This document shows, piece by piece, positions 1-64,000 of a stretch of DNA of 64,000 bases; the first letter of the stretch is position 1; each line of letters begins with the position of its first letter. The DNA comes from Syntrophales bacterium (lineage in GTDB: Bacteria; Desulfobacterota; Syntrophia; Syntrophales; Fen-1087). The stretch covers positions 5,730-69,729 of the forward strand of contig JAXDBM010000078.1 of assembly GCA_034678725.1 (NCBI GenBank), given 5' to 3'. A program made the position numbers and the translations under genes. The notes under the pieces were generated by a model. The model was given only the letters and a program-made list of their open reading frames with translations, ran no database searches and was not told where the DNA came from.

Positions 1-347
1 TTGTCGGCCAGCGAGATCAGGAGCGCTTCGAAAGAAGCGGTCCTGAGGTGCTTCATCGTGTGCGCCTTGCGGTTTTCCCAGGTGTGGTCCGACTTGTTCG
101 GCTCCGAGACCGCGCCGACGAGACCGGCGACCTCGCTCCCGAAGGCGGCCTCGATCTCCGCGAAGGTGACGCGGGTGTCCTCCAGGGTGTCGTGGAGAAT
201 CCCGGCCGCGACGACATGCTCCGGGCACTCCGATTCGATGAGGATCTTCGCGACATGCAGCGGGTGGATGATGTAGGGGAGCCTCGTTCCCTTGCGGTAA
301 TCTCCGGAGTGCGCCCGGGTTGCAAACGCGATGGCCTCGAAAATCAT
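1..347 (-). CDS. Standalone RelA/SpoT-type HD domain protein (small alarmone hydrolase/Mesh1-like), 3' end truncated by the window edge
   Basis: Not in the ORF track. My translation of the minus strand from ATG at 347 (alternative in-frame ATG at 356): MIFEAIAFATRAHSGDYRKGTRLPYIIHPLHVAKILIESECPEHVVAAGILHDTLEDT...LISLADK. The PYIxHP, LHDxxED and ADK motifs match HD_4/SpoT hydrolases. Confidence 0.85.
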   Translation of the reverse strand, partial: MIFEAIAFATRAHSGDYRKGTRLPYIIHPLHVAKILIESECPEHVVAAGILHDTLEDTRVTFAEIEAAFGSEVAGLVGAVSEPNKSDHTWENRKAHTMKHLRTASFEALLISLAD

Positions 348-360
348 GGATTGCATTCTG

Positions 361-1077
361 TCAGTTTCGAATCACCCCGTGATGGGCCGTCAGGATGTAC
401 CGGACGGACTTGAGATCGGGCAGGGCTTTGATCGATTCCTCCTGCCGGTGCGTATCCATGTTGAAGAAATCGACGAAATGCTCGAATCGGCCGCTTTTGT
501 AGGCCAGGTTGTCGCCCGTCGCCAGGTAGCGGCCGTCGATCAGGTAGCAGCAGGAGCCGGGGGTGTGGCCGGGCGTGTGAATGACCCGGACATTCAACCC
601 GTCGGTCGAGAGCGTTTCATTGCTGTCGATCAGCGTGTAGGGGCCATATTTCCACTTCGTCCGCATGAAAAAGAATTTCCCCTTCTGTCCGTTGACCATC
701 TGCTCTTCCTCTCGGTGCATGTAGATTTTCGCATTCTTCAGAAGGGCCGTGGCGCCGATATGATCGCCATCGGTATGGGTCAGGAGCAGCGCCGAAACCT
801 GCTCCGGCGGGATGTTCAGCTTTGCAAGTTCGTCTTTCACCGTTTTTTCGTTCATCCCGGCATCGACCATCAGGTACCCGGTCTTTCCCTTGAAGACGAA
901 GGCGTTCACAAAGGAATCCCGGATGCTGAACGCGGAGTCGTCGATCCTGGCGGTATCGTCCGGGGTCATCCCCCGGGTGCCGAGATAGAATTGAAGGACG
1001 AACCACCCGCCCGAAGCCAGGATGATCCCGAGCAGGACCGCAATGCCCAACAGGATTTTCTTCCCCTTTTTCATCAT
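361..1077 (-). CDS. Membrane-anchored MBL-fold metallo-hydrolase
   Basis: N-terminal KKGKK plus hydrophobic helix; motifs THTDGDH, TPGHT, GD, AHHG. Start set at MMKKG (GGAGG upstream); the ORF-track extension to 1356 is probably UTR. Confidence 0.8.
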   Translation of the reverse strand: MMKKGKKILLGIAVLLGIILASGGWFVLQFYLGTRGMTPDDTARIDDSAFSIRDSFVNAFVFKGKTGYLMVDAGMNEKTVKDELAKLNIPPEQVSALLLTHTDGDHIGATALLKNAKIYMHREEEQMVNGQKGKFFFMRTKWKYGPYTLIDSNETLSTDGLNVRVIHTPGHTPGSCCYLIDGRYLATGDNLAYKSGRFEHFVDFFNMDTHRQEESIKALPDLKSVRYILTAHHGVIRN

Positions 1078-1188
1078 GGCGAAACCAGACCTCCTTGCAT
1101 GGTAAGACGGGATCGCATCGGTTCCATCCCGGAAGTCGGCGGTGACGGTGCAGCGCGGCCGTGCGCCGGTGTCGGCCTGTACGAGTGG

Positions 1189-1217
1189 AACATAGGACAA
1201 CTGCTCCGGCGTGTCAA
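1189..1217 (-). promoter_or_regulatory. sigma70-type promoter for the MBL hydrolase/HD gene pair
   Basis: Minus strand TTGACA-N17-TATGTT. Confidence 0.5.
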
Positions 1218-1499
1218 TGAAATCGTGCCGGCAGGTCGCCTCCGGCTTCTTCATGATGGCGTTCCCTTGCCACGGTGCAAAATGTCGCCGAAGGGAGCGC
1301 GGATTCAAGTATTTCAAGGCTTCTCCATGGCTTCTTGACATTGCGGCATATTTCATTTATTTGTAAATTCAAAGATCGAGGGGACTCGGAGCCGTTTCCG
1401 TCTTTCATGCCCCGCGGCAGGCGCGTGTGCCGTTCGTGATGTCCATCCCAGCCGTTGTCGTGACCGCGCCAGGCCGCATTATTTCCGTGGAGGTTCGCC

Positions 1500-1691
1500 A
1501 TGGACAAGTTCAACGAATTCTACAGCCGTTACATGGACAGGCTGGTCGACTGGTACAGCCAATATTCAGAGCGCGTGAAAACCTGGTATGGCGGGCTTCC
1601 TTTTTTCGAGCAGATGGTCGTCCTCTTTGTCCTCTTCATCGTTTTTCTGGGGCTGTTCGCCTATGTCATCCTCAGAAGAACGATCAAATGA
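1500..1691 (+). CDS. Small single-pass membrane protein (63 aa), unknown function
   Basis: GGAGG RBS 7 nt upstream; aromatic amphipathic N-half, then a hydrophobic helix followed by RRTIK. Confidence 0.7.
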   Translation: MDKFNEFYSRYMDRLVDWYSQYSERVKTWYGGLPFFEQMVVLFVLFIVFLGLFAYVILRRTIK

Positions 1692-1776
1692 CGGCAACCG
1701 GGGCGCAGCAAGGGCGGGAATCGTGGCTTGTCCCGGCCGCACACGCTTGCCGATGTGATTGAGGGTGCATCCCGTT

Positions 1777-2802
1777 ATGAATATGAGTGATTTGATTTTC
1801 CATCCGAGCAGCGGCCTCTCGGATCAGTCGGTTTCAGCGCTCCGCTCCATTCTTGCCGGCCTGAAGCCGCCCTTCGGGAAGGGCGATCGGGTGGGTGTCA
1901 AGCTCCACTGGGGCGAGAAGGGAAACCGCAGTTTCCTGCCGCCGGTCTTCGCGAGGGAAATCATCCGTTGGCTGCAGGAGCTGGGCGCAATACCCTTCGT
2001 ATTCGACACGACGGTCCTCTATTCCGGAAGCCGCCGCACCGGTGAGGACAGCTTGAAAACCGCTGCCGCGCACGGATACAGCGAGGCCGGCCTCGGGTGC
2101 CCTGTGGTCATCGCCGACGGGATGGACGGACGCAACGTGGTGGACATACCGGCCGATTGCACCCATTTCCAGACCGCTCAAGTTGCCTCCGTATTCGACC
2201 GGGCGGACGGTTTCTTCATTTTTTCCCATTTCAAGGGGCATCTCGCGTCGGGTTTCGGCGGGGCCATCAAGAACCTCTCCATGGGCTTTGCCTCGCGGGC
2301 GCAGAAACAGCGGATGCACGCTGACGTTCACCCGATCCTCGACAAAAAGAAATGCAACCGCTGCGGCGTCTGTGTCGAGATCTGCCCCACCGGGGCGGCG
2401 GGGATCGAAGGCGACGAATACCCGACCTACGACCTCGACCTCTGCATCGGCTGCGCCCAGTGCATCGGTCTCTGCCCGGAAGTGGCCCTGGAGATCATCT
2501 GGGAGACGGACAACCGGATCTTTCAGGAAAAGCTGGTGGAGACGGCCGCGGCCGTGTGGAAGTGCATCAAAGGCAGGTCGGTGTTTGTCAACGCCATGCT
2601 CAATATCACCGCCGACTGCGATTGCCTGCCGGGGAAGAACCCCATCATTGCCCCGGACGCCGGATTCGTCGGCGGCTATCACCCCGTCTCGGTGGACGAG
2701 GAGTCGCTCAGGCGGGTCGGCGCGGAGCCCTTCAGCAAGACCCATCCCCACGTCAACTGGCGCCGGCAGTTCACCTACAGCCGGGAAATCGGCTTCGTCT
2801 GA
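1777..2802 (+). CDS. DUF362 family Fe-S protein with a 2x[4Fe-4S] ferredoxin domain
   Basis: VKLHWGE, FDTT, HFKGH...FGGAIKNL DUF362-type motifs; CNRCGVCVEICP and CIGCAQCIGLCP. Start moved to ATG 1777 after GAGGGTG. Confidence 0.85.
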   Translation: MNMSDLIFHPSSGLSDQSVSALRSILAGLKPPFGKGDRVGVKLHWGEKGNRSFLPPVFAREIIRWLQELGAIPFVFDTTVLYSGSRRTGEDSLKTAAAHGYSEAGLGCPVVIADGMDGRNVVDIPADCTHFQTAQVASVFDRADGFFIFSHFKGHLASGFGGAIKNLSMGFASRAQKQRMHADVHPILDKKKCNRCGVCVEICPTGAAGIEGDEYPTYDLDLCIGCAQCIGLCPEVALEIIWETDNRIFQEKLVETAAAVWKCIKGRSVFVNAMLNITADCDCLPGKNPIIAPDAGFVGGYHPVSVDEESLRRVGAEPFSKTHPHVNWRRQFTYSREIGFV

Positions 2803-2811
2803 AAGCGGGTC

Positions 2812-3747
2812 TCAGGCCCTCCCGCCGCAGGTGTGCGCCTGGAGGAATTCGGAAAGCTCGTCCCCGCTTTTCAGGTAGCGGCCGCCTTTGAAACGCACCA
2901 ATCCTCTTCGCTGCAGGTTGCCCAGGTGCTTTTTCACCAGGGCCCGCTCGCCGAATTCATAGAAGGCCAGGGGCTCCCTCGGGCGGCCGTAGATCAGCCA
3001 CCGGCCGGCGATTTCGTCCAGGCTGCGCGGCCGGTCGAGCGCCTCGATCAGCCTGCCTTCCCGCTTCTGGATTACCCCCTCATATTCGTCCCAGAGCGGC
3101 CCCGGGGGGCTTTCGAAAACGCCTGTTTCGTGCCCGGTAAGCCATGTCCCGGCGGGAATCTTTTTCAGGCGCGAGATGGAGATGATGGTGTCCTCGATGC
3201 TGGAATAGAGATCGCCGTACCAGGGCCCGAAGCGGGTGAGGTCGTAGTCGCCCAGAAAGAGCACCCGGGGCTCCCGAAAGAAGAAGGCCACATGACCCGG
3301 GGTATGGCCCGGCGTCGCGATCACATCGACGGTCAGAGAACCCATGCGGAGGACATCGCCGTCCCCGAAAAAACCAAGGGGGCTGCGCGGCCGGAAATGG
3401 AACTGCTCCAGCATCGTCTGCTTCCAGAACTGCCGGTGTTCCGCGTTGTCGAGGCCGTACCAGTCCAGAAAGACATCCAGGTCCGAAAGGGGAGGAGCGT
3501 CTTCACGGGAAATCCAGAGGGGGACGTCATCGAAGAGGTCCAGGTGCATGAAGTGGTCCTCGTGCCAGTGGCTCAGCCAGACGGCCTTCACACCCTCCTC
3601 GGCGCGAAGCCTTTCCAGAAGCTTCCGGTCCGAAGACGGATCGATCAGGATCCCTTCGCCCTCGATGTAGATGGAGTGGCAGAACGGGTATCTTCCCTTG
3701 TTCTCGCCCGGGATGAACCGGACGGATCCGAAGCGCATCTCTTTCAT
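2812..3747 (-). CDS. MBL-fold metallo-hydrolase with a C-terminal winged-helix-like tail
   Basis: SHWHEDH (HxHxDH), TPGHTPGH, GD and TGHE motifs. Confidence 0.85.
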   Translation of the reverse strand: MKEMRFGSVRFIPGENKGRYPFCHSIYIEGEGILIDPSSDRKLLERLRAEEGVKAVWLSHWHEDHFMHLDLFDDVPLWISREDAPPLSDLDVFLDWYGLDNAEHRQFWKQTMLEQFHFRPRSPLGFFGDGDVLRMGSLTVDVIATPGHTPGHVAFFFREPRVLFLGDYDLTRFGPWYGDLYSSIEDTIISISRLKKIPAGTWLTGHETGVFESPPGPLWDEYEGVIQKREGRLIEALDRPRSLDEIAGRWLIYGRPREPLAFYEFGERALVKKHLGNLQRRGLVRFKGGRYLKSGDELSEFLQAHTCGGRA

Positions 3748-3799
3748 GGCGGCAATTCCCCTTCAACATTCGCGGCGCAGCGTATTCACATGCGGCGAC

Positions 3800-3829
3800 A
3801 CTATAGGTAGATTCGGATTGCTCTGTCAA
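3800..3829 (-). promoter_or_regulatory. sigma70-type promoter for the MBL hydrolase at 2812-3747
   Basis: Minus strand TTGACA-N18-TATAGT. Confidence 0.5.
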
Positions 3830-3900
3830 GAGGGAAAGCCGGAGAGGAAACCGGCGGGAAAGATGGCCGAAGCTCCTTTCGGATTTCAGGTCGGATTTCC

Positions 3901-3929
3901 TTGACCCCTGCGCGGAATTCACCTATATT
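3901..3929 (+). promoter_or_regulatory. sigma70-type promoter of adk
   Basis: TTGACC-N17-TATATT. Confidence 0.55.
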
Positions 3930-4004
3930 GCCGCACCTTGCAGTCCTGAACCGGCTTCAGGAATGCCCGGGAAACAGAATTCAAGACAGGGGAGGTGCAT
4001 GGTT

Positions 4005-4658
4005 ATGAAGATCATCCTTTTAGGCGCTCCCGGCGCGGGGAAGGGGACGGTGGCCAAACTGCTCACGGAAATGGACGGGTCCGTCCAGATTTCCACCGGC
4101 GACATCCTGCGGGCGGCCGTGAAAGAGGGGACTGCGCTGGGCAGGGAGGCAAAGGCCTACATGGACCGCGGCGATCTGGTGCCCGATTCGCTGGTCATGA
4201 AAATGATGGAGGCCCGCCTTCAGCAGCCCGACTGCGCAAAGGGCTTCATCCTCGACGGATTTCCGAGGACGATTCCCCAGGCGGAAGCCCTGAAGCGTCT
4301 GCTGGAATCCCTTAAGATCAAGCTCGATTTCGTCGTCAATCTGGAGGTATCGACGGATGTGATCCTGGACCGCCTCACCACGCGGCGGACCTGCGCCAAT
4401 CCGGACTGCCAGGAGATCTACAACATCAAGAGCAACCCGCCGACGGCCGACGGCAAATGCCGGAAGTGCGGGACGAAGGTTGTCCAGCGGGATGACGAGA
4501 CGGAAGCAGCCATCATGAACCGCCTCGACACCTACCGGCTCAAGACCGAGCCGCTGATCGGTTTCTACAGGGCGGAAGGCAGCCTGAAAAGCTTCCTCTC
4601 GCTGAGCAGCCGGGACACGGTCGCCGAAATCGGCAAGGCGCTGTCCGGCCTGAAATAG
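4005..4658 (+). CDS. adk: Adenylate kinase
   Basis: GAPGAGKGT P-loop, STGDILR, GDLVPD, LDGFPRT, Cys-containing LID, RDDET. GGAGG at 3991-3995 favours ATG 4005. Confidence 0.97.
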   Translation: MKIILLGAPGAGKGTVAKLLTEMDGSVQISTGDILRAAVKEGTALGREAKAYMDRGDLVPDSLVMKMMEARLQQPDCAKGFILDGFPRTIPQAEALKRLLESLKIKLDFVVNLEVSTDVILDRLTTRRTCANPDCQEIYNIKSNPPTADGKCRKCGTKVVQRDDETEAAIMNRLDTYRLKTEPLIGFYRAEGSLKSFLSLSSRDTVAEIGKALSGLK

Positions 4659-4700
4659 CCCAAGCCGGCAGGCATGGAACAAATCGTCGCCGGGGCCAGG

Positions 4701-6668
4701 ATGATCGATTACGAGAGCGAACTCAATGAGGAACAGCGCCGGGTGGTCATGGAGGCGGGCGGGCCCCTACTGGTCATTGCCGGCGCGGGAAGCGGCAAGA
4801 CGCGGACGCTGACCTACCGGGTCGCCCGACTGATCGAGGGCGGCGCGGAACCGGAGGAGATCCTGCTGGCCACCTTCACCAACAAGGCCGCACGGTCGAT
4901 GCTGGGCCGGGTCAACCAACTCGTGGAACGGGACACCGGCCGCCTGTGGGGCGGGACGTTCCACCACATCGCCCACCGCATTCTTCGCGCGAACAGCCCC
5001 CTGCTGGGTTACGAGCGCAGCTTCACGATCATGGACTCGGAAGACGCCCGCCAGCTCATGAACACCTGCATCTCCGACGCGCGGATCGACCCGAAGGCCG
5101 ACCGATTTCCCAAGGGGGACATCCTTCGGGACATTCTCTCCCTGTCGGTGAACACGGAATCGACGCCGGAGGAGATCGTCTTCGGGCGCTACCCCTTTTT
5201 CTACCACCGCATGGAGGAGATTCAGGACGTCATTGCACGGTATATCGATCGGAAAAAGGCCCTGAACGTCATGGATTTCGACGACCTGCTGCTCAACTGC
5301 CGGAAGCTTCTCGCAGGACACGGGCAGGTGCTCGAATTCTATTCGCGGCGCTTCACGCACATCCTGGTCGACGAGTACCAGGACACGAACATCCTGCAGG
5401 CGGACATGATGGATCTGCTGGCCTCCCATCACAGGAATCTGATGGTGGTGGGGGACGACTCGCAGAGCATCTACTCCTTCCGGGGCGCTCATTTCGCCAA
5501 CATCATGAAGTTTCCGGAGAAATACCCGGATTGCCGGATTTTCAAGCTGGAGACGAACTACCGGAGCACGCCCGAGATCCTGCACCTGGCCAACCTGAGC
5601 ATCGTCAACAACGAGAACCAGTTCGAAAAGCGGTTGAGGGCGGTCCGAAGCGGCGGCATCCGGCCGGTTCTGGCCCCGGCGAGGAATGTCCTTCAGCAGG
5701 CCGATTTCGTCTGCCAGCGAATCCTCGAACTGCTGCGGGAGGGGGTATCCCTGCGGGAAACAGCCGTCCTCTACCGGGCCCACTACCATTCCATGGAGCT
5801 TCAGATGGAGATGACCCGGCGGGGAATCCCCTTCGAGATCCGGTCCGGCATCCGCTTCTTCGAACAGGCGCACGTCAAGGACGTGACCTCCTACATGCGG
5901 ATCATCCTGAACCCCCACGACGAGCTGGCCTGGAAGCGCGTGCTGGGCCTCTTTCCGAAGGTCGGGAAGGTGAGTGCGGAGAAAATCTGGATCTTTCTCG
6001 GCAGGCAGGAAGATCCGCTGGCCGCCGTCCTGGGCGACGCGTTCCTGAAGGCGGCCACCCGGATGGCCGCGCCGGGCCTGCGGCAGTGCCAAGCGGTCTT
6101 CCGGCGGATCCTGGAGAGCTCCTGGGAGCGGAACCCCGCCGGTCTCGCGGAGCGGATCCTGGAGAGCGGCTGCCGCGACTCGATCCGGGAGCGCTTCACG
6201 GACAGCGCTTCGCGGCTCGAGGACCTGGAGCAGTTCATCCTCTTCGCGGAAAATTACGATTCGCTTTCGGACTTTCTGAGCCAGTTGGCCCTGCTGACCA
6301 ATATGGCGGAGGAGGGGGACGCCGAGCGGGAACGGATATCGGAAGACCGGGTTGTCCTGAGCACGATCCACCAAGCCAAGGGGCTGGAATGGTCGGCCGT
6401 TTTCCTGATCTGGTGCGCGGAAGGGATGATCCCGCTGAACCGCGCCCTGAAGGAGCCCGGTGGGGAGGAGGAGGAGCGGCGCCTCTTCTATGTCGCGACG
6501 ACGCGGGCCAAGGATCAGCTTTACCTTTGCTATCCGGTCTCGGACTACGGGCGGGGCATGGGCAGCCTGCCGCTCGGCCCCTCGCGCTTCATTCGCGAAC
6601 TCCGCCCGTCTTCATCGCGCTCCCGGGATCTCCCTTACGAGCAATGGCTGGTTGAAGAGGAATATTAA
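4701..6668 (+). CDS. UvrD/PcrA/Rep family ATP-dependent DNA helicase
   Basis: AGAGSGKT, TFTNKAA, GTFH, DEYQD, GDDSQSIY, NYRS, STIHQAKGLEW, EERRLFYVATTRA. Alternative start 4674. Confidence 0.95.
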   Translation: MIDYESELNEEQRRVVMEAGGPLLVIAGAGSGKTRTLTYRVARLIEGGAEPEEILLATFTNKAARSMLGRVNQLVERDTGRLWGGTFHHIAHRILRANSPLLGYERSFTIMDSEDARQLMNTCISDARIDPKADRFPKGDILRDILSLSVNTESTPEEIVFGRYPFFYHRMEEIQDVIARYIDRKKALNVMDFDDLLLNCRKLLAGHGQVLEFYSRRFTHILVDEYQDTNILQADMMDLLASHHRNLMVVGDDSQSIYSFRGAHFANIMKFPEKYPDCRIFKLETNYRSTPEILHLANLSIVNNENQFEKRLRAVRSGGIRPVLAPARNVLQQADFVCQRILELLREGVSLRETAVLYRAHYHSMELQMEMTRRGIPFEIRSGIRFFEQAHVKDVTSYMRIILNPHDELAWKRVLGLFPKVGKVSAEKIWIFLGRQEDPLAAVLGDAFLKAATRMAAPGLRQCQAVFRRILESSWERNPAGLAERILESGCRDSIRERFTDSASRLEDLEQFILFAENYDSLSDFLSQLALLTNMAEEGDAERERISEDRVVLSTIHQAKGLEWSAVFLIWCAEGMIPLNRALKEPGGEEEERRLFYVATTRAKDQLYLCYPVSDYGRGMGSLPLGPSRFIRELRPSSSRSRDLPYEQWLVEEEY

Positions 6669-8554
6669 AGCCAGCGGTCCCGCTTTTCCTTGGCCTCGTA
6701 TTCCGCCCGCAGCGCGATCTGCGTGGCCTCGGCGATGTCCTCCACGCGCTTCACCCAGTCCTCGAACTTGATGTCCACGCCGAAGATGCCGATCATCTCG
6801 TCCTTGTCGTCCACGATGGGCGCGGACACGGTGATGCACAGCGCGCCCGTCATCTTCGAGATGTAGAAATTGGTGACGTGGATCTTGCCGGTCTGGAGCG
6901 GCTTGATGAACCACTCCCGGTCCGACTGGTCGGTGCCGACGCCGTAATTCTCGTAGCGCGCCCGGTCCACGATATTGGTGATGTTCTTCGTCGTCTTCTT
7001 GCCGTTCATGTCGACGACGTAGGCGAACTGCACGGACGGGTTGTCCTCGATGCACTGCTGCATGATCGGCTCCTGAAGCTCCGGCTTCATCGTCTTCATG
7101 ACCGGGTGCTCGATCACCTGCTTCACGACGGTCACGGCCGCCTCGGCGGCCCTGTGCTTGATCTTTTCCAGATCGGACATGAAGAGCTCCGGCAGGTATT
7201 TCCGCACGCGCTTTTCCAGCTCCTCGTTCGAAATGCTCGTCACGCGCCCCGACTCGTATTCCTCGGTGATCCACTTGTGGATTCTGGAAATCCCCGGATG
7301 CCGCTTGTCGACCGCATTTTCGCCCTTCAGGCCCAGGTGGCCGTTGATCCAGAAGGCGATCCCGGACTTGCCGGACTTGTCCGTGACCATCGGGACGATC
7401 GGGCGGTTCAGGATCCGGGTCGTGTCAAAGATATTGTAGATCTCTTCGCACTTGATCAGTCCGTCGGCATGCACGCCGGCCCGGGTCACGTTGAAATCGG
7501 CCCCGACGAAGGGGTAGTTCGGGGGGATCCGGTAGCCGATCTCCTTCTCGAAATACCGGGCGATCTCGGTGATTGCGGTGGTGTCGATGCCGCGGTTCTC
7601 GCCTTTGAGGCCGATGTACTCCAGGATGAGGCCCTCGATCGGCGGGTTTCCCGTCCGTTCTCCCAGCCCCAGCAGGGTGCCGTTGGCCGAACCGCAGCCG
7701 TAGAGCCAGGCGGTGGTCGCATTGATGAGCGCCTTGTGAAAATCGTTGTGCCCGTGCCATTCGAGCAGATGGCCGGGGACGCCCGCCTCCTCGATGAAGG
7801 CCCGGACCATCTTGTCCACGCTCCGGGGCAGGGAGGCGCCGGGGTAGGTCACGCCGTACCCCATCGTGTCGCAGAGGCGGATCTTGATGTCGATGCCGCT
7901 CTCGCTCCGGAGCTTCATCAGTTCGATGGCGAACGGGACGCAGAACCCGAAGATATCGGCGCGGGTGATGTCCTCGAAATGGCAGCGTGGGACGACACCG
8001 GCCTCGAGGATGGAGCGCACGATCGCGAGGTAGTCGTCCATCGCCTGGCGCCGCGTCTGGTTGAGCTTCAGGAAGATGTGATAGTCCGACACCGATGTCA
8101 GAATGCCCGTCTCCTGCAGCCCCGCTTCCTTCACGAGCTTGACGTCCTCCGGGTTGGCCCGGATCCAGCCGGTGATTTCGGGGTATTTCAGGCCCAGCGC
8201 CCGGCAGCGGGCCACCGCATCCCGGTCCTTCTGGCTGTAGAGAAAGAACTCCGTCTGCCGGATCACTCCGTCGGAACCGCCCAGTCGGCTCATCATCGCG
8301 TAGAGATCGACGATCTGCTTCACCGTGTAGGGCGGTCGGGCCTGCTGGCCGTCGCGGAATGTCGTGTCCGTGATGAACGGCTCGTCGGCCGGATTGATGG
8401 GAATGATCTTATGGTCAAAGTCGATCCGGCTGACCTCGTCGAAGGGGAAGACGTCTTTCTGGAGGTTCGGCTGGTCGACATCCCGGAGATCGTATCGCCA
8501 GAAGCGGCTGTGCTCGTGATCCAGCACTTTTTTGTTCATATTCCATTTTGCCAT
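6665..8554 (-). CDS. Re-citrate synthase-like (DRE-TIM metallolyase) enzyme fused to a C-terminal Cache/PDC domain
   Basis: DTTFRDGQQA, HGHND and GLGERTGN motifs; C-terminus DREWF...FYISKMTGALCITVSAPIVD...GIFGVDI typical of Cache folds. Start MAKWN at 8554 with GGAGA RBS. Confidence 0.8.
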   Translation of the reverse strand: MAKWNMNKKVLDHEHSRFWRYDLRDVDQPNLQKDVFPFDEVSRIDFDHKIIPINPADEPFITDTTFRDGQQARPPYTVKQIVDLYAMMSRLGGSDGVIRQTEFFLYSQKDRDAVARCRALGLKYPEITGWIRANPEDVKLVKEAGLQETGILTSVSDYHIFLKLNQTRRQAMDDYLAIVRSILEAGVVPRCHFEDITRADIFGFCVPFAIELMKLRSESGIDIKIRLCDTMGYGVTYPGASLPRSVDKMVRAFIEEAGVPGHLLEWHGHNDFHKALINATTAWLYGCGSANGTLLGLGERTGNPPIEGLILEYIGLKGENRGIDTTAITEIARYFEKEIGYRIPPNYPFVGADFNVTRAGVHADGLIKCEEIYNIFDTTRILNRPIVPMVTDKSGKSGIAFWINGHLGLKGENAVDKRHPGISRIHKWITEEYESGRVTSISNEELEKRVRKYLPELFMSDLEKIKHRAAEAAVTVVKQVIEHPVMKTMKPELQEPIMQQCIEDNPSVQFAYVVDMNGKKTTKNITNIVDRARYENYGVGTDQSDREWFIKPLQTGKIHVTNFYISKMTGALCITVSAPIVDDKDEMIGIFGVDIKFEDWVKRVEDIAEATQIALRAEYEAKEKRDRWL

Positions 8555-8584
8555 CGTTTTTTCTCCAAAAGATGAATCGCAATT

Positions 8585-8615
8585 AAAAAAGGGCACTGCC
8601 GATTTCCCGTGCCCT
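8585..8615 (-). terminator. Intrinsic-terminator-like hairpin about 30 nt upstream of the Re-citrate synthase start
   Basis: Minus strand AGGGCAC-N12-GTGCCCT followed by a T run. Confidence 0.45.
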
Positions 8616-8917
8616 CCTTCATGATGAATATTCGTTCGCTTTCAACTGACGGGTGGCACTGCCCGCGCCGGCGGGATGAAGGCCGCGCGCGCCCCCGCTC
8701 TTTTCGTGGTTTTCCGAGTGGCTTCCATGAGGAGAGAATTTTCGGTTTTCATCAGGCCTTCGCCCCGTTTCTGCCCGGAAAACGTCTGTGGATCGACCCA
8801 TCGCGCCCGGAAGGGCGCCCGTTTTCAGGAATTCAAGGTTTCCGCTGTGCTTCGATGTTCCCCAATATTACGGTCAAACGGTCTTGTCAATGAAAAAACG
8901 GACCCTTTTCCTTCGGC

Positions 8918-10696
8918 CTACTGGACGATCTTCAGCGAAAGCTCCATGAGCTGCTCGATGCTCACCCGGGATGGCGCATCCGTCAGGAGGCACGTGGCTT
9001 TCTGCGTTTTCGGAAAGGCAATGACGTCCCGAATGGAGTCCGTTCCCGTCATCAGCATGATGAGCCGGTCGAAACCGAAGGCAATCCCGCCGTGGGGCGG
9101 CGTCCCGTATTCGAGGGCATCCAGCAGGAAGCCGAATTTGGCCCGCGCCTCTTCCGGGTCCAGGCCGAGCGTCTTGAAAATTCTGGCCTGCACCTGCTGG
9201 GAGTGGATCCGAATGCTGCCGCCGCCGATTTCCGACCCGTTCAGCACCAGGTCGTAGGCCCGGGCCCGGACCCTTCCCGGATCGCTTTCCAGTTTGTCGA
9301 GGTCCTCCAGGACCGGCGAGGTGAAGGGATGATGCGTGGACACGAATCTTTTTTCCGTGTCGCTGTACTCCAGGAGCGGAAATTCGGTCACCCAGGTGAA
9401 GGAGAATGCAGCCGGGTCGATCAGCTTGAGCAGGCGGGCCACATGGATCCTGAGGTTGCCCAGGGTATCGTGGACAATCCCCGGCTTGTCGGCGACAAAG
9501 ACGATGAGGTCCCCGTCCCGGGCATCCATGGTTTGGTTGATCGCCGTGACTTCGCCGGGTTTCAGGAATTTGAAGATCGGCGAGGTCCATCCCTCCGGAT
9601 TCACCCGCGCCCAGGCCAGCCCCTGCGCCCCGTAATTGGCGGCGTAGTCCCGAAGCCCGTCCAGGTCCTTGCGGGAAAGGCGCTTGCCATCCTCGATTTT
9701 GATGGCTTTGATGACCCCGCCGCCTGCAACGACCTCCTTAAAAAGATTGAATTCCGCGTTTTGCAGGATTTTCGTCAGATCCCGAAGCTCCATGGAAAAG
9801 CGGGTGTCCGGATTGTCCTTTCCATAGCGGCCGACGGCGTCCCGGTAAGAGATCCTGGGGAATGGCGTTGCGAGGGAAACGCCGAGGCAGGATCGGAACA
9901 GGTGGGCCATGAACCCTTCCATGATGCCGATGATGTCGTTTTCATCGATGAAAGACATCTCCAGATCGATCTGCGTGAATTCGGGCTGGCGGTCCGCCCG
10001 CAGATCCTCGTCCCGAAAGCACTTCACGATCTGGTAGTAACGGTCGAATCCCGACACCATGAGGAGCTGCTTGAATATCTGCGGCGACTGCGGAAGGGCG
10101 TAGAACGCGCCCGGATTGACCCGGCTGGGAACCAGGTAGTCCCGTGCGCCCTCCGGCGTGCTCTTCGTCAGGAAGGGGGTCTCCACCTCGACGAATCCCT
10201 GGTCCTGAAAGTACTGCCGCGTGGCGGCGGCGGCCCGGCTGCGCAGGATGATTTTAGACTGTATTTCCGGGCGCCTCAGGTCCAGGTAGCGGTACTTCAG
10301 CCGGACATTCTCGGAAATTTCTTCGTCGGAGTCGAGAACAAAGGGCGGTGTCTTCGCCTCGTTGAGGATCTCCAGCTCGTCGATCATGACCTCGACGTCT
10401 CCGGTCGGGAGATCGGGATTTTCCATGCCTTCCGGCCTTTTCCGGACTGCTCCCTGAACGGCCAGGACGTATTCGCTTCGGATCCTGTGCGCCTCCTGGT
10501 GAGGCGTCGCGCTCAATTCCGGGTTGAAAACGATCTGAACCAGCCCTTCCCGGTCCCTCAGATCGGCGAAAATCACCCCGCCATGGTCCCTTCGGCGCTG
10601 CACCCATCCCATCAGGACAACCTTTTTCCCGGCATCCGCCGCCCGGAGCGACCCGCAGTAATGGGTTCTCTTCTTGACTGTGATAAACGATGACAC
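8918..10696 (-). CDS. aspS: Aspartyl-tRNA synthetase, probably non-discriminating (Asp/Asn)
   Basis: [61 protein letters not shown]...GFDR. GTG start at 10696; the ORF-track extension to 11467 overlaps hisS and is spurious. Confidence 0.97.
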
Positions 10697-10704
10697 CTTG
10701 CTCT

Positions 10705-11970
10705 CTACCTCGCTCTCGCTGTTTTCCGTATGGTTTCCTCGATGCCTTCCAGGCTGACGGTTTCCTGTGTTCCCCGGCTCATGTCCCTCAATTCGGCCTT
10801 TCCCTCCCGAAGCTCGCGCTCTCCCAGAATGAGGGTAAGTCGGCATCGGAATTTGTCGGCCCGCTTCATCTGGCTCTTCAGGCTTTTCCCATGATAATCC
10901 ATCTCCGTCCGCATGCCGTCCATGCGAAGGCGATTGCACAGCCGGAAAGCAAACTGCTGGGCCTCGTTCCCCAGGGAGGCAATGAACAGGTCCGGCGCGT
11001 CGGCATTTGATTCCCGATCCGCGGGGATCATGGCCAGCAGGCGTTCGAAACCGATCGCGAATCCGATGCCGGGAATATCCGGCCCGCCCAGTTCCTTCAC
11101 GAGGCCGTCGTAGCGCCCGCCCCCGACAATGGCGTTCTGCGCCCCCAGATAATCGGTGGTCACCTCGAAGGTGGTTCTCGCGTAGTAGTCCAGTCCGCGC
11201 ACCATGCGGGGGTTGATCCGGAAGGGCAGGCCGAAGACCGCCAGGGAATCCTGCACTTTCAGAAAATGGTCCCGGCACTCCCGGCACAGATAGTCCGGCA
11301 ACAGCGGCGCACCGGCAATGATCGCGGCGCAGGTTTCGGTCTTGCAGTCGAATACCCGCAGCGGATTGGTCCCCAGGCGGCGCCGGCAGTCTTCGCAGAG
11401 CCGTTGTTCCCGACCCTGCAGAAAATCCGTGACGGCCTTTCTGAAGGAGGGCCGGCAGGCCGGGCATCCCAGCGAGTTGATTTCCAGCCCGGGGTCCGGC
11501 AGGCCGACGGCCTTCAAAAAATGAATCAGCATCAGAATGACTTCCGCGTCCGTCCTCGGGTCGTCAAGGCCGAGCAGTTCCGCGTCAATCTGGTGGAATT
11601 GGCGGAATCGACCCTTCTGGGGTCTTTCGCGGCGGAACATCGGCCCGATCGTGTACAGCTTGGCGACGGGTTCCGTCGCATGGAGGCTGTGTTCCAGATA
11701 GGCGCGGATCACCGAAGCCGTCGCTTCCGGGCGCAGGGTCAGATACTCTTCGCCCCGGTCCAGAAAGGTGTACATCTCCTTTTCGACGATGTCGGTGGCC
11801 TCCCCGATGCCCCGCCGGAACAGATCCGTCTTTTCCAGAATGGGCACCCGGATCTCCCGAAAGCCGAAGGAGGAAAAGATTTCGCGGGCTTTCGATTCGA
11901 CGCAATGCCACCGGCCCGTTTCCTCCGGAAGGATGTCTTTAAACCCCCTGACAGCGGTAATGATTTCCAT
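10705..11970 (-). CDS. hisS: Histidyl-tRNA synthetase
   Basis: [58 protein letters not shown]. Confidence 0.98.
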
Positions 11971-12055
11971 TGGATAACCCTTTCAACGGCGTTGTGGGAT
12001 AGCACAGAAGACCCGGAAAGGCAACAAAATACTGAGGACTTCGGAGGTTCCGGGA

Positions 12056-14596
12056 TCACCCTTCCGTCGATTCCGGTCGCTGCGCAGCAGCCTTTCCGTC
12101 GGTCTTGAAGGTGCCGACGGAAACATCCCGGCCGTCTGTCCGGATTGTGACCGCCCCGTCCCGGTCTGTCCTGTACAAGCGGATGTTCCGTTCCCCGTAG
12201 CGGTTCAGAACGTCCGGGTGAGGATCGCGAAAAACGTTTTCATGGCCGCAACTGACCACGGCGATGCGGGGCTGAACCGCATTCAGAAAGGTCGGGGTGC
12301 TGGAGGTGAAGCCGCCGTGATGGGGGACGAAAAGGATATCGCTTTTAAGATCGACGCCGGCGCGGATAAGGCGTTCTTCCGTCGGGCGCGAAATGTCGGC
12401 CGGAAGAAGGATGCCGGTTCCACCGAAGGTCAGCTTCAGCATGACGGACTGGTTGTTGACATGGTCATAGCTCCCCTCCGCATCGGCATCTTCAAGGGGG
12501 CGTTCCGGGTTCAGGACGCGGACCGTCACGCCGCCCAGAACGTCGGGGGGCGTTTCCGCGGAGACGATCCGCCGGCGGACCTGCTTTTCCGCGGCGACCT
12601 TCACGAATTCCCGGTAGGGTTCACTGTCCGCGATCTGTCCGGTCATCCAGACCTCCCGCACGTCGAAGTTTCTCAGAATGAAGACCAGTCCATTGAGATG
12701 GTCCGGGTGAACATGCGTCATGACCATGACATCGATTTTTCGAATCCGCTCATGCCACAGGAAGGGGGCGACGACATACCGGCCGATGTCGAAGCTTTCC
12801 TCGTGGGAGCCGCCGCCGTCGATCAGCATGCTCATGCCGCGGGGGAATCGCACCAGCGTCGAGGATCCCTGGCCGACATCGATGGCTGTAACCCGAAGAC
12901 GGTTCTCCCTCAGGTCCGCGGTATGGCGGCAGGCGGCGACGGCCAGAATCAGGATCGACAGCGTGCAGATCGCGATCTTCAGGCCCCTGGCCTTTTGCGC
13001 GGCATGCCTTTCCGCTTGCGGCTGACCGGATCCGCTTTCTCCCCGAAGACCGAGCCGGGCGAACACAGCGATCAGCAGCAGGTAAAAGCCGGCCACCTCC
13101 GCCAGCGCTGGCGTGGTCACGTAAATGGAGGAGCCGGGGAGGGAGGAGAAAAAATCGACAAGCGCCACGGATATCTTCACCAGAAAAGTGGATATCTTGA
13201 CGAGCAGGACCGCCAGCGGCGGAAAGATGGGTGCGGCCAGGATGATTGCCATGCAGACGGGCAGGGCCATGACTCCCATGATGGGAACAACGGCAAGGTT
13301 GGCCGGCAGGGAAACGACGGACACCCGGTTGAAATAATAAACGATCAGTGGCAGTGTCCCCAGGGTCGCGCTCACGGATACGATCAGGAACAGCGCCGCG
13401 TCGTAGAGGATCCTGCCGAAAATCCTTCTGTACGGGGAACGCTCCGCCGGTTCCGGCTTCGGCACCAGGGCCGTCAGTTTCGGGGTGATAAAAAGGATCG
13501 CCGCGACGGCCGTAAAGGACAACTGGAAGGAAAGATCAAAAAGGGAGGCCGGCGAGAGGATCAGGATGACCAGCGCCGCCAGCGCCAGCGTGTTGTAAAG
13601 GTCCCGCACCTTTCCAAGCAGGACGGCCGCCAGCAGGGCCAGGGCCATGATGGTCGCCCGCACGACAGAAACGCCCGCGCCGGCGATAAACGTGAAGACG
13701 GCAATCGGAAGAAAGGAAAAGGCCGTCGAGAGCTTGACAAGGTTGAATCGCAAAAGCAGCGTCTCGGAAAATTTCATGAGGAAACGGAACAGGAAAATGG
13801 AAAAAAAGGCGATAATGCCCACATTGAACCCAGAGATGGCAATGATGTGGGAGGTGCCCGTCTGATTGAATTTTTCCATCATCTCCGCGGGAATTTCCTT
13901 CTGATCGCCCAGAATCATGGCCTGGACGATTTCTCCGTAGGGGGAGGGCGAATGCTCCCGGATCAGCGTTTTCAAGCTCCTTCGGAAACGCTCCAGGGCA
14001 AGTTTCATCGGGTTCCCCAAGTCTTCCCGCAGCACGATGATGTTGGCCGGATTGTCGACGTAGCCCTGAACCAGAATGCCGCGAAGGCGGAGGTAGCGCT
14101 CGTAGTCGAACCCGCCGGGATTGGAGAAATTATGCGGACTTTTCAGCCTCGTCCGGAAACGGACGACATCCCCGTATTTGTAGGTCTCGCCGGTTGCCGT
14201 GTTCAGGAGGACCTTGCCTTCCACGGGCAGGAAGTCCTGATCCTTCCGGATGCGGAACACAGAGACGGTCACCGCTGTTTTCTCGCCGGACGCCCGAGGA
14301 TTCTCCGCCACCACGCCGTCGATCTCCAGCCGTCCCTCTTGCACATGGCTGAGGATGTGCCGTGGCCCAGGCTTTCGATAAAGGTCCTGGCTGATCGACA
14401 GAAGGGACATCAGAAACATCGCCGCCGCCATCGCGATCCGCAGTACGCGGTCATGCCGCTTCCGCCATGCGATCAGCATGCCGGCGAAGGACGCGACCAG
14501 GGCGAGCAGCAATGCCGGATCGGGAATTTCCTTCAGGAAACCCGTACCGATTCCCGCCATGGCGGCAAGAAGAAGGGGAACAAGCGGTCTTTGCAT
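12056..14596 (-). CDS. comEC: DNA internalization competence protein ComEC/Rec2
   Basis: DUF4131-like OB region, [45 protein letters not shown]. Confidence 0.95.
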
Positions 14597-14681
14597 GAGT
14601 TAATTTGTTGAAAATTGTTCAAAAATAATTATATAGGATGACCCTGGCTATTCGGAAAAATCCCTCATGCGAGGCCCGTTG

Positions 14682-16358
14682 ATGCTGAAAGAAAAGACGG
14701 CGACCCGGCTGCGATACCTGCTGCTGTCGCGGGTCGCCATCGTCACGCTGCTGCTGGGTATCGCCATTTTCATGAAGGTCAAGGGCGAGGAGTATCTGCC
14801 CGAGATATCGCTTCGGTCTCTTTCCTGGCTCATTATCACATCCTACATCCTGTCGCTCCTCTATTTTCTTCTCCCCCGCCTGGTACGGAGCATTCAGACA
14901 AATCTCTATATCCAGGCCATCGGCGACGTCCTGCTGGTTACAGGCCTGGTTTATGCGACGGGCGGCATCATCAGCATCTATCCCGTTTTTTACACACTGG
15001 TAATCATCTACTCCGTGTTGTTCCTGGGCAGGCGGGGCGGGCTGATCACCGCCTCCGCGTGCAGCATCGGCTACGGCCTCCTTCTCGATCTGGAGTACTA
15101 CCGGGTTCTGGCCCCGCCCTATTCAACCATGATCCGGGATTACCCGTTCACGGCAAGCTATGTTTTCTCGAAGATCATCACTTATATCGTTTCCTTCTAC
15201 CTGATCGCCTTCCTCGCCATTTTTGTCGTGGAACAGGAAAAGCGGACGAGAACGCTGCTGCGGGAAAAGGAAACCGCGTTCGATCAGCTCGATGTGCTGC
15301 ACCGGAGCATCATCGAGTCCGTCGACACGGGCATCATGACGATCAATCTTCGGGGCCGGATCAAATCCTTCAACCGGGCGGCGCAAGAGATCACCGGCTA
15401 TTCCTTCGACGAAGTCGAAAACAAATATATCGCCGATTTGTTCCCGGCGTACGGACAATTCGTTGCGAAGATTCAGGCGGGGAGCAACCCGGAGCCGGAG
15501 CGAAGCCGGGTGGAAATTCAGATCGAAAGCAGGGAGAAAAAGCCGCTCATTCTGGGCTGCTCCCTTTCCTTTCTGAGCGACGCAGCGGGGAAGCGGATCG
15601 GCAACATCATTGTTTTCCAGGATTTGACGGCCGTCAAGAAAATGGAGGCCAGTGTCGAAAAGAACAGGCGGCTCGCCTTCATCGGCGAAATGGCGGCGGG
15701 CCTCGCCCACGAGATGAGAAACCCCCTGGCGTCGATCGGCGGCTCCATTCAGGTTCTGAACAAAAGCCTCACCCTGAGTCCGGGCGATGAACGCCTCATG
15801 CAGATCATCCTGAGGGGCAAGGATCAGCTTGAGAGCTTCATGCGTGATTTTCTTCTCCTCTCCAGGCCCTCGCCGGGAGTGCCGGAAGCCATCGGAATCG
15901 CGGAGATGATCGAGGAGGTGCTCGAGTCGGTCCGTTACCTGCCGGACTGGCGGGACCGCATCGTGGTCGAGAAGTCTTTCCGGGATCCGGTGCCGCGCAT
16001 TCACGCGAACAAAACGGAAATCCGGCAGCTGATGTGGAACCTCCTTTTGAACGCGGTTCAATCCATGCCGGAAGGCGGCCATCTGCGCGTCGAAGCCGGA
16101 TCGGGCATGGCGGAGGAAGCCTCCGTGACCTGCCTCGAGATCCGGGTCGGGGACAGCGGCCCGGGAATCGCGGAAAAGGATGCGCCCCGGATTTTCGAGC
16201 CCTTTTTTACAACCCGCGAAAAGGGCACGGGAATGGGGCTTGCGATTGTCAACCGGATTGTGGAGAGACATCACGGTAAAATAAAAGTTGACAGCCGGGC
16301 AGGCGAAGGGACGACCTTTACGGTATGGCTCCCCTGCCTGAGGGAAGCGGAGAGGTGA
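14682..16358 (+). CDS. pilS: PilS-like membrane sensor histidine kinase with a PAS domain
   Basis: Multi-TM N-terminus, PAS (SFNRAAQEITG), AHEMRNPL H-box, NLLLNA, DSGPG, FEPFFTT, GTGMGL; adjacent to a sigma54 regulator. Alternative start 14667. Confidence 0.8.
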   Translation: MLKEKTATRLRYLLLSRVAIVTLLLGIAIFMKVKGEEYLPEISLRSLSWLIITSYILSLLYFLLPRLVRSIQTNLYIQAIGDVLLVTGLVYATGGIISIYPVFYTLVIIYSVLFLGRRGGLITASACSIGYGLLLDLEYYRVLAPPYSTMIRDYPFTASYVFSKIITYIVSFYLIAFLAIFVVEQEKRTRTLLREKETAFDQLDVLHRSIIESVDTGIMTINLRGRIKSFNRAAQEITGYSFDEVENKYIADLFPAYGQFVAKIQAGSNPEPERSRVEIQIESREKKPLILGCSLSFLSDAAGKRIGNIIVFQDLTAVKKMEASVEKNRRLAFIGEMAAGLAHEMRNPLASIGGSIQVLNKSLTLSPGDERLMQIILRGKDQLESFMRDFLLLSRPSPGVPEAIGIAEMIEEVLESVRYLPDWRDRIVVEKSFRDPVPRIHANKTEIRQLMWNLLLNAVQSMPEGGHLRVEAGSGMAEEASVTCLEIRVGDSGPGIAEKDAPRIFEPFFTTREKGTGMGLAIVNRIVERHHGKIKVDSRAGEGTTFTVWLPCLREAER

Positions 16359-16360
16359 AA

Positions 16361-17734
16361 ATGGCCAGGATCCTTGTAGTGGACGACGACAAGGGGATGA
16401 GAGAGTTTCTTGAGATTATGCTGGGCAGGGAAGGGTATGATGTCACCGCAACTTTCGACGGGGAAAAGGCCCTCGGCCTTTGCAGGAAAGTTCCCTTTGA
16501 TCTGATCCTGACGGACCTGAAAATGCCCCGGATGGACGGCATCGAGTTCATGAAACGGGCGAAGGATGTCTGCCCCGAAGCCATGATCATCCTGATGACC
16601 GCTTATGCTTCAGGCGAAACGGCCGTTTCCGCCATGAAAGAGGGCGCCTATGATTATATCGAAAAGGATTTCGACATCGAAGACCTGGCGCGTCTGATCC
16701 GGGAGGCGCTGAACAAAAAGGGCGTCAAGAAAAGCGACGCCGAGTTCATGAAGGAACTGGAAGAATCGGTGTCCTTCGGCGGAATGATCGGAAAAAGCAG
16801 GGAAATGCTCAAGGTCTACGCGACCATCAAGAAAATCGCGGGTACCACGGCCAACATTCTGATCCTCGGTGAAAGCGGCACCGGCAAGGAACTGGTGGCC
16901 CGGGCCATCCATGAAAACAGCCCGCGCAACGGGCAGCCCTTTGTCGTCATCAACTGCGGGGGCATACCGGAATCACTCCTCGAATCGGAATTCTTCGGAT
17001 ACATGAAAGGCTCCTTCACGGGGGCCCACACCGACAAGCCCGGTCTGTTCGAGGTGGCGAGCGGCGGCACGATATTCCTGGATGAAATCGGAGATCTTCC
17101 CTCGATCCTGCAGGTAAAGCTTTTGCGCGTCGTGCAGGAAAAAACCTTCCGGCGCATCGGGGGCACGGAGGATATTCGGGTCAATGTCCGGATCATCTCG
17201 GCGACCAATCAGGATCTTTTTACGAAAGTGAGAGAAAACACCTTTCGGGAGGATCTCTACTACCGTCTCAACGTCATTCCGATTCACCTTCCGCCCCTGC
17301 GGGAAAGAAGGGAGGACATTCCCGTCCTGGCAAAGCACTTTATCGAGAAATACTCCCGGGAGTTCGGAAAGGAGATCCGGAACATGTCCGTTTACGCCCT
17401 GGAACTCCTGATGGATTATCCCTTTCCGGGAAATATCCGCGAACTGGCCAACATCATCGAGCGCAGCGTCGCGCTCGAATCCTCCAATATCATTCTTCCG
17501 GAAAACCTCGTCCTGTCGGACAGCCGGGACCCGGCCTTCTCCGTCAGCGATTACCGGTTTCCCGGGGAGGGCGTCGATCTGAACGAGGAGCTGGCCCATA
17601 TCGAGCGGCAATGGATTCGCAGCGCACTCGAAAAAGCGAAAGGGTCCAAGACAAAAGCGGCGGAACTGCTGCACGTCACCGTTGATTCCCTGCGTTACCG
17701 GATTGAAAAGCTGGAGATGGAATCCGGCCCGTAA
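16361..17734 (+). CDS. pilR: PilR-like sigma54-dependent response regulator (REC-AAA+-HTH)
   Basis: VVDDD, TDLKMP, GESGTGKE, GSFTGA, FLDEIG, FREDLYYRLNV, FPGNIREL. Confidence 0.82.
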   Translation: MARILVVDDDKGMREFLEIMLGREGYDVTATFDGEKALGLCRKVPFDLILTDLKMPRMDGIEFMKRAKDVCPEAMIILMTAYASGETAVSAMKEGAYDYIEKDFDIEDLARLIREALNKKGVKKSDAEFMKELEESVSFGGMIGKSREMLKVYATIKKIAGTTANILILGESGTGKELVARAIHENSPRNGQPFVVINCGGIPESLLESEFFGYMKGSFTGAHTDKPGLFEVASGGTIFLDEIGDLPSILQVKLLRVVQEKTFRRIGGTEDIRVNVRIISATNQDLFTKVRENTFREDLYYRLNVIPIHLPPLRERREDIPVLAKHFIEKYSREFGKEIRNMSVYALELLMDYPFPGNIRELANIIERSVALESSNIILPENLVLSDSRDPAFSVSDYRFPGEGVDLNEELAHIERQWIRSALEKAKGSKTKAAELLHVTVDSLRYRIEKLEMESGP

Positions 17735-17742
17735 AATATTTC

Positions 17743-17774
17743 TTGACAACCCCGGCGCTTTGACTCTATAGGAT
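17743..17774 (+). promoter_or_regulatory. sigma70-type promoter of the Phe leader/ABC operon
   Basis: TTGACA at 17743-17748, followed after 18 nt by TATAGGAT. Confidence 0.55.
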
Positions 17775-17792
17775 GACAGAAGGTAAATTAAA

Positions 17793-17882
17793 ATGAAAAG
17801 TCTCGATGTCATGGATCGCCGGTCAGTCCGCTTTTTCGCTTTCTTCAGCTTTTTTAGCGAGGTCTGCCTGCCGCGCTCATGA
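17793..17882 (+). CDS. Phenylalanine-rich attenuator leader peptide (MKSLDVMDRRSVRFFAFFSFFSEVCLPRS)
   Basis: AAGGT RBS at 17780-17784; 6 Phe codons in 8 positions (17832-17855); the stop lies just 3' of the antiterminator 5' arm. Below the ORF-track cutoff. Confidence 0.85.
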   Translation: MKSLDVMDRRSVRFFAFFSFFSEVCLPRS

Positions 17883-17915
17883 CATGAATTGAGCCATGAC
17901 GCCGCGGGCAGACCT
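17860..17915 (+). promoter_or_regulatory. Antiterminator helix of the attenuator (2:3)
   Basis: AGGTCTGCC (17860-68) is the exact complement of GGCAGACCT (17907-15), plus CGCG (17872-75) pairing with CGCG (17903-06); it overlaps the terminator 5' arm. Confidence 0.8.
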
Positions 17916-17939
17916 TTTCGGGCTGCCCGCGGCTTTTTT
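17901..17939 (+). terminator. Attenuator terminator 1 (3:4)
   Basis: Perfect 11-bp stem GCCGCGGGCAG/CTGCCCGCGGC followed by T6. Confidence 0.9.
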
Positions 17940-17942
17940 ATG

Positions 17943-17975
17943 AAGGCCGTGGAATCCGATCCATGGCTTTTTTTT
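17943..17975 (+). terminator. Second tandem terminator (5:6)
   Basis: GCCGTGGA/TCCATGGC stem (one G-U) with a 6-nt loop, followed by T8. Confidence 0.7.
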
Positions 17976-18000
17976 ATCTTTTTTCGAGGAGGACAGGGCG

Positions 18001-19209
18001 ATGACGAAAATGATGAGATGGATGAACGCGATGGGCATGCTGGCCGCGCTGGCCTTTTTCGGCCCGGCCCCTGCTGCGGATGCCGCGGCCATCAAAGTCG
18101 GGGCGGCAATCAACATGACCGGCCCGGCCTCCACCTGGGGCCAGTATCATGCCCGGGGTCAGCAGGATTATTTCCGCTACGTCAACGAGGTCAAGGGCGG
18201 CGTCGCCGGCCGGAAGATCGAGATGATTCTGGTCGACACGGGATACAAGGTCCCGGAAGCCGTCGCGGCCGTGAGGAAGTTTGCCGTGCAGGACCGGGTG
18301 GACATGATCGCCACCTGGGGCGCCGGGGAGGGGCTGGCGGCGAAACCCATCATCCAGAGCTACCGGATTCCCACAATCAATTACTCCACGAGCTGGGAAA
18401 TTCTGGAACCGCCCGTAGATTACATGTATCTCCCCTTCGGCAGCTACCGCATGGATTGCTACGCGGTGATCGATTACATCCGGACCATCCACAAGGGAAA
18501 GGAAGCGCCCAAAATCGGACTGCTGACCTACAACAACGCCTACGGCCGCTCCATTCACCAGCCGACCCGCGATTACGCGGCCAAACAGAAGGTACAGATT
18601 GTCGCAATCGAAGAGTTCCCCCCGAAGACGGTGGACCTGACTACGGAACTGCTGCGGCTCAGGCAGAAGGGCGCTGAATACGTCTTCATGCAGATGCTGC
18701 CCGCCACCATTATCACGACTTTCAAGAGCGCCGACCGGATCGGCTATGCGCCGCAATTCTTCGGGACATGGACCTCCACGGACCCGGACTTTTTCAAGCT
18801 CGGAAAGGGCCTGATCCGGGACCGGCTGAACATGCAGTTCCCCGGCGGTCTGCCCTCGGACAACACGAAGGGAATTGCGCTCATGAAGGAGCTTTGGAAG
18901 CGCTACAAGACGGTTGACCGGTTCGATGCGGCCTACTGGGAGGGCGTCGTCGTCGGCATGATCATGGAACGGGCCTTTGTCCGGGCGCAGGAATCCTTCA
19001 AGCAGGTGAACCGGGAGACGATCAACAAAGCCATGGAGTCGTTCCGGAATGAGGATTTCGGAGGCCTCGTGCCGAACGTCACCTACAGCAGCAAGGACCA
19101 CGGGGCGTCCTTCAAGGCCAGAATGGTCCGGGTGCGTGAGGACGGCTCCCTGGTCCCGCTGACCAACTTCTACACGCCCGGAAAAGAGAAGATCAAACTG
19201 ACAAAGTGA
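18001..19209 (+). CDS. LivK/LivJ-family ABC transporter substrate-binding protein
   Basis: Signal peptide; IKVGAAINMTGPAS, GGVAGRKIE, DTGYKVPEA; GGAGG RBS. Confidence 0.92.
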   Translation: MTKMMRWMNAMGMLAALAFFGPAPAADAAAIKVGAAINMTGPASTWGQYHARGQQDYFRYVNEVKGGVAGRKIEMILVDTGYKVPEAVAAVRKFAVQDRVDMIATWGAGEGLAAKPIIQSYRIPTINYSTSWEILEPPVDYMYLPFGSYRMDCYAVIDYIRTIHKGKEAPKIGLLTYNNAYGRSIHQPTRDYAAKQKVQIVAIEEFPPKTVDLTTELLRLRQKGAEYVFMQMLPATIITTFKSADRIGYAPQFFGTWTSTDPDFFKLGKGLIRDRLNMQFPGGLPSDNTKGIALMKELWKRYKTVDRFDAAYWEGVVVGMIMERAFVRAQESFKQVNRETINKAMESFRNEDFGGLVPNVTYSSKDHGASFKARMVRVREDGSLVPLTNFYTPGKEKIKLTK

Positions 19210-19222
19210 GACGGAAAATCCG

Positions 19223-20050
19223 ATGAAGTCACAGCGCAGCAGGCCGGGCATCTTCAGCGCGCGGAGTCGGGAAGATGCCCGGGCCGAACTGGACATTTCG
19301 AAGCTGTCCCTGCATTTCGGCGGCGTCCGGGCGCTGCACGACATCGATCTGGCCGTGCGCACCGGTGAGCTGGTCGCGGTGATCGGTCCGAACGGCGCGG
19401 GCAAGACCAGCCTGCTGAACTGCATGACCGGTTTCTACTGGCCGCAGCAGGGCAGCATCCGTTTCAACGGCCGGGACATCACCCATCTGCCGTCCCACGA
19501 GCTGGTGCGGATCGGCATCGGGCGGACCTTTCAGAACATCGAGCTTTTTCCGGGCATGACGGTGCTGTCGAACATGCTGCTGGCGAGGCACATCCACTGC
19601 CGCTGCGGCCTGGGCGCCGCGGCGCTCTTTGCATCCTCCGCCCGGAAAGAGGAGATCCGGCACCGGCTCGTCCTGGAAGAGGTGATCGATTTTCTGGAGA
19701 TGCAGGCGATCCGCAAGAAAACGGTCGGATCGCTTCCCTACGGCCTGATGAAACGGGTCGAACTCGGACGCGCCCTGGCGCTGGAGCCGAAGCTCCTCGT
19801 CCTCGACGAGCCCTTTGCCGGCATGAACCTCGAAGAAAAGGAGGACATGGTCCGGTTTCTCATCGAGCTCAACGAGGCCTGGGGCCAGACCATGATCCTG
19901 GTGGAGCATGACATGTCCATTGTCATGAGCATCTCCCAGCGGATCATGGTCCTGAATTTCGGCGAGAAGCTGGCGGAGGGAACGCCCGAAGAAGTGCGGA
20001 ACCACCCGGAGGTGATCAAGGCCTACCTGGGTGACGCGGAATCCCTTTGA
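19223..20050 (+). CDS. LivG-type ABC ATP-binding protein
   Basis: FGGVRAL, GPNGAGKT, RTFQN, LPYG, LDEP, HPEVIKAYLG. Confidence 0.93.
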   Translation: MKSQRSRPGIFSARSREDARAELDISKLSLHFGGVRALHDIDLAVRTGELVAVIGPNGAGKTSLLNCMTGFYWPQQGSIRFNGRDITHLPSHELVRIGIGRTFQNIELFPGMTVLSNMLLARHIHCRCGLGAAALFASSARKEEIRHRLVLEEVIDFLEMQAIRKKTVGSLPYGLMKRVELGRALALEPKLLVLDEPFAGMNLEEKEDMVRFLIELNEAWGQTMILVEHDMSIVMSISQRIMVLNFGEKLAEGTPEEVRNHPEVIKAYLGDAESL

Positions 20051-20061
20051 AGAGGGCAGCG

Positions 20062-21966
20062 ATGACGGCGAATCCGGCAGAAAAAACACTTCCCCAGGTC
20101 CTGGCCCTGCAGGCCGAGCGCCTGGGCGCCGCGACGGCAATCCGCGAGAAGGCCCTCGGCATCTGGCAGCGATACTCCTGGGCGGACTATTTCCGCTACG
20201 TGAGGCATGTGGCCGCCGGCCTGATGTCACTCGGGCTGAAGCGCTGCGAACATGTCGGCCTCATCCTGAACAACCATCCGGAGTGGCTCTTCAGTGAACT
20301 GGGGGCCCAGTCTCTGGGCGCCGTGACGCTGAATCTGTTCACCTCCTCGATCACTGACGAGCTGTGCCTGGCCCTCAACCGGATTCAGGCGGCCTTTGTC
20401 TTCGTCCAGGACCAGGAACAGGTCGACAAGCTCCTGGACGCCCGCGACAGGCTCGCGCATGTCCGCCGCGTGATCTACATCGACCCCACCGGAATGCGGA
20501 CCTACGGGAGCGAGCCCTGGCTGATCGGATTCAGCGAGCTGGTCCGAATGGGAGAGGCGCTCGAACGGGAACACCCGGATCGCGTCCTGCAGGAGATTCA
20601 TAAGGGCGGCCGGGGCGACACCGCCCTCATGATCCTCACTTCCGGAACGACCGGGCTGCCCAAACTCGCCATGCTATCGCACCGGAACCTGACAGCCATC
20701 GCCGAGAGCTGGGTCGAGGCCATGGCCATTCAAGAGGGCGAAAACTGGATCTCCATGTCGCCGCCCGCCTGGATCGTGGACCAGATGTGGGGTGTCGGGG
20801 TCGCCCTGGTCGGCGGAATGACGATGAACTTTCCCGAAACTCCGGAGACCGTCACGGAGGATTTCCGTGAAATCGGTCCGTCCCTGCTCATCACCGCCTC
20901 CCGGTTCTGGGAGGACCTCGCTTCCCGGATCATGGTGAAGATGTCCGATGTGGGGATGGTCAAGCGGAAAATGTTCGGCCTCGCCGAGCGGATCGGCCGC
21001 AGGGTCGCAGAAAAGGAAACCCGGGGAGAAGCCGTCCCTTCCTCCCTGAAAGCCCTCCACCGGCTCGCTTCTCTGACGGTTTACCGGCCGCTGCTCGACC
21101 GGATCGGCTGCCTGAAGCTGCGCAGCGCATTCACCGGCGGCCATCCCATCAGCCCGGATGTGATCGGCTTTTTCAGAACCATCGGACTCAATCTCAAGCA
21201 GTGTTACGGTCTGACCGAAGCCGGCGGCATTTTTCAGATCCAGCCGGACGATCAGGTGAAGCTGGAGACCGTGGGCAAGCCCCTGCCGGGGACCCTCGTC
21301 CGGCTTTCGGAAGACCAGGAGGTCCTGGTGCGCAGCGACGCCGTGTTCGCCGGCTATTATCAGGACTTCAAGTCGACGGAGGCCGCATTCGCCGACGGCT
21401 GGCTGCGAACGGGCGACGCCGGCTATCTGGACCGGGACGGCCATCTGCTGATCATCGGGCGCAAGGAGGAAATTATCCGCAACAAGAGCGGGGAGGCCTT
21501 TTCACCGGACTTCATCGAAACCCGCCTGAAGTTCAGCCCCTACATCAAGGAGGCAGTGGTTTTCGGCGAGGGGCGCCCCTTCCTCACGCTGATGGTCAAC
21601 ATCGATTTCGGAAACGTCGGCGTCTGGGCGGAGGAGCGGATGATCCCTTATACGACCTACATGGACCTGTCCCAGCAACCGGCCGTGGAAGAGCTGATTC
21701 TGGGCGAGATTCAGCGGATCAACGCGCAACTGCCGGACATCATGAAAATCCGGAAGTTCTTCCTCCTCTACAAGCTTCTGGACGCCGACGACGAGGAGTT
21801 GACCCGCACCGGCAAGGTGAGGCGGCGCTTTGTCTACGGCCTTTACATCAAGCTGATCGAGGCCATGTACCGGGACCAGTGGGAGGTCGAGGTCAAGGCG
21901 AAGGTCCAGTACCGGGACGGACAGGTCGGCAAGGTGGAAACCAAGGTGAAAATCATACCGGTTTAA
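20062..21966 (+). CDS. AMP-dependent acyl-CoA synthetase (long-chain fatty acid-CoA ligase family)
   Basis: TSGTTGLPK, YGLTE, TVGKP, WLRTGD, IIGRKEE, ELTRTGKVRR. Confidence 0.92.
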   Translation: MTANPAEKTLPQVLALQAERLGAATAIREKALGIWQRYSWADYFRYVRHVAAGLMSLGLKRCEHVGLILNNHPEWLFSELGAQSLGAVTLNLFTSSITDELCLALNRIQAAFVFVQDQEQVDKLLDARDRLAHVRRVIYIDPTGMRTYGSEPWLIGFSELVRMGEALEREHPDRVLQEIHKGGRGDTALMILTSGTTGLPKLAMLSHRNLTAIAESWVEAMAIQEGENWISMSPPAWIVDQMWGVGVALVGGMTMNFPETPETVTEDFREIGPSLLITASRFWEDLASRIMVKMSDVGMVKRKMFGLAERIGRRVAEKETRGEAVPSSLKALHRLASLTVYRPLLDRIGCLKLRSAFTGGHPISPDVIGFFRTIGLNLKQCYGLTEAGGIFQIQPDDQVKLETVGKPLPGTLVRLSEDQEVLVRSDAVFAGYYQDFKSTEAAFADGWLRTGDAGYLDRDGHLLIIGRKEEIIRNKSGEAFSPDFIETRLKFSPYIKEAVVFGEGRPFLTLMVNIDFGNVGVWAEERMIPYTTYMDLSQQPAVEELILGEIQRINAQLPDIMKIRKFFLLYKLLDADDEELTRTGKVRRRFVYGLYIKLIEAMYRDQWEVEVKAKVQYRDGQVGKVETKVKIIPV

Positions 21967-21979
21967 GGAGATTTTTCGA

Positions 21980-22858
21980 ATGGACTTTTTCGTTCAACTG
22001 CTCGTCAACGGCATCAGCATCGGTCTGCTCTACGGCCTGTCCGCGATGGGCTTCGTCATGATCTTCAAATCGTCCAGCGTCCTGAATTTCGCCCACGGGG
22101 AACTCCTCGCCTTCGGGGCTTTTCTGTTCCTGGCCATGGTCTCCTGGGCCGGACTGCCCCTGCCGGTGGCCTTTCTGGTAACGCTGGCCGGCTGTTTCTC
22201 GCTGGGGTTCCTCGTGGAGCGCGTCTTCCTGCGCCCCCTCATCGGCGAACCCCTGATTTTCGTGATCATGCTGACCGTCGGCCTGGCCTCGATGTTCAAG
22301 GGGCTGCTCCTGCTGGTGTGGGGCGGCAACCTCCAGACCTATCCGGACTTTCTGCCGGAGGCGCTCGGCATCCGCTGGGGCGCCATCCAGGTTCCGCCCG
22401 TCTACGTGGCCGCGCTGTTCATCGGGATGATCTTTCTGTGCCTGTTCGGCCTGTTCTTCAAATACTCCTCCCAAGGCATCTACATGCGCTCGGTGGCGGA
22501 CAACCAGAAAGCCGCCCTTTCCCTGGGGGTCCACGTCAAACGGGTCTTCGCGCTCTCCTGGGCCATCGCCGCACTGGTGGCCGGAATGAGCGGCATCGTT
22601 CTGGGCATCATCAATGGCATCAACGTGCACGACCTGAGCGCCATCGGCCTCAAGGTCTTCCCTGTGGTGATCCTGGGCGGGCTGGATTCCATTGGCGGAG
22701 CCATCATCGGAGGCATTATCATCGGCCTGCTGGAGACCTTCACGGGCGGCTACCTGTCGCCATCACTCCGCGATGTGGTTCCCTACATCGTCCTGGTGCT
22801 GATTCTGCTGGTGAAACCCTACGGCCTCTTCGGCCTGAAAGAGATCGAGCGGGTGTGA
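21980..22858 (+). CDS. LivH-type ABC permease
   Basis: NGISIGLLYGL, VLNFAHG, SVADN..AALSLG, LGGLDSI. Confidence 0.93.
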   Translation: MDFFVQLLVNGISIGLLYGLSAMGFVMIFKSSSVLNFAHGELLAFGAFLFLAMVSWAGLPLPVAFLVTLAGCFSLGFLVERVFLRPLIGEPLIFVIMLTVGLASMFKGLLLLVWGGNLQTYPDFLPEALGIRWGAIQVPPVYVAALFIGMIFLCLFGLFFKYSSQGIYMRSVADNQKAALSLGVHVKRVFALSWAIAALVAGMSGIVLGIINGINVHDLSAIGLKVFPVVILGGLDSIGGAIIGGIIIGLLETFTGGYLSPSLRDVVPYIVLVLILLVKPYGLFGLKEIERV

Positions 22859-22860
22859 AC

Positions 22861-23931
22861 ATGCGAAAACCGAGATTCCACCCTTGCGGAAATTACCGGG
22901 AAGACTACCGGGAAGAGCTGACGGTCTTCGAGACGGACTTCGGCCGCCTCTGGCTGGGCATCGGCCTTGCCTTCCTGTTTCTGGTTCTGCCCTGGGTCGT
23001 GACACCCTACATGGTCTACGTTCTGAACATGATCGGCATTGCCGCGATTGCCGCGATCGGCCTGAACATTCTGATCGGATACACCGGACAGATCTCTCTC
23101 GGTCACGGCGCCTTTTTCGGCGTCGGCGCCTACGCGGCGGGAATCCTGGCCACTTCGGCGGATCTGCCCTTCGTCCTGGTCGTGCCGGCCGCCGCCGCCG
23201 TGACGTCTCTGGTGGGGATGATCTTCGGGATTCCCTCAGTCCGCCTGAAGGGCCTCTACCTGACCATTGCCACCCTGGCCGGACAGTTCATCGTGGAGTA
23301 CATCCTGCTGCACTGGGAAGGTTTGACAAAGGGCACGATGGGGATCACGCTGCCGAAGGCCTCCCTGCTCGGATGGGAGATGGGCGGCGACCGGGGCTTC
23401 TTCTTCGTCATCTTCATCTGCCTGATCGGAATGACCTGGCTTGCGGTCAACCTCATCCGCACGAAGTACGGCAGGGCTTTCATCGCGATCCGGGACAACG
23501 ACCGGGCGGCCGAGGGAATGGGCATCCCCATCTTCCGCTACAAGCTGCTTTCCTTTGCCATCAGCTCCTTCTACGCCGGATTTGCCGGCGCCCTCTGGGC
23601 GTATTACATGGTGAGCATCACCACGGAGCCTTTCAACCTCGGCCTTTCCGTCGAATACATCGCCATGGTGATCATCGGCGGAATGGGAAATATCTCCGGC
23701 TCGATCTTCGGCGCCGTCTTCATCACCGGCCTGAACGAACTGCTGCGCTGGGCGACGGACGCGCTGATGAACATGGGGGTGTTCACAAGCACCGGCCTGA
23801 ACATGGCGCCGCTTCGCGAATTCGCCTTCGGAGCCGCGATCGTGCTTTTCATTCTCTTCGAACCCCGGGGGCTGGCGGAGGTTTGGCGGATCGTCCGCTC
23901 GAGCTTCCGGCTCTGGCCTTTTTCATACTGA
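22861..23931 (+). CDS. LivM-type ABC permease
   Basis: GLNILIGYTGQISLGHG, GRAFIAIRDND.AA..MGI, YKLLSF. Confidence 0.93.
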   Translation: MRKPRFHPCGNYREDYREELTVFETDFGRLWLGIGLAFLFLVLPWVVTPYMVYVLNMIGIAAIAAIGLNILIGYTGQISLGHGAFFGVGAYAAGILATSADLPFVLVVPAAAAVTSLVGMIFGIPSVRLKGLYLTIATLAGQFIVEYILLHWEGLTKGTMGITLPKASLLGWEMGGDRGFFFVIFICLIGMTWLAVNLIRTKYGRAFIAIRDNDRAAEGMGIPIFRYKLLSFAISSFYAGFAGALWAYYMVSITTEPFNLGLSVEYIAMVIIGGMGNISGSIFGAVFITGLNELLRWATDALMNMGVFTSTGLNMAPLREFAFGAAIVLFILFEPRGLAEVWRIVRSSFRLWPFSY

Positions 23932-23943
23932 AGGAGTCTGGCG

Positions 23944-24744
23944 ATGCGGGATGTCCTGCTGCAGGTGAATAACATATCCGTCGTTTATTCCGACGTCATC
24001 CAGGTCCTCAAGGGGGTGTCCCTGGCGGTGGAAAGGAAACACATCGTTTCGCTGCTTGGCAGTAATGGCGCCGGCAAGACGACGACGCTGAAGGCCATTT
24101 CCGGACTGCTCAAACCTGAAAACGGCGAGGTGACGGACGGCTCGATCCTCCACAGCGGCAAACCCATCCACAACCAGCCTCCCGAGACCATCACCCGGCT
24201 GGGCATCATTCAGGTCCTCGAGGGCCGCCAGCCGTTCAAGTACCTGACCATCGAAGAGAACCTGAGGGTGGGGACGGCCACCCGCTGGGGCAAGGCCTAC
24301 AAGGAGGACCTGGAGCTGGTGTACGGATATTTTCCCGCCCTGCTGAAACGAAGGAAAGCGTTGGCCGGCTACTGCAGCGGCGGAGAGCTGCAGATGCTCG
24401 TGATCGGCCGTGCCCTGATGGCCCACCCGCAGCTTCTCCTGCTGGATGAGCCGTCGCTGGGTCTGGCGCCGCTGGTCGTCAGCGAAATCTTTCGGATCAT
24501 TCGGCGGATCAACGAAGAGCAGGGGACGACCATTGTCCTCGTCGAGCAGAACGCCCGCATGGCCCTTCAGATCGCCCACTACGGGTACGTGATGGAAAAC
24601 GGCAAGATCGTCATGGAGGGCCCGGCTGAAGACCTGGTTGAAAATCCCGATATCAAGGAATTCTACCTGGGCATGGCCGCCTCCGGCGCCGCAAAATCCT
24701 ACCGGGACGTCAAATCCTACCGGCGCCGCAAGCGCTGGCTGTGA
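23944..24744 (+). CDS. LivF-type ABC ATP-binding protein
   Basis: GSNGAGKTT, SGGELQM, LDEPSLGLAP, VEQNA. Confidence 0.93.
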   Translation: MRDVLLQVNNISVVYSDVIQVLKGVSLAVERKHIVSLLGSNGAGKTTTLKAISGLLKPENGEVTDGSILHSGKPIHNQPPETITRLGIIQVLEGRQPFKYLTIEENLRVGTATRWGKAYKEDLELVYGYFPALLKRRKALAGYCSGGELQMLVIGRALMAHPQLLLLDEPSLGLAPLVVSEIFRIIRRINEEQGTTIVLVEQNARMALQIAHYGYVMENGKIVMEGPAEDLVENPDIKEFYLGMAASGAAKSYRDVKSYRRRKRWL

Positions 24745-24891
24745 CGATGAACAAATCATTCAACGAACCGTAACATTTTATTCAAATCCCGGGCCTTCCG
24801 AACCATCCGCTTCTTTCTCCATCCATCCTTCAAAAAATAAATAACCAGTAATATCAATATGATATAAAATATATTCCCGGGGCATCCCTTT

Positions 24892-24908
24892 TTGGCACGT
24901 TTATTTCA
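24892..24908 (+). promoter_or_regulatory. Candidate sigma54 promoter with a non-canonical -12 element
   Basis: TTGGCACG-TTTA-TTTCA (GG-N10-TC instead of GC), preceded by an AT-rich tract with an IHF-like TATCAATATGATA. Confidence 0.35.
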
Positions 24909-24962
24909 TATCTATCTGTTAAAAGAAACAATCAAACACCCAGACAAAGGAGGAAATAGATC

Positions 24963-25238
24963 ATGAAAAAGAATCTCGCAACCCTGGTGATGGCAGCGGC
25001 GGTGGTTTTGATCACGGCAGGTTTCAGCTTCGCGGAATATACTGCGGGCGGTGCGGACAACTTCCCTTATTTTCAGCTTGGGTGCCTGATCATCGGCGGG
25101 CTCATCATGATGTCCCTGAAATACAAGTACAACAAGATCTACACCAGCGAAGTCGTCGGCGCCTTCGCCCTCTACACACTCTACATCTCTCTGTTCACCT
25201 CGCCGGTGCTGGAAGCCGTGAAAAACTGGCTGAGCTGA
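24963..25238 (+). CDS. Small membrane protein (signal peptide + 2 TM), unknown function
   Basis: Strong AAAGGAGG RBS; cleavable-type signal peptide ending in SFA; own terminator downstream. Confidence 0.8.
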   Translation: MKKNLATLVMAAAVVLITAGFSFAEYTAGGADNFPYFQLGCLIIGGLIMMSLKYKYNKIYTSEVVGAFALYTLYISLFTSPVLEAVKNWLS

Positions 25239-25273
25239 AAAAACCGCGTGATAATCAGAAACCCGGAATCCGC

Positions 25274-25301
25274 GAAGGCGGGGGCATCCCCCGCCTTCTT
25301 T
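25274..25301 (+). terminator. Intrinsic terminator
   Basis: GAAGGCGGGGG/CCCCCGCCTTC 11-bp stem followed by TTT. Confidence 0.75.
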
Positions 25302-25487
25302 GTCATCCCTTCTTTTTGAAGCCATCGCCCAACCTGCCAGCGATATTTCCGGATCCGCTTTGCTCGTTTCTCGCTCCAGTACATTCCTATCAATTCACTT
25401 CACGCTCACCGATTGTTTGAACCCTGTCGCCAGACATTCCACATCCGCCTGCGGGGCTAATTTGTGCGGGCCGGAATTTGAAATCCA

Positions 25488-25516
25488 TTGACACGAACCG
25501 ATCTTCTTTTTATACT
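25488..25516 (+). promoter_or_regulatory. Near-consensus sigma70 promoter of the CoA-transferase gene
   Basis: TTGACA-N17-TATACT. Confidence 0.7.
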
Positions 25517-25560
25517 CTAGCGCCTGAATGCCGGTTTCTGTCGAAGGCGGTGTCTTATCG

Positions 25561-25578
25561 TGAGCGGATTTCCGCTCA
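25561..25578. promoter_or_regulatory. Perfect palindrome, candidate operator
   Basis: TGAGCGGA-TT-TCCGCTCA, about 40 nt downstream of the predicted TSS. Confidence 0.5.
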
Positions 25579-25788
25579 TCATGCACGTTAAACATCCAAC
25601 CGATTCATAACCGAAAGAACAAAGACTCAGAAAGGGAAGGGGGTGAACAGAACGAGCGTTCGAGCGGCTTTTCCGGTGAACCGGACGCAGGGCAGCTTCT
25701 GTTGGGATTGAGATTGCGTCCCGCTTCCTCGTCGCCGCGGAAAGCCGAAAGGGGTGTCTTTTTTGACGCAGGAAAAAAGGAGGGGAGA

Positions 25789-27120
25789 ATGAGTTGGAAA
25801 GAGATTTATCAGAGCAGGTTGATGTCCGCCCAGGATGCCGCAAAGATCATCCAGTCCGGAGACCGTTTCTGGACGCCGCTGTGTCTGGGACAGCCGTCCA
25901 TGCTGATCATGGACCTGATCGCCGACCGGGTCGATGAGCTCAAGGACGTCGAGTACATGAATGCACTCACGCTGCGGCCATACAAAATCTTCAAACCGGA
26001 GTACCGGAAAACCTTCAGTGTGGTATTTGGATTCTACAGCTCTCCCCATTTACAGCAGATCGCAAAAAGCGAGTGGGCCAACTTCATCCCGGCCCAGAGC
26101 TCCGACGTGTCCCTGAAAAACGCGGCCCGGAACCGAGCATACCCCCGCCGGACCGGAATCATCACACAGGTCACGCCGCCGGACAGCCACGGCTATGTCA
26201 GCCTCGGCCTCGATACTTTCTACACCGGCCGCATCATGGACCAGAGCGATTTCATCATTGCCGAGGTAAACGACCAGATGCCCCGCACCTACGGGGACAC
26301 GAACTTTCATGTCTCCCGCTTCACCGCTTTCTTCGAGAATTCCAGCCCACTGCCGGCCGTGCCGACACCGCCAGCGTCGGACGTGGAAATCCAGATGGCG
26401 AAAAACGTCGTCGGCCTGATGAAGGACCGGGACTGCTTCCAGGTAGGCATCGGAGCGATCCCGGCCATGATCAGCAAGCTCCTCCAGGACAGCAATCTGA
26501 AGGACCTGGGCATTCACACGGAGATGGCGCCGGCGGGGACCAATATCCTCGTGGATAAGGGGATCGTCACCTGCAAACACAAGAAGGTCAATCCCGGCAA
26601 GATCCTCCTGGCCTTCACCATGGGCGACAAAGAACTCTACGAGTGGCTGGCCAACAATCCCATGTGCGAGTGGCGTTCCACGCTTTACGCCAACAACATC
26701 AGCATCATCTCCCAGGAGGAGAATCTCGTGGCCATCAACGGCTCCCTGGAAGTGGACCTGACGGGGCAGATCTGCTCCGAGTCGCATGGCAACATCATGC
26801 GGACGGGCACCGGAGGGCAGCTCGACTTCGTCATCGGCGCTTTCTGGTCTCCCGGGGGGAGAGCGATCAACCTCGTTCCTTCGACCGCCCTGGACGACAG
26901 CGTCTCCCGCATCGTTCCCTATCTGTCCAACGGTGCCCGGGTGACCGTGCCCCGCCACTACGCCCAGTACATCGTCACCGAGTACGGCGTCGCCGACCTC
27001 ACCGGCAGGACGGAGCCGGAGCGAGCCGAGGCCCTCATCCAGATTGCCCATCCCAAGTTCCGGGAAGAGCTGGAGAAGGGCGCAAGGGAGCGGGGCCTTC
27101 TTAGGAAAAAAACATTCTGA
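25789..27120 (+). CDS. Acetyl-CoA hydrolase/CoA-transferase family protein (4-hydroxybutyrate CoA-transferase-like)
   Basis: FQVGIGAIP, GIHTEM, INGSLEVDLTGQICSES, GTGGQLDF, IVTEYGVADL, LIQIAHPKFR; GGAGG RBS. Confidence 0.92.
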   Translation: MSWKEIYQSRLMSAQDAAKIIQSGDRFWTPLCLGQPSMLIMDLIADRVDELKDVEYMNALTLRPYKIFKPEYRKTFSVVFGFYSSPHLQQIAKSEWANFIPAQSSDVSLKNAARNRAYPRRTGIITQVTPPDSHGYVSLGLDTFYTGRIMDQSDFIIAEVNDQMPRTYGDTNFHVSRFTAFFENSSPLPAVPTPPASDVEIQMAKNVVGLMKDRDCFQVGIGAIPAMISKLLQDSNLKDLGIHTEMAPAGTNILVDKGIVTCKHKKVNPGKILLAFTMGDKELYEWLANNPMCEWRSTLYANNISIISQEENLVAINGSLEVDLTGQICSESHGNIMRTGTGGQLDFVIGAFWSPGGRAINLVPSTALDDSVSRIVPYLSNGARVTVPRHYAQYIVTEYGVADLTGRTEPERAEALIQIAHPKFREELEKGARERGLLRKKTF

Positions 27121-27145
27121 TCCGTTGACCGCTCCAACGATTTTC

Positions 27146-27188
27146 GGGCCGGACAGGCTGAAGGCAGCATCGCCGGACTGTCCGGCCC
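27146..27188. repeat. GC-rich branched inverted repeat between the CoA-transferase and MFS genes
   Basis: GGGCCGGACAG/CTGTCCGGCCC 11-bp stem enclosing a GCTG/CAGC mini-hairpin; no U-tract. Confidence 0.6.
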
Positions 27189-27250
27189 CTTCAAGAACCG
27201 GCAGCGGAGATCAACACGCGACACCGGAAAACCGACCGGAGTGAAGCCTG

Positions 27251-28438
27251 ATGAGCGGCACGGAGGAAAAAGGGGTATACCGCGCCCTCTTCATCGTGAA
27301 CTTCCTGGCCTGCCTCGGCTTCGGCATCGCGGACCCCTTTTTCCCGGTCTATGCCACGTCCAACGGCGCCGCGGGCATTCATCTGGCCCTCATCTTCTCC
27401 GGTTTTGCCGCCGCCAAGACCCTCTTCTCGCCCCTGACGGGCTGGTGGTCCGACCGCATCGGCAGGCGGCGCCTTCTCGTGATCGGCCTGTTCGCACACG
27501 CTGCCATCGCGATCGGATATCTCTGCCTGCCGTCGCCCTCGTCTCTGATCCTCCTGAGATTCCTGCAGGGCATCGCGGCGGCCCTCGTCCGGCCCGTTTC
27601 GCTCGCTTACATCGGCGACATGGCCCCGGCCCGGCATGAGGGAACCGCCATGGGAACTTTCGACATTTCCTACTACGCGGCTCTCGCCATCGGTCCGGTG
27701 GCGGGCGGGATCGTCAAGGACACGTTCGGCTTCCCCGGGATCTTCATCTGCCTCTCGGCCCTCTGCATGCTCGCATTTCTGACAGCCCTGGTTTTCGTGA
27801 GGCATTTCGGCAAGAACAGGGTAAGCGAAATCAGAACACTCCGGGTCGATCTGTCCGTGCTGAAAAAAAGCGGGACCCTCATCGCGCTGTGCGGATTCAT
27901 CTTTTCGAGGACCTTCGGGATTGTCTATTTCGGGATGTTCCTGCCCATTTTCATGTTTGAGAACCTGCGTCTCACCGGGATCGAGATGGGGGTGGTGATG
28001 GGCGCCAACACGATCGTGACGGCGCTGATGCTCCGTCCCATGGGGCTCCTGTCCGACCGCGTCGCGCGGGACCGCCTGATCCTGACCGGCGGCACGGCCG
28101 CCGCATTGCTCACGGCCTTCCTGCCTCTGTCCGAAACGTTTCCACACATTCTTTTCCTGAGCATCGGCATCGGATTTGCGAGCGTTCTGTCCCTGCCCGC
28201 GAGTTCGGCCCTGCTGGTCGAAGAGGGGAACCGGCAGGGCATGGGGCTGACCATGGGCATCTTCAACGCCGCGATGAATCTGGGGGCCGTTCTCGCGCCG
28301 CTGGCCGGCGGCATCCTGTTCAGCCTGTTCGGGATGAAGGCCGTCTTTTATGGCGCGGGGTTTCTGGGCTTGGGGGGAGTATGCTTCTACCATCTGGCGA
28401 GAAACACGCGGAAGGGCGACAGCGGCCAGGGATCCTGA
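27251..28438 (+). CDS. MFS transporter (12 TM)
   Basis: Motif A GWWSDRIGRR and LSDRVARD in the second half; GPVAGG motif. Confidence 0.92.
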   Translation: MSGTEEKGVYRALFIVNFLACLGFGIADPFFPVYATSNGAAGIHLALIFSGFAAAKTLFSPLTGWWSDRIGRRRLLVIGLFAHAAIAIGYLCLPSPSSLILLRFLQGIAAALVRPVSLAYIGDMAPARHEGTAMGTFDISYYAALAIGPVAGGIVKDTFGFPGIFICLSALCMLAFLTALVFVRHFGKNRVSEIRTLRVDLSVLKKSGTLIALCGFIFSRTFGIVYFGMFLPIFMFENLRLTGIEMGVVMGANTIVTALMLRPMGLLSDRVARDRLILTGGTAAALLTAFLPLSETFPHILFLSIGIGFASVLSLPASSALLVEEGNRQGMGLTMGIFNAAMNLGAVLAPLAGGILFSLFGMKAVFYGAGFLGLGGVCFYHLARNTRKGDSGQGS

Positions 28439-28495
28439 ATCCTCGCGTGGTCGTCCCGCACCGCAAAATTCGGTGCGGTCGCGGATCTCCCGGTC

Positions 28496-30238
28496 CTAAG
28501 CGGCGGATTGCTGCAGGGCGGCATCCCTCATTTTGAGCTGAATGTCGGATGCGCCGTTCCAGTTGTTGATCTGAGGCGTGAAGGCGATGTCCAGCTTCGG
28601 ACCGGACAGGACGGGCAGGAAGTGTCCCTTGCCGAACCAGATGCAGTTGCAGGTAACGCCGTCCCCGTTGACCCGCATGCGCAGATGGTTGTTGCCGACG
28701 ATGGAAGGCGAGCTGACGTTGACGTTCCGGGCACAGAGCACGGGCTCCGGATTCCTGCTGCCGAAAGGAGCCAGGACTTCCATGGCGGACAGAAACTCAT
28801 GATTGATGTCGCTGAGCTCACAGGATGTATCGATCAGCGTCTGCGAGATGAACTCCGATCCCGCCCTTTCGGTCTGTACAACGCCTTCCAGCAGGGACGA
28901 GAAGCGCTCGATGTCCTCCTCCCGAATGGAGATGCCGGCCGCGTAGCGATGGCCCCCGTATGCGATCAGCGCCGAGTCGCATTTTTTCAGGCCCTCATAG
29001 ATGTTGAAATCGGCAACACTCCGCCCGGAGCCTTTGCCGACGCCCTCCCGCAGGCTGATCAGGATCACCGGCCGGCAGTAACGGTCGACCAGTCGGGAGG
29101 CGACGATGCCGATGACGCCGGGATGCCACTTTCCGGAAGCGAAGACAAAAGCGCTTTTTTCCTTCTGGCCGGCGGTCTGATCGATGTTTTCCAGGATTTC
29201 GGCAATGATCACTTTTTCCATCGACTGCCGCTTGCGGTTGCAGTTTTCCAGCCGCTTCGCCAACTCCCGGGCCTCTTCGAGATTTTCCGTGAGCAGAAGC
29301 CGGACGGCGTCCAGGGGAGACCCGATGCGTCCGGCGGCATTGATCCGCGGAATGAGGCAAAACGAGGCTTTGCCGGAATCGATGACCTGATTTTCGATGC
29401 CGCAGATTTCCTTCAGGGCAATCAGGCCGGCCCTCCGGTTTTCGGTCAGCAATTCAAGCCCGATTTTCGTGAAGATCCGGTTTTCGTCGATCAGGGGGGA
29501 GATATCCCCGATCGTTCCCAGCGCGACCAGGTCCAGGTACTCCCTTAGATTGGGGAAATTTCCCTTTTTCCAGAAATCCTCTTTGCGCAGAACCGCCCTC
29601 AGGGCGATCAGAAAATTGAAGGCGATTCCCACTGCGGCCAGGTGTTTGAAGGGGAACCGGCAGTCCGGCCGGGTGGGATTGACGACCGCCGCCGCATCCG
29701 GCAGGGAGCCTGGAACCTCATGGTGATCCAGGATGATGGTGTCGATGCCCAGGGACTTGGCATAGGCAACCGGATCGTGATCGGAAACGCCGCAGTCGAT
29801 GGTGATGATCAGGCGGCTCCCCCCCTGGCGAATCCGGTCGATGGCCTCCCGGTTCAAACCGTATCCTTCGTCGATCCGGTCCGGAATGTAGTACTGCACG
29901 GTGGGATCGAATTGCTTCAGGAACTTGATCAGAACGACGACGGAGGTGATCCCGTCCGCGTCGTAATCCCCGAAAACGGTTATCTTCTCGCGCCGGTAAA
30001 CAGCCTGTAGCGTGCGGTCGACGGCCCTGCGCATGTCCTTCAGCAGGAAGGGACTGTGAAGGTCGTTGAGGGAGGGGGACAGATAACGCCTTGCCTCGTC
30101 GGCATTGAGGATGTTCCGGCTCGTCAGGATGCGGGAAATTATCGGATGAATTCCGAGTTCCCTCGCCAGTCTATCCTGAACATCCCGGCTGACATCCGCA
30201 ATTTTCCACGTTGTGGTGGGTAAGGTCAGTGTGGTCAT
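28496..30238 (-). CDS. recJ: Single-stranded DNA exonuclease RecJ
   Basis: FGDYDADG, YIPDRIDEGYGLN, TIDCG, ILDHH, VNP, LGTIGD, PRINAAGR, GKGSGRS, GGHRYAAG. Alternative TTG start at 30244. Confidence 0.97.
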   Translation of the reverse strand: MTTLTLPTTTWKIADVSRDVQDRLARELGIHPIISRILTSRNILNADEARRYLSPSLNDLHSPFLLKDMRRAVDRTLQAVYRREKITVFGDYDADGITSVVVLIKFLKQFDPTVQYYIPDRIDEGYGLNREAIDRIRQGGSRLIITIDCGVSDHDPVAYAKSLGIDTIILDHHEVPGSLPDAAAVVNPTRPDCRFPFKHLAAVGIAFNFLIALRAVLRKEDFWKKGNFPNLREYLDLVALGTIGDISPLIDENRIFTKIGLELLTENRRAGLIALKEICGIENQVIDSGKASFCLIPRINAAGRIGSPLDAVRLLLTENLEEARELAKRLENCNRKRQSMEKVIIAEILENIDQTAGQKEKSAFVFASGKWHPGVIGIVASRLVDRYCRPVILISLREGVGKGSGRSVADFNIYEGLKKCDSALIAYGGHRYAAGISIREEDIERFSSLLEGVVQTERAGSEFISQTLIDTSCELSDINHEFLSAMEVLAPFGSRNPEPVLCARNVNVSSPSIVGNNHLRMRVNGDGVTCNCIWFGKGHFLPVLSGPKLDIAFTPQINNWNGASDIQLKMRDAALQQSAA

Positions 30239-30512
30239 TTTCAATGGTCCGCGTGGCGACCGGCGTGAAATTTGTGGTGTTATCTTGCAAATATAACCTC
30301 TCCTGTCAAGAGGAGATTTGGCATTCCGCCCGCACCCGGTTTTACTTGATCTTCAAAATATTCGGTGCTACAAAAATCGTCAATGGAATGCGGGGCTTCA
30401 GATGACGGATGGCGGGGTAATGGGACGTTTTTCTCCTTCTTCCCGTCCTGACAGCAGCCTCGAGAAAAACGCAGCAAACCGGGCCGGGCAGGAGAAAGGT
30501 TAAATCCCCCTT

Positions 30513-31304
30513 ATGCTGATGCTGACCCACACCTGGATTCTGAAAGAGTTTCTCGGCTCCCGGGCGCTGCGCCCGGAATGTCTCGATCTGTATGCCTACA
30601 ATGTCTCCCCGGATCTCCTCACGTTTCACCAGGCCATCACGGCGGAGATGACCCACGGCATCGACCGGTTCCGCGAGCTTCCCGATCCGCATCGCAAGGC
30701 CGCCTTCGTCCATTTCCATCTGCTGGTCGACGACATCGCCCATTACGGGGACATCTGCGAGCAGCCGGTCAGGACCTTCAACCCCGATTCAAGGGGATAC
30801 ACTTACGTCTGCGGCAGATCCCTGGTGCAGCCGATCCGGGCGTTTCAGAAGCGTTTCGGTCGGGAGGTCAGCCGGTCCGAGGCCGCCTATCAGTCCCACA
30901 TCATGATCGAGACGGCCTTTGACATGGTTTTGAACCGGAACCGGGAAAATTCGGGACTGATTTCGCTGTTTACCGAATCCCTGGGGAGCATGGCACAAAA
31001 CGGGCTGGAAGAATTCGGCCGGACGATCGCGTGGCTGACGGACATTCAGGTTGAGACGGCCGGCGAGGCGTTCGCGCTCGGCGTGAACATCTGCACGCCC
31101 GAACGTATGAACGGCTTGATGAACATGAAAGGCCGGATCAACCTCTTCATCGACAAATTCGGCCTCGACCGGAACGATCCGGCGGTGCGGGCGGGAGCCG
31201 TCGAACTGATGGAACAGGGGATGGAGCTGGTTCAGGACTGTGAAGCGTTTCTTGAACCAACGATGGAAAAAATCCGAAAATCCGCTTTCCGCAGCTTCCT
31301 ATAG
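30513..31304 (+). CDS. Hypothetical protein resembling the zinc-dependent phospholipase C/S1-P1 fold
   Basis: N-terminal [19 protein letters not shown] and HIMIE patterns resemble Zn_dep_PLPC metal ligands; the family call is by eye only. Confidence 0.55.
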
Positions 31305-31496
31305 GGCTTTTTTCACGAAACCGGAACGGATGCAGCGGGTGCAGACCTTGACCCGCTTCACCGACTTGGTTTTCTCATCCACGCAGCGCAGGCTCTGAAG
31401 ATTGGGGTACCACACCTTCTTGGTCTTGTTGTTGGCATGGCTGACATTGTGACCGACAACGGGCTTTTTGCCGCATACCTCGCAGATTCTGGACAT
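31299..31496 (-). CDS. rpmB: 50S ribosomal protein L28 (Zn-ribbon, C+ form)
   Basis: [10 protein letters not shown]...[20 protein letters not shown]...VCTRCIRSG. Confidence 0.97.
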
Positions 31497-31557
31497 GATC
31501 GAACTCCTTGAAAAATGAATGGGCTGGCTTCTAAACCATCGGGACCCAATTTGCAAG

Positions 31558-32880
31558 CTATTTTTTCGTGTCGTTTTTCATCAGGGGCGGCTGACCCGTC
31601 GATTCGAGAACGCGCATCCAGACATTTCCCTCCGCATTGACCTTGGCCCCGGAGGCCACCATCTTCAGGGGAAGGTGGACGTATTCGTCCTTCATGAGCC
31701 CCACGAGCATCCCCGTCTTTCCGGCCATTCCGGCATGAACGGCATACTGGCCCAGCGCGCCGCAGTAGATGCTGTCGCTGGCGTTGGCCGGAACGCTGCG
31801 GATCATGTAGCTCGGGTCGATGTATTTCAGGTTGACTTCGAGGTCTTTCCGGTGGAAATGATCCTCGATCCGCGTTTTCAGAAAATGCCCGATGTCCAGG
31901 AGCCTGAGATTGCCCGATGCGTCCGTTTCCAGCGGCCCGTCGGCGCGGTGCATCAGCTCCTGTCCGGCCCCTTCCGCAACGAGGATCACGGCGTGCCGCC
32001 TGCTGAGAAGCCGGTCCTCCAGGACTCTGAGAAACCCCCTCTCCCCATCCAGTTCGAAGGGGACCTCGGGAATCAGGACAAAGTTGACATCGCTCATGGC
32101 CAGCGCGGCGCCTGTCGCGATATGCCCGGACTGGCGCCCCATGATCTTCACCAGACCGATCCCCATCGGTACGCCCTTTGCCTCCACATGGGCGCATCGA
32201 ATGGCCTTTACCGCCTCGGAGATTGCCGTGTCGTAGCCGAAGGTCTTCTGGATCAGATTCAGGTCGTTGTCGATGGTCTTCGGAATGCCGATGACGGCGA
32301 TGTTCAATTTTCTGCGGGTCACCTCATCGGTGATGCATTCCGCGGCGCGCATCGTGCCGTCTCCCCCGATGCAGAACAGGATGTCGATGTTCATCCGTTT
32401 GAGGGCATTGACCATTTCGCCGATGTCCTGCCGGCCCCGGGACGAGGAAAGGATGCTTCCCCCCACGGCATGGATGTCCTTGACGATTTCCGGCGACAAT
32501 TCCATGACATCATGCCGGTATCGGGGGATCAGGCCCTGAAAGCCGTACTTGATCCCGAGGATGTTGTCCACGCCGTAGCGGTGGTAAAGTTCCATGACCA
32601 CGGCCCGGATCACGTCGTTGATGCCGGGGCACAGGCCGCCGCAGGTCACAACAGCCGCCTTGGTCTTTGCCGGATCGAAAAAGATCTTCTGCCGCGGGCC
32701 GGCCACCTCCACGGAAAGGGGCGCCCCGTCCGCCGTCTTCAGATCGGCATAGCGCTGGATTTCGATGTTGAAGAGGATGCGCTTGCTTTCGCTGGTGAAG
32801 TACTGGACATTCAGCGGGGAATCGATGGTGCCTTCGCCCAGCGTCTGGACGGTGAAATCATACGGGCTGTCCTGTCTCAT
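31558..32880 (-). CDS. pfkA: 6-phosphofructokinase, group X type (likely ATP-dependent)
   Basis: [47 protein letters not shown]. Confidence 0.92.
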
Positions 32881-32932
32881 GATCATCCTCCTTCAAGAGG
32901 GGCGCCGTGTTCCGGAGATGCGCGGTGTATCG

Positions 32933-33598
32933 CTAAAAACCGGTCAGGGGGGGATTGTGGGTCGCGATCTCCGGCATCACCGGTCCGCCCTTAAGGGTGA
33001 CCTTCCGGCCGCTGACCTGGATTCTGCCTTCCGCGTAGAGCTGAATGGCCTGGGGATAAATCCGGTGTTCCTCCTTCAGGATCCGGGCCGCCAGCGTATC
33101 CGCCGTGTCGGCGTCCAGAACGGGCACGACCGCCTGAATGATGACGGGTCCCGTGTCGACGCCCTCATCGGCGAAATGCACCGTGCACCCGGAAAATTTC
33201 ACACCGTAGTCGACGGCCTTCTGCTGGACGTGCGTTCCGGGGAAAGCGGGAAGCAGGGCCGGGTGGATGTTCATGATCTTCATGGCAAATGCGTTCAGGA
33301 ACAGGGGCGTCAACAGCCTCATGAAACCGGCCATCACCACCAGTTCCACACCGTGAAACTGAAGCACGCTGATCATCTGCCGGTCGAAGTCCTCACGCTT
33401 CCGGAATTCCTGATGGCGGATGACGACCGCCGGAATGTGATGCCTCCTGCAGCGTTCGAGGGCATAGGCCTCGGGATTGTTGCTGATGACGACCTTGATC
33501 TCCGCGGTGAGGGTCCCCCGCTCGATATTGTCGATGATGGACTGGAGATTCGACCCGCTTCCCGATACCAGTATGCCGATGCCCAACCTGGATTTCAT
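32933..33598 (-). CDS. purN: Phosphoribosylglycinamide formyltransferase
   Basis: SGSGSNLQ, AGFMRLL, NIHPALLPAFPG, GCTVHF, DTGPVI, EHRIYP. Confidence 0.97.
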   Translation of the reverse strand: MKSRLGIGILVSGSGSNLQSIIDNIERGTLTAEIKVVISNNPEAYALERCRRHHIPAVVIRHQEFRKREDFDRQMISVLQFHGVELVVMAGFMRLLTPLFLNAFAMKIMNIHPALLPAFPGTHVQQKAVDYGVKFSGCTVHFADEGVDTGPVIIQAVVPVLDADTADTLAARILKEEHRIYPQAIQLYAEGRIQVSGRKVTLKGGPVMPEIATHNPPLTGF

Positions 33599-33601
33599 AG
33601 G

Positions 33602-34645
33602 CTAAACGAGGACGATCCGCGGCTGTTCGGGGCTTCTTTTCTCGATCGCGCCCAGCAGGTATGGTTTTTCACCGAGCATGGCCAGCCTCTCCATGGCATC
33701 GGCGGCCTCCTTGTCCGGCACGATGACGATCATCCCGATCCCCATGTTGAAGACCCTGAACATCTCTTCTTCCTCGACATTTCCCATCTCTTGGATGACC
33801 CTGAAGATCGGCGGGACGGGCCATTGCTTCCTTCCGATGACCGCGGCGCAGGGTGAAGGGACGATGCGGGGGATGTTGTCGATGAATCCCCCGCCCGTAA
33901 TGTGGACCAGGCCCTTGACGTTGAAATTTTTCAGGAGATTCAGCAGCGACTTGACATAGATCTTCGTGGGCTTGAGGAGTTCCTCACCGACCGGCCCCTC
34001 CAGACCGGAAACAGAATCCCCGGCACGGAGTCCGCCCTTTTCGAAAAGGACATTTCTCGCCAGGGAAAATCCATTGCTGTGAACACCGCTGGAGGCCAGG
34101 CCGATGATGCGGTCTCCGACGCGTATCGCGGAGCCGTCGATCAGCCTTTCCTGCTCCACAATCCCGACGCAGAAGCCGGCCAGATCGTATTCATCGTCCG
34201 CATAGAAACCGGGCATTTCCGCCGTTTCCCCTCCGATCAGCGCGCATCCCGCCTCCCGGCACCCCCGGGCAATGCCTTCCACGATCTTTACGGACTTTTC
34301 CACACCGATCCTTCCGGTGGCGATATAGTCGAGAAAAAACAGCGGTTCGGCGCCTTGAACGATGACATCGTTGACCGACATCGCCACCAGGTCGATCCCC
34401 ACAGTGTCGTGCCGGTCCATCATCTGGGCGATTTTGAGCTTCGTCCCCACGCCGTCCGTTGAAGACACCAGGACCGGATTCCTGTATCTCTCCATATCCA
34501 GCCTGAAAAGCGCGCCGAAGCCGCCGATGCCGCTCATGACCTCCTTGCGGGTCGTCATTTTCACGAGGGGCTTGATCTTTTCGACGAAGAGATTCGCCTT
34601 GTCGATATCGACGCCGGCGTTTTTATAGGAAGCAGGTTCGTTCAT
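33602..34645 (-). CDS. purM: Phosphoribosylaminoimidazole (AIR) synthetase
   Basis: YKNAGVDI, GGFGALF, TDGVGTKL, GGETAEMPG, SSGVHSNG, HITGGG, FNMGIG. Start at MNEP (34645). Confidence 0.97.
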   Translation of the reverse strand: MNEPASYKNAGVDIDKANLFVEKIKPLVKMTTRKEVMSGIGGFGALFRLDMERYRNPVLVSSTDGVGTKLKIAQMMDRHDTVGIDLVAMSVNDVIVQGAEPLFFLDYIATGRIGVEKSVKIVEGIARGCREAGCALIGGETAEMPGFYADDEYDLAGFCVGIVEQERLIDGSAIRVGDRIIGLASSGVHSNGFSLARNVLFEKGGLRAGDSVSGLEGPVGEELLKPTKIYVKSLLNLLKNFNVKGLVHITGGGFIDNIPRIVPSPCAAVIGRKQWPVPPIFRVIQEMGNVEEEEMFRVFNMGIGMIVIVPDKEAADAMERLAMLGEKPYLLGAIEKRSPEQPRIVLV

Positions 34646-34812
34646 GGCCACTCCGAAGATCATGCGGTAATCGGTGCGACGATCGAGCACCGAATCTGCG
34701 TAACGCAGACCGGTGAAAATGTCAAATCTTTCCTTGCGAAAAGACTGGATCTCTGGTAGTTTGAAATGAGCTTTGTCTTCGTAATCATTGTGTTTATGTT
34801 TTAGAGGCCTTT

Positions 34813-37284
34813 TTGGAACGCATTCGAGACCTCCTTGCAAAAATTGAACAGCCGCTCCGCTTCTCGTCCCGGGATGATTTCAGACACCTGTCTCTCGTCC
34901 GGGATCTCGAGGGGACGGTTCTCACGCTCCTGGGCAGACTGGCCGATCATGTCGGCGTGTCCTCCATCGATGCCGGGATATCCCGCTCCGTCGCGCAGAT
35001 CACCGGAAACCTGCAAGAACTCTTTACGAATTTCGACGCCCTTGCCCTCGCGGAAAAAAAAGAGGTCATTCAAATATCGATCTCTTCGCTCAGCGAACTC
35101 AGATCCCTGACTTGTTCCGAACAGGCCCGCGAAGCGGAGGCTGATCGTCCCAAGGGTGCGCTTCATGAGAACCTGGAGAAATCTTTCGCCAAATTGGGCC
35201 TGAGCATCCAGTTCATCAAAGGGGTCGGTCCGAAAATCGCGGAGCTGTTCGCCAGAAAGAACATTCGCACTGTGGAGGACATGCTTTATTTCCTGCCGCG
35301 GCGCTACGAAGACCGGCGGTCCGTAAGAAAAATCGGGCAGGCCCGCTACGGGATTCGGGAGACGGTTGTCGGCAGCGTCGCCCGCGCCGAGCTTCGGCAT
35401 TACCGGACCCGCAGGGTCTTCGAAGTGACGGTTGAGGATGAGACTGGATCGATCACCGCCAAATGGTTCATGGGAAATCCGTCCTATCTGAAGAACATCT
35501 TCAAGAAGGGTGCTCTCGTCATCCTGACGGGTGATGTGCGGTCTTTTCGGCAGGGGCGGGAGATGATTCATCCCGACTATGAAATCCTCGACGAACAGGA
35601 GGATGACCGTCTGCTCCATTTCAAGCGGATCGTCCCCATCTATTCAGAGACGGAGGGGCTGCACCAGAAAACCATCCGGCGGATCGTGATGCGGGTCCTC
35701 GAAGATTACACCCGCCACATCTCGAGCCCCATTCCCGAGGCCATTCTCGCCAAGCGTCGTCTGATCCACATTCACGACGCCCTTCGAAGCGCCCATTTCC
35801 CGGAAGCGGATGCGGATGTCCAGGCCTGCAACGAGATCCGTTCCGAGGCGCACCGCCGCCTCATCTACGACGAATTCTTCTTCCTGCAACTGGGGATGGC
35901 CCTGAAAAGGAGGGGGCATCTGCTGGGCAGCGGAATCGCCTTCCGGACCGGCGGCCCGCTTCTGCTGCGTTTCTATACTCTGCTGCCCTTCAGCCTGACC
36001 GACGCCCAAAAGCGCGTCATTGGTGAAATCGAAGCCGACATGTCCCGGCCCATCATGATGAACCGCCTCCTTCAGGGGGATGTGGGGTCCGGGAAAACGG
36101 TCGTCTCCATGGCCGCCATGGTCACCGCCTGCGACAACGGCTTTCAGGCCGCGATCATGGCCCCCACGGAAATCCTGGCGGAACAGCACTACCGAAACAT
36201 CGGGGCCTGGTGCGGGCAACTGGGGCTCAATGCGGCGCTGCTGACGGGCAGCAGGAAGAAGGCCGAGCGGAGGAGCATTTGCGAGGGCATCGCTTGCGGC
36301 GACACCGGGATCGTCATCGGCACCCACGCCCTGATTCAGGAAGAGGTCATTTTCCGGAACCTGGGGCTCGTTATCGTCGACGAACAGCACCGGTTCGGCG
36401 TCATCCAGCGGGCCGCGCTGCGGGCCAAGGGGATGCATCCCGATGTCCTGGTCATGACCGCGACACCCATTCCCCGCACGCTGGCCATGACGGTCTACGG
36501 CGACCTCGACATCTCCGTCATCGACGAGCTGCCCCCGCAGAAAAAGCCGGTGAAGACCAAGATCTTCTACGAATCGCAGCGCCCGCAGGTCTACGAGACG
36601 ATCCGCAAGGAACTGAAAAAGAACAATCAGGTGTTCATCGTGTACCCGCTCGTCGAGGAATCGGAGGCTCTGGACCTGAAGGACGCCAGCCGCATGGCGG
36701 AGCACCTGCAAAAGGACATCTTCCCGGATCGCCGGGTGGGCCTGATCCACGGCCGCCAGAATGCAAAGGAAAAGGACGGGATCATGTCCGCGTTTCTGGA
36801 GAACCGCATCGACATCCTCGTTTCCACCACCGTGATCGAGGTGGGAATCGACATTCCGCAGGCCTCGCTCATGGTTATCGAGCACGCCGAGAGGTTCGGA
36901 CTCTCTCAGCTTCACCAGCTCCGGGGGCGCGTCGGCCGGAGCGACATCCCCTCCTACTGCATCCTGCTGGCGCAGCACCGGGGGTCGGAAGACGCGAGGA
37001 GGCGCCTCCGGGTCATGGAGCAGACCACGGACGGCTTCCGGATCGCCGAAGAGGACCTCGCGATCCGCGGTCCCGGCGAGTTTATCGGCGTCCGACAGTC
37101 GGGACTTCCCGACTTCCGGGTGGCCAATATCGTCCGCGACGGATTGATCCTGAACGAGGCCAAAACGGACGCCTTTGCCCTGACGGAAAAAGACCCCTTT
37201 CTGGAAAAGCCCGAACACGCCGCCCTCAAGGCCGTGCTGCTTCACAAGTGGCAGGGCAGGCTCGAGCTGGCGAAGACCGGGTAG
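34813..37284 (+). CDS. recG: ATP-dependent DNA helicase RecG with an N-terminal extension
   Basis: KGVGPK, LPRRYEDR, QGDVGSGKT, PTEILAEQH, DEQHRFG, MTATPIPRT, QLRGRVGR, DLAIRGPGE. TTG start with AGAGG RBS. Confidence 0.96.
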   Translation: MERIRDLLAKIEQPLRFSSRDDFRHLSLVRDLEGTVLTLLGRLADHVGVSSIDAGISRSVAQITGNLQELFTNFDALALAEKKEVIQISISSLSELRSLTCSEQAREAEADRPKGALHENLEKSFAKLGLSIQFIKGVGPKIAELFARKNIRTVEDMLYFLPRRYEDRRSVRKIGQARYGIRETVVGSVARAELRHYRTRRVFEVTVEDETGSITAKWFMGNPSYLKNIFKKGALVILTGDVRSFRQGREMIHPDYEILDEQEDDRLLHFKRIVPIYSETEGLHQKTIRRIVMRVLEDYTRHISSPIPEAILAKRRLIHIHDALRSAHFPEADADVQACNEIRSEAHRRLIYDEFFFLQLGMALKRRGHLLGSGIAFRTGGPLLLRFYTLLPFSLTDAQKRVIGEIEADMSRPIMMNRLLQGDVGSGKTVVSMAAMVTACDNGFQAAIMAPTEILAEQHYRNIGAWCGQLGLNAALLTGSRKKAERRSICEGIACGDTGIVIGTHALIQEEVIFRNLGLVIVDEQHRFGVIQRAALRAKGMHPDVLVMTATPIPRTLAMTVYGDLDISVIDELPPQKKPVKTKIFYESQRPQVYETIRKELKKNNQVFIVYPLVEESEALDLKDASRMAEHLQKDIFPDRRVGLIHGRQNAKEKDGIMSAFLENRIDILVSTTVIEVGIDIPQASLMVIEHAERFGLSQLHQLRGRVGRSDIPSYCILLAQHRGSEDARRRLRVMEQTTDGFRIAEEDLAIRGPGEFIGVRQSGLPDFRVANIVRDGLILNEAKTDAFALTEKDPFLEKPEHAALKAVLLHKWQGRLELAKTG

Positions 37285-37449
37285 CGCGAACGTGAAGCCA
37301 GATCCTTTGCCGTTGTCTAATCCTTGAAATCTCGAAATTTGCGCTTGATATTTCAGGGAAGATGTTTGATGGCGGTAGACACGGCAGGAGGGCTTCGACT
37401 GACAACGGAGATCGATTGAAGGTAATGATGCGCAGCTGAAAATACCGGT

Positions 37450-38061
37450 ATGAACAGAATCCTCATCCTTTTCGCCCATCCCCGCTTTGAAAAGTCCCAG
37501 GCCAGCCGCGCGCTGCTCAAGGATGTCGGGCAGTTGCCCGAGGTCACGCTGAACGACCTGTACGAAAAGTACGCCGACTTCAACATCGACATCGATGCGG
37601 AAAAGGCGCTGATGGCAGCCCATGAAATCATCGTCTGGCACCACCCTTTCTACATGTACGGGGCGCCGGCGCTGCTCAAGCAGTGGATCGACCTGGTCCT
37701 CGAACACGGCTGGGCCCACGGCAGGGGAGGGGAGGCCCTGAAAGGCAGGATCATCTTCACGGCGCTCACATCCGGCGGCACACGGGAGGCCTATGGGGCG
37801 AACGGATACAACCGTTTCACCCTTGCCGAATTCCTCCGCCCCTTCGAGCAGACGGCCGTGCGCTGCAAAATGGTCTACCTGCCGCCCTTCGCGGTGCAGG
37901 GCACGCACCTGCTGACGGATGATGAACTGGCGCGTCATGCCGCGCATTACCGCATGCTGATGGAGCGGCTGATTCGGGGAGACTTCCGTGTCGAAGACAT
38001 GATGCGGTTTCCCTTTCTGAATGATTGGCTCGTTCATGAGACAGGGGCAAATAAAACATGA
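37450..38061 (+). CDS. kefF: KefF/KefG-type flavodoxin-fold ancillary protein
   Basis: FAHP, DLYEKY, HPFYMYGAPALLKQWID, TSGG, PFEQT; directly upstream of kefC. Confidence 0.88.
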   Translation: MNRILILFAHPRFEKSQASRALLKDVGQLPEVTLNDLYEKYADFNIDIDAEKALMAAHEIIVWHHPFYMYGAPALLKQWIDLVLEHGWAHGRGGEALKGRIIFTALTSGGTREAYGANGYNRFTLAEFLRPFEQTAVRCKMVYLPPFAVQGTHLLTDDELARHAAHYRMLMERLIRGDFRVEDMMRFPFLNDWLVHETGANKT

Positions 38062-39971
38062 GCCAGGGATTTCTGCAGGATGCTCTCCTCTATCTGGCGG
38101 CGGCGATCGTTTTCGTCCCCATCGCCAAAAGGCTCGGCCTGGGATCGGTCCTGGGGTATCTGATCGGCGGGATCCTGATCGGCCCCTTCTTTCTCGGCTT
38201 CGTCGGCGGCGAGGGAAAAGACATCATGCACTTCGCCGAGTTCGGCGTCGTGATGATGCTCTTTCTGATTGGCCTGGAGCTGGAACCGGCCCATTTCTGG
38301 CGGATGCGACATCTCGTCGTCGGAACGGGTTCGCTTCAGCTCGGACTGACAACGCTGCTCTTTTTCGCGGCTTTTCTCGCGATCGGTTTCACCTGGCAGG
38401 CATCTCTGGCCGTCGGGCTGGCGCTCTCCATGTCCTCGACGGCGATCGTCCTGCAGACCCTGCGGGAGAAGGGGCTGGAGCAGACGCAATCGGGGCGAAG
38501 CTCCTTTGCCGTCCTTCTTTTCCAGGACATTGCCGTCATCCCCATTCTGGCTGTCCTGCCGCTCCTCGCGCTTGCCTCCGCACAGGCGCCTTCCGGAGAA
38601 CACGCCACGTTCATTCAGGGGCTGCCCGGCTGGGCGCAGACGCTCGCCCTGCTTGGCGCAGTCGGGCTGGTGATCCTCAGCGGCCGGTTCATCATTGTCC
38701 CCTTCCTGAGGTTCATCGCCCGCGTCCGTCTTCGGGAACTCTTCACGGCCTCTGCTCTCTTCATCGTGATGGCGACAGCCTATGTCATGGTTCTGGTGGG
38801 GCTCAGCCCCGCCCTGGGGACATTTCTGGCCGGCGTCGTCCTGGCCAACAGCGAATACCGGCATGAGCTGGAAAGCGACATCGAACCCTTCAAGGGCATC
38901 CTCCTCGGCCTGTTCTTCATCACCGTCGGGGCATCGATCAACTTCAGCCTGATTGTCAACAATCCTCTGCAAATAACGGCCCTCGTGCTCGGGGCAGTCC
39001 TCGTCAAATCCGCCGTGCTGGCGCTGACGGGCAGGGTGAGCCGGCTGACCTTCGACCAGAACGTCCTGTTCACGCTCGGGCTGAGCCAGGTCGGCGAGTT
39101 CGCCTTTGTCCTCTTTTCCTTCATGCACCAGCTTCAGATCCTGCCTGCCGATTGGACGGACAGGATGATGGGCGTCACCGCCATCAGCATGACCGTTACG
39201 CCCCTGCTCCTGCTCGTCAACGAGCGTTTTATCCTCCCCCGCTTCGGCACCCTTGAAAAGGCGGAAAGGGAGGCCGACGCCATCGACCGGCAGCACCCCG
39301 TCATCATCGCCGGCTTCGGCCATTTCGGCGGCGTGGTGGCGAGGTTCCTCAAAGCGAACGGGGTCCGGGCGACGATTCTCGACAACGATTCCGACCGGGT
39401 GGATCTCCTGAGAAAGATGGGCTTCAAGGTCTTCTACGGCGATGCCACGCGGATCGACATTCTCAAGTCCGCCGGCGCCGAACAGGCCCGGCTCCTGATC
39501 GCCGCCATCGGGTCGCCGGACATCAACTACGATCTCGTGGAAAAAACGCAGAAGCTCTTTCCCAACCTCACCATCATGGTCCGCGCCGCGAATCGCCAGG
39601 ACGCCTACGATTACATCGACGCGGGAATCCGGGACATCTACCGGGAATCCCTCGACACCGCCGTGCGCCTGGGAATCGACGTCCTGGTCAAACTCGGCTA
39701 CCGGAAATACACCGCGACCCGCGCCGGCCAGAATTTTATCCGCTACGACGAAGCGGCCATGCACAAACTGGCGTTGCACCGTCACGATGAAAGCGCCTAC
39801 ATCTCCAAGTCCCGGGAAGAGATCCGGATGCAACAGCAACTGCTGGCGAGTGACCGCGAGATCAACCCGACTGTGAACGACCATGCCTGGGACAGCGATG
39901 TGTTTGTAGACCGGTTCAAGGACGATGCGAGGAAGGAAGAAAACAAAAAGGACCCGTCCCGGAAGCCGTAG
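38058..39971 (+). CDS. kefC: KefC/KefB-type K+/H+ antiporter (CPA2 with a KTN domain)
   Basis: LGSVLGYL, AEFGVV, STAIV, HELESDIEPFKG, SQVGEFAFV, IIAGFG.FG, YGDATR. Confidence 0.92.
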   Translation: MSQGFLQDALLYLAAAIVFVPIAKRLGLGSVLGYLIGGILIGPFFLGFVGGEGKDIMHFAEFGVVMMLFLIGLELEPAHFWRMRHLVVGTGSLQLGLTTLLFFAAFLAIGFTWQASLAVGLALSMSSTAIVLQTLREKGLEQTQSGRSSFAVLLFQDIAVIPILAVLPLLALASAQAPSGEHATFIQGLPGWAQTLALLGAVGLVILSGRFIIVPFLRFIARVRLRELFTASALFIVMATAYVMVLVGLSPALGTFLAGVVLANSEYRHELESDIEPFKGILLGLFFITVGASINFSLIVNNPLQITALVLGAVLVKSAVLALTGRVSRLTFDQNVLFTLGLSQVGEFAFVLFSFMHQLQILPADWTDRMMGVTAISMTVTPLLLLVNERFILPRFGTLEKAEREADAIDRQHPVIIAGFGHFGGVVARFLKANGVRATILDNDSDRVDLLRKMGFKVFYGDATRIDILKSAGAEQARLLIAAIGSPDINYDLVEKTQKLFPNLTIMVRAANRQDAYDYIDAGIRDIYRESLDTAVRLGIDVLVKLGYRKYTATRAGQNFIRYDEAAMHKLALHRHDESAYISKSREEIRMQQQLLASDREINPTVNDHAWDSDVFVDRFKDDARKEENKKDPSRKP

Positions 39972-40045
39972 TGTATTCGTCGAGCGGACCGGACGCCGCC
40001 ATTTCGCCGCAGGGACGGACTGTTACAATAGCCACAGGAGCGACG

Positions 40046-40582
40046 ATGGAATTCATCCCCGATGATCTGCTGAAAAAGTGCATGCAACTGGTTCAATTCA
40101 CGCATCGAAAAATCGGGACGAGAACCCTGCCCGCCAAGGTGTCCTTCTCGAACCCGGGCAACATGATGGCCCTGGCCGCCATGGAGCGGACGACGGCGGT
40201 CCTGAAGCGTGCCCGGCTCAACGCGAAAATGGCCTTGGTCCTGCGGACCGTCCTGCTGGCGTTTCCCGTCCTCGCCTGGATTTATCACAACTACTGGATA
40301 CTGGCCGGCATCATCGTCATCATCGGCATCGAGCGGTCGATGATCCGGCAGGAGCGGGAGGACTGGATGTATCTCGCATCGGTCCTGTTGAGCCTGGAGA
40401 TGCTGGTTCATGATTTCGCCGGCTGGGGGAGAGCGCATCCGGAGGCGCGCAAACGGGCGTCTGAAATCCTGGGCAGGAAAATCAACTGGCTGGAATACTA
40501 CCTGCCGCGCCGCCATGAACTGGACCCCGCCCGGCTGAGGGAATTCGGGCCGAAGGTGGCGGCCGGTGCCGGAGGGCTATAG
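40046..40582 (+). CDS. Hypothetical membrane protein (2 TM)
   Basis: AGGAG RBS upstream of ATG 40046; hydrophobic hairpin; no family recognised. Confidence 0.65.
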   Translation: MEFIPDDLLKKCMQLVQFTHRKIGTRTLPAKVSFSNPGNMMALAAMERTTAVLKRARLNAKMALVLRTVLLAFPVLAWIYHNYWILAGIIVIIGIERSMIRQEREDWMYLASVLLSLEMLVHDFAGWGRAHPEARKRASEILGRKINWLEYYLPRRHELDPARLREFGPKVAAGAGGL

Positions 40583-40584
40583 TA

Positions 40585-40617
40585 CCGATGCCGGCTTCAC
40601 CCGGAAGCCAGCATCGG
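40585..40617. terminator. GC-rich hairpin immediately after the hypothetical gene
   Basis: CCGATGC/GCATCGG plus GGCTTC/GAAGCC; no U-tract. Confidence 0.4.
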
Positions 40618-40838
40618 ACGAAACTGCCTTCGACCCTGTTTCGACCGACGCGTTGGTTTTTTTCCGGGGTCAGGCCGGAACCCCTTTTCCCGATTCCGTC
40701 TTGAAAACGGACTCCTGAGTTGCGGCCATCCTGCCGTCAATTTGTTTGACAAAACCGCTGAACCTGATATAGAAGCGGGCGATATTTGACGGTTTCTTCC
40801 ACACAGACGATGAAATATCCTTCGAGGAAAATCAGGAG

Positions 40839-42155
40839 ATGAAAAGAATCAACCTGGGCTTGATCGGTTTCGGCACCATCGGCAGCGGCGTGGTGAAACT
40901 CCTGCAGCAGAGCGGCGAGTTGATCGAAAAACGGCTGGGCGCAAGGCTCGTGCTGAAAAGGATCGCTGATCTGGACGTCACGACCCCGCGCGTGGTCCCC
41001 GTGAAAAAGAGAATACTCACCACCGATGCCCGGTCGATCCTGACCGATCCCGACATCCACATCGTCATCGAGCTGATGGGGGGCCACGAACCGGCCCGCA
41101 CCTTCATTCTGGAAGCCATGCACCGCAAGAAGCATGTCGTCACCGCCAACAAGGCGCTCTTGGCCACCCACGGCAACGAGATCTTCAGGGTCGCGGAGAA
41201 GGAGGGGGTGGACATCGGGTTCGAGGCCAGCGTGGGCGGGACGATCCCGGTGATCAAGACCCTCAAGGAATCGCTGGTGGCCAACCGGATCAAATCCATT
41301 TTCGGCATCCTGAACGGGACCTCGAACTACATCCTCTCGAAGATGACCGACGAGGGCAAGGCCTTCGATGTCGTTTTGAAGGAGGCACAGGCACTGGGCT
41401 TCGCCGAGGCCGACCCCACCTTCGACATCGAGGGGGTGGATGCGGCCCACAAGCTGGCCATCACCCTGTCGCTGGCCTACGGCAAAAAAGTGAATTTCGA
41501 CGACCTTTACCGGGAAGGCATTTCCGGCATCAGCCAACAGGATATCGAATTCGCGAAGGAGCTGGGCTACCGGATCAAGCTCCTGGCCATCGCGATCCGG
41601 CACGAAAACGCCGTGGAAGCCAGGCTGCATCCCACGATGATTCCCTTCGACCACCTTCTGGCCAGCGTGAACGGAAACTACAACGCCTTTCACATCACCG
41701 GCGACGCGGCGGATTCCGTCTTTCTCTACGGCCAGGGGGCAGGCATGATGCCCACGGCCAGCGCCGTAATGAGCGATATCGTGGACATTTCCCGGCAACT
41801 CCTGAAGGGCGTGTCGGGATGCGTCCCCTCGCGCTCGCTTCGGGAGTCGATCATCGAGGACATTTGCCTGATGCCCTTCGACGACATCGAAACCACCTAT
41901 TATTTCCGTTTTTCCGCCGTGGACCAGCCGGGCGTGCTCTCCAGGATCTCAGGCATTCTGGGAAAGTGCAACATCAGCATCGCCTCGGTGATCCAGAAAG
42001 GGCGGAAGCAGGGCGGCGGCGCCGTCCCGGTCGTCATGACCACCCACAAGGCTCGGGAACGGAATGTCCGCAAGGCCCTGCGCGAGATCGACCGTCTGGA
42101 CATTGTGCAGGACAAAACGGTCCTGATCCGGATCGAGGACGAGGAGCGCCGATGA
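40839..42155 (+). CDS. hom: Homoserine dehydrogenase with a C-terminal ACT domain
   Basis: GFGTIGSG, VVTANKA, FEASVGGTIP, GILNGTSNYIL, GFAEADP.FDIEG.DAAHK, GAG.MPTASAV, DQPGVL. Confidence 0.96.
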   Translation: MKRINLGLIGFGTIGSGVVKLLQQSGELIEKRLGARLVLKRIADLDVTTPRVVPVKKRILTTDARSILTDPDIHIVIELMGGHEPARTFILEAMHRKKHVVTANKALLATHGNEIFRVAEKEGVDIGFEASVGGTIPVIKTLKESLVANRIKSIFGILNGTSNYILSKMTDEGKAFDVVLKEAQALGFAEADPTFDIEGVDAAHKLAITLSLAYGKKVNFDDLYREGISGISQQDIEFAKELGYRIKLLAIAIRHENAVEARLHPTMIPFDHLLASVNGNYNAFHITGDAADSVFLYGQGAGMMPTASAVMSDIVDISRQLLKGVSGCVPSRSLRESIIEDICLMPFDDIETTYYFRFSAVDQPGVLSRISGILGKCNISIASVIQKGRKQGGGAVPVVMTTHKARERNVRKALREIDRLDIVQDKTVLIRIEDEERR

Positions 42156-43381
42156 AGTACATCATTCTGCTGGGCGACGGGATGAACGACGATCCCGTCG
42201 AGGCGCTGGGCGGCAAGACACCGCTCGAATTCGCCCGCACGCCGAACCTGGACCGCATGGCCGGCGATGGGACGCTGGGCCGGATCGACACCATTCCGGC
42301 CGGTCTCAAGCCGGGCAGCGACGTGGCCAACCTCTCCGTGCTGGGCTATAATCCGGTCGAATGCTATGCGGGCCGGGGACCGCTCGAAGCGGCCAACATG
42401 GGCGTCTCGCTGGGGCCGGACGACATCGCCTTTCGCTGCAACCTGGTGACCCTGGGGCCGGAGCCGGACCCGGTCATGGTGGATTTCACCGCCGGCCACA
42501 TCAGCTCCGAAGAGGCCACCCGCGTCATCGCCGACCTCGACAAGTCCCTGGGCGGGGCTTCGTTTCAGTTCTATCCCGGTGTCAGCTACCGGCACCTGAT
42601 GGTCTGGCGAAACGGCAGGGACCGCCTGGAGACGACGCCTCCCCATGACATCACCGGAAAGGCGACCGCCGCCTATCTGCCCAGAGGGGAGGGCGAAGCG
42701 GAGGTCAACGACCTGATGCGGCGCTCCCGGGAGGTCCTTCAGAGTCACCCGGTAAGCCGTGCACGGCTTGCCGCCGGAAAGAAGCCGCCCACTTCGATCT
42801 GGCTTTGGGGGCAGGGCAGGGCGCCCCGAATGATCCGGCTGACCGATCACTATGGATTCCGGGGCGGCGTGATCTCGGCGGTGGACCTTCTGAACGGAAT
42901 CGGGGTTTACGCCGGCCTGCAGGTGATCCGCGTGCCCGGAGCGACAGGATATACGGACACCAATTACGTTGGAAAAGCGGAGGCGGCACTCGCCGCCCTG
43001 AGGGAGATGGATTTCGTCTTCGTCCACGTGGAAGCGCCCGATGAAATGAGCCATGAAGGCAATCTGGAGGGGAAAATACAGGCCATCGAAGACTTTGACT
43101 ACAAGGTCGTGGGCACCGTCCTGAAGGGGATCGGAGCGTTCGCCGACTGGCGCGTCATGGCCCTGAGCGACCACCCGACCCCGCTGAAGATCCGCACGCA
43201 CGCGGCGGACCCCAGCGCCTTTGCCGTGCTGTCTTCTTCCGCCCGCGAGAATCTGAAAAAGGGGGTGTCGTTCCATGAAAAGGACGCCCGCGCCGGCGGC
43301 ATCCTGATCAGCCCGGGCCATCGCCTCATGGAACTGTTCATCAGAAGCTGGAATACATTTATTGCGGATAACCGTCCGTAA
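42152..43381 (+). CDS. apgM: ApgM-like cofactor-independent phosphoglycerate mutase family protein (proposed homoserine kinase analog)
   Basis: LGDGM, TPNLD, PGSDVANL, GRGPLEA, FRCNL, YRHL, HVEAPDEMSHEG, SDHPTP; ATGA overlap with hom. Confidence 0.85.
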   Translation: MKYIILLGDGMNDDPVEALGGKTPLEFARTPNLDRMAGDGTLGRIDTIPAGLKPGSDVANLSVLGYNPVECYAGRGPLEAANMGVSLGPDDIAFRCNLVTLGPEPDPVMVDFTAGHISSEEATRVIADLDKSLGGASFQFYPGVSYRHLMVWRNGRDRLETTPPHDITGKATAAYLPRGEGEAEVNDLMRRSREVLQSHPVSRARLAAGKKPPTSIWLWGQGRAPRMIRLTDHYGFRGGVISAVDLLNGIGVYAGLQVIRVPGATGYTDTNYVGKAEAALAALREMDFVFVHVEAPDEMSHEGNLEGKIQAIEDFDYKVVGTVLKGIGAFADWRVMALSDHPTPLKIRTHAADPSAFAVLSSSARENLKKGVSFHEKDARAGGILISPGHRLMELFIRSWNTFIADNRP

Positions 43382-43419
43382 GCTCCGCGTGATCCATGCG
43401 GAAAACATAAGGAGAGCAC

Positions 43420-44076
43420 ATGGCGGGAAAGTTATCGAAACAGGAGCTGAAAGAACCGGATAAATTTCAGGTCATGCTGGCGAAAGGCATGACCTGGCTG
43501 ACGGAGCACAAGCAGAAGATCTACATCGCTTCGGGCGTTGTGACCGTCGTTCTGCTCGTTGCCGCGGGCTGGTATATCTACAGCCTCAACTATGAAAAGA
43601 GCGCCCAGCAGATCTACGCCCGTGTTTACGGATCGCCCGCGCCGGAAAACCCGGCCGCGGTCTACAAGGAAGTCATCTCCCAGCATCCCCGCAGTCATGC
43701 GGCAGCCCTCGCCCATTACCGGCTGGCCAACATCCATTACCAGCAGAATGACTTCGATGCCGCCATCAAGGCATATGAATCGTTTCTTGAAAAGACCCCC
43801 GACCGGAGTGATCTGAAGCCGCTGGCATACGCCGGACTGGGCTATTGCTACGAATCGAAAAACGACCTCAAGAGCGCCCTGGCCAATTTCGAGAAGGCGG
43901 CAAGCCTGAAATCGGGACAGGCCCTTGAGGGAATGAATCACCAGAACATCGCCCGCATCTACGAAGCCATGAACGACCGACCGAAGGCGCTGGAGCACTA
44001 CCAGAAGGCGCTCGGCAAGAGTGTCGATCCCGCGACCGATCTGCTGATCAAGCGAAAAATTGCGACGCTGAGCTGA
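43420..44076 (+). CDS. YfgM-like membrane-anchored TPR protein
   Basis: KQELKEPDKF N-terminus, one TM, then TPR repeats. Confidence 0.8.
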   Translation: MAGKLSKQELKEPDKFQVMLAKGMTWLTEHKQKIYIASGVVTVVLLVAAGWYIYSLNYEKSAQQIYARVYGSPAPENPAAVYKEVISQHPRSHAAALAHYRLANIHYQQNDFDAAIKAYESFLEKTPDRSDLKPLAYAGLGYCYESKNDLKSALANFEKAASLKSGQALEGMNHQNIARIYEAMNDRPKALEHYQKALGKSVDPATDLLIKRKIATLS

Positions 44077-44096
44077 GCTCGCGAAGGAGATTTTTT

Positions 44097-45902
44097 ATGT
44101 CTGTTTTGATGTCTGGAAACGAGGCGATCGCCAGAGGCGCCTACGAGTGCGGGGTGCGTTTCGCATCCGGGTATCCGGGGACCCCCAGCACGGAGATCAT
44201 GGAGGCTTTCGCCCGATACGACGGCGTCTATGCCGAATGGGCCCCCAACGAAAAGGTGGCCCTGGAGGTGGGCATCGGCGCCGCGCTGGCCGGCGCAAAG
44301 GCCCTGGTCACCATGAAGCACGTGGGGGTCAACGTGGCGGCCGATCCTCTGTTCACGGCCAGCTACACGGGCACGAACGGGGCCCTGGTGATCATATCGG
44401 CGGACGACCCTTCCCTGCACAGTTCGCAGAACGAGCAGGACAACCGGAATTACGCGAAATTCGCCAAAGTTCCCATGCTGGAACCGGCCGATTCGGACGA
44501 GGCAAAGCGGTTCGTCAAGCTGGCCTTCGAGATCAGCGAAAAATTCGACACGCCGGTTTTCCTGCGGCCCACGACGCGCGTCGCCCATTCCAAGTCCGTC
44601 GTCGAAACCGAAGCGCCGAAGGCGGTGGAGGACCGGACGGCCATTCAAATCAACGCCGCCAAATACGTCATGGTCCCCATCAATGCCCGCGCGCGCCGGT
44701 TGGAGGTCGAAAAGCGGACGCTCGCGCTTCGGGAATTCGCCGAGACCTTTTCCGAAAACCGGATGGAGATCAACGGCACGGAGGTCGGAATCATCACGGC
44801 GGGCATCCCCTATCATTACGCCAAGGATGTCTTTCCCGAATATTCCTACCTGAAGCTCGGCATGGTCCACCCCTTGCCGGTCCGGATGATCCGTGAATTC
44901 GCGTCCCGGGTGAAAAAGCTCTACGTGGTCGAGGAACTTGACCCCTTCATCGAGGAGCAGGTCCGGGCCATGGGCATCGCCGTCACCGGAAAGGAGGTCT
45001 TTCCCTACACCAACGAATTCGATCCCGGCGTGATTGAAAAGGCCATCCGCGGCGAGGCCGGGAAACCGCTGAGCCTGCATGCCATTGCCATCCCGCCGCG
45101 GCCGCCCAACCTCTGTCCGGGCTGCCCCCATCGCGGGCTCTTTTATGTCCTGGGAAAAATGAAGGCCTTCGTGACGGGCGACATCGGCTGCTATACGCTG
45201 TCCTACATGAAGCCGCTGGAAGGCCTGCATTCCTGCGTCTGCATGGGGGCCAGCATCGGCATGGCCCACGGCATGAGCAAGGCGCTGAAGGAGAAGGGAA
45301 AGGGAAAAGTGGTAGGGGTGATCGGCGACTCGACCTTCATTCATTCCGGAATCACGCCGCTGCTGAACCTGGCCTACAACAAGGGCGATGCCGTCATCGT
45401 CATCGCGGACAACCGGACCACGGCCATGACGGGCATGCAGGAGCATCCGGCAACCGGCTTCACCCTTCAGGGTGAGCAGACCGGCCAATTGAATTTTGCG
45501 GAACTGGCCTCCACCCTGGGCATCAAAAGCGTCCGCACCATCGACCCCTACGACATCAAACAGACGCGGACCGTCATGAAAGAGGAACTGGCCAGACCGG
45601 GTGCGTCGGTAGTGATTTCCAACCGGTCCTGCGTCCTGTTCAAGAGGCACCAGACGGGACCGCAGAAACCCCTTCGCGTCGATCCCGCAAAGTGCATCGG
45701 ATGCAAGGTCTGCCTCGGCCTCGGCTGCCCGCCGATTTCCTGGAGGAAGTTCGAGGACATGCCGGAAAGCGAGATCCGCAAGAACGCAAAGAAACAGGAG
45801 GGCCATTCCGTCATTGATCGGAGTCTCTGCAACGGCTGCACGGTATGTCAGCAGCTCTGCAAGGCCGGCGCCATCGGAGAGGAGGATAACGCTCATGAAT
45901 GA
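44097..45902 (+). CDS. iorA: Indolepyruvate:ferredoxin oxidoreductase alpha subunit
   Basis: SGNEAIARG, GYPGTPSTE, NEKVALE, MKHVG, HSSQNEQD, PNLCPGCPHR, GDIGCY, GDSTF.HSG, C-terminal 2x[4Fe-4S]. Confidence 0.96.
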   Translation: MSVLMSGNEAIARGAYECGVRFASGYPGTPSTEIMEAFARYDGVYAEWAPNEKVALEVGIGAALAGAKALVTMKHVGVNVAADPLFTASYTGTNGALVIISADDPSLHSSQNEQDNRNYAKFAKVPMLEPADSDEAKRFVKLAFEISEKFDTPVFLRPTTRVAHSKSVVETEAPKAVEDRTAIQINAAKYVMVPINARARRLEVEKRTLALREFAETFSENRMEINGTEVGIITAGIPYHYAKDVFPEYSYLKLGMVHPLPVRMIREFASRVKKLYVVEELDPFIEEQVRAMGIAVTGKEVFPYTNEFDPGVIEKAIRGEAGKPLSLHAIAIPPRPPNLCPGCPHRGLFYVLGKMKAFVTGDIGCYTLSYMKPLEGLHSCVCMGASIGMAHGMSKALKEKGKGKVVGVIGDSTFIHSGITPLLNLAYNKGDAVIVIADNRTTAMTGMQEHPATGFTLQGEQTGQLNFAELASTLGIKSVRTIDPYDIKQTRTVMKEELARPGASVVISNRSCVLFKRHQTGPQKPLRVDPAKCIGCKVCLGLGCPPISWRKFEDMPESEIRKNAKKQEGHSVIDRSLCNGCTVCQQLCKAGAIGEEDNAHE

Positions 45903-46473
45903 CGAGGTTAGAAGCATACTTTTAGCCGGCGTCGGCGGCCAGGGCATCCTGCGGGCGAGCGACATCCTCTGCCTGGCCTTTATGGAATCCGGCCTGGATG
46001 TCAAGAAAAGCGAGGTGCACGGCATGGCCCAGCGGGGCGGCTGCGTCACCAGCCATGTCCGGTACGGGCGCAGGGTTCACTCGCCGATTGCGAAGAAGGG
46101 CGATGTGGACATCCTGGTGTCCTTTGAAAAGCTCGAGGCCCTGCGCTACCTGGACTATCTGAAGCCGGATGCATCGATCATCATCAATGAAGAGGAGATC
46201 TACCCGCCGTCGGTCAATCTCGGCGACGCGAAATACCCCGAACATATCGATGAAATGATCCGCCGCCACTTCAGGACGGTCAAAATGGTTGACGGCCCGG
46301 GGATTGCCCGCGCGGCCGGAAACAGCAGGGCCGTCAACACGGCTCTGCTGGGCGTCTTGGCCAACTTCCTCAGTATTCAGAGCGCTGTCTGGGAAAAGGT
46401 CCTGCGGGAGGCTTTTCCGGAGAAGGCGCTGAAGGCAAACCTGGAGGCCTTCCGTCTTGGCCGGTCAGCCTGA
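45895..46473 (+). CDS. iorB: Indolepyruvate:ferredoxin oxidoreductase beta subunit
   Basis: GVGGQG, SEVHGMAQRGG, FEKLEALR, N.ALLG. Confidence 0.95.
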   Translation: MNDEVRSILLAGVGGQGILRASDILCLAFMESGLDVKKSEVHGMAQRGGCVTSHVRYGRRVHSPIAKKGDVDILVSFEKLEALRYLDYLKPDASIIINEEEIYPPSVNLGDAKYPEHIDEMIRRHFRTVKMVDGPGIARAAGNSRAVNTALLGVLANFLSIQSAVWEKVLREAFPEKALKANLEAFRLGRSA

Positions 46474-46623
46474 CCATTCATTTTGTGCAAAGATTACCAT
46501 CACACTCGAAACAGTCTTGACCGCTGCATCGACGCCCCGCATTTTATGTTTTTTCAAAAATGTCGGGTGAAGGGGAGTGCCCCACAAACACCAATGATTT
46601 CAATTCATATTGCATGTCAGGTC

Positions 46624-46652
46624 TTGACATTTTCAGAATGGATGGGTATTTT
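46624..46652 (+). promoter_or_regulatory. sigma70-type promoter of the J-domain gene
   Basis: TTGACA-N17-TATTTT. Confidence 0.5.
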
Positions 46653-46695
46653 TTCAACAAAATCTCAAAGAATTTGAACATTTCCGAGGAGCTCA

Positions 46696-47655
46696 ATGGC
46701 AGAAGATTACTACAAGACGCTGGGCGTCGAAAAAAGCGCGACCGAAGAGGAAATCAAGAAGGCGTACCGGAAGCTCGCCATGAAATTCCATCCGGACCGC
46801 AATCCCGGAAACAAGCAGGCGGAAGAGAAATTCAAGAAGATCAGCGAAGCCTATGCTGTCCTGAGCGACCAGGAAAAACGAAAGCAATACGACAGTTTCG
46901 GCTCAGATGCCTTCCGGCAGCGCTACAGTCAGGAGGACATTTTCAGGAACTTCGACCTGAACGACATCCTGAGGGAATTCGGGTTCGGGGGATTCGGCGG
47001 CGGCAGAACCTCCCGCACATATACCACCGGGGGGCGTGGCGGACGCACCTACACCACCTACGGGCAGGGCGGCAGCGATGATCCCTTTGCCGATCTTTTC
47101 GGAGGGGGCCGGCAGTACAGCCAGATGCCTCGAAAAGGCCAGGATATAGAGTATAACCTTTCGATTACATTGGAAGAATCCGTATTCGGGGCAGAAAAGA
47201 AACTCGCACTGCAGAAGGAGGACCGCATCGAGGAGATCAACATCAAGATTCCGCCCGGAATCAGCAGCGGCAAGAAACTGCGCCTGGCGGGAAAGGGTTC
47301 GCCGGGATTCCATCAGGGTCCGCAGGGGGATCTTTACCTGAACATCACGGTCCAGCCGCATCCGATCTTCGCACGCGACGGAAACGACATTCATGTGGAA
47401 AAATCGGTCAGCTTTTCCCAGGCGGTGCTGGGAAGCAGCATCGACGTTCCGACGATCGACGGCACGATGAAGCGGATCAAGATTCCGGCCGGAACCCAGA
47501 ACAATACCAAGATCAGAATGAAGGGTTTCGGCGTACCCATCTTGAAGGGTGGAGGCAAGGGAGACCAGTTCGTGAAAATTTCCATTGACGTGCCGAAGAG
47601 GCTTTCGGACAAGCAGGCGCAGCTGGTCAGGAAACTGAGTGAGGAAGGGCTGTGA
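46696..47655 (+). CDS. Class B J-domain protein (CbpA/DnaJ2-like, no zinc finger)
   Basis: [15 protein letters not shown]-rich linker and DnaJ C-terminal domain; no CxxCxGxG repeats. Confidence 0.92.
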
Positions 47656-47755
47656 GACGAATTTACTCAAATGCCGTTGATCTCAAACAATCAATAGAAT
47701 GTCGTATAAGATATGTTATGTAAACTTTCAGATACACGCAATCCTGCCGCTTTCA

Positions 47756-48475
47756 TCATATCAGCTCCATCTCCCCCCAGACGCCAAGTTCCGTTCCCAT
47801 TATAATTAAAATCCCGAGAACGCCATTTATTTTGCATCCCCGGGAAATCGCCTTTCGAATGTCCGATTTTGATTTGCTGACGTTCCCGATTGCCGTCGCC
47901 GCCGCATCGGCAAGGGATGCTGAACGTGATTTTACGCATACCGCATCGGCCCTTCCGAGGCTTAACGATGGTCCGACTGTTGCCGATGACGTGCAGATAC
48001 CTGCGGGCATTTCAGACGGGCGCACTCTCAGGGCGATCTTCTCGCTCAGGGGCGAATCGCCTGCGAAAATTCCGACAGTAATATCTCTCAATGTATTCAA
48101 GAATATATCTCCTCCATTCTCAACAATTACATTAGGGTTATGCCGGAGAAGATCACGGCCGACATGTTCCGCAACGGCCCCGGCGACAGAGGCCATGGGG
48201 CCGACACCGGCCAAACTGGAGACGCTCAGCATGTCCCGGACGATGTCCGGCGCCAGGTGGTCCTGGTCAATCGGAGTGAGCGATGTCAAAAAATCGGGGT
48301 TTATTCTGATGTAAGATTCGAGATGGCCGCGGTATTTGTGAACCGATCGAAGCGCCACCTGCGTCAGGTCGGTATCCGAACTGATGTAAAGGTCCGTCTC
48401 ACGGACTTTTACCTGGTACGAGACCAGATCATGCCTGAAGATTTTGTTGCGGTAGGTTCTTTCGGTGAATCCCAT
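47756..48475 (-). CDS. UPF0280 / ApbE-like protein
   Basis: VRETDL, GVGPMASVAGA, VENGGDI, GICTSSATVGPSLSLGRADAV, ADAAATAIGN. Confidence 0.88.
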   Translation of the reverse strand: MGFTERTYRNKIFRHDLVSYQVKVRETDLYISSDTDLTQVALRSVHKYRGHLESYIRINPDFLTSLTPIDQDHLAPDIVRDMLSVSSLAGVGPMASVAGAVAEHVGRDLLRHNPNVIVENGGDIFLNTLRDITVGIFAGDSPLSEKIALRVRPSEMPAGICTSSATVGPSLSLGRADAVCVKSRSASLADAAATAIGNVSKSKSDIRKAISRGCKINGVLGILIIMGTELGVWGEMELI

Positions 48476-48491
48476 GAATGATCCGGCTTTT

Positions 48492-51998
<3,507 letters not shown>

Positions 51999-52002
51999 CG
52001 GG

Positions 52003-54007
<2,005 letters not shown>

Positions 54008-54018
54008 GGAACCTGTGC

Positions 54019-54468
54019 TCAGAATGTTTTCCTGCTGTCCAGAAGCAGGGTCACCGGACCGTCGTTGACCAGTTCAACCTTCATCATGGCCTGGAATTCG
54101 CCACGCTGTACGTCATCAATTCTTTCTGAAGCTTTTTGAATGAAATAAAGGTAATGCGCCCTGGCCGGCCCGGGATCTTCTGCACCCGTAAAGGAGGGCC
54201 TTCGCCCCTTGCGACAATCTCCCAGCAGCGTAAACTGGGATACGATCATCAGTCCGCCACCTGTATCCTGAAGGGAAAGATTCATCTTTCCCTCCCCGTC
54301 CTCGAAAATCCTCAAATTGATGAGCTTTTCAACCAGGTAATCGGCATCATCCCTCGCATCGCCTTTTTCAATGCCGAGAAAGACAAGAAGACCGGGTCCA
54401 ATGGCTGAAACCACCCGGCCATTGACAGAAACCACAGCCTTATCCACTCGTTGTACAACCAATCGCAT
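54019..54468 (-). CDS. dtd: D-aminoacyl-tRNA deacylase
   Basis: MRLVVQRV, LRIFED..GKMNLS, SQFTL, KGRRPSF, NDGPVT. Confidence 0.97.
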   Translation of the reverse strand: MRLVVQRVDKAVVSVNGRVVSAIGPGLLVFLGIEKGDARDDADYLVEKLINLRIFEDGEGKMNLSLQDTGGGLMIVSQFTLLGDCRKGRRPSFTGAEDPGPARAHYLYFIQKASERIDDVQRGEFQAMMKVELVNDGPVTLLLDSRKTF

Positions 54469-54562
54469 GAAGGTCTCTCTTCAACAATAATTCATGTTAG
54501 CAATAATGGGGGGACGCTTCAAGTTTTTTCTCGGTTTTTCTGATTGGATTCGAGAAGCGGTT

Positions 54563-55603
54563 TCAGCTATGGTCCGTGATCTCGGTAACGGCAAGGTTTT
54601 CAAGATCCGCAAACTGGCGGGATCCGGACGGATCGCCAGGCATGACATCCCTCACGCGTGCAAAAGAATTTTTGACAAAGGCTTCCCTGTCCTGCCTGAA
54701 ATGTCTGATTCCATAATGAATTTTCTCTCGATCCTTGCGGCTCATCTTCTGGATGACGCGTTTTGTCATCCAGATGGATCCGCTACGGCCATGTTTCGCC
54801 AGCCCGATTGCCTCCAGAATCGCTCCGCCGAAAGTGACTGGCGACGCGCCGGTTGGCGTTTGAATGAAACCCAGGTGCTCTTCTCCCTCACTGATCCCGA
54901 TATTCAGGCAAAGTTCATTGAACCAGCCCTTTCTCAGCTTCCATTCCATCGTTAATTTCATCATGGCTTCACGCAGTTCCATGGCACATTGAACTGCATT
55001 CATCAGGTATGGGTTATCGGTCGTTTTCAGAAAATAAAATAATGTGATTCCCTGCCACGGATGCCTTGCCCAGAGCCCGCGGTTGCTTTCCGCGGCCGCC
55101 GATGCTGAATCCCACAGCTGACGGACAAGATCGAAATACTCCTCGGGGTGCAGTTCCGCACGGACACGCTCCGCATCCTGCAAATCGGCCGCCAGTACAC
55201 AAAACGAACGAAAGTCCGGATTGAGCGCTCCATGATCGTCTCGAATCTTCAATTTTGCGCTTTTCCCGGCCCGCTCCGGCAGAAGATCTTCAAACAGTGA
55301 ACCCTGTATCTGGATGCTGTTTTTTCGTTTCAGCCCTTCAGGTCGCTGAGGTGCCGGCAAGGCTTTCTTCAGTCGATCCAGGATCATCTTCATCGCCAAG
55401 CCATCCGTTTTCAGCGTTTTGATCTGTTCAAGTGTCGACAGGGCCGACTTCGGAAAATACCCGATTCTTCTTGCCTTTATCAGCGGATCAGACGGTTTGC
55501 GTACATCCGGTTTCGGCAAAATATTCATTCTGATGTAGTTATTGAGAGTTGCCCTTGATATATTTGTTTTTTCAATTAATTCAACACTGGATATCCATTC
55601 CAT
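54563..55603 (-). CDS. N-terminal HTH (MerR/excisionase-like) fused to a degenerate class III nucleotide cyclase domain
   Basis: ELIEKTNISRATLNNYIRM HTH; FCVLAADL, AVQCAMEL, LCLNIGISEG cyclase-like strands; visibly more AT-rich than the flanking housekeeping genes. Confidence 0.65.
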   Translation of the reverse strand: MEWISSVELIEKTNISRATLNNYIRMNILPKPDVRKPSDPLIKARRIGYFPKSALSTLEQIKTLKTDGLAMKMILDRLKKALPAPQRPEGLKRKNSIQIQGSLFEDLLPERAGKSAKLKIRDDHGALNPDFRSFCVLAADLQDAERVRAELHPEEYFDLVRQLWDSASAAAESNRGLWARHPWQGITLFYFLKTTDNPYLMNAVQCAMELREAMMKLTMEWKLRKGWFNELCLNIGISEGEEHLGFIQTPTGASPVTFGGAILEAIGLAKHGRSGSIWMTKRVIQKMSRKDREKIHYGIRHFRQDREAFVKNSFARVRDVMPGDPSGSRQFADLENLAVTEITDHS

Positions 55604-55879
55604 TTTTTCGCCTTACAAAATATTTTCCATGATAATCTGTACTGTTTAATTGTATTTTTGATAAATTCATTATCCATACAATTAAATGTGAATGGTTTTA
55701 CCATATTCGATCCAATTGTCAAGATAGCCGGTTGTGCAAATAATAATCTGCATGAACGAGATGTTATTATATATAATAATATGATGGATTACAAGTAATT
55801 GAACAGTTTAACTTCAATTGTTACTTTATATATTCTGATCAAATTGGGATCCGATTCATTTGCCGGTCCGGCTTGATTC

Positions 55880-55888
55880 TGCTATAAT
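55880..55888 (+). promoter_or_regulatory. Extended -10 promoter directly in front of the radical SAM start (near-leaderless)
   Basis: TGcTATAAT ending 8 nt before ATG 55897; no SD sequence. Confidence 0.55.
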
Positions 55889-55896
55889 TTGAAATC

Positions 55897-57252
55897 ATGA
55901 AAAGAAGGATTCTCCTGGTCAATCCGTGGATCTATGATTTTGCCGCATACGATTTCTGGATCGCCCCGCTCGGCCTGCTTTATATCGCATCTTTTTTAAG
56001 AAACAACGGTTACCGTGTCCAGGTCGTTGATTGTCTCGCCTCCCCTCTTCCGGACTTTTGCCCATCCGGGAAAAAACCCAGAAGGTTTTCCTCCGGACAT
56101 GGAAAATTCTACAAGGAAATCATTGAAAAACCGGAAGCCCTGCGCGGCATGAAAAGAAAATACAACCGCTACGGCACACCACCGGCTGCATTTCGACAGA
56201 TATTGAAGGAGATCCCCCGCCCCGATCTGATCTGTGTCACATCGATGATGACCTACTGGTATCCCGGCGTTTTCGAGGCCATCCGCATCCTGAAAGAGGC
56301 TTTTCCGGGGTCGCCTTTGATTCTGGGCGGAGTTTATGCGACGCTCTGCCCGGAACATGCCTCCGGATCCGGAGCGGACGTTGTCGTGTCCGGCGAGGGA
56401 GAAACCCGACTGCCCGAAATCCTGAAAAAGATTCTGGACGATGATTGCGGATTTCTAACGGATCCCGACGATCTCGACTCCTATCCCTACCCTGCTTTTG
56501 ATCTTGCGGTGCGCCGTGAGCAGATCTCTCTTCTCACATCGAGGGGATGCCCTTTCCGATGCGGTTACTGCGCATCCCATCTGCTTCATGAGGGTTTCCG
56601 GAGAAGAAAACCCCATAAAGTGGCCGATGAAATCGAGTACTGGCACAAATCTTTCGGGGTCCGTCACTTCTCGTTCTACGATGACGCTCTCCTCGTCCGG
56701 CCCGACGAATTGGCAATACCGCTCTTTGAAGAAATCAGCACAAGGGGCCTGTCCTGCCATTTTCACTGTCCAAACGGGCTTCACCTGTGCGAGATAACGC
56801 CGGAACTGAGCCGTCTGATGCTCCGCGCCGGCGTGCGGACGCTACGCTTTGGTTTCGAGACGTCGGACGCCGTCAGACAGCGGGAGACCGGCGGAAAAGT
56901 CAACAACGAAAACCTGCGCCGTGCGGTTGCATACCTGACGGAAGCCGGTTACCGGCCGGTGGACATTGGGGTTTATCTCCTCTGCGGCATGCCCGGTCAA
57001 TCGGCAGTTGAAGTCCGGGAAAGCATCGCTTACGTATCGCAGTGCGGCGCGAGGCCCATTCTCGCCGAGTACTCCCCCATTCCGGGGACGGCGCTGTGGA
57101 GCGATGCCGTGCGGGAGTCAGCCGATCCGATCTCCCTGGAGCCCCTGTATCAGAACAACTCCCTGCTGCCCTGCCGGAACCGGAACCTGACTTACGAGAT
57201 GTACCGGCATTGCCAGGCGATGACGAGAATTGTGAAGGCGGGAATTGCTTGA
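55897..57252 (+). CDS. Cobalamin-binding radical SAM protein
   Basis: N-terminal B12-binding-like domain (LVNP, PLGLLYIAS, LGGVYAT), SRGCPFRCGYC, FYDD, GFET. Confidence 0.9.
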   Translation: MKRRILLVNPWIYDFAAYDFWIAPLGLLYIASFLRNNGYRVQVVDCLASPLPDFCPSGKKPRRFSSGHGKFYKEIIEKPEALRGMKRKYNRYGTPPAAFRQILKEIPRPDLICVTSMMTYWYPGVFEAIRILKEAFPGSPLILGGVYATLCPEHASGSGADVVVSGEGETRLPEILKKILDDDCGFLTDPDDLDSYPYPAFDLAVRREQISLLTSRGCPFRCGYCASHLLHEGFRRRKPHKVADEIEYWHKSFGVRHFSFYDDALLVRPDELAIPLFEEISTRGLSCHFHCPNGLHLCEITPELSRLMLRAGVRTLRFGFETSDAVRQRETGGKVNNENLRRAVAYLTEAGYRPVDIGVYLLCGMPGQSAVEVRESIAYVSQCGARPILAEYSPIPGTALWSDAVRESADPISLEPLYQNNSLLPCRNRNLTYEMYRHCQAMTRIVKAGIA

Positions 57253-57278
57253 CAGAATGCCCGTGAGAAGGCGATAAT
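57249..57278 (+). promoter_or_regulatory. sigma70-type promoter; predicted TSS coincides with ATG 57285
   Basis: TTGACA-N18-GATAAT; the -10 ends 6 nt before the ATG. Confidence 0.5.
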
Positions 57279-57284
57279 AGGAAC

Positions 57285-57506
57285 ATGAATTCCTGGTTCT
57301 GGTGGGTCAAAAATGCGGCATTGACCCTTGTCTCGCTCCTTTTTCTTGTTCTCGGCGTGGAGACGCTGATTGCCTCCTATCGGCTCAACAATCCCCTGAC
57401 ATTTATCATGGGTTTCTTCTCGGCCAGCCTGATCATTCTTGTAAGCGCTGTCGGCGTCCTTTATCCGGTCATTCAGGTGTTCAGCCTTTTCAAAGCAAGG
57501 AAATGA
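57285..57506 (+). CDS. Small 2-TM membrane protein (73 aa)
   Basis: Two hydrophobic segments; ATGA coupling to the M16 gene. Confidence 0.7.
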   Translation: MNSWFWWVKNAALTLVSLLFLVLGVETLIASYRLNNPLTFIMGFFSASLIILVSAVGVLYPVIQVFSLFKARK

Positions 57507-59050
57507 TGAACGCAGGCCGAAAAATTCTCAAACTCCTCGCTTTTTCCATCCTGACCCTGCTCCTTGTAGGGCCTCTGACCGCCGCGGATTATGATCTTGA
57601 AAAGAAGGTCCGCAAGTTCACGTTGAAAAACGGTTTGCGCGTCCTGCTCGTGGAGAGGCATGTCAGTCCGACCGTGTCCCTTTACATCCGTTACCGGGTC
57701 GGCGCCGCGGATGAAGCCGGCGGGAGGACCGGTACGGCCCATTTGCTGGAACACATGATGTTCAAGGGAACCGCCTCCATCGGCACCAAAAATTACGAAA
57801 GAGAAAGAAAAATCCTGCGGGACATCAAAAAAACCGGCTCCCGTCTGGACCTGGAAATCATGAAGGGGGACAGGGCGGACCGGAATCGGATTGAAAAACT
57901 GACCCGAAAACTCAAGTCACTCCAGGCAGAGCACCGGAAGTGGTGCATCCCGAACGAAATCGACCGCCTCTACACGGAAAACGGGGCCGAAGACATGAAT
58001 GCCTCGACGGGGCAGGACGTCACGACCTATCATGTCAGTCTGCCGGTCAACCGGATCGAGCTGTGGGCCAGAATCGAGTCGGACCGGATGACCCGGCCCG
58101 TCCTGCGGGAATTTTTCACGGAGCGGGATGTGATCATGGAGGAGAGGCGCCAGCGCATCGAATCCGACCCGGAAGGCAAGCTGGCGGAGCAGTTTTTTGC
58201 AGCCGCTTTTCAGGCACACCCCTACGGACGACCCATTCTGGGCTGGCCGGCCGACATGCGTTACCTAAACATGGACGAGACCGAGTCCTTCTTCAGGAAA
58301 ACCCACGCCCCGAACAACACGGTGATCGCCGTGGTCGGCGACATCGACCCGGGAGCAACGCTCAGGATCATCGACCGGTACTTCGGCGGCATCCCGGCAC
58401 AGGCTCTCGATCGCTCCCCGGTCACCGAGGAACCGCCGCAGACCGGCGAGCGCAGGGTCGAGGTGAATTTCGACGCGAAACCCCGATTGATGATCGGCTA
58501 TCACAAGCCCGCCCCGCCCGCCTTTGACGACTATGTCCTGGATGTGGCCGAGGCCGTCCTCTCGAAAGGGCGGACCTCCAGGCTGTACCGCAGTCTGGTG
58601 GAAAGGCAGCAACTTGCGGAAACCGTGGATGCGGCCAACGGAATGCCGGGGTCCCGGTTTCCCGGCCTTTTTGTCGTATCCGCGACGCCCCGTTCCCCGC
58701 ATGGCGCAGGCGATGTGGAAGGCGCCATTTACGCCCAACTCGATCAGCTCAAGGAGGAGCTGATTCCGGAGCGGGAACTGCAAAAGACGAAAAACCAGAT
58801 GAAGGCCGACTATATTCGCCACCTCAACTCGAACTCCGGACTCGCCGGCATGCTGTCCTACTACGAAATCATGATGGGCGACTTTCGCTACTTGACGAAT
58901 TACATTCAGGTCATTGAAAAAATCGGCCCGGCCGACATCATGACGGCTGCGCGCAAATACTTCCGAAAGGAAAACAGAACCGTCGCCACCCTGGTGTCCC
59001 GCAGTGGTGCCACGACAAAGCAGCACGGACCGCCTCCGGAGAAGCAATGA
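57503..59050 (+). CDS. M16 (pitrilysin/insulinase) family zinc peptidase, catalytic subunit, exported
   Basis: Signal peptide; TGTAHLLEHMMFKG (HxxEH), NAST, ERDVIMEE, HPY..PILG. Confidence 0.92.
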   Translation: MMNAGRKILKLLAFSILTLLLVGPLTAADYDLEKKVRKFTLKNGLRVLLVERHVSPTVSLYIRYRVGAADEAGGRTGTAHLLEHMMFKGTASIGTKNYERERKILRDIKKTGSRLDLEIMKGDRADRNRIEKLTRKLKSLQAEHRKWCIPNEIDRLYTENGAEDMNASTGQDVTTYHVSLPVNRIELWARIESDRMTRPVLREFFTERDVIMEERRQRIESDPEGKLAEQFFAAAFQAHPYGRPILGWPADMRYLNMDETESFFRKTHAPNNTVIAVVGDIDPGATLRIIDRYFGGIPAQALDRSPVTEEPPQTGERRVEVNFDAKPRLMIGYHKPAPPAFDDYVLDVAEAVLSKGRTSRLYRSLVERQQLAETVDAANGMPGSRFPGLFVVSATPRSPHGAGDVEGAIYAQLDQLKEELIPERELQKTKNQMKADYIRHLNSNSGLAGMLSYYEIMMGDFRYLTNYIQVIEKIGPADIMTAARKYFRKENRTVATLVSRSGATTKQHGPPPEKQ

Positions 59051-60489
59051 TCACAAGGACGAAGATTCTGATTCTTTTCGTATCATGCCTTCTGTGCGTC
59101 CCGCATCCGGCTGCCGCCGATGGCTCCCTATCTTCGCATGATTCCGCCGCGGCACCGCCTCCTGACCGGCTCGCCTTCAAGGCGCTTTCCTTCACCCCTC
59201 CCCAGGCGAAGCGCCTGGTCATGGACAACGGCATCGTCCTGTACTTCCTCGAAGATCATGAATTGCCGCTGGTCAACATTTCCGTCGTTTTCCGGACCGG
59301 CGCCGCTTACGACCCGGATGGTAAAGCCGGCCTTGCCGGGCTGACGGCGCGGACGATGCGGACCGGGGGCGCCGGGACGATGACGGGCGGCGAAATCGAC
59401 GATGCCCTCGCGTTTCACGGGATTTCCCTTCAGATTTCGATGGAAGCGGACATGGGCCTGGCACACCTCTCCGCCCTGAAAGAGGACTGGACGAAAGGAT
59501 TCGACATCCTTTCGCAGATCCTTGCGAACCCGGCCTTCGAAGAGGAAAAGCTGCAACTGGCCAAAGACCTGGCGATCGAAGACCTCCGCGGCATTGCCGA
59601 CGATCCCTCCCGCTACGCTTTTCGGGAATTCCGAAAGCTGCTTTACCGGGGGAACGCCAGGGGAAACCTGGCCACGCCGGCATCGATTCGCGCCATCCAA
59701 CGCTCCGACCTGGTCGCATTTCACCGGCGCTTCCTCTACCCGAAGAATGTCATGATCACGGTGACGGGGGACATTACGAGGGCCGAGGCTGTCGGCGTGA
59801 TCAACCGCTGCCTGGGCGCATGGCGGGTCGCAGGGCAAACAGAAAAAATTTCGAGGCCGGCCGGACGCGGGGACGGATCCGTTCATCACATCCAGAAAGA
59901 CATTCCGCAGTCGGTCATCATCTCAGGCCGTTTCGGCCCGTCCAAGAAAGACAGCGATTTTTACGCCTTCACCGTTCTGGATTTCATCCTGGGAAGCGGC
60001 GGATTTCGTTCGCGGCTCTTCCAGGAAATCCGGAGCAACCGGGGTTTGGCGTACAGCACGGGCAGCTTTTACCGACCGAGGGACGATTACGGAGCCTTCG
60101 GCGCCTATGCCCTGACCAAATCATCTTCGACCACGGAGGTCCTCGATCTGATGCGTGCGCTGCTGCTGGGAATGAAAGAGAAAGGGATCGATGAAAACGA
60201 ACTTTCCTGGGCGAAAAAATCCCTGACCAACAGCTTCATCTTTTCGTATCAATCCATCGATCAGATCGCCTTTTCCCAAATGATGCTCGAATATGACGGA
60301 CTGCCGGCGGATTTTCTGCAAACTTACACAGTGAAGATCAACAAAGTCGGACCGAAGGAGATCCGGTTCGCCGCTGGCTGTTACTACGACAGCCGGGATT
60401 TTGTAACACTCGTCCTGGGGAACGGAAAGGGCTTTGAAAAGCCCCTCCCCGAGCCCGTTACGGTGATCCGTATGGAGGGTGCAGAATGA
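59047..60489 (+). CDS. M16 family non-catalytic partner subunit, exported
   Basis: Signal peptide; M16 fold motifs without HxxEH; SRLFQEIRSNRGLAYS (R/Y pair). Confidence 0.88.
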   Translation: MITRTKILILFVSCLLCVPHPAAADGSLSSHDSAAAPPPDRLAFKALSFTPPQAKRLVMDNGIVLYFLEDHELPLVNISVVFRTGAAYDPDGKAGLAGLTARTMRTGGAGTMTGGEIDDALAFHGISLQISMEADMGLAHLSALKEDWTKGFDILSQILANPAFEEEKLQLAKDLAIEDLRGIADDPSRYAFREFRKLLYRGNARGNLATPASIRAIQRSDLVAFHRRFLYPKNVMITVTGDITRAEAVGVINRCLGAWRVAGQTEKISRPAGRGDGSVHHIQKDIPQSVIISGRFGPSKKDSDFYAFTVLDFILGSGGFRSRLFQEIRSNRGLAYSTGSFYRPRDDYGAFGAYALTKSSSTTEVLDLMRALLLGMKEKGIDENELSWAKKSLTNSFIFSYQSIDQIAFSQMMLEYDGLPADFLQTYTVKINKVGPKEIRFAAGCYYDSRDFVTLVLGNGKGFEKPLPEPVTVIRMEGAE

Positions 60490-61727
60490 TCGATCAGGCA
60501 ATCTTCTCGACCGTCCGGAGACGGATCGACAGCTATCGGGAAGCGATGATTCAAATGCAGATCGGCTTGACGGCCATACCGGCCCTCGCACCGGAAAACG
60601 GCGGCGACGGAGAGTATGAAAAAGCGCGCTATCTCCTTGCGAACCTCAGGGAGCTCGGATTCACGGACATTTGGGAAATCAACGCCCCGGACAGCAGGGT
60701 CTCCTCGAAAGTCCGTCCGAACATCATCGCCAGTGTGCCCGGGAGAAAAGACAACCGAACGGTTTGGATCCTGACGCATCTGGACATCGTGCCGCCGGGC
60801 GAAATGAAGTTCTGGGACAGCGATCCCTACCGGGGCTACGTGAAAAACGACCGGATATACGGGCGGGGCACGGAAGACAACCAGCAGGACCTCGTCGCCT
60901 CCCTTTTTGCCGCCAAGGCATTTCTGGATGAGGGCATCGTTCCGGAGAGCAACATCGGCCTCGCATTCGTATCTGATGAAGAAACCGCCAGCCGCTGGGG
61001 TCTCGACTACATCCTCCGGCATGAAAACAACCCCTTCAAAAATACCGACCTTCTGGTCGTCCCCGATTCGGGAAACGAGGAGGGGACGATGATCGAAATT
61101 GCGGAGAAGAGCATCTACTGGCTCCGCTTCAAAACCGTCGGAAAGCAATGCCATGCCAGCAAACCCGAACTCGGGAAGAATGCCTTCCTGGCCGCCTCCC
61201 ATCTTGTCGTTCGGCTGGACGAACTGCACGGGGCTTTCGGCGCCGTCGACGCCCTCTATCATCCACCGATGAGCACATTCCAGCCGACGAAAAAAGAAAT
61301 GAACGTTCCGAACGTCAACACCATTCCGGGGGAGGACGTCTTTTATCTGGACTGCCGGATCCTGCCGCAATACTCTCTCCAGGAGGTTCACGGGCGAATC
61401 CGGAGTATGGCCGACGACATTGAACGCCGGTTCGGCGTCCGGATTGAAATCAAGGCGGTTCAGGATGTGCAGGCACCCGCCCCTACCCCCGAAGATGCCC
61501 CGGTTGTTCCGGCGCTTCAGGAAGCGATCCGGGCGGTTTATCGGCTTCAAGCCAATCCTGAGGGAATCGGCGCGGGAACGGTTGCCGCCTATTTCCGCCG
61601 GGACGGCTATCCCGCAGCGGTCTGGTGCCGAATCGGACAGACGGCCCATCAGCCCAACGAGAACTGCCTGATCTCCAATATGATGGGGAATGCCAAGGTC
61701 TATGCGCATCTGTTCCTGCAAAAATGA
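60486..61727 (+). CDS. M20 family metallo-hydrolase (ArgE/DapE-like)
   Basis: THLDIVP, GRGTEDNQ, SDEE, PDSG, GKQCHAS, GAGTVA, AHQPNE. Confidence 0.9.
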   Translation: MIDQAIFSTVRRRIDSYREAMIQMQIGLTAIPALAPENGGDGEYEKARYLLANLRELGFTDIWEINAPDSRVSSKVRPNIIASVPGRKDNRTVWILTHLDIVPPGEMKFWDSDPYRGYVKNDRIYGRGTEDNQQDLVASLFAAKAFLDEGIVPESNIGLAFVSDEETASRWGLDYILRHENNPFKNTDLLVVPDSGNEEGTMIEIAEKSIYWLRFKTVGKQCHASKPELGKNAFLAASHLVVRLDELHGAFGAVDALYHPPMSTFQPTKKEMNVPNVNTIPGEDVFYLDCRILPQYSLQEVHGRIRSMADDIERRFGVRIEIKAVQDVQAPAPTPEDAPVVPALQEAIRAVYRLQANPEGIGAGTVAAYFRRDGYPAAVWCRIGQTAHQPNENCLISNMMGNAKVYAHLFLQK

Positions 61728-61829
61728 TTGCAATCCGAAAAAGCGCGTGATAGCTTTCCACGCCAGTGTGCTTCAGCGCGTCATCCCCGGCGGCCCGGCT
61801 TCCGGGAACCCTGCAACGGGATCAGTAAA

Positions 61830-62837
61830 GTGGTGAAGCTAAAGCCTGCGTTTCCCTCAGTCGAGAAAATTTCCTTCGAGAACACCGAGAATCTGATCGG
61901 CCTTTTCGGCGCGCAGGATCAGCATCTGAAGCTCCTGGAAAAACTGGAGCGCGTCAAGCTGGCGGTGCGGGGAAACATTCTCTCCATTTCCGGCGACATG
62001 CCTTCGGTTGCCCTGACGAAAAATCTGATTCTCCAGCTTCATTCCATCCTGCAGAAAGGCTATCCCCTGTTCGCGGCCGACATCGACTATGCACACCGGA
62101 TCCTCTCGGAAAACAAAGCGACGGACCTGGAAAAAATCTTTCTGGACACGGTTTTCATCTCCTCAAAGAAAAGGGTCATCACCCCGAAAAGCATTGCCCA
62201 GAAACAGTATATTGACTGTATCCGGCATCACGATATGGTTTTCGGCATCGGCCCGGCCGGCACGGGAAAGACCTACCTGGCCATGGCCATGGCCGTATCG
62301 GCGCTGCTCGAAAAGAAGGTCAACCGGATCGCCCTGGCAAGGCCCGCCGTGGAAGCCGGTGAAAAACTCGGATTCCTCCCGGGCGATCTCGCGGAAAAGG
62401 TCAATCCCTATCTGCGGCCGCTCTATGATGCCCTGTTCGACATGATCGACTTCGATCGTGCTTCCGCCCTGATCCACAAGGGGGTGATCGAAGTTGCGCC
62501 GCTCGCTTTCATGAGGGGCCGCACGCTGAACGATTCGTTTGTCATTCTTGATGAAGCGCAAAACACCACATCCGAGCAGATGAAGATGTTCCTGACGAGA
62601 CTCGGATATGGCTCGAAGGCGGTCATTACCGGGGATGTGACCCAGATCGATCTCCCGGCAGACAAGACGCCGGGGCTAATCGAGGCCGAAAGGATCCTGC
62701 GGAATATCGACGGAATCCGTTTCATTCACTTCTCGGACCTGGATGTCGTCAGACATCCCCTGGTCCAGAACGTGATCCGGGCATATAACCATCTGGACCG
62801 GGAAAAAGCGGCAGAGAGGACCCGTTCGTCAAAATGA
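61830..62837 (+). CDS. phoH: PhoH family ATPase
   Basis: FGIGPAGTGKTYLA, RPAVEAGEKLGFLPGD, APLAFMRGRTL, DEAQN, GDVTQIDL, VVRHPLV. Start uncertain (GTG 61830). Confidence 0.95.
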   Translation: MVKLKPAFPSVEKISFENTENLIGLFGAQDQHLKLLEKLERVKLAVRGNILSISGDMPSVALTKNLILQLHSILQKGYPLFAADIDYAHRILSENKATDLEKIFLDTVFISSKKRVITPKSIAQKQYIDCIRHHDMVFGIGPAGTGKTYLAMAMAVSALLEKKVNRIALARPAVEAGEKLGFLPGDLAEKVNPYLRPLYDALFDMIDFDRASALIHKGVIEVAPLAFMRGRTLNDSFVILDEAQNTTSEQMKMFLTRLGYGSKAVITGDVTQIDLPADKTPGLIEAERILRNIDGIRFIHFSDLDVVRHPLVQNVIRAYNHLDREKAAERTRSSK

Positions 62838-64000
62838 AATCCATAAAAACCGCATCCGAGCGGGTTCGGAACCTGATCGGTGAAAAATCCAGACTGACCG
62901 GGAAACTTCCGAAATTTGTCCGCAACCCGCTCGCCCAGAAGTGGATCATCGCCCTTTGCCTGTGTCTGGTCCTGTCGCTGCTCCTGATCCCCCGAATCCA
63001 TCTCGGACGTCCGGATTTCAAAGTCGACATGATTGCCGCCGGCGACGTCAAGGCGGATCGCAGTTTCCTTGTGGAAGACAGGCTTGCCACGGAGCAAAAA
63101 AAGATCGATGCCCTGGCTGATGCCCGAAGCGTCTATGACTTTGACAGTGACATGCGTGCCCGGCTGGAAATCGGCCTGCGCAAAGCTTTCCTGTCGGCCG
63201 AAGAGTCTTATCTGCTGCAGGTGAGCGATTCCGGTTCCGGCGCACTTTCCCCCGCTGCCGGAAAGCCTGCTCTGTCTCAGTTGAAAGCCGATCTGGAGAA
63301 AAACCTGGGCATCGCCTTGACCTCCGTCGAGTTTGAAACCTTCCGCCGCCATGAATTTTCTCCCGCGATCACCGGCAAGATCACCAGACTGATTGCCGAC
63401 GCCACCGATTCCGTATGGATCACCCATGGAACCATCCCGAAGCAGGACATGGAACGGGGGATCATCACCCGCGACCTGAAAACACTGATTGAGCGGGAGA
63501 TGAAGGATTTCCCTCCGATACGCCACATGGACGAGATGGAAACCCTCCTCAAGAAAAAAGCTGGGCAACACCTGCGCGGGGTATCACCGGATATTCGGAT
63601 GGCGGCCCTCTCGCTGGCGAAAAAGATGATCCGGCCGAATCTGACGTTCAACCAGAATGCCACGGATCTGAAAAGGCAGGCGATCCTGGCGGGCGCGAAA
63701 CCGGTGTACTATCACGTGCAGTCCGGTGAAATGATTATCCGCGAGGGTGAAAAGATCAATCGGGGCCATCTGGACAAGCTGGAAGCGCTGTACAATGAGC
63801 GGGGAGCGAAAAGGTTCTCAGATATCTTTCACTTTCTGGGAATGTTTCTCACCATACTCTTCCTGGCCGTCCTGCTCTACCTTCTGTCCAGGAACTGGAT
63901 GAAAAAATCGGCGGACATCAACATCGACCTTCTTTTCGTCGGCATCGTATCCATCCTGCAGATCCTGATTGTCAAGTCCGCAATATTCATATCGGAAGCC
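62834..64000 (+). CDS. 7TM-HD family phosphohydrolase (PgpH/YqfF-like), N-terminal part, truncated at the window edge
   Basis: Not in the ORF track. Translation MKSIKTASERV...WIIALCLCLVLSLLLIP...GDVKADRSFLVED...VYDFD...IIREGEKI..., then TM helices; typical position after phoH. The HD domain lies outside the window. Confidence 0.8.
   Translation, partial: MKSIKTASERVRNLIGEKSRLTGKLPKFVRNPLAQKWIIALCLCLVLSLLLIPRIHLGRPDFKVDMIAAGDVKADRSFLVEDRLATEQKKIDALADARSVYDFDSDMRARLEIGLRKAFLSAEESYLLQVSDSGSGALSPAAGKPALSQLKADLEKNLGIALTSVEFETFRRHEFSPAITGKITRLIADATDSVWITHGTIPKQDMERGIITRDLKTLIEREMKDFPPIRHMDEMETLLKKKAGQHLRGVSPDIRMAALSLAKKMIRPNLTFNQNATDLKRQAILAGAKPVYYHVQSGEMIIREGEKINRGHLDKLEALYNERGAKRFSDIFHFLGMFLTILFLAVLLYLLSRNWMKKSADINIDLLFVGIVSILQILIVKSAIFISEA

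Follow-up and report, generated by a model that had tools for sequence, protein, structure and literature searches.

What controls an ABC system of the "branched-chain amino acid" type that is highly conserved, lacks an annotation and carries an acyl-CoA ligase gene among its transport genes, and which compound does this system supply? The question is raised by a 64,000-nucleotide stretch of DNA from a Syntrophales bacterium (NCBI GenBank assembly GCA_034678725.1, contig JAXDBM010000078.1), referred to below as the window; the elements of the attenuator and the genes of the operon lie on its + strand, and positions are numbered from its first letter. The analysis presented below indicates that the spacer preceding the operon very probably encodes a transcription attenuator of the classical leader-peptide (ribosome-mediated) kind, by which charged tRNA-Phe is sensed.

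The spacer contains a sigma-70-type promoter (17743–17772; -35 TTGACA at 17743–48, -10 TATAGG at 17767–72, spacing 18) and a Shine-Dalgarno-like AAGGT (17780–17784, with AAGG at 17780–83) positioned 9 nt 5' of an ATG at 17793. This ATG opens a leader ORF (17793–17882) that has 29 codons, ends in a TGA at 17880–82 and encodes the hydrophobic peptide MKSLDVMDRRSVRFFAFFSFFSEVCLPRS. The regulatory codon cluster (17832–17855; TTT TTC GCT TTC TTC AGC TTT TTT) reads FFAFFSFF, that is, six Phe in eight codons, the Phe codons being numbers 14, 15, 17, 18, 20 and 21. Promoter, ribosome binding site, ORF and Phe codons had all been pointed out in an earlier sequence-only reading of this DNA, and each of them was located to the base; as claimed there, the Phe run is confined to the frame that starts at the ATG, the two other frames being closed or Phe-poor. 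Since an NtrC-type activator is encoded upstream, the spacer was searched for a sigma-54 -24/-12 match, and none was found. The 2.56-Mb genome was also scanned for small ORFs with single-residue runs (at least five in nine codons); the scan was noisy, with Arg-rich artefacts in a genome of 58% GC, and among the matches listed no clean short ORF other than the leader of the window reached six Phe in nine codons. A DNA search of the genome for a second copy of the spacer returned the locus itself only.

The end of the ORF merges into a series of RNA arms. Arm A (region 2; 17860–17875, AGGTCTGCCTGCCGCG) lies within the last codons of the ORF and constitutes the 5' strand of the antiterminator, while arm B (region 3; 17900–17915, CGCCGCGGGCAGACCT) is common to the antiterminator helix A:B and the terminator helix B:C. 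The putative intrinsic terminator T1 (17901–17939) has an 11-bp stem, GCCGCGGGCAG (17901–11) pairing with CTGCCCGCGGC (17923–33), followed by T6 at 17934–39. Downstream of it lies a second putative intrinsic terminator, T2 (17942–17975), composed of arm D (17942–53), arm E (17960–71) and a T8 run, and the 3' arm of T1 together with part of its U-run can pair with the 5' arm of T2 to give a possible anti-terminator 2 (C:D, 17927–17952). Across 44 sequences, A:B is 96.6% paired and B:C 95.4%; in B:C, both partners have changed in 27 cells, and UA<->CG and AU<->GC swaps occur in 10 sequences each. Columns 108 and 113 of alignment A1, both in arm B, vary in such a way that pairing with A as well as with C persists, and the alternative helices are upheld by compensatory and wobble changes. 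The antiterminator arm at 17860–75, and the 11-bp terminator with T6 whose 5' arm is shared with that antiterminator, had been proposed from the letters alone; both lie where they were placed, and both helices are more than 95% paired. T2 was found in 37/44 relatives, its D:E helix is 87.7% paired and both-side changes occur in 8/10 of its pairs; for C:D, 91% of cells are paired in the 44 sequences and covariation is weak.

Orthologues of the substrate-binding protein (SBP) encoded by the first operon gene were located in 47/61 relatives, and in 44 of these 47 they are preceded by the promoter, an in-frame Phe-rich ORF, arms A, B and C and a T-run; of the three others, one ends at a contig edge and two have no leader. 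The covariance model R1 matches directly 5' of the SBP gene in 79/80 named Syntrophales/Syntrophaceae/Smithellaceae/Syntrophus MAG loci, and an in-frame orthologous leader ORF is present in 74/77 of the named MAG loci with complete upstream DNA, the 74 complete peptides having a median of 27 aa and 6 Phe. Altogether, more than 120 orthologous loci have kept the element, which is hence not a product of chance. The promoter, TTGACA-17-TATAAG in relatives, is kept at the same position in essentially all orthologous loci regardless of the upstream gene (TTGACA-17/18-TATAAG/TATAGG), and purine-rich GGAG/AAGG motifs stand 6–12 nt 5' of the leader start.

The Phe-rich ORF stays in frame across the order and two more families of the phylum. 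Among 106 distinct leaders the number of Phe has a median of 6 (range 3–8), and the TTN codons of the clusters comprise 503 TTT, 123 TTC, 2 TTA and 1 TTG, i.e., 626 TTY vs 3 TTR. The N-termini are unconserved, lengths differ by whole codons, and the number and spacing of Phe vary (FFxFFxFF, FFFF, FFFSFFSFF). In most loci the stop codon lies 19 nt past the start of arm A, and in one locus (L047), despite a shift of the frame relative to arm A, the Phe codons stay in frame and a stop still falls within arm A. Alignment of orthologous upstream regions had been set beforehand as a check, and conserved Phe codons and covarying stems were both found. Such patterns, read from the sequences, show selection acting on Phe-coding as well as on the helices.

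The proposed switch would operate as follows. Transcription would start near 17779 and a ribosome would load immediately on the 29-codon leader. With ample Phe-tRNA it would reach the TGA at 17880 and cover arm A, so that B would pair with C, T1 would form and RNA polymerase would halt at 17934–39; polymerases escaping T1 would encounter T2 as a back-up. When Phe-tRNA is scarce, the ribosome would stall on roughly the first four of the six Phe codons (17832–46), leaving arm A free to capture nascent B and to block T1. Arm C, freed in this way, could pair with D, which would pre-empt T2 too, and read-through would then reach the genes for the SBP, LivG, acyl-CoA ligase, LivH, LivM and LivF.

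The stabilities of the competing helices and their folds under constraint agree with this scheme. The A:B hairpin has -35.4 kcal/mol and T1 (B:C) -29.8 kcal/mol; C:D has -18.0 kcal/mol vs -16.7 for T2 and is the MFE state with the ribosome at the Phe codons. When the window RNA was masked up to 17848 or 17858, the antiterminator and C:D formed; masking to 17895 gave T1 and T2, and the fold without a ribosome gave a 1:2-like helix and T1. Masking to 17868, which represents a ribosome on the last Phe codons, covered arm A and allowed T1 to form, and therefore only the upstream Phe codons can signal. The states expected of an attenuator were indeed obtained only for stalls on Phe codons 14–18. 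The sequence-only reading had asked for such constrained folds, and they gave the antiterminator for a ribosome at the early Phe codons and the terminator for one at the stop codon. Its central idea, that stalling on Phe would free the antiterminator whereas a ribosome at the TGA would mask it, is thereby supported as a predicted switch by conservation, covariation and constrained folding.

Among relatives, A:B is more stable than B:C in 36/44 sequences. In equilibrium folds of the whole A-to-E region with arm A free, terminators win in 25/44 orthologues, so the switch must be kinetic (co-transcriptional), as in other attenuators. C:D is preferred to T2 at equilibrium in just 5/37 orthologues, and the relay by which C:D may disarm T2 would be a kinetic effect. 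A 1:2 protector or pause hairpin, the helix that in such attenuators gives termination when the leader is untranslated, occurs in the fold of the window but is not general, being a tendency across the orthologues (mean z = -1.1, p < 0.05 in 10/44).

The same RNA scaffold recurs elsewhere. At least five copies are present in this genome, with runs of Phe, Trp, mixed aromatic or Val/Ile codons. The paralogous leaders were not found among the matches listed by the small-ORF scan and were detected by the covariance model instead. WWW precedes trpE and also trpB2, WYGYYYF precedes a DAHP synthase...pheA operon (aroF-pheA) and VSVVIV precedes ilvB; thus the codon identity fits the operon function in the paralogous copies. 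Of 64 further matches examined in the phylum, most combine a Y/F/W run with a downstream gene that can be recognised as part of an aromatic pathway, and a few have weak runs or different downstream genes. Genes found behind Y/F/W runs on this scaffold encode DAHP synthase, ADH-synthase-type aldolase, aroK and aminotransferases. Going beyond the sequence-only reading, these comparisons place the element in a lineage-specific attenuator family, in which one RNA scaffold accommodates exchangeable codon runs. With at least five copies in one genome, the scaffold provides a ready-made set of variants in which the copying and retargeting of attenuators can be studied, and it can also show if chained helices let one ribosome stall disable two terminators.

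Three other explanations of the element were weighed against tRNA-Phe sensing. The first is that the peptide itself acts, either as a nascent arrest peptide of the TnaC or SecM style, with a small molecule in the ribosome tunnel, or as a small hydrophobic membrane peptide, and not via tRNA-Phe charging. The hydrophobicity of the peptide and a C-terminal motif conserved at the peptide level, (S/G)(E/G)VC(L/P)PRS, would agree with such a role. However, the conserved C-terminus overlaps RNA arm A, where the nucleotides are more conserved than coding alone requires, and the Phe stretch varies in number (3–8) and spacing, the leaders of one family (f67) even stopping immediately past FFFFD. The W, Y or V/I runs of the paralogous scaffolds fit trp, aro and ilv operons; such operon-matched runs are predicted by tRNA-charging sensing and therefore speak against a dedicated arrest peptide, which we regard as improbable.

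According to the second explanation, a trans-acting factor sets the choice between antiterminator and terminator, whether or not the ORF is translated, the factor being an RNA-binding protein on 9-nt-periodic RGC-UUY-UUY repeats or the ligand of a small-molecule riboswitch. TRAP and HutP bind repeated triplets, of which the Phe codons of the leader, arranged as three roughly 9-nt repeats (GCUUUUUYG-like), are reminiscent, and A:B arises by default when arm A is unmasked. Against this, an Rfam cmscan of 17600–18100 returned no riboswitch or T-box leader, and the start codon with its SD, the open frame and the stop in or beside arm A are all conserved, including in the frame-shifted L047. Moreover, the paralogues swap the U-rich repeats for UGG or UAU runs with the rest of the scaffold unchanged, so that a separate protein would be needed for each; we consider this explanation improbable too. 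The third, which can be practically discounted, takes the hairpins for the double terminator of the NtrC-type regulator gene (16325–17734), the ORF for a chance product of a T-rich spacer and the operon promoter to be located further downstream. In its favour, this same-strand gene stops 170 nt before the hairpins with no other terminator between, and the same regulator adjoins in many relatives. It is contradicted by the conserved TTGACA/TATAAG promoter between regulator and ORF, by the approximately 25 nt, SD included, between T2 and the SBP start, which therefore leave no room for a promoter, by an ORF whose frame, with its TTY excess, is maintained in over 100 loci, by an arm A that a plain terminator would not need, although it hardly varies and can pair with B, and by the element accompanying the SBP gene even where the upstream gene differs or is divergent (L007, L013, L017, L018, L020, L023, L024, L027, L028 and L031).

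Attenuation governed by tRNA-Phe charging has well-known counterparts. In E. coli, pheL encodes a short leader peptide with a Phe run, and the element of the window resembles enterobacterial pheL-pheA and pheM-pheST in having a short ORF with such a run, a strand common to antiterminator and terminator, and an intrinsic terminator before the structural genes, so that a ribosome stalled on Phe codons would lead to read-through. The pheL/pheM architecture recognised in the sequence-only reading therefore stands as to logic and layout but not as to family membership: the cmscan gave no match to Rfam Phe_leader RF01859, which makes the element an analogue, not a homologue, of pheL. In the scanned interval no leader family was matched at E <= 10, the best matches being unrelated sRNA models below their gathering scores; the element is thus invisible to Rfam, as it is to gene callers. 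It differs from pheL and pheM in its target, an ABC importer with an acyl-CoA ligase and not a biosynthetic enzyme or a synthetase, in its two tandem terminators, in a protector (1:2) helix that is not general, and in its host, a member of the Syntrophales (Desulfobacterota). As in E. coli trpL (1:2/2:3/3:4), mutually exclusive helices are gated by the position of the ribosome, the stop codon is sited so that a terminating ribosome would mask region 2, and the untranslated fold of the window consists of a 1:2-like helix and the terminator; unlike in trpL, region 1 is lineage-specific, the loop that separates regions 1 and 2 holds the regulatory codons, and the possible C:D helix links a second terminator to the first.

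Control of uptake systems by tRNA charging has parallels as well. T-box-controlled amino-acid transporters occur in Firmicutes, and candidates for transporters controlled by His attenuators in proteobacteria were reportedly described by Vitreschak et al. in 2004. These systems share with the proposed control of the window's operon that uptake is induced when the cognate charged tRNA runs low, and differ from it in amino acid, in lineage and in the acyl-CoA ligase embedded here. Attenuators with aromatic leader peptides are known for aro operons, as in C. glutamicum aroR-aroF. In Desulfovibrio vulgaris, an attenuator before aroA'-aroB'-pheA-aroF-tyrA was predicted in 2005 from structure only (PMC1173090). 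Such aro elements govern biosynthesis with mixed aromatic codons, whereas the regulatory codons of the window's element are almost purely Phe and precede genes of uptake and activation. The sequence-only reading did not know of a LIV-type transporter with a CoA ligase as a described target; the literature searched (most subscription journals lay outside its scope) yielded no earlier description for this operon, and the D. vulgaris prediction was the single related item. An uptake and activation operon under a Phe-rich leader combines a textbook mechanism with a target for which no prior report was found. With it, leader-peptide attenuation of the classical kind would reach uncultured syntrophic anaerobes (Syntrophales/Smithellaceae) and a non-biosynthetic function.

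The operon begins with the SBP gene (18001–19209; Peripla_BP_6, Pfam 8.6e-53; SD GAGGAGG at 17986–92) and continues with a LivG-type ABC ATPase (19223–20050), an AMP-forming acyl-CoA ligase of 639 aa (20047–21966; AMP-binding and AMP-binding_C_3, FadD11-like but below the family cut-off), a LivH-type permease (21980–22858), a LivM-type permease in its corrected frame (22861–23931; BPD_transp_2, 4.2e-48) and, as the last gene, a LivF-type ABC ATPase (23944–24744). An ORF at 22884–23972 was rejected as LivM, since it lies in the wrong frame and has no Pfam match. The HAAT/LIV-type importer set is complete, with a Peripla_BP_6 SBP, two BPD_transp_2 permeases and LivG- and LivF-type ATPases. Orthologues of the SBP with 67–94% identity occur across the order and beyond; in six distant genomes the order SBP-LivG-ligase-LivH-LivM-LivF is preserved, and the ligase holds the same position with 63–69% identity. 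The CoA-transferase and MFS genes downstream of livF, separated from it by a gap of about 950 nt, were considered as further members and set aside.

The codon run serves here as a functional label, suggesting that this ABC system and its ligase serve phenylalanine supply. Since the gene cluster occurs in hundreds of MAGs of digester, sediment and peat origin, this hypothesis, which is open to testing, has a wide reach. The operon is not explained by Phe auxotrophy, because this genome, like 57/61 relatives, has pheA. In LivJ, Ser79, Thr102, Tyr202 and Glu226 hold the alpha-ammonium and alpha-carboxylate groups of the ligand. In a distant MAFFT alignment of 18% identity between the SBP and LivJ, Ser79, Tyr202 and Glu226 are replaced by Ala, Leu and Trp, Thr102 and Tyr150 are kept, and Tyr18 is replaced by Trp. 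The best PDB relative is 3LKB (1.6e-33), and the ligase is of the fatty-acid type; the ligand suggested by the LivJ residues and by the PDB relatives of SBP and ligase is ambiguous. Two ways of providing phenylalanine can be envisaged for the operon: it would take up Phe itself, or it would take up a precursor acid, for example phenylacetate, and activate it with CoA. The embedded ligase hints at the acid, instead of or besides Phe in free form. In Rhodopseudomonas palustris, ABC systems of the COG0683/Peripla_BP_6 type, with aromatic acids, fatty acids and dicarboxylates as ligands, adjoin CoA ligases (PMC3223731). The likeness lies in the genetic coupling of a LIV-type SBP, permeases and ATPases to an acid-CoA ligase; the R. 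palustris systems serve catabolism and are not known to be attenuator-controlled.

The window also carries iorAB, encoding an indolepyruvate/arylpyruvate:ferredoxin oxidoreductase (44097–46473). By analogy, a more elaborate and rather doubtful scheme can be sketched, in which the SBP, ABC and ligase proteins might form a Phe salvage route, an aryl acid (in the simplest case phenylacetate) being imported, converted to its CoA thioester, reductively carboxylated by iorAB and transaminated to Phe, and in which the scaffold might be a phylum-wide kit that relays one stall through A:B, B:C, C:D and D:E past two terminators. The analogy that supports this scheme comes from another family of the phylum, where Phe-rich and Tyr-rich leaders each precede a paralogous NDP-forming acyl-CoA synthetase.

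Our analysis gives solid in silico support to a putative phenylalanine attenuator in front of the operon encoding an ABC transporter and an acyl-CoA ligase. All leader features proposed by the sequence-only reading were found at their positions when the sequence was re-read. The NtrC-type response regulator gene (Pfam Sigma54_activat, Response_reg and HTH_8) ends at 17734, and 3' of it the sequence contains a promoter (TTGACA at 17743–48, TATAGG at 17767–72), a Shine-Dalgarno AAGG (17780–83), and a 29-codon leader ORF from ATG at 17793 to TGA at 17880–82, with the product MKSLDVMDRRSVRFFAFFSFFSEVCLPRS. Six of the eight codons at 17832–55 specify Phe, and comparison of the frames agreed with the earlier claim that this reading is confined to the ATG frame. 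Arm A (17860–75) and its complement, arm B (17900–15), constitute the antiterminator, and the A:B helix is present in the minimum-free-energy structure of 17770–17945 (RNAfold). The core of arm B, GCCGCGGGCAG, also pairs with CTGCCCGCGGC of arm C (17923–33) to give terminator T1, so the 11-bp hairpin with T6 whose 5' arm had been described as common to the antiterminator is indeed present at 17901–39. A further hairpin followed by T8 (terminator T2, arms D and E; 17942–75) directly precedes GAGGAGG, from which the first structural gene is translated (ribosome-binding site; ATG 18001). No Rfam leader, riboswitch or T-box family matched the leader region.

The genes directly upstream on the same strand (14667–17734) encode a PilS-like histidine kinase and the sigma-54 NtrC-type response regulator, a pair that neighbours many, not all, of the orthologous loci; no sigma-54 promoter was found in the spacer between the regulator gene and the gene for the periplasmic substrate-binding protein (SBP), the first of the operon.

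SBP orthologues (69–94% identity) occur in 47 of 61 same-order relatives, and inspection of 450 nt 5' of each showed that 44 of the 47 loci have the same promoter, arms A, B and C, the T-run and a short in-frame ORF bearing a Phe cluster. One further locus, truncated by a contig end, retains arm A onward. A recognisable leader was absent at two of the 47 (L038 in genome G024 and L045 in G043, both of one family), where the SBP orthologue occurs with a leader ORF and arms that have degenerated or are missing; the attenuator was apparently lost in this lineage. In G006 the SBP orthologue was matched as two overlapping pieces (residues 72–291 and 283–402; G006:C12:333919-334912), suggesting a frameshift, pseudogene or assembly error, and the leader upstream (region in L048) is intact.

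A scan of named genomes yielded 288 loci. The best 80 of these all belong to MAGs labelled Syntrophales, Syntrophaceae, Smithellaceae, Syntrophus sp., Smithella sp. or 'Deltaproteobacteria', which bears out the Syntrophales assignment made earlier. R1, a covariance model of the leader scaffold built from the first set of same-order relatives (its E-values are approximate owing to short calibration), matched directly 5' of the SBP gene in 79 of the best 80 named loci; the remaining one has just 79 nt of upstream DNA. Complete leader peptides from named loci (n = 74, three more being incomplete at contig ends) have a median length of 27 residues and a median of six Phe (range 4–9), the common forms being ..RFFAFFSFFSEVCLPRS, ..GFFFSFFSFFGEVCRPRS, ..FFGFFSFFGFFREVCLLSS and ..GGFFSFFIGVCPPRL. 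Two other families of the phylum have the forms MAPRRLTHSFGFFFFD and ..RFTYFFSFRFFGVVCPTGS, also 5' of SBP orthologues.

Alignment of the regions upstream of orthologous operons, suggested by the sequence-only reading as a check, showed Phe codons conserved at 44 of 47 loci and covarying stems. The N-terminal halves of the leaders are unconserved and vary in length by whole codons; the Phe cluster is retained. Among the TTN codons in the clusters of 106 distinct leaders (TTT 503, TTC 123, TTA 2, TTG 1) the third position exchanges freely between both Phe codons and almost never changes to Leu, and the Phe pairs are separated by small residues that vary (S, G, A, V, Y). TTT makes up about 80% of the Phe codons in the orthologous leaders; window genes (14667–24744) use 68% TTC, and the window's own leader has three of each. 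Most loci place the stop codon 19 nt past the first base of arm A, and a few place it at 8–16 nt; at locus L047, where the frame is shifted against arm A, the Phe frame and a stop within arm A are still kept.

Pairing was counted on a 44-sequence leader alignment (A1). The A:B helix (10 pairs) is paired in 96.6% of cells and B:C (13 pairs) in 95.4%, with slid controls at 30–48% and 33–54%, respectively. Covariation in B:C comprises 27 cells changed on both sides, with UA<->CG and AU<->GC in 10 sequences each. In arm B of this alignment an A->G change gives G-C with arm C and U-G with arm A, and a U->C change is met by G in both partner arms, which is how a strand shared by two partners should behave. 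T2 was found in 37 of 44 loci, and its D:E helix (10 pairs) is paired in 87.7% of cells, with both-side changes in 8 of 10 pairs. In arm A, GGTCTGCC (17861–17868) is near-invariant in nucleotides across the order and resembles its counterparts in the aro, trp and ilv paralogues, a conservation that exceeds the needs of pairing or coding.

Constrained folding gave the expected states for stalls on Phe codons 14–18. With the A-site on those codons (mask to 17848 or to 17858), the antiterminator formed (−35.4 kcal/mol) and T1 was absent, and masking to 17895 (ribosome at the stop) gave T1 (−29.8 kcal/mol), to which a longer transcript added T2 (−16.7 kcal/mol); however, masking to 17868, at the last Phe codon, also gave T1. 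With no ribosome mask, ATGTCAT, early in the ORF, is paired with ATGACAT of the stop region and T1 forms, as is classical for termination when there is no translation. The 1:2-like helix formed here is lineage-specific, complementarity of the pre-Phe segment to arm A being a tendency only across 44 orthologues (mean z = −1.1; p < 0.05 in 10 of 44). A:B exceeds B:C in stability in 36 of 44 orthologues, and the equilibrium fold of the full A-to-E stretch favours the terminators in 25 of 44; therefore, the switch decision must be kinetic, as it is in all attenuators. What goes past anatomy and conservation in this mechanism, we infer.

When the window is folded in its 'starved' state, arm C is paired with D (17927–37 with 17942–52, −18.0 kcal/mol) and T2 is lost. 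A relay is plausible, in which A:B formation would free arm C and C:D would then block T2. D is transcribed ahead of E, the C:D energy is −12 to −20 kcal/mol wherever the second hairpin exists, and the pairing potential is present in 91% of cells, chiefly via conserved strands; complementarity of the 3' half of C to D was also read from the ilvB and aro paralogues of the same genome. Covariation in C:D is weak (informative pair 3 G-C vs 30 A-U and 9 G-U), and C:D is preferred at equilibrium in just 5 of 37 orthologues.

R1 matches occurred in 177 of 401 genomes sampled across the phylum. In the window's own genome (G000) R1 adds two full-length sites and a motif search two more, and at least five attenuators of one design, the window's included, share a leader ORF, a GGTCTGC-type arm at its 3' end and a GCCRYGG-type terminator, with a clear second hairpin in the trpE, aroF and ilvB paralogues. 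Their codon runs vary, each fitting its operon. MSGFKRGQTERNFKSWYGYYYFCAPVCPTLRRT, with a Trp/Tyr/Phe run and two tandem hairpins (G000:C15:24720-24940, L081), precedes DAHP synthase 2.4 kb upstream of pheA, a geometry also seen in G017, G020, G023, G040 and G044. The WWW leaders MSGMNMNRNASTRMNWWWHSSQEGFVRR (G000:C15:~33330-33570, L083) and ..GSRYGWWWQAENVCPQALFL (G000:C20 ~18500-18700, minus strand) precede trpE and a trpB2-type gene, respectively, and the Val/Ile leader MNRHKPIHRVLNVGNCVSVVIVQAGSAARFP (..VSVVIV..; G000:C53:19084-19275, L082) precedes ilvB. Among 64 further phylum matches read, those 5' of SBP orthologues have Phe runs; most others have mixed Y/F/W runs before DAHP synthase, ADH-synthase-type aldolase (from the alternative shikimate entry), aroK or aminotransferase, and a few have weak runs or different downstream genes. 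Such a match of codon run to operon is the pattern that sensing of tRNA charging would predict, whereas it would be expected neither from a dedicated arrest peptide nor from a binding protein or chance.

In another phylum family (G353, L215:3700-6057 and L217; also G238, L216:1-2691) the Phe-rich leader ..SEFFSTGFSFFFFSWTGPP precedes a 701-aa NDP-forming acyl-CoA synthetase (CoA_binding_2 + Succ_CoA_lig + ATP-grasp_5), and the Tyr-rich ..ESYYYYYYFYWRGPP precedes a protein that by its N-terminal sequence looks like a paralogue of this enzyme. A third F/Y leader there (L215:~1815-1900) precedes a 527-aa protein without a Pfam match.

The window leader would have its mechanism in common with trpL, pheL and pheM. 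Five of six testable features of this functional class were found, upholding the pheL/pheM-type architecture recognised earlier, and the sixth, the 1:2 helix, forms in the window's own fold and is a tendency in the 44 orthologues; by the covariance-model test the element is no member of Rfam Phe_leader. In proteobacteria, histidine leader peptides have been predicted to control transporters. Upstream of the D. vulgaris aroA'-aroB'-pheA operon, a structure-only prediction of 2005 places an attenuator (PMC1173090). A literature search of incomplete coverage found no prior description of a Phe leader before this ABC/ligase operon or of the Syntrophales scaffold family.

The controlled operon encodes the SBP (Peripla_BP_6; 18001–19209), a LivG-type ATPase (19223–20050), a 639-aa AMP-forming acyl-CoA ligase (20047–21966; FadD11-like, with a score under the family cut-off), LivH-type (21980–22858) and LivM-type (22861–23931; BPD_transp_2, 4e-48) permeases, and finally a LivF-type ATPase (23944–24744). 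The longer-looking ORF 22884–23972 was rejected as LivM, the BPD_transp_2 domain sitting in the 22861–23931 frame; this out-of-frame artefact gave tblastn 'homologues' because the underlying DNA is conserved. The six-gene order with its central ligase is maintained in six distant genomes (ligase 63–69%, SBP 67–79% identity). About 950 nt past the operon, the same strand encodes a member of the acetyl-CoA hydrolase/transferase family and an MFS transporter (25702–28438), for which the analysis showed no link to the operon.

The presence of pheA in the window's genome and in 57 of 61 relatives implies that the operon would supplement Phe synthesis and not substitute for it. The best solved relative of the SBP is the Thermus 'branched-chain amino acid binding protein' 3LKB (1.6e-33), and in a distant alignment the SBP is without the LivJ residues holding the alpha-amino-acid group. 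Within COG0683, many SBPs have aromatic or fatty acids as ligands, not amino acids, and some adjoin CoA ligases (PMC3223731). That the embedded ligase is conserved speaks for an acid substrate trapped as a CoA ester. The window also contains iorAB (44097–46473; confirmed by Pfam, iorA with POR_N and TPP_enzyme_C, iorB with POR), before which no leader was found, a TPR-protein gene ending 20 nt upstream. It is established biochemistry that this enzyme can, in other anaerobes, carboxylate arylacetyl-CoA to arylpyruvate. Acid-CoA ligases behind aromatic-codon leaders thus recur and, given this pairing together with the conserved ligase and iorAB, phenylacetate-type salvage is a reasonable though tentative reading of the operon's role, with direct import of Phe equally open.

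Follow-up and report, generated by a model that had tools for sequence, protein, structure and literature searches.

The analysed window is a stretch of 64,000 nucleotides (positions 5,730-69,729, forward strand) of contig JAXDBM010000078.1 from the uncultured Syntrophales genome GCA_034678725.1. A leader element occupies the gap between an upstream two-component gene pair of the PilS/NtrC-like type (14667-17734) and a downstream six-gene operon (18001-24744). The features of the element and the genes of the operon, the latter assigned through Pfam and NCBIfam scans, are collected in Table 1. The gene for an AMP-binding, CoA-ligase-like protein (20047-21966) is embedded among the Liv-type transporter genes. 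An operon of this composition under a phenylalanine attenuator would fit a function in the uptake of Phe, or in the uptake of aryl acids for Phe salvage.

Table 1. Features of the leader element and its operon in the window, and paralogous leaders of the same genome (C15, C53 and C98: positions outside the window)
Feature	Position	Strand	Remarks
Leader promoter, sigma-70 type	17743-17772	+	TTGACA (17743-48), 18-nt spacer, TATAGG (17767-72); near consensus, read from the sequence
Leader ORF, 29 codons	17793-17882	+	MKSLDVMDRRSVRFFAFFSFFSEVCLPRS*; stop codon TGA (17880-82); Shine-Dalgarno AAGG (17780-83)
Segment 2	17860-17871	+	AGGTCTGCCTGC; 5' strand of antiterminator 2:3 in MFE folds; inside the last leader-ORF codons
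Segment 3	17901-17915	+	5' arm of terminator 1 (17901-11); 3' strand of 2:3 (17904-15)
Segment 4	17923-17939	+	3' arm of terminator 1 (17923-33) and T6 (17934-39); 5' strand of 4:5 (17927-36)
Segment 5	17943-17952	+	AAGGCCGTGG; 5' arm of terminator 2 and 3' strand of 4:5
Segment 6	17961-17975	+	CCATGGCTTT; 3' arm of terminator 2 (17961-70), overlapping T8 (17968-75)
Ribosome-binding site	17986-17992	+	GAGGAGG, ahead of the first regulated gene
First regulated gene	18001-19209	+	LivK-type substrate-binding protein
Rest of operon	to 24744	+	in order: LivG, AMP-binding CoA-ligase-like protein, LivH, LivM, LivF
Trp/Tyr/Phe-rich leader (aro)	C15:24764-24932		before a DAHP-synthase-like gene
WWW leader	C15:33419-33563		before trpE
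Second WWW (Trp) leader	C98:120-201		tandem terminators
Val/Ile leader	C53:19133-19283		before ilvB

The leader promoter is kept at the same place, in the form TTCTTGACA-N17-TATAAG, in the relatives L004-L010, L014 and L019; an automated promoter scan chose an overlapping, weaker candidate (17760-89). Within the leader ORF, six Phe codons fall inside 8 codons (17832-17855, FFAFFSFF), and the peptide is kept in the orthologs as FFxFFSFFS(E/G)VCLPRS* with synonymous variation between TTT and TTC. The element possesses the features of a ribosome-mediated attenuator: (i) a short ORF of the translated type with a start codon, a ribosome-binding site and a run of Phe codons; (ii) intrinsic terminators with covariation, terminator 1 (T1) and terminator 2 (T2), located downstream of the leader ORF and ahead of the structural gene; (iii) an antiterminator, helix 2:3, which has one strand in common with the terminator and reaches back into the end of the leader ORF, its segment 2 lying 9-20 nt upstream of the stop codon.

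Segments 2 to 6 may pair with their neighbours in two alternative registers. T1 (helix 3:4) is formed from GCCGCGGGCAG and CTGCCCGCGGC and is followed by T6, whereas T2 (helix 5:6) is formed from AAGGCCGTGG and CCATGGCTTT and runs into T8. An automated terminator scan also calls T2 terminator-like. The T-run of T1 and the stem of T2 are separated by the three nucleotides ATG (17940-42). The remaining helix, 4:5, joins CCGCGGCTTT, i.e. the 3' arm of T1 with its first Ts, to the 5' arm of T2. An earlier note on this DNA had described both a T8-bearing hairpin 3 nt past T1 (17943-75) and the complementarity of 17927-36 to 17943-52 over 10 bp with two G-U pairs, and both descriptions are exact on direct reading of the sequence. 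The energies calculated with ViennaRNA for the window are -30.0 kcal/mol for T1, -17.1 kcal/mol for T2, -35.9 kcal/mol for 2:3 and -18.0 kcal/mol for the 4:5 hairpin. The last value becomes -22.3 kcal/mol with an extra outer helix, and RNAfold lengthens 4:5 to 11 bp. When segment 3 is unavailable, the ViennaRNA ensemble is divided 47:53 between 4:5 and 5:6.

This arrangement suggests a chain attenuator with one Phe-rich leader, in which 4:5 is probably the antiterminator of T2 and couples T2 to T1; the comparative sequence evidence given below supports such a reading with moderate confidence. The OFF state would consist of 3:4 and 5:6, and the ON state of 2:3 and 4:5. With Phe plentiful, the ribosome would come to the stop codon at 17880 and cover segment 2, so that segment 3 would pair with segment 4 as T1, and a polymerase reading past T1 would meet 5:6, namely T2. 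With Phe-tRNA scarce, the ribosome would stall in the early Phe codons, leaving segment 2 free to capture segment 3. The free segment 4 with its U-run would then capture segment 5 and the A-rich 5' flank of the latter once segment 5 has been made, and segment 6 would be left without a partner. As neither U-run would be preceded by a hairpin in the ON state, transcription would enter the transporter operon.

Equilibrium folds with ribosome masks switch between the same two sets of helices. Without a ribosome, or with a stall at the second or fourth Phe codon, the MFE structure of transcripts extending beyond 17955 contains 2:3 and 4:5, whereas a mask for a ribosome that has reached the last Phe codon or the stop codon yields 3:4 and 5:6. 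All four helices are present in the sequence, and 2:3, 3:4 and 5:6 covary. From these features termination at both T1 and T2, as well as control of the switch by the ribosome, is predicted. Two terminators may bring a benefit over one, including tighter repression. The MFE structure of the full leader also uses a long-range helix (17808-18 with 17958-68, 11 bp, one G-U) joining the start of the leader ORF to the loop and 3' arm of T2. This helix is probably due to chance, because on inspection it is already imperfect in L002 and L003, which belong to the same genus.

A covariance model built from 18 orthologs matches 332 of 339 Syntrophales genomes, representing 69 of 72 genera. In other Syntrophales families the region from the Phe codons to the T-run of T2 is 67-92% identical. 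In the alignment of 94 ortholog leaders, T1 is paired in 95% of cells with 36 double-change cells, and T2 in 92.1% with 41 double-change cells and double changes in 10/10 pairs; for neither helix are the observed double-change count and covariation score reached in any of 500 shuffles. Helix 2:3 is paired in 94.4% of cells in the 18 orthologs. The pairing of 4:5 amounts to 93.9% of cells (94 orthologs), compared with 33-53% in slid controls. The helix is near-invariant, with only 6 double-change cells, and its percentage of pairing is reached by 32 of 500 shuffles, so within the order the sequences point to strong conservation and thin covariation. The core of arm 5 has an entropy of 0.32 bits against 0.67 bits for arm 6, which also carries non-wobble changes, and at the variable position of arm 5 a C occurs only where arm 4 has a G (3/3 cases).

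Helix 4:5 is conserved, has a stability close to that of 5:6, and goes together with the presence of T2. Very weak versions (about -4 kcal/mol) are found only in L088 and L096, both of which have a degenerate T2. Across the orthologs the mean energies are -15.1 kcal/mol for 4:5 and -16.6 kcal/mol for T2, 5:6 being on average 1.45 kcal/mol more stable. The proposed model therefore needs kinetic trapping, in which 4:5 would take precedence over 5:6 during transcription.

Of 301 Desulfobacterota genomes sampled, about half (145, in 97 of 201 genera) are hit by the model. The phylum-level comparison covers 67 leaders, drawn from about 35 families that do not belong to Syntrophales. The genes downstream of these leaders, classified from N-terminal motifs only, are DAHP-synthase-like, aldolase/ADH-synthase-like and aminotransferase-like genes, trpE, ilvB and genes of binding proteins. 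The leaders occur in three architectures: (i) U-runs after both hairpins (43/67); (ii) a relay form in which 5:6 alone, and not 3:4, is followed by a U-run (16/67, from 7 families), as in L294 with CCCACGGCTGAAATAAAAGGCCGTGG...CACGGCCTTTTTT; (iii) T1 alone (about 6-8 leaders). The relay form is represented by L291, L294-L296, L299, L305, L315, L316, L318, L321, L326, L328, L329, L332, L335 and L355, and the single-terminator relatives include L323, L342, L346, L352 and L354. T2 has been lost in the lineages f16, f18, f32, f39 and f67, and is thus dispensable. Since both relay and single-terminator relatives occur, the U-run of the middle hairpin has evidently been gained or lost repeatedly. 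In the relay relatives 3:4 has no U-run, and for that reason the sensor can reach the only terminator, 5:6, solely via 4:5. Equilibrium folds of the relay relative L294 with ribosome masks are dominated by a long-range pairing of the 1:2 type.

In the 67 relatives the core of 4:5 is paired in 89.2% of cells, compared with 18-58% in slid controls. Its double-change cells number 32, where shuffles give 11.4, and none of 500 shuffles reaches the observed value. This covariation rests largely on one position across the four arms, which reads GCGC in 27 leaders and AUAU in 24, with few mixed patterns; as the state of this position tracks the paralog class, it represents few independent events. Helix 2:3 is paired in 89.7% of cells, with double changes at several pairs. 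The earlier note proposed that segment 4, once freed, pairs with segment 5 and thereby disables T2, so that one stalling input governs both terminators. This comparative evidence supports the proposal: 4:5 is kept throughout the order and the phylum, arm 5 varies less than arm 6, and the relay relatives need 4:5 to be regulated at all.

An alternative in which only the relay operates would accept the 4:5 chain but assume that 3:4 terminates inefficiently in vivo. In that case 5:6 would be the one working terminator of a plain his-type attenuator, and the U-run after 3:4 would be kept mainly for pairing with the A-rich flank of segment 5. The 16 relatives which have the same chain and no U-run after 3:4 indicate that such a form is viable, and the first Us after T1 (17934-36 in the 10-bp helix of the earlier note) belong to 4:5, which RNAfold lengthens to 11 bp. 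However, T1 possesses an 11-bp GC-rich stem of -30 kcal/mol with T6 directly behind it, as in a canonical strong terminator, and the U-run after T1 is near-invariant in the 94 orthologs. Moreover, the lineages with T1 and its U-run but no T2 show that T1 can be the sole terminator. Inefficient termination at 3:4 is considered quite unlikely.

The same genome carries at least four further leader-peptide attenuators (Table 1), each with the layout of T1 followed by T2, and together with the window element they form a paralogous family that has no Rfam entry. Since paralogous leaders preceded by other genes show the tandem design as well, service as the terminator of the upstream regulator operon has been ruled out as a general reason for T1 and T2. 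Part of the 4:5 complementarity, namely GGC with a U-run against an A-run with GCC, would be expected of any two canonical tandem terminators. On this ground T2 might be regarded as an unregulated back-up that lowers expression by a constant factor, the complementarity being a by-product of hairpin duplication and of the terminator format A-run/GCC...GGC/U-run. T1 and T2 indeed have the common motif GCCGYGG...CCRYGGC, the generic pairing GGCUUU/AAAGCC gives 6-7 bp free, and the thin covariation of 4:5 within Syntrophales agrees with such an origin. In a control in which 597 other terminators predicted in this genome donated the 5' arm, 1% reach the energy of 4:5 with 14-nt arms and 17% with longer arms. 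The latter value favours a by-product, but because the outcome shifts with arm length, this energy-only null is weak alone and has not been relied on.

Several observations argue against such a back-up. When the base pairs of the T2 stem are shuffled with the T2 hairpin kept, only 0.16% of 5000 variants reach the observed 4:5 duplex energy of -18.6 kcal/mol. Among the paralogous tandem leaders of 40 related genomes, 38 of 45 beat shuffles of this T2-preserving kind at p<=0.01 (median p 0.001), which is further evidence for coupling. In the aro leaders the loop bases of T2 (GGCGGC) lengthen the complementarity into the upper 3' arm or the loop of T1 (GCCGCC), an extension that serves neither terminator hairpin and that rescues the apparent counter-example L121 (4:5 of -17.3 kcal/mol). 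Evidence against the coupling comes from uncompensated core mismatches in 4:5, found in L132 and L136, where a weaker 4:5 of about -12 kcal/mol is kept, and in L329, with the pattern GCAU. With an unregulated T2, however, a stem of about -17 kcal/mol followed by U8 would stop most transcription even under induction, and the relay relatives could have no regulation at all. Arm 5, in addition, varies less than arm 6. The constant back-up is for these reasons judged improbable, and the coupled chain is retained as the preferred reading.

It is also conceivable that the tandem hairpins shape stable, terminated leader RNAs acting in trans, like rnTrpL of Sinorhizobium. Termination at T1 or at T2 would then give a shorter and a longer isoform, the latter containing 4:5 as a structural feature. 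Attenuator-derived sRNAs are known (PMC6614838), and segments 2 and 3 (GGTCTGCC/GGCAGACC) show unusually strong conservation between paralogous leaders. In Rfam the closest resemblance, which stays below threshold, is to ar7, an sRNA carrying two hairpins at its 3' end (31 bits, gathering score 60); the candidate has been rejected as a resemblance of the hairpin layout only. In opposition to a trans function, nothing points to a target, and the element is always located directly upstream of amino-acid-related operons, with leader codons matching the operon. A role in trans would in any case not exclude the cis switch, and as the main explanation it appears very improbable.

Control of T2 by a separate factor, independent of T1, whether a protein or RNA bound to the GCCGYGG hairpin or a second leader ORF, is hardly credible: the conserved hairpin might serve as a binding site and the ATG at 17940 opens a frame, LFFIFF, through the T-runs, but no candidate factor is linked to the locus, the ATG is neither kept in the orthologs nor preceded by a ribosome-binding site, and the frame, whose Phe codons are the T-runs read in frame, continues for 262 codons into the next gene.

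The coupled chain resembles, above all in its logic, the his operon attenuator (hisL) of E. coli and Salmonella, in which the stem-loops AB, CD and EF alternate with BC and DE (PMC10989985). In both cases a leader peptide triggers a series of neighbouring hairpins that exclude one another, and a middle hairpin passes the state of the upstream one on to the terminator. The relay relatives, e.g. L294 and L335, match this logic exactly, the last hairpin being the only terminator in all 16 of them. There are, however, differences. In the his attenuator only EF is followed by Us, whereas in the window (T6 and T8) and in 43 of the 67 relatives the middle hairpin 3:4 also has a U-run and thus the appearance of a terminator. 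The his attenuator has AB, whereas no AB-like 1:2 hairpin was found in the window. The window element is further distinguished by Phe regulatory codons and a transporter operon. The design is thus less unprecedented than the earlier note implied, being a hairpin chain of the his-operon type with an extra U-run.

A Phe-codon-rich leader peptide and a terminator/antiterminator switch are also characteristic of pheL-pheA and pheM-pheST (Rfam Phe_leader, RF01859). These have a single terminator and belong to Gammaproteobacteria, in contrast to the present element, which belongs to Desulfobacterota and precedes an ABC transporter and a CoA-ligase-like protein. The Rfam leader families, including Phe_leader, give no match for 17600-18100 even at E<=10, and 8 paralogous or related loci give no match at the gathering score.

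Two intrinsic terminators within one 5' leader are likewise found in tandem riboswitches and attenuators, where each terminator has its own sensor. In contrast, the window contains one leader ORF, the 3-nt gap before T2 holds no further sensor, its ATG at 17940 being non-conserved and without a ribosome-binding site, and T2 would rely on the 3' arm of T1 for its antiterminator. The rimP-leader of some Gammaproteobacteria contains two tandem terminators and a potential antiterminator (PMC2965389); it differs in having no leader peptide, no described coupling of the two hairpins and an unknown signal. The literature searched yielded no leader-peptide attenuator with two coupled terminators and nothing relevant on attenuation in Syntrophus or the delta-proteobacteria. 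The principle is the known his-type chain; the novelty lies in the U-run carried by the relay hairpin, in how widespread the family is and in its position ahead of a transporter operon.

If the coupled chain is correct, the element would be a natural case of one sensor controlling two serial terminators via a relay of alternative helices, and its relatives show how a relay hairpin of the his type and a terminator can interconvert. The leaders form a large attenuator superfamily, absent from Rfam and not found described in the literature searched. Judged from the genes that follow them, they appear to govern the synthesis of aromatic amino acids, tryptophan and branched-chain amino acids, as well as a probable Phe-related uptake system. 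To our knowledge, there is almost no regulatory information on the hosts, which are mostly uncultured syntrophs. Being compact, about 200 nt with a sigma-70-type promoter, the element could serve as a low-leak genetic switch.

A tentative and rather doubtful extension of the coupled chain is that the two terminators act as a two-checkpoint timer, through which the leader would sample ribosome stalling twice, about 40 nt apart. This suggestion is based on the near equality of 4:5 and 5:6 in energy and on the premise that 4:5 exists only while 2:3 holds segment 3. A ribosome resuming translation after the polymerase has passed T1 would strip 2:3; segment 3 would retake segment 4, segment 5 would be freed, and T2 would fire. 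If true, only transcripts with a ribosome still stalled would pass, giving a sharper, time-filtered response, which could also explain the U-run on the relay hairpin in most Desulfobacterota lineages.

Two minor observations concern the surroundings of the switch. The 23 nt at 17772-17795, containing the ribosome-binding site and start codon of the leader, have matches of about 91% identity at 1-4 other places in many related genomes (each with E of about 0.03-0.06), and may represent a common ribosome-binding-site context. No sigma-54 promoter was seen by eye in the leader, although a sigma-54 activator gene is located upstream (16325-17734). Beyond the operon, TGGCACG-N4-TTTCA (24893-24908) is similar to a sigma-54 promoter, its -12 element deviating at one base. 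An ORF for a small membrane protein (24964-25238) follows about 55 nt downstream, and the promoter-like sequence could be a target of that activator.

Follow-up and report, generated by a model that had tools for sequence, protein, structure and literature searches.

The window, by which we mean the whole 64,000-nucleotide stretch analysed here from the genome of an uncultured, syntrophic and anaerobic member of the Syntrophales (contig JAXDBM010000078.1), contains a six-gene operon on the forward strand in which the genes of an ABC importer enclose that of an acyl-CoA ligase. The operon starts with a periplasmic substrate-binding protein of the Peripla_BP_6 family (18001–19209; 402 residues with a signal peptide) and a LivG-type ABC ATPase (19223–20050), continues with an AMP-forming acyl-CoA ligase of the FACS/FadD type (20047–21966; a 639-residue ORF that gene callers start at 20062, giving 634 residues), and ends in this genome with a LivH-type permease (21980–22858), a LivM-type permease (22861–23931; 356 residues) and a LivF-type ABC ATPase (23944–24744). 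The called LivM product, which shares the frame of an ORF at 22318–23931, matches PF02653; another ORF, at 22884–23972, has no Pfam match and was ruled out as LivM. The operon is found as a single copy with fixed gene order in 158 of 201 Syntrophales genomes, and the six-gene order is identical in 20 of 20 loci from about ten Syntrophales families. On sequence grounds, the ligase is an integral part of the operon.

Upstream of the operon, a sigma-70-like promoter region (17743–17789, forward strand; TTGACA-N18-TATAGG, a consensus match alone) precedes a 29-codon leader ORF on the same strand (17793–17882; MKSLDVMDRRSVRFFAFFSFFSEVCLPRS) that has six Phe codons within eight (FFAFFSFF). A consensus scan of the promoter region also flags TTGACT-N18-TAAATT. 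The RNA can form an antiterminator, in which segment A (17855–17871) pairs with segment B (17901–17915), or terminator 1 (17905–17939), in which B pairs with segment C ahead of a T-run ending at 17939; together these alternatives span 17855–17939. A second intrinsic terminator (12-bp stem, T8) follows at 17942–17975, and the leader region with its competing hairpins and two T-tailed terminators has a fold z-score of -3.55. Since segment A overlaps the final leader codons, a ribosome translating as far as the stop codon would, by the classical attenuation model, free B for terminator 1.

FFxFFxFF followed by (E/G)VCLPRS is kept in the leader at 29 of 30 loci, and a wider count finds the Phe leader at 63 of 66 Syntrophales species loci. 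The N-terminus of the leader is free to vary; conservation is confined to the Phe (or Tyr) run and the codons that take part in RNA pairing, a pattern that resembles an attenuator and is unlike that of a functional peptide. Among the intergenic ORFs scanned across the 2.56-Mb genome, no other makes a convincing Phe leader, and because leader and gene order also recur across Syntrophales, their arrangement is not a chance occurrence. The first-pass annotation, which had described a binding protein-LivG-ligase-LivH-LivM-LivF operon behind a Phe attenuator, thus holds, with the elements at or very near where it had placed them. In design the leader resembles pheL-pheA and pheM-pheST (Rfam Phe_leader), which share its short Phe-run ORF and its mutually exclusive antiterminator and terminator hairpins, with read-through predicted upon stalled translation. 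It differs from the enterobacterial pheL and pheM leaders in its three-segment design and second terminator, has no match in Rfam and no sequence or covariance-model likeness to Phe_leader, and precedes an uptake/ligase operon, whereas pheL and pheM target biosynthetic or tRNA-synthetase genes.

We propose, with a probability of roughly 0.6, that this is a phenylalanine-salvage operon for the uptake and CoA activation of a phenylacetate-type acid that feeds indolepyruvate:ferredoxin oxidoreductase (IOR). When charged tRNA-Phe is scarce, the ribosome would stall at FFAFFSFF, the antiterminator would form and the operon would be read through; we infer this starvation-induced read-through from the classical attenuation model and the conserved anatomy. 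Such induction makes sense solely for an operon that supplies phenylalanine. The binding protein would capture an aryl carboxylic acid, most likely phenylacetate, and in lineages with Tyr codons in the leader it may also capture 4-hydroxyphenylacetate. The LivHM/GF-type translocator would bring the acid in and the embedded AMP-forming ligase would trap it as a CoA thioester, after which IorAB with reduced ferredoxin could carboxylate phenylacetyl-CoA reductively to phenylpyruvate. A class-I aminotransferase would complete the route to phenylalanine. If correct, this would supply what a salvage pathway known for 60 years has lacked, namely its transporter, its activation step and its control.

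The proposed chemistry, from arylacetate through arylacetyl-CoA and IOR to arylpyruvate and transamination, is that of the aryl-acid route to aromatic amino acids established in Methanococcus maripaludis (Porat, 2004) and in rumen bacteria (Allison, 1965), as these studies are cited in PMC4162585 and PMC7356843. Both that route and the genome studied here combine a TIGR03336-type IOR with the de novo pathway. To our knowledge, the aryl-acid route in those organisms has been assigned neither a transporter nor a dedicated ligase nor any control that senses amino acids. The window, unlike those systems, has an ABC importer with a built-in ligase behind a Phe attenuator; the reductive direction of IOR is putative here. 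The whole-genome survey also shows that prephenate dehydratase (pheA) is present in this genome and in 181 of 201 relatives, so that an aryl-acid route would be auxiliary and salvage not essential.

The IOR genes lie outside the operon, about 20–25 kb downstream on the forward strand, where IorA, the alpha subunit (44097–45902; TIGR03336 at 677 bits, cut-off 650.9), is followed by IorB, the beta subunit (45895–46473; PF01558). Behind iorB comes a dnaJ-like gene and hence no paaK, as had been noted from the sequence at first reading. The nearness of iorAB to the operon reflects conserved backbone synteny and does not mark a functional cluster, and there is no leader upstream of iorAB and hence no sign of co-regulation with the operon. 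Elsewhere in the genome there is a second IOR-like pair (contig C21).

A closer link between the module and IOR is found in two Dehalococcoidia contigs, which carry both in one co-directional, overlapping cluster in the order IorA, IorB, aminotransferase (PRK06836 type), PaaI-like thioesterase, ligase, LivH, LivM, binding protein, LivF and PaaK-like ligase. The presence of an importer and AMP-forming ligases in this cluster points to a direction from acid to CoA ester. Its thioesterase matches PaaI best (TIGR02286), at 94.7 bits against a cut-off of 118.9, and a 52% orthologue of its aminotransferase, on contig C70 of the genome studied here, is a candidate for the last step of the proposed route. 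IorA (scored as present above about 633 bits) also occurs in 65 of 68 high-quality operon-bearing genomes vs 21 of 43 without the operon, a co-occurrence with Fisher p = 1e-8 by genome and 0.006 by family in statistics that ignore kinship. One family of seven genomes, three of them closed, has neither the operon nor IorA; one of its members retains an iorA pseudogene, and the family has lost both.

The embedded ligase is 63–92% identical in 20 of 20 Syntrophales loci and conserves the adenylation motifs TSGTTGxPK, YGLTE, TGD and GRKEEII (alignment A1). Its top NCBIfam match is FadD11, at 276 bits, far under the cut-off of 950. This FACS/FadD character counts against an aryl-acid substrate. FadD-type ligases of Desulfococcus multivorans activate 3-phenylpropionate and even phenylacetate (PMC5109826). 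The suggestion that the embedded ligase makes up for an absent paaK does not hold, since two PaaK-family ligases are encoded elsewhere in the genome (contigs C53 and C12), both with an ACT-domain gene behind them. The resulting surplus of two or three ligases itself counts against the aryl-acid reading.

In 37 of 59 Syntrophales species loci, a PaaK-family ligase gene follows LivF at a distance of 14–234 nt; downstream of LivF in the window there is neither a PaaK-like gene nor a remnant of one. In relatives this seventh gene product would assist the embedded ligase, and here a PaaK+ACT pair elsewhere could do so. Its best solved relatives are the phenylacetate-CoA ligases 4R1L, 2Y4O and 2Y27 (E 1e-46 to 1e-49); another solved relative is a 2-hydroxyisobutyryl-CoA synthetase. 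It belongs to the same family as PaaK of the paa pathway (AMP-binding and AMP-binding_C_2), scoring 180–242 bits, under the equivalog cut-offs of 646–700; the ring-oxygenase genes paaABCDE of that pathway are absent here. Genes orthologous to it (40–42% identity) also come after LivF in this module elsewhere: on Azospirillum and Deinococcus plasmids, in one Firmicute contig, in a further MAG and in dozens of metagenome contigs, in one case with a CBS-ACT gene behind. The Deinococcus/Azospirillum module comprises the same seven gene families, in the order LivG, FACS ligase, LivH, LivM, binding protein, LivF and PaaK-like ligase, and differs from the window's operon in placing the binding protein after LivM. 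Its hosts are aerobes with no obvious need for reductive carboxylation, and we know of no Phe leader for this module type.

The binding protein, 68–94% identical across the 158 of 201 Syntrophales genomes, does not look like an amino-acid binder in alignments at 20–30% identity. Where LivJ has the anchors S79, Y202 and E226, it carries A, L and W, and all binding proteins from ligase-bearing modules lack Tyr202 and Glu226, the ammonium anchor. Its two nearest outgroups (41% and 33% identity) have TetR and ETF genes as neighbours, and a more distant one (about 30%) has TetR and thiolase genes; these are beta-oxidation contexts and count against the aryl-acid reading.

The main rival, which we regard as unlikely, is that the operon imports phenylalanine directly: the binding protein would take L-Phe, and in Smithella-type lineages L-Tyr as well, and the ligases would either have come down with the module as baggage or have another role. 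Direct import is the simplest fit to the regulatory logic, and E. coli LivJ/LivK-HMGF (LIV-I/LS; HAAT, TC 3.A.1.4), annotated as a branched-chain amino acid/phenylalanine transporter, shows that HAAT systems can carry phenylalanine. It shares its architecture with the window's operon (a Peripla_BP_6 binding protein, two BPD_transp_2 permeases, and LivG and LivF ATPases). The E. coli operon, however, has no ligase gene and its binding protein is about 20% identical to the window's, which in turn is under Phe leader peptide control in a genome with a separate true LivJ/K orthologue. This orthologue, part of a canonical system with no leader on contig C71, keeps Y18, S79, T102, Y150 and Y202, with Asp at the Glu226 position, unlike the window's binding protein. 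The closest solved structure, 3LKB of Thermus thermophilus (TM 0.83, 26–30% identity), was deposited 'with bound valine' and shares 63% identity with the binding protein that a Deinococcus module of this type encodes. An amino acid, or a similar molecule modelled as such, can thus occupy a protein of this class that has no LivJ anchors, which counts against the aryl-acid reading; the valine came along in purification and might instead be a 2-oxo or 2-hydroxy analogue. Under direct import there is nothing to do for the one or two adenylate-forming ligases, which keep a fixed position at 63–92% identity across the order and recur in the same module across phyla; it also leaves unaccounted for the Dehalococcoidia fusion to IorAB, aminotransferase and PaaI-like thioesterase and the operon's dependence on IorA.

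We consider it improbable that another phenylalanine-related acid (phenyllactate, phenylpyruvate, cinnamate or 3-phenylpropionate) is imported for CoA chemistry without IOR, phenylpyruvate being reached otherwise, for example by the phenyllactate/cinnamoyl-CoA pathway in reverse. The activation of 3-phenylpropionate in D. multivorans, the 2-hydroxyisobutyryl-CoA synthetase among the relatives of the PaaK-like partner, and HAAT binding proteins crystallised with 3-phenylpyruvate and p-coumarate, found among the structural matches, are all consistent with such a substrate. Against it, phenylpyruvate and phenyllactate lead to phenylalanine without CoA activation, phenyllactyl-CoA dehydratase did not turn up next to the operon, the one locus to which that result applies, the Dehalococcoidia fusion partners are specifically IorAB, an aminotransferase and a PaaI-like thioesterase, and the operon tracks IorA. 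Syntrophales are degraders of fatty acids and aromatic acids, and a generic catabolic uptake and activation system, in which the Phe-rich ORF is no supply-sensing attenuator but might encode a small hydrophobic peptide or act as a general translation-coupled switch, would fit this lifestyle, the FACS type of the embedded ligase, the fatty-acid binding protein 4N03 as second-best structural match and the outgroup neighbourhoods; it is nevertheless very improbable given the selective conservation of the leader, the existence of a terminator and antiterminator, a binding protein whose identity across the order suggests one fixed ligand, a Syntrophales locus without beta-oxidation genes, and the PaaK-like and IOR links.

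The salvage of aryl acids, as put forward in the first-pass annotation, thus survived in its logic (starvation induction, a carboxylate importer with a ligase, and IOR) all computational tests run, and gained the PaaK-family seventh gene, the IorAB fusion, the co-occurrence and co-loss with IorA and the lost LivJ anchors; the presence of pheA, the valine in 3LKB and the FACS/FadD-type ligase weigh against it. Aryl-acid capture would also accord with the finding that the ligands of COG0683 binding proteins are often aromatic acids, fatty acids or dicarboxylates and not Leu/Ile/Val (PMC3223731). In Rhodopseudomonas palustris, the COG0683 proteins of the HbaE region, CouP/RPA1789, RPA0668 and RPA0985 bind aromatic carboxylates, and the transporter genes adjoin aryl-CoA ligase genes (Giuliani et al., 2011; PMC3223731). 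Those systems serve catabolism and are induced by their substrates, whereas we propose induction by amino-acid starvation for the window's operon; their ligases, of the BadA/CouB type, are encoded outside the transporter operon, whereas the window's is embedded and of the FACS type. The R. palustris HAAT binding proteins match that of the window with TM 0.73–0.77.

We consider it probable, at roughly 0.6, that the six-gene operon behind the Phe-rich leader takes up phenylacetate or a closely similar acid, activates it as the CoA ester and so feeds the indolepyruvate:ferredoxin oxidoreductase (IOR) for the synthesis of Phe, a reading built on gene content and sequence comparison. The operon, the leader and iorAB are all present in the region as the first-pass annotation had described them. 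Direct inspection places the binding protein at 18001-19209, LivG at 19223-20050, an AMP-forming ligase at 20047 (or 20062)-21966, LivH at 21980-22858, LivM at 22861-23931 (in the frame of the 22318-23931 ORF) and LivF at 23944-24744. An ORF at 22884-23972 was rejected as LivM, being a wrong-frame artefact without a family match. The transport genes encode an importer of the HAAT family (TC 3.A.1.4, LIV-type), with a signal-peptide-bearing binding protein of the Peripla_BP_6/ANF_receptor type (PF13458, E 8.6e-53), two BPD_transp_2 permeases, a LivG ATPase with a BCA_ABC_TP_C tail and a LivF ATPase. All of these components score below the NCBIfam cut-offs for the E. coli equivalogs, and they are therefore family members rather than LivHMGF orthologues. 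The gene order is identical in all 20 Syntrophales loci with long flanks, one of them cut by a contig end, and 158 of the 201 Syntrophales genomes sampled, from 53 of 65 genera, each hold one orthologue of the binding protein at 68-94% identity. This protein forms an isolated family in a library clustered at 50% identity, where its next relatives are 40% and 31-34% identical.

The leader ORF (29 codons, 17793-17882, MKSLDVMDRRSVRFFAFFSFFSEVCLPRS) follows a promoter-like site at 17743-17789 and places six Phe within eight codons. Its last codons form segment A (~17855-17871), which can pair with segment B (~17901-17915); the alternative partner of B is segment C, with which it forms a GC-rich terminator whose T-run ends at 17939, and a second terminator follows at 17942-17975. 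The fold of the leader region has a z-score of -3.55. Three features predict an attenuator: the run of Phe codons, an intrinsic terminator, and an antiterminator that overlaps the last codons and is mutually exclusive with the terminator. Comparison across loci reveals a conserved core, an FFxFFxFF-like run followed by (E/G)VC(L/P)xxS, behind a freely variable N-terminus, and at least four Phe in eight codons are found in 29 of 30 loci and in 63 of 66 species-representative loci. Two of the three loci below this threshold are still F/Y-rich (L100 and, on inspection, L120/L134). Such a conserved run between variable flanks is the signature of a working attenuator, here predicted to respond to Phe or to Phe and Tyr. 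We further note that Tyr codons occur in about one fifth of leaders (11/50, Smithella-type), and that the Smithella-type leaders at L110, L113, L114, L116, L121, L124 and L129 mix Tyr with Phe, as in YYSFYFFSF; Smithella-type operons may thus respond to Tyr as well as Phe. Leader Tyr codons were rejected as a predictor of the PaaK-like gene described below (9/11 vs 23/39, p = 0.29, not significant). Separately, in MAGs labelled Syntrophus aciditrophicus, SulCav (L132:7435-7855 and L104), the Phe run has been lost from the upstream ORF while the operon is intact, and attenuation may have decayed in this lineage.

The leader is not a member of the Rfam Phe_leader family (enterobacterial pheL), whose model found nothing between 17700 and 18050, either at its gathering score or with the limit relaxed to E <= 10; indeed, no Rfam family, and no T-box, was matched across the window, around the leader or at six outgroup loci. 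A genome-wide scan of the window's genome gave no second credible Phe leader, so that the predicted Phe switch is specific to the operon. Candidates on contigs C12, C19 and C22 of the same genome were discarded because they lack either a terminator or a plausible target gene.

The embedded ligase is an AMP-forming acyl-CoA synthetase of the ANL superfamily (PF00501, E 2.9e-60) that is 63-92% identical across the 20 long-flank Syntrophales loci. The adenylation motifs TSGTTGxPK, YGxTE, TGD and GRxxxxI and the C-terminal catalytic Lys region are invariant or consensus in its alignment. It combines AMP-binding with AMP-binding_C_3, its best NCBIfam match is FadD11 (276 of 950 bits), and it shows neither a TIGR02155 equivalog score nor an AMP-binding_C_2 domain; it is not PaaK. 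A contig scan with the ligase alignment returned 79 loci, all from Syntrophales, at which point the scan was saturated before other phyla were reached. Aromatic-acid HAAT importers of R. palustris adjoin CoA ligases.

In 37 of 59 Syntrophales species loci (L060-L138), a PaaK-family gene of 414-423 aa lies 14-234 nt 3' of LivF, and it directly follows LivF in further compared loci (L043, L046, L048, L050-L053, L055, L056 and L058). This seventh gene carries AMP-binding and AMP-binding_C_2 domains and a ribosome-binding site, usually with no terminator between it and LivF; it scores 180-242 bits against equivalog cut-offs of 646-700. In one of these loci (L055), LivF and the PaaK-like gene are set apart by an AT-rich insertion of ~0.9 kb (oriented ~11190-12115) that contains a small HNH-like ORF. 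Neither the gene nor a detectable remnant of it is found after LivF in the window (24745-25700), and the window's family (f1) is without it, the gene having been either lost or never gained there. Because of this, the aryl-acid link for the window's own genome rests on orthology to the operons that bear the PaaK-like gene.

The ligand and the enzyme specificities we infer. The AF2 model of the binding protein (pLDDT 91.6) has a two-lobe fold, and every one of its best matches in the PDB is a cluster-B binding protein. In LivJ, we take the residues that anchor the alpha-carboxylate and alpha-ammonium groups to be S79, T102, Y202 and E226 (LivJ structure numbering). In alignments at ~20% identity the binding protein has A for S79, L for Y202, W for E226 and S for T102, and the anchors at 79, 202 and 226 are likewise lost in every examined binding protein of a ligase-bearing module. 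They are kept in LivJ, LivK and a canonical LivJ/K orthologue on contig C71, which has D at the 226 position. Since the anchors are absent, the binding protein is placed outside the LivJ/K amino-acid-binding group, and their loss points to a ligand that carries no alpha-ammonium group, a pocket comparison that is fragile at 20-30% identity. In binding screens, COG0683 proteins annotated as Leu/Ile/Val binders mostly bound aromatic acids, fatty acids or dicarboxylates (PMC3223731).

Serious counter-evidence comes from Thermus thermophilus 3LKB, the nearest of the solved structures (TM 0.83), which was deposited 'with bound valine'. This protein, which shares 63% identity with the binding protein of a Deinococcus module of the same type, is also without the LivJ anchors, yet it holds valine; either the class binds amino acids in a non-LivJ way or the co-purified ligand is a look-alike. 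The first of these options would suit an operon that simply imports Phe when Phe is short, an explanation that we regard as unlikely for a binding protein without amino-acid anchors encoded beside a conserved CoA ligase. Salvage of some other Phe-related acid is less probable again. The R. palustris aromatic-acid binders, which include a 3-phenylpyruvate complex, match the model at TM 0.73-0.77. The best solved relatives of the PaaK-like partner are phenylacetate-CoA ligases. The second-best structural match overall is the fatty-acid binding protein 4N03. The fold search does not separate the ligand classes, as TM lies at 0.7-0.83 for every cluster-B binding protein.

Other lineages indicate that the unit of ABC importer and embedded ligase is ancient and, judged by its gene neighbours, has at least two flavours. 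One is linked to beta-oxidation: the closest outgroups of the binding protein adjoin TetR and ETF genes (L036, L038) or TetR and thiolase genes (L142). Generic acid catabolism, the function to which such neighbours point, is very improbable for an operon that lies behind a Phe-rich leader. The other flavour has a PaaK-family gene (AMP-binding plus AMP-binding_C_2) in last position and includes L139, where a CBS-ACT gene follows, L140 from a sporulating Firmicute, plasmids of Deinococcus taeanensis and Azospirillum brasilense Sp7, and about 30 metagenome contigs. On sequence grounds the Syntrophales operon is of this PaaK-like flavour; its PaaK-like gene is 40-42% identical to the terminal genes of the Azospirillum, L139 and L140 modules and 30-32% identical to the PaaK paralogues of the window's genome.

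The reading of the operon as phenylacetate salvage draws further support from a cluster returned by a metagenome scan with the alignment of the PaaK-like partner, which did reach other phyla. On this contig (L145:2-11209), co-directional and partly overlapping genes encode IorA (C-terminal part), IorB, an aminotransferase, a thioesterase, a hydrolase, a FACS ligase, LivH, LivM, the binding protein, LivF and the PaaK-like enzyme, with LivG convergent to the cluster and a GYD-domain gene divergent. The aminotransferase is of the PRK06836 type (571 bits vs a cut-off of 376), and the PaaI-like thioesterase best matches TIGR02286 (94.7 of 118.9 bits). Homologues of the L145 binding protein come from sources named Chloroflexi, Dehalococcoidia and Dehalococcoidales. 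A 307-kb contig (L226:1801-13381) carries the same type of cluster with full-length IorA and a binding protein 70% identical to that of L145; another (L225) carries the thioesterase-ligase-transporter-PaaK-like part without IorAB. An importer combined with AMP-forming ligases implies a flow from acid to CoA ester, and such a flow beside IOR and a transaminase would therefore run from arylacetate to amino acid. These directly observed neighbourhoods favour a salvage pathway, short of proof.

In the window, iorA (44097-45902) scores 677.2 bits against the TIGR03336 cut-off of 650.9 and is overlapped by iorB (45895-46473; 192 aa, PF01558, POR gamma-type domain), the two together encoding IorAB. 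Among high-quality genomes, window-type IorA (above ~633 bits) is found in 65 of 68 that bear the operon and intact in 21 of 43 that do not; the Fisher p is 1e-8 by genome and 0.006 by family in a test that ignores kinship. IorA is present in all 14 sampled operon-bearing families, and four of the seven families entirely without the operon are also without window-type IorA. One family (f21; seven genomes, three closed) has neither, and in one member, a closed genome, iorA persists as a pseudogene interrupted by an internal TAA (G074:C1:2540964-2542520). This co-occurrence was observed directly, and the phyletic pattern and the gene fusion in Dehalococcoidia are two independent comparative lines linking the module to IorAB. 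The operon and iorAB lie 20-30 kb apart in most genomes, a distance that was set aside as a sign of functional clustering, since it is conserved synteny of a backbone of housekeeping genes (recJ, recG, hom, dnaE).

The window comes from contig C78 of a Syntrophales MAG (2.56 Mb in 98 contigs), and the remainder of this genome qualifies the argument. The gene after iorAB is dnaJ-like, in agreement with the earlier observation that no paaK adjoins the pair, but the importance attached to a missing paaK does not survive: two PaaK-family ligases are encoded elsewhere (C53:1246-3073 and C12:21948-23721; 627 and 474 bits to TIGR02155). An ACT-domain gene follows each of them, which suggests amino-acid-sensitive control of arylacetate activation. 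A second IorA/IorB-like pair (C21:3239-5970; 573 bits, below the cut-off) has a C-terminal ferredoxin domain, and pairs of this type persist in Syntrophales families that have neither the operon nor window-type IorA. Prephenate dehydratase is encoded as well, so de novo Phe synthesis probably exists in this organism. A paralogous ligase-bearing LIV module on C13 has no leader, and neither does the canonical LivJ/K-type system on C71 (C71:13885-18693), in which an orthologue 36-37% identical to the E. coli proteins is followed by LivM, LivG and LivF.

Under the preferred reading, Phe shortage would stall the ribosome at the first Phe codons of the leader, leaving segment A free to pair with segment B, so that the terminator would be blocked and the operon transcribed; with Phe replete, a ribosome at the stop codon would cover A and the B:C terminator would form. 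The binding protein would hand phenylacetate, and in some lineages 4-hydroxyphenylacetate too, to LivHM/GF, and the embedded ligase, alone or together with a PaaK-family enzyme, would produce phenylacetyl-CoA. IorAB, in the reductive direction that we infer for it here, would carboxylate this ester to phenylpyruvate, which an aminotransferase would convert to Phe. A candidate for the last step (C70:37235-38413) is a 52% orthologue of the Dehalococcoidia-cluster enzyme.

Since the 1960s anaerobes have been known to convert phenylacetate to phenylalanine, with a genetic demonstration in a methanogen. To our knowledge, this pathway has yet to be given a transporter, a ligase of its own or a regulatory signal, and our literature search found none. 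The search likewise found no description of a starvation-sensing attenuator combined with an importer with a built-in ligase and IOR; the parts are of known kinds (HAAT importers, leader-peptide attenuators, aryl-acid assimilation by IOR). IOR-dependent aryl-acid assimilation is known from M. maripaludis and rumen bacteria, as cited in PMC4162585 and PMC7356843. If the salvage reading is true, one well-conserved operon, found in ~80% of Syntrophales and with a sister cluster in Dehalococcoidia, would supply the transporter, the ligase and the regulation of phenylacetate salvage, and a biosynthetic-type attenuator in charge of a salvage importer would constitute a regulatory principle. Thousands of genes named 'branched-chain amino acid ABC transporter' or 'long-chain fatty acid-CoA ligase' would need renaming. 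Energy-limited syntrophs and subsurface bacteria would save on aromatic amino acids through recycled fermentation end-products, with relevance to cross-feeding in digesters, sediments and guts.

A broader version, which we put forward tentatively and hold to be doubtful as a whole, is that the widespread module of HAAT importer, FACS-type ligase and PaaK-like enzyme serves the general salvage of amino-acid carbon skeletons. It would take up acids derived from amino acids by decarboxylation (arylacetates, possibly branched-chain acids) and pass them on as CoA esters, in strict anaerobes (Syntrophales, Dehalococcoidia) to reversed 2-oxoacid:ferredoxin oxidoreductases. In effect it would be an amino-acid biosynthetic operon, either controlled by a cognate sensor of starvation, namely the Phe or Phe/Tyr attenuator, or joined in one cluster with IorAB and an aminotransferase. 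Were this so, energy-starved syntrophs would swap their costliest biosynthetic pathway for about two ATP equivalents per Phe.

The flanks of the operon hold several further genes. After an AT-rich spacer 3' of LivF, an ORF with a good ribosome-binding site (24963-25238) encodes a 91-aa predicted membrane protein without a family match and is closed by a strong terminator with an 11-bp stem (25274-25298). An acetyl-CoA hydrolase/transferase-family gene (PF13336, 25702-27120) and an MFS transporter lie downstream; they occupy the 3' side of the operon in the window's genus only and are not conserved there in other families. Directly upstream of the leader (14682-17734), in front of which no sigma-54 promoter is visible, lie a PilS-like (6TM_PilS/PAS) histidine kinase and a sigma-54 response regulator, a pair that is syntenic in at least 10-12 of 20 Syntrophales loci.
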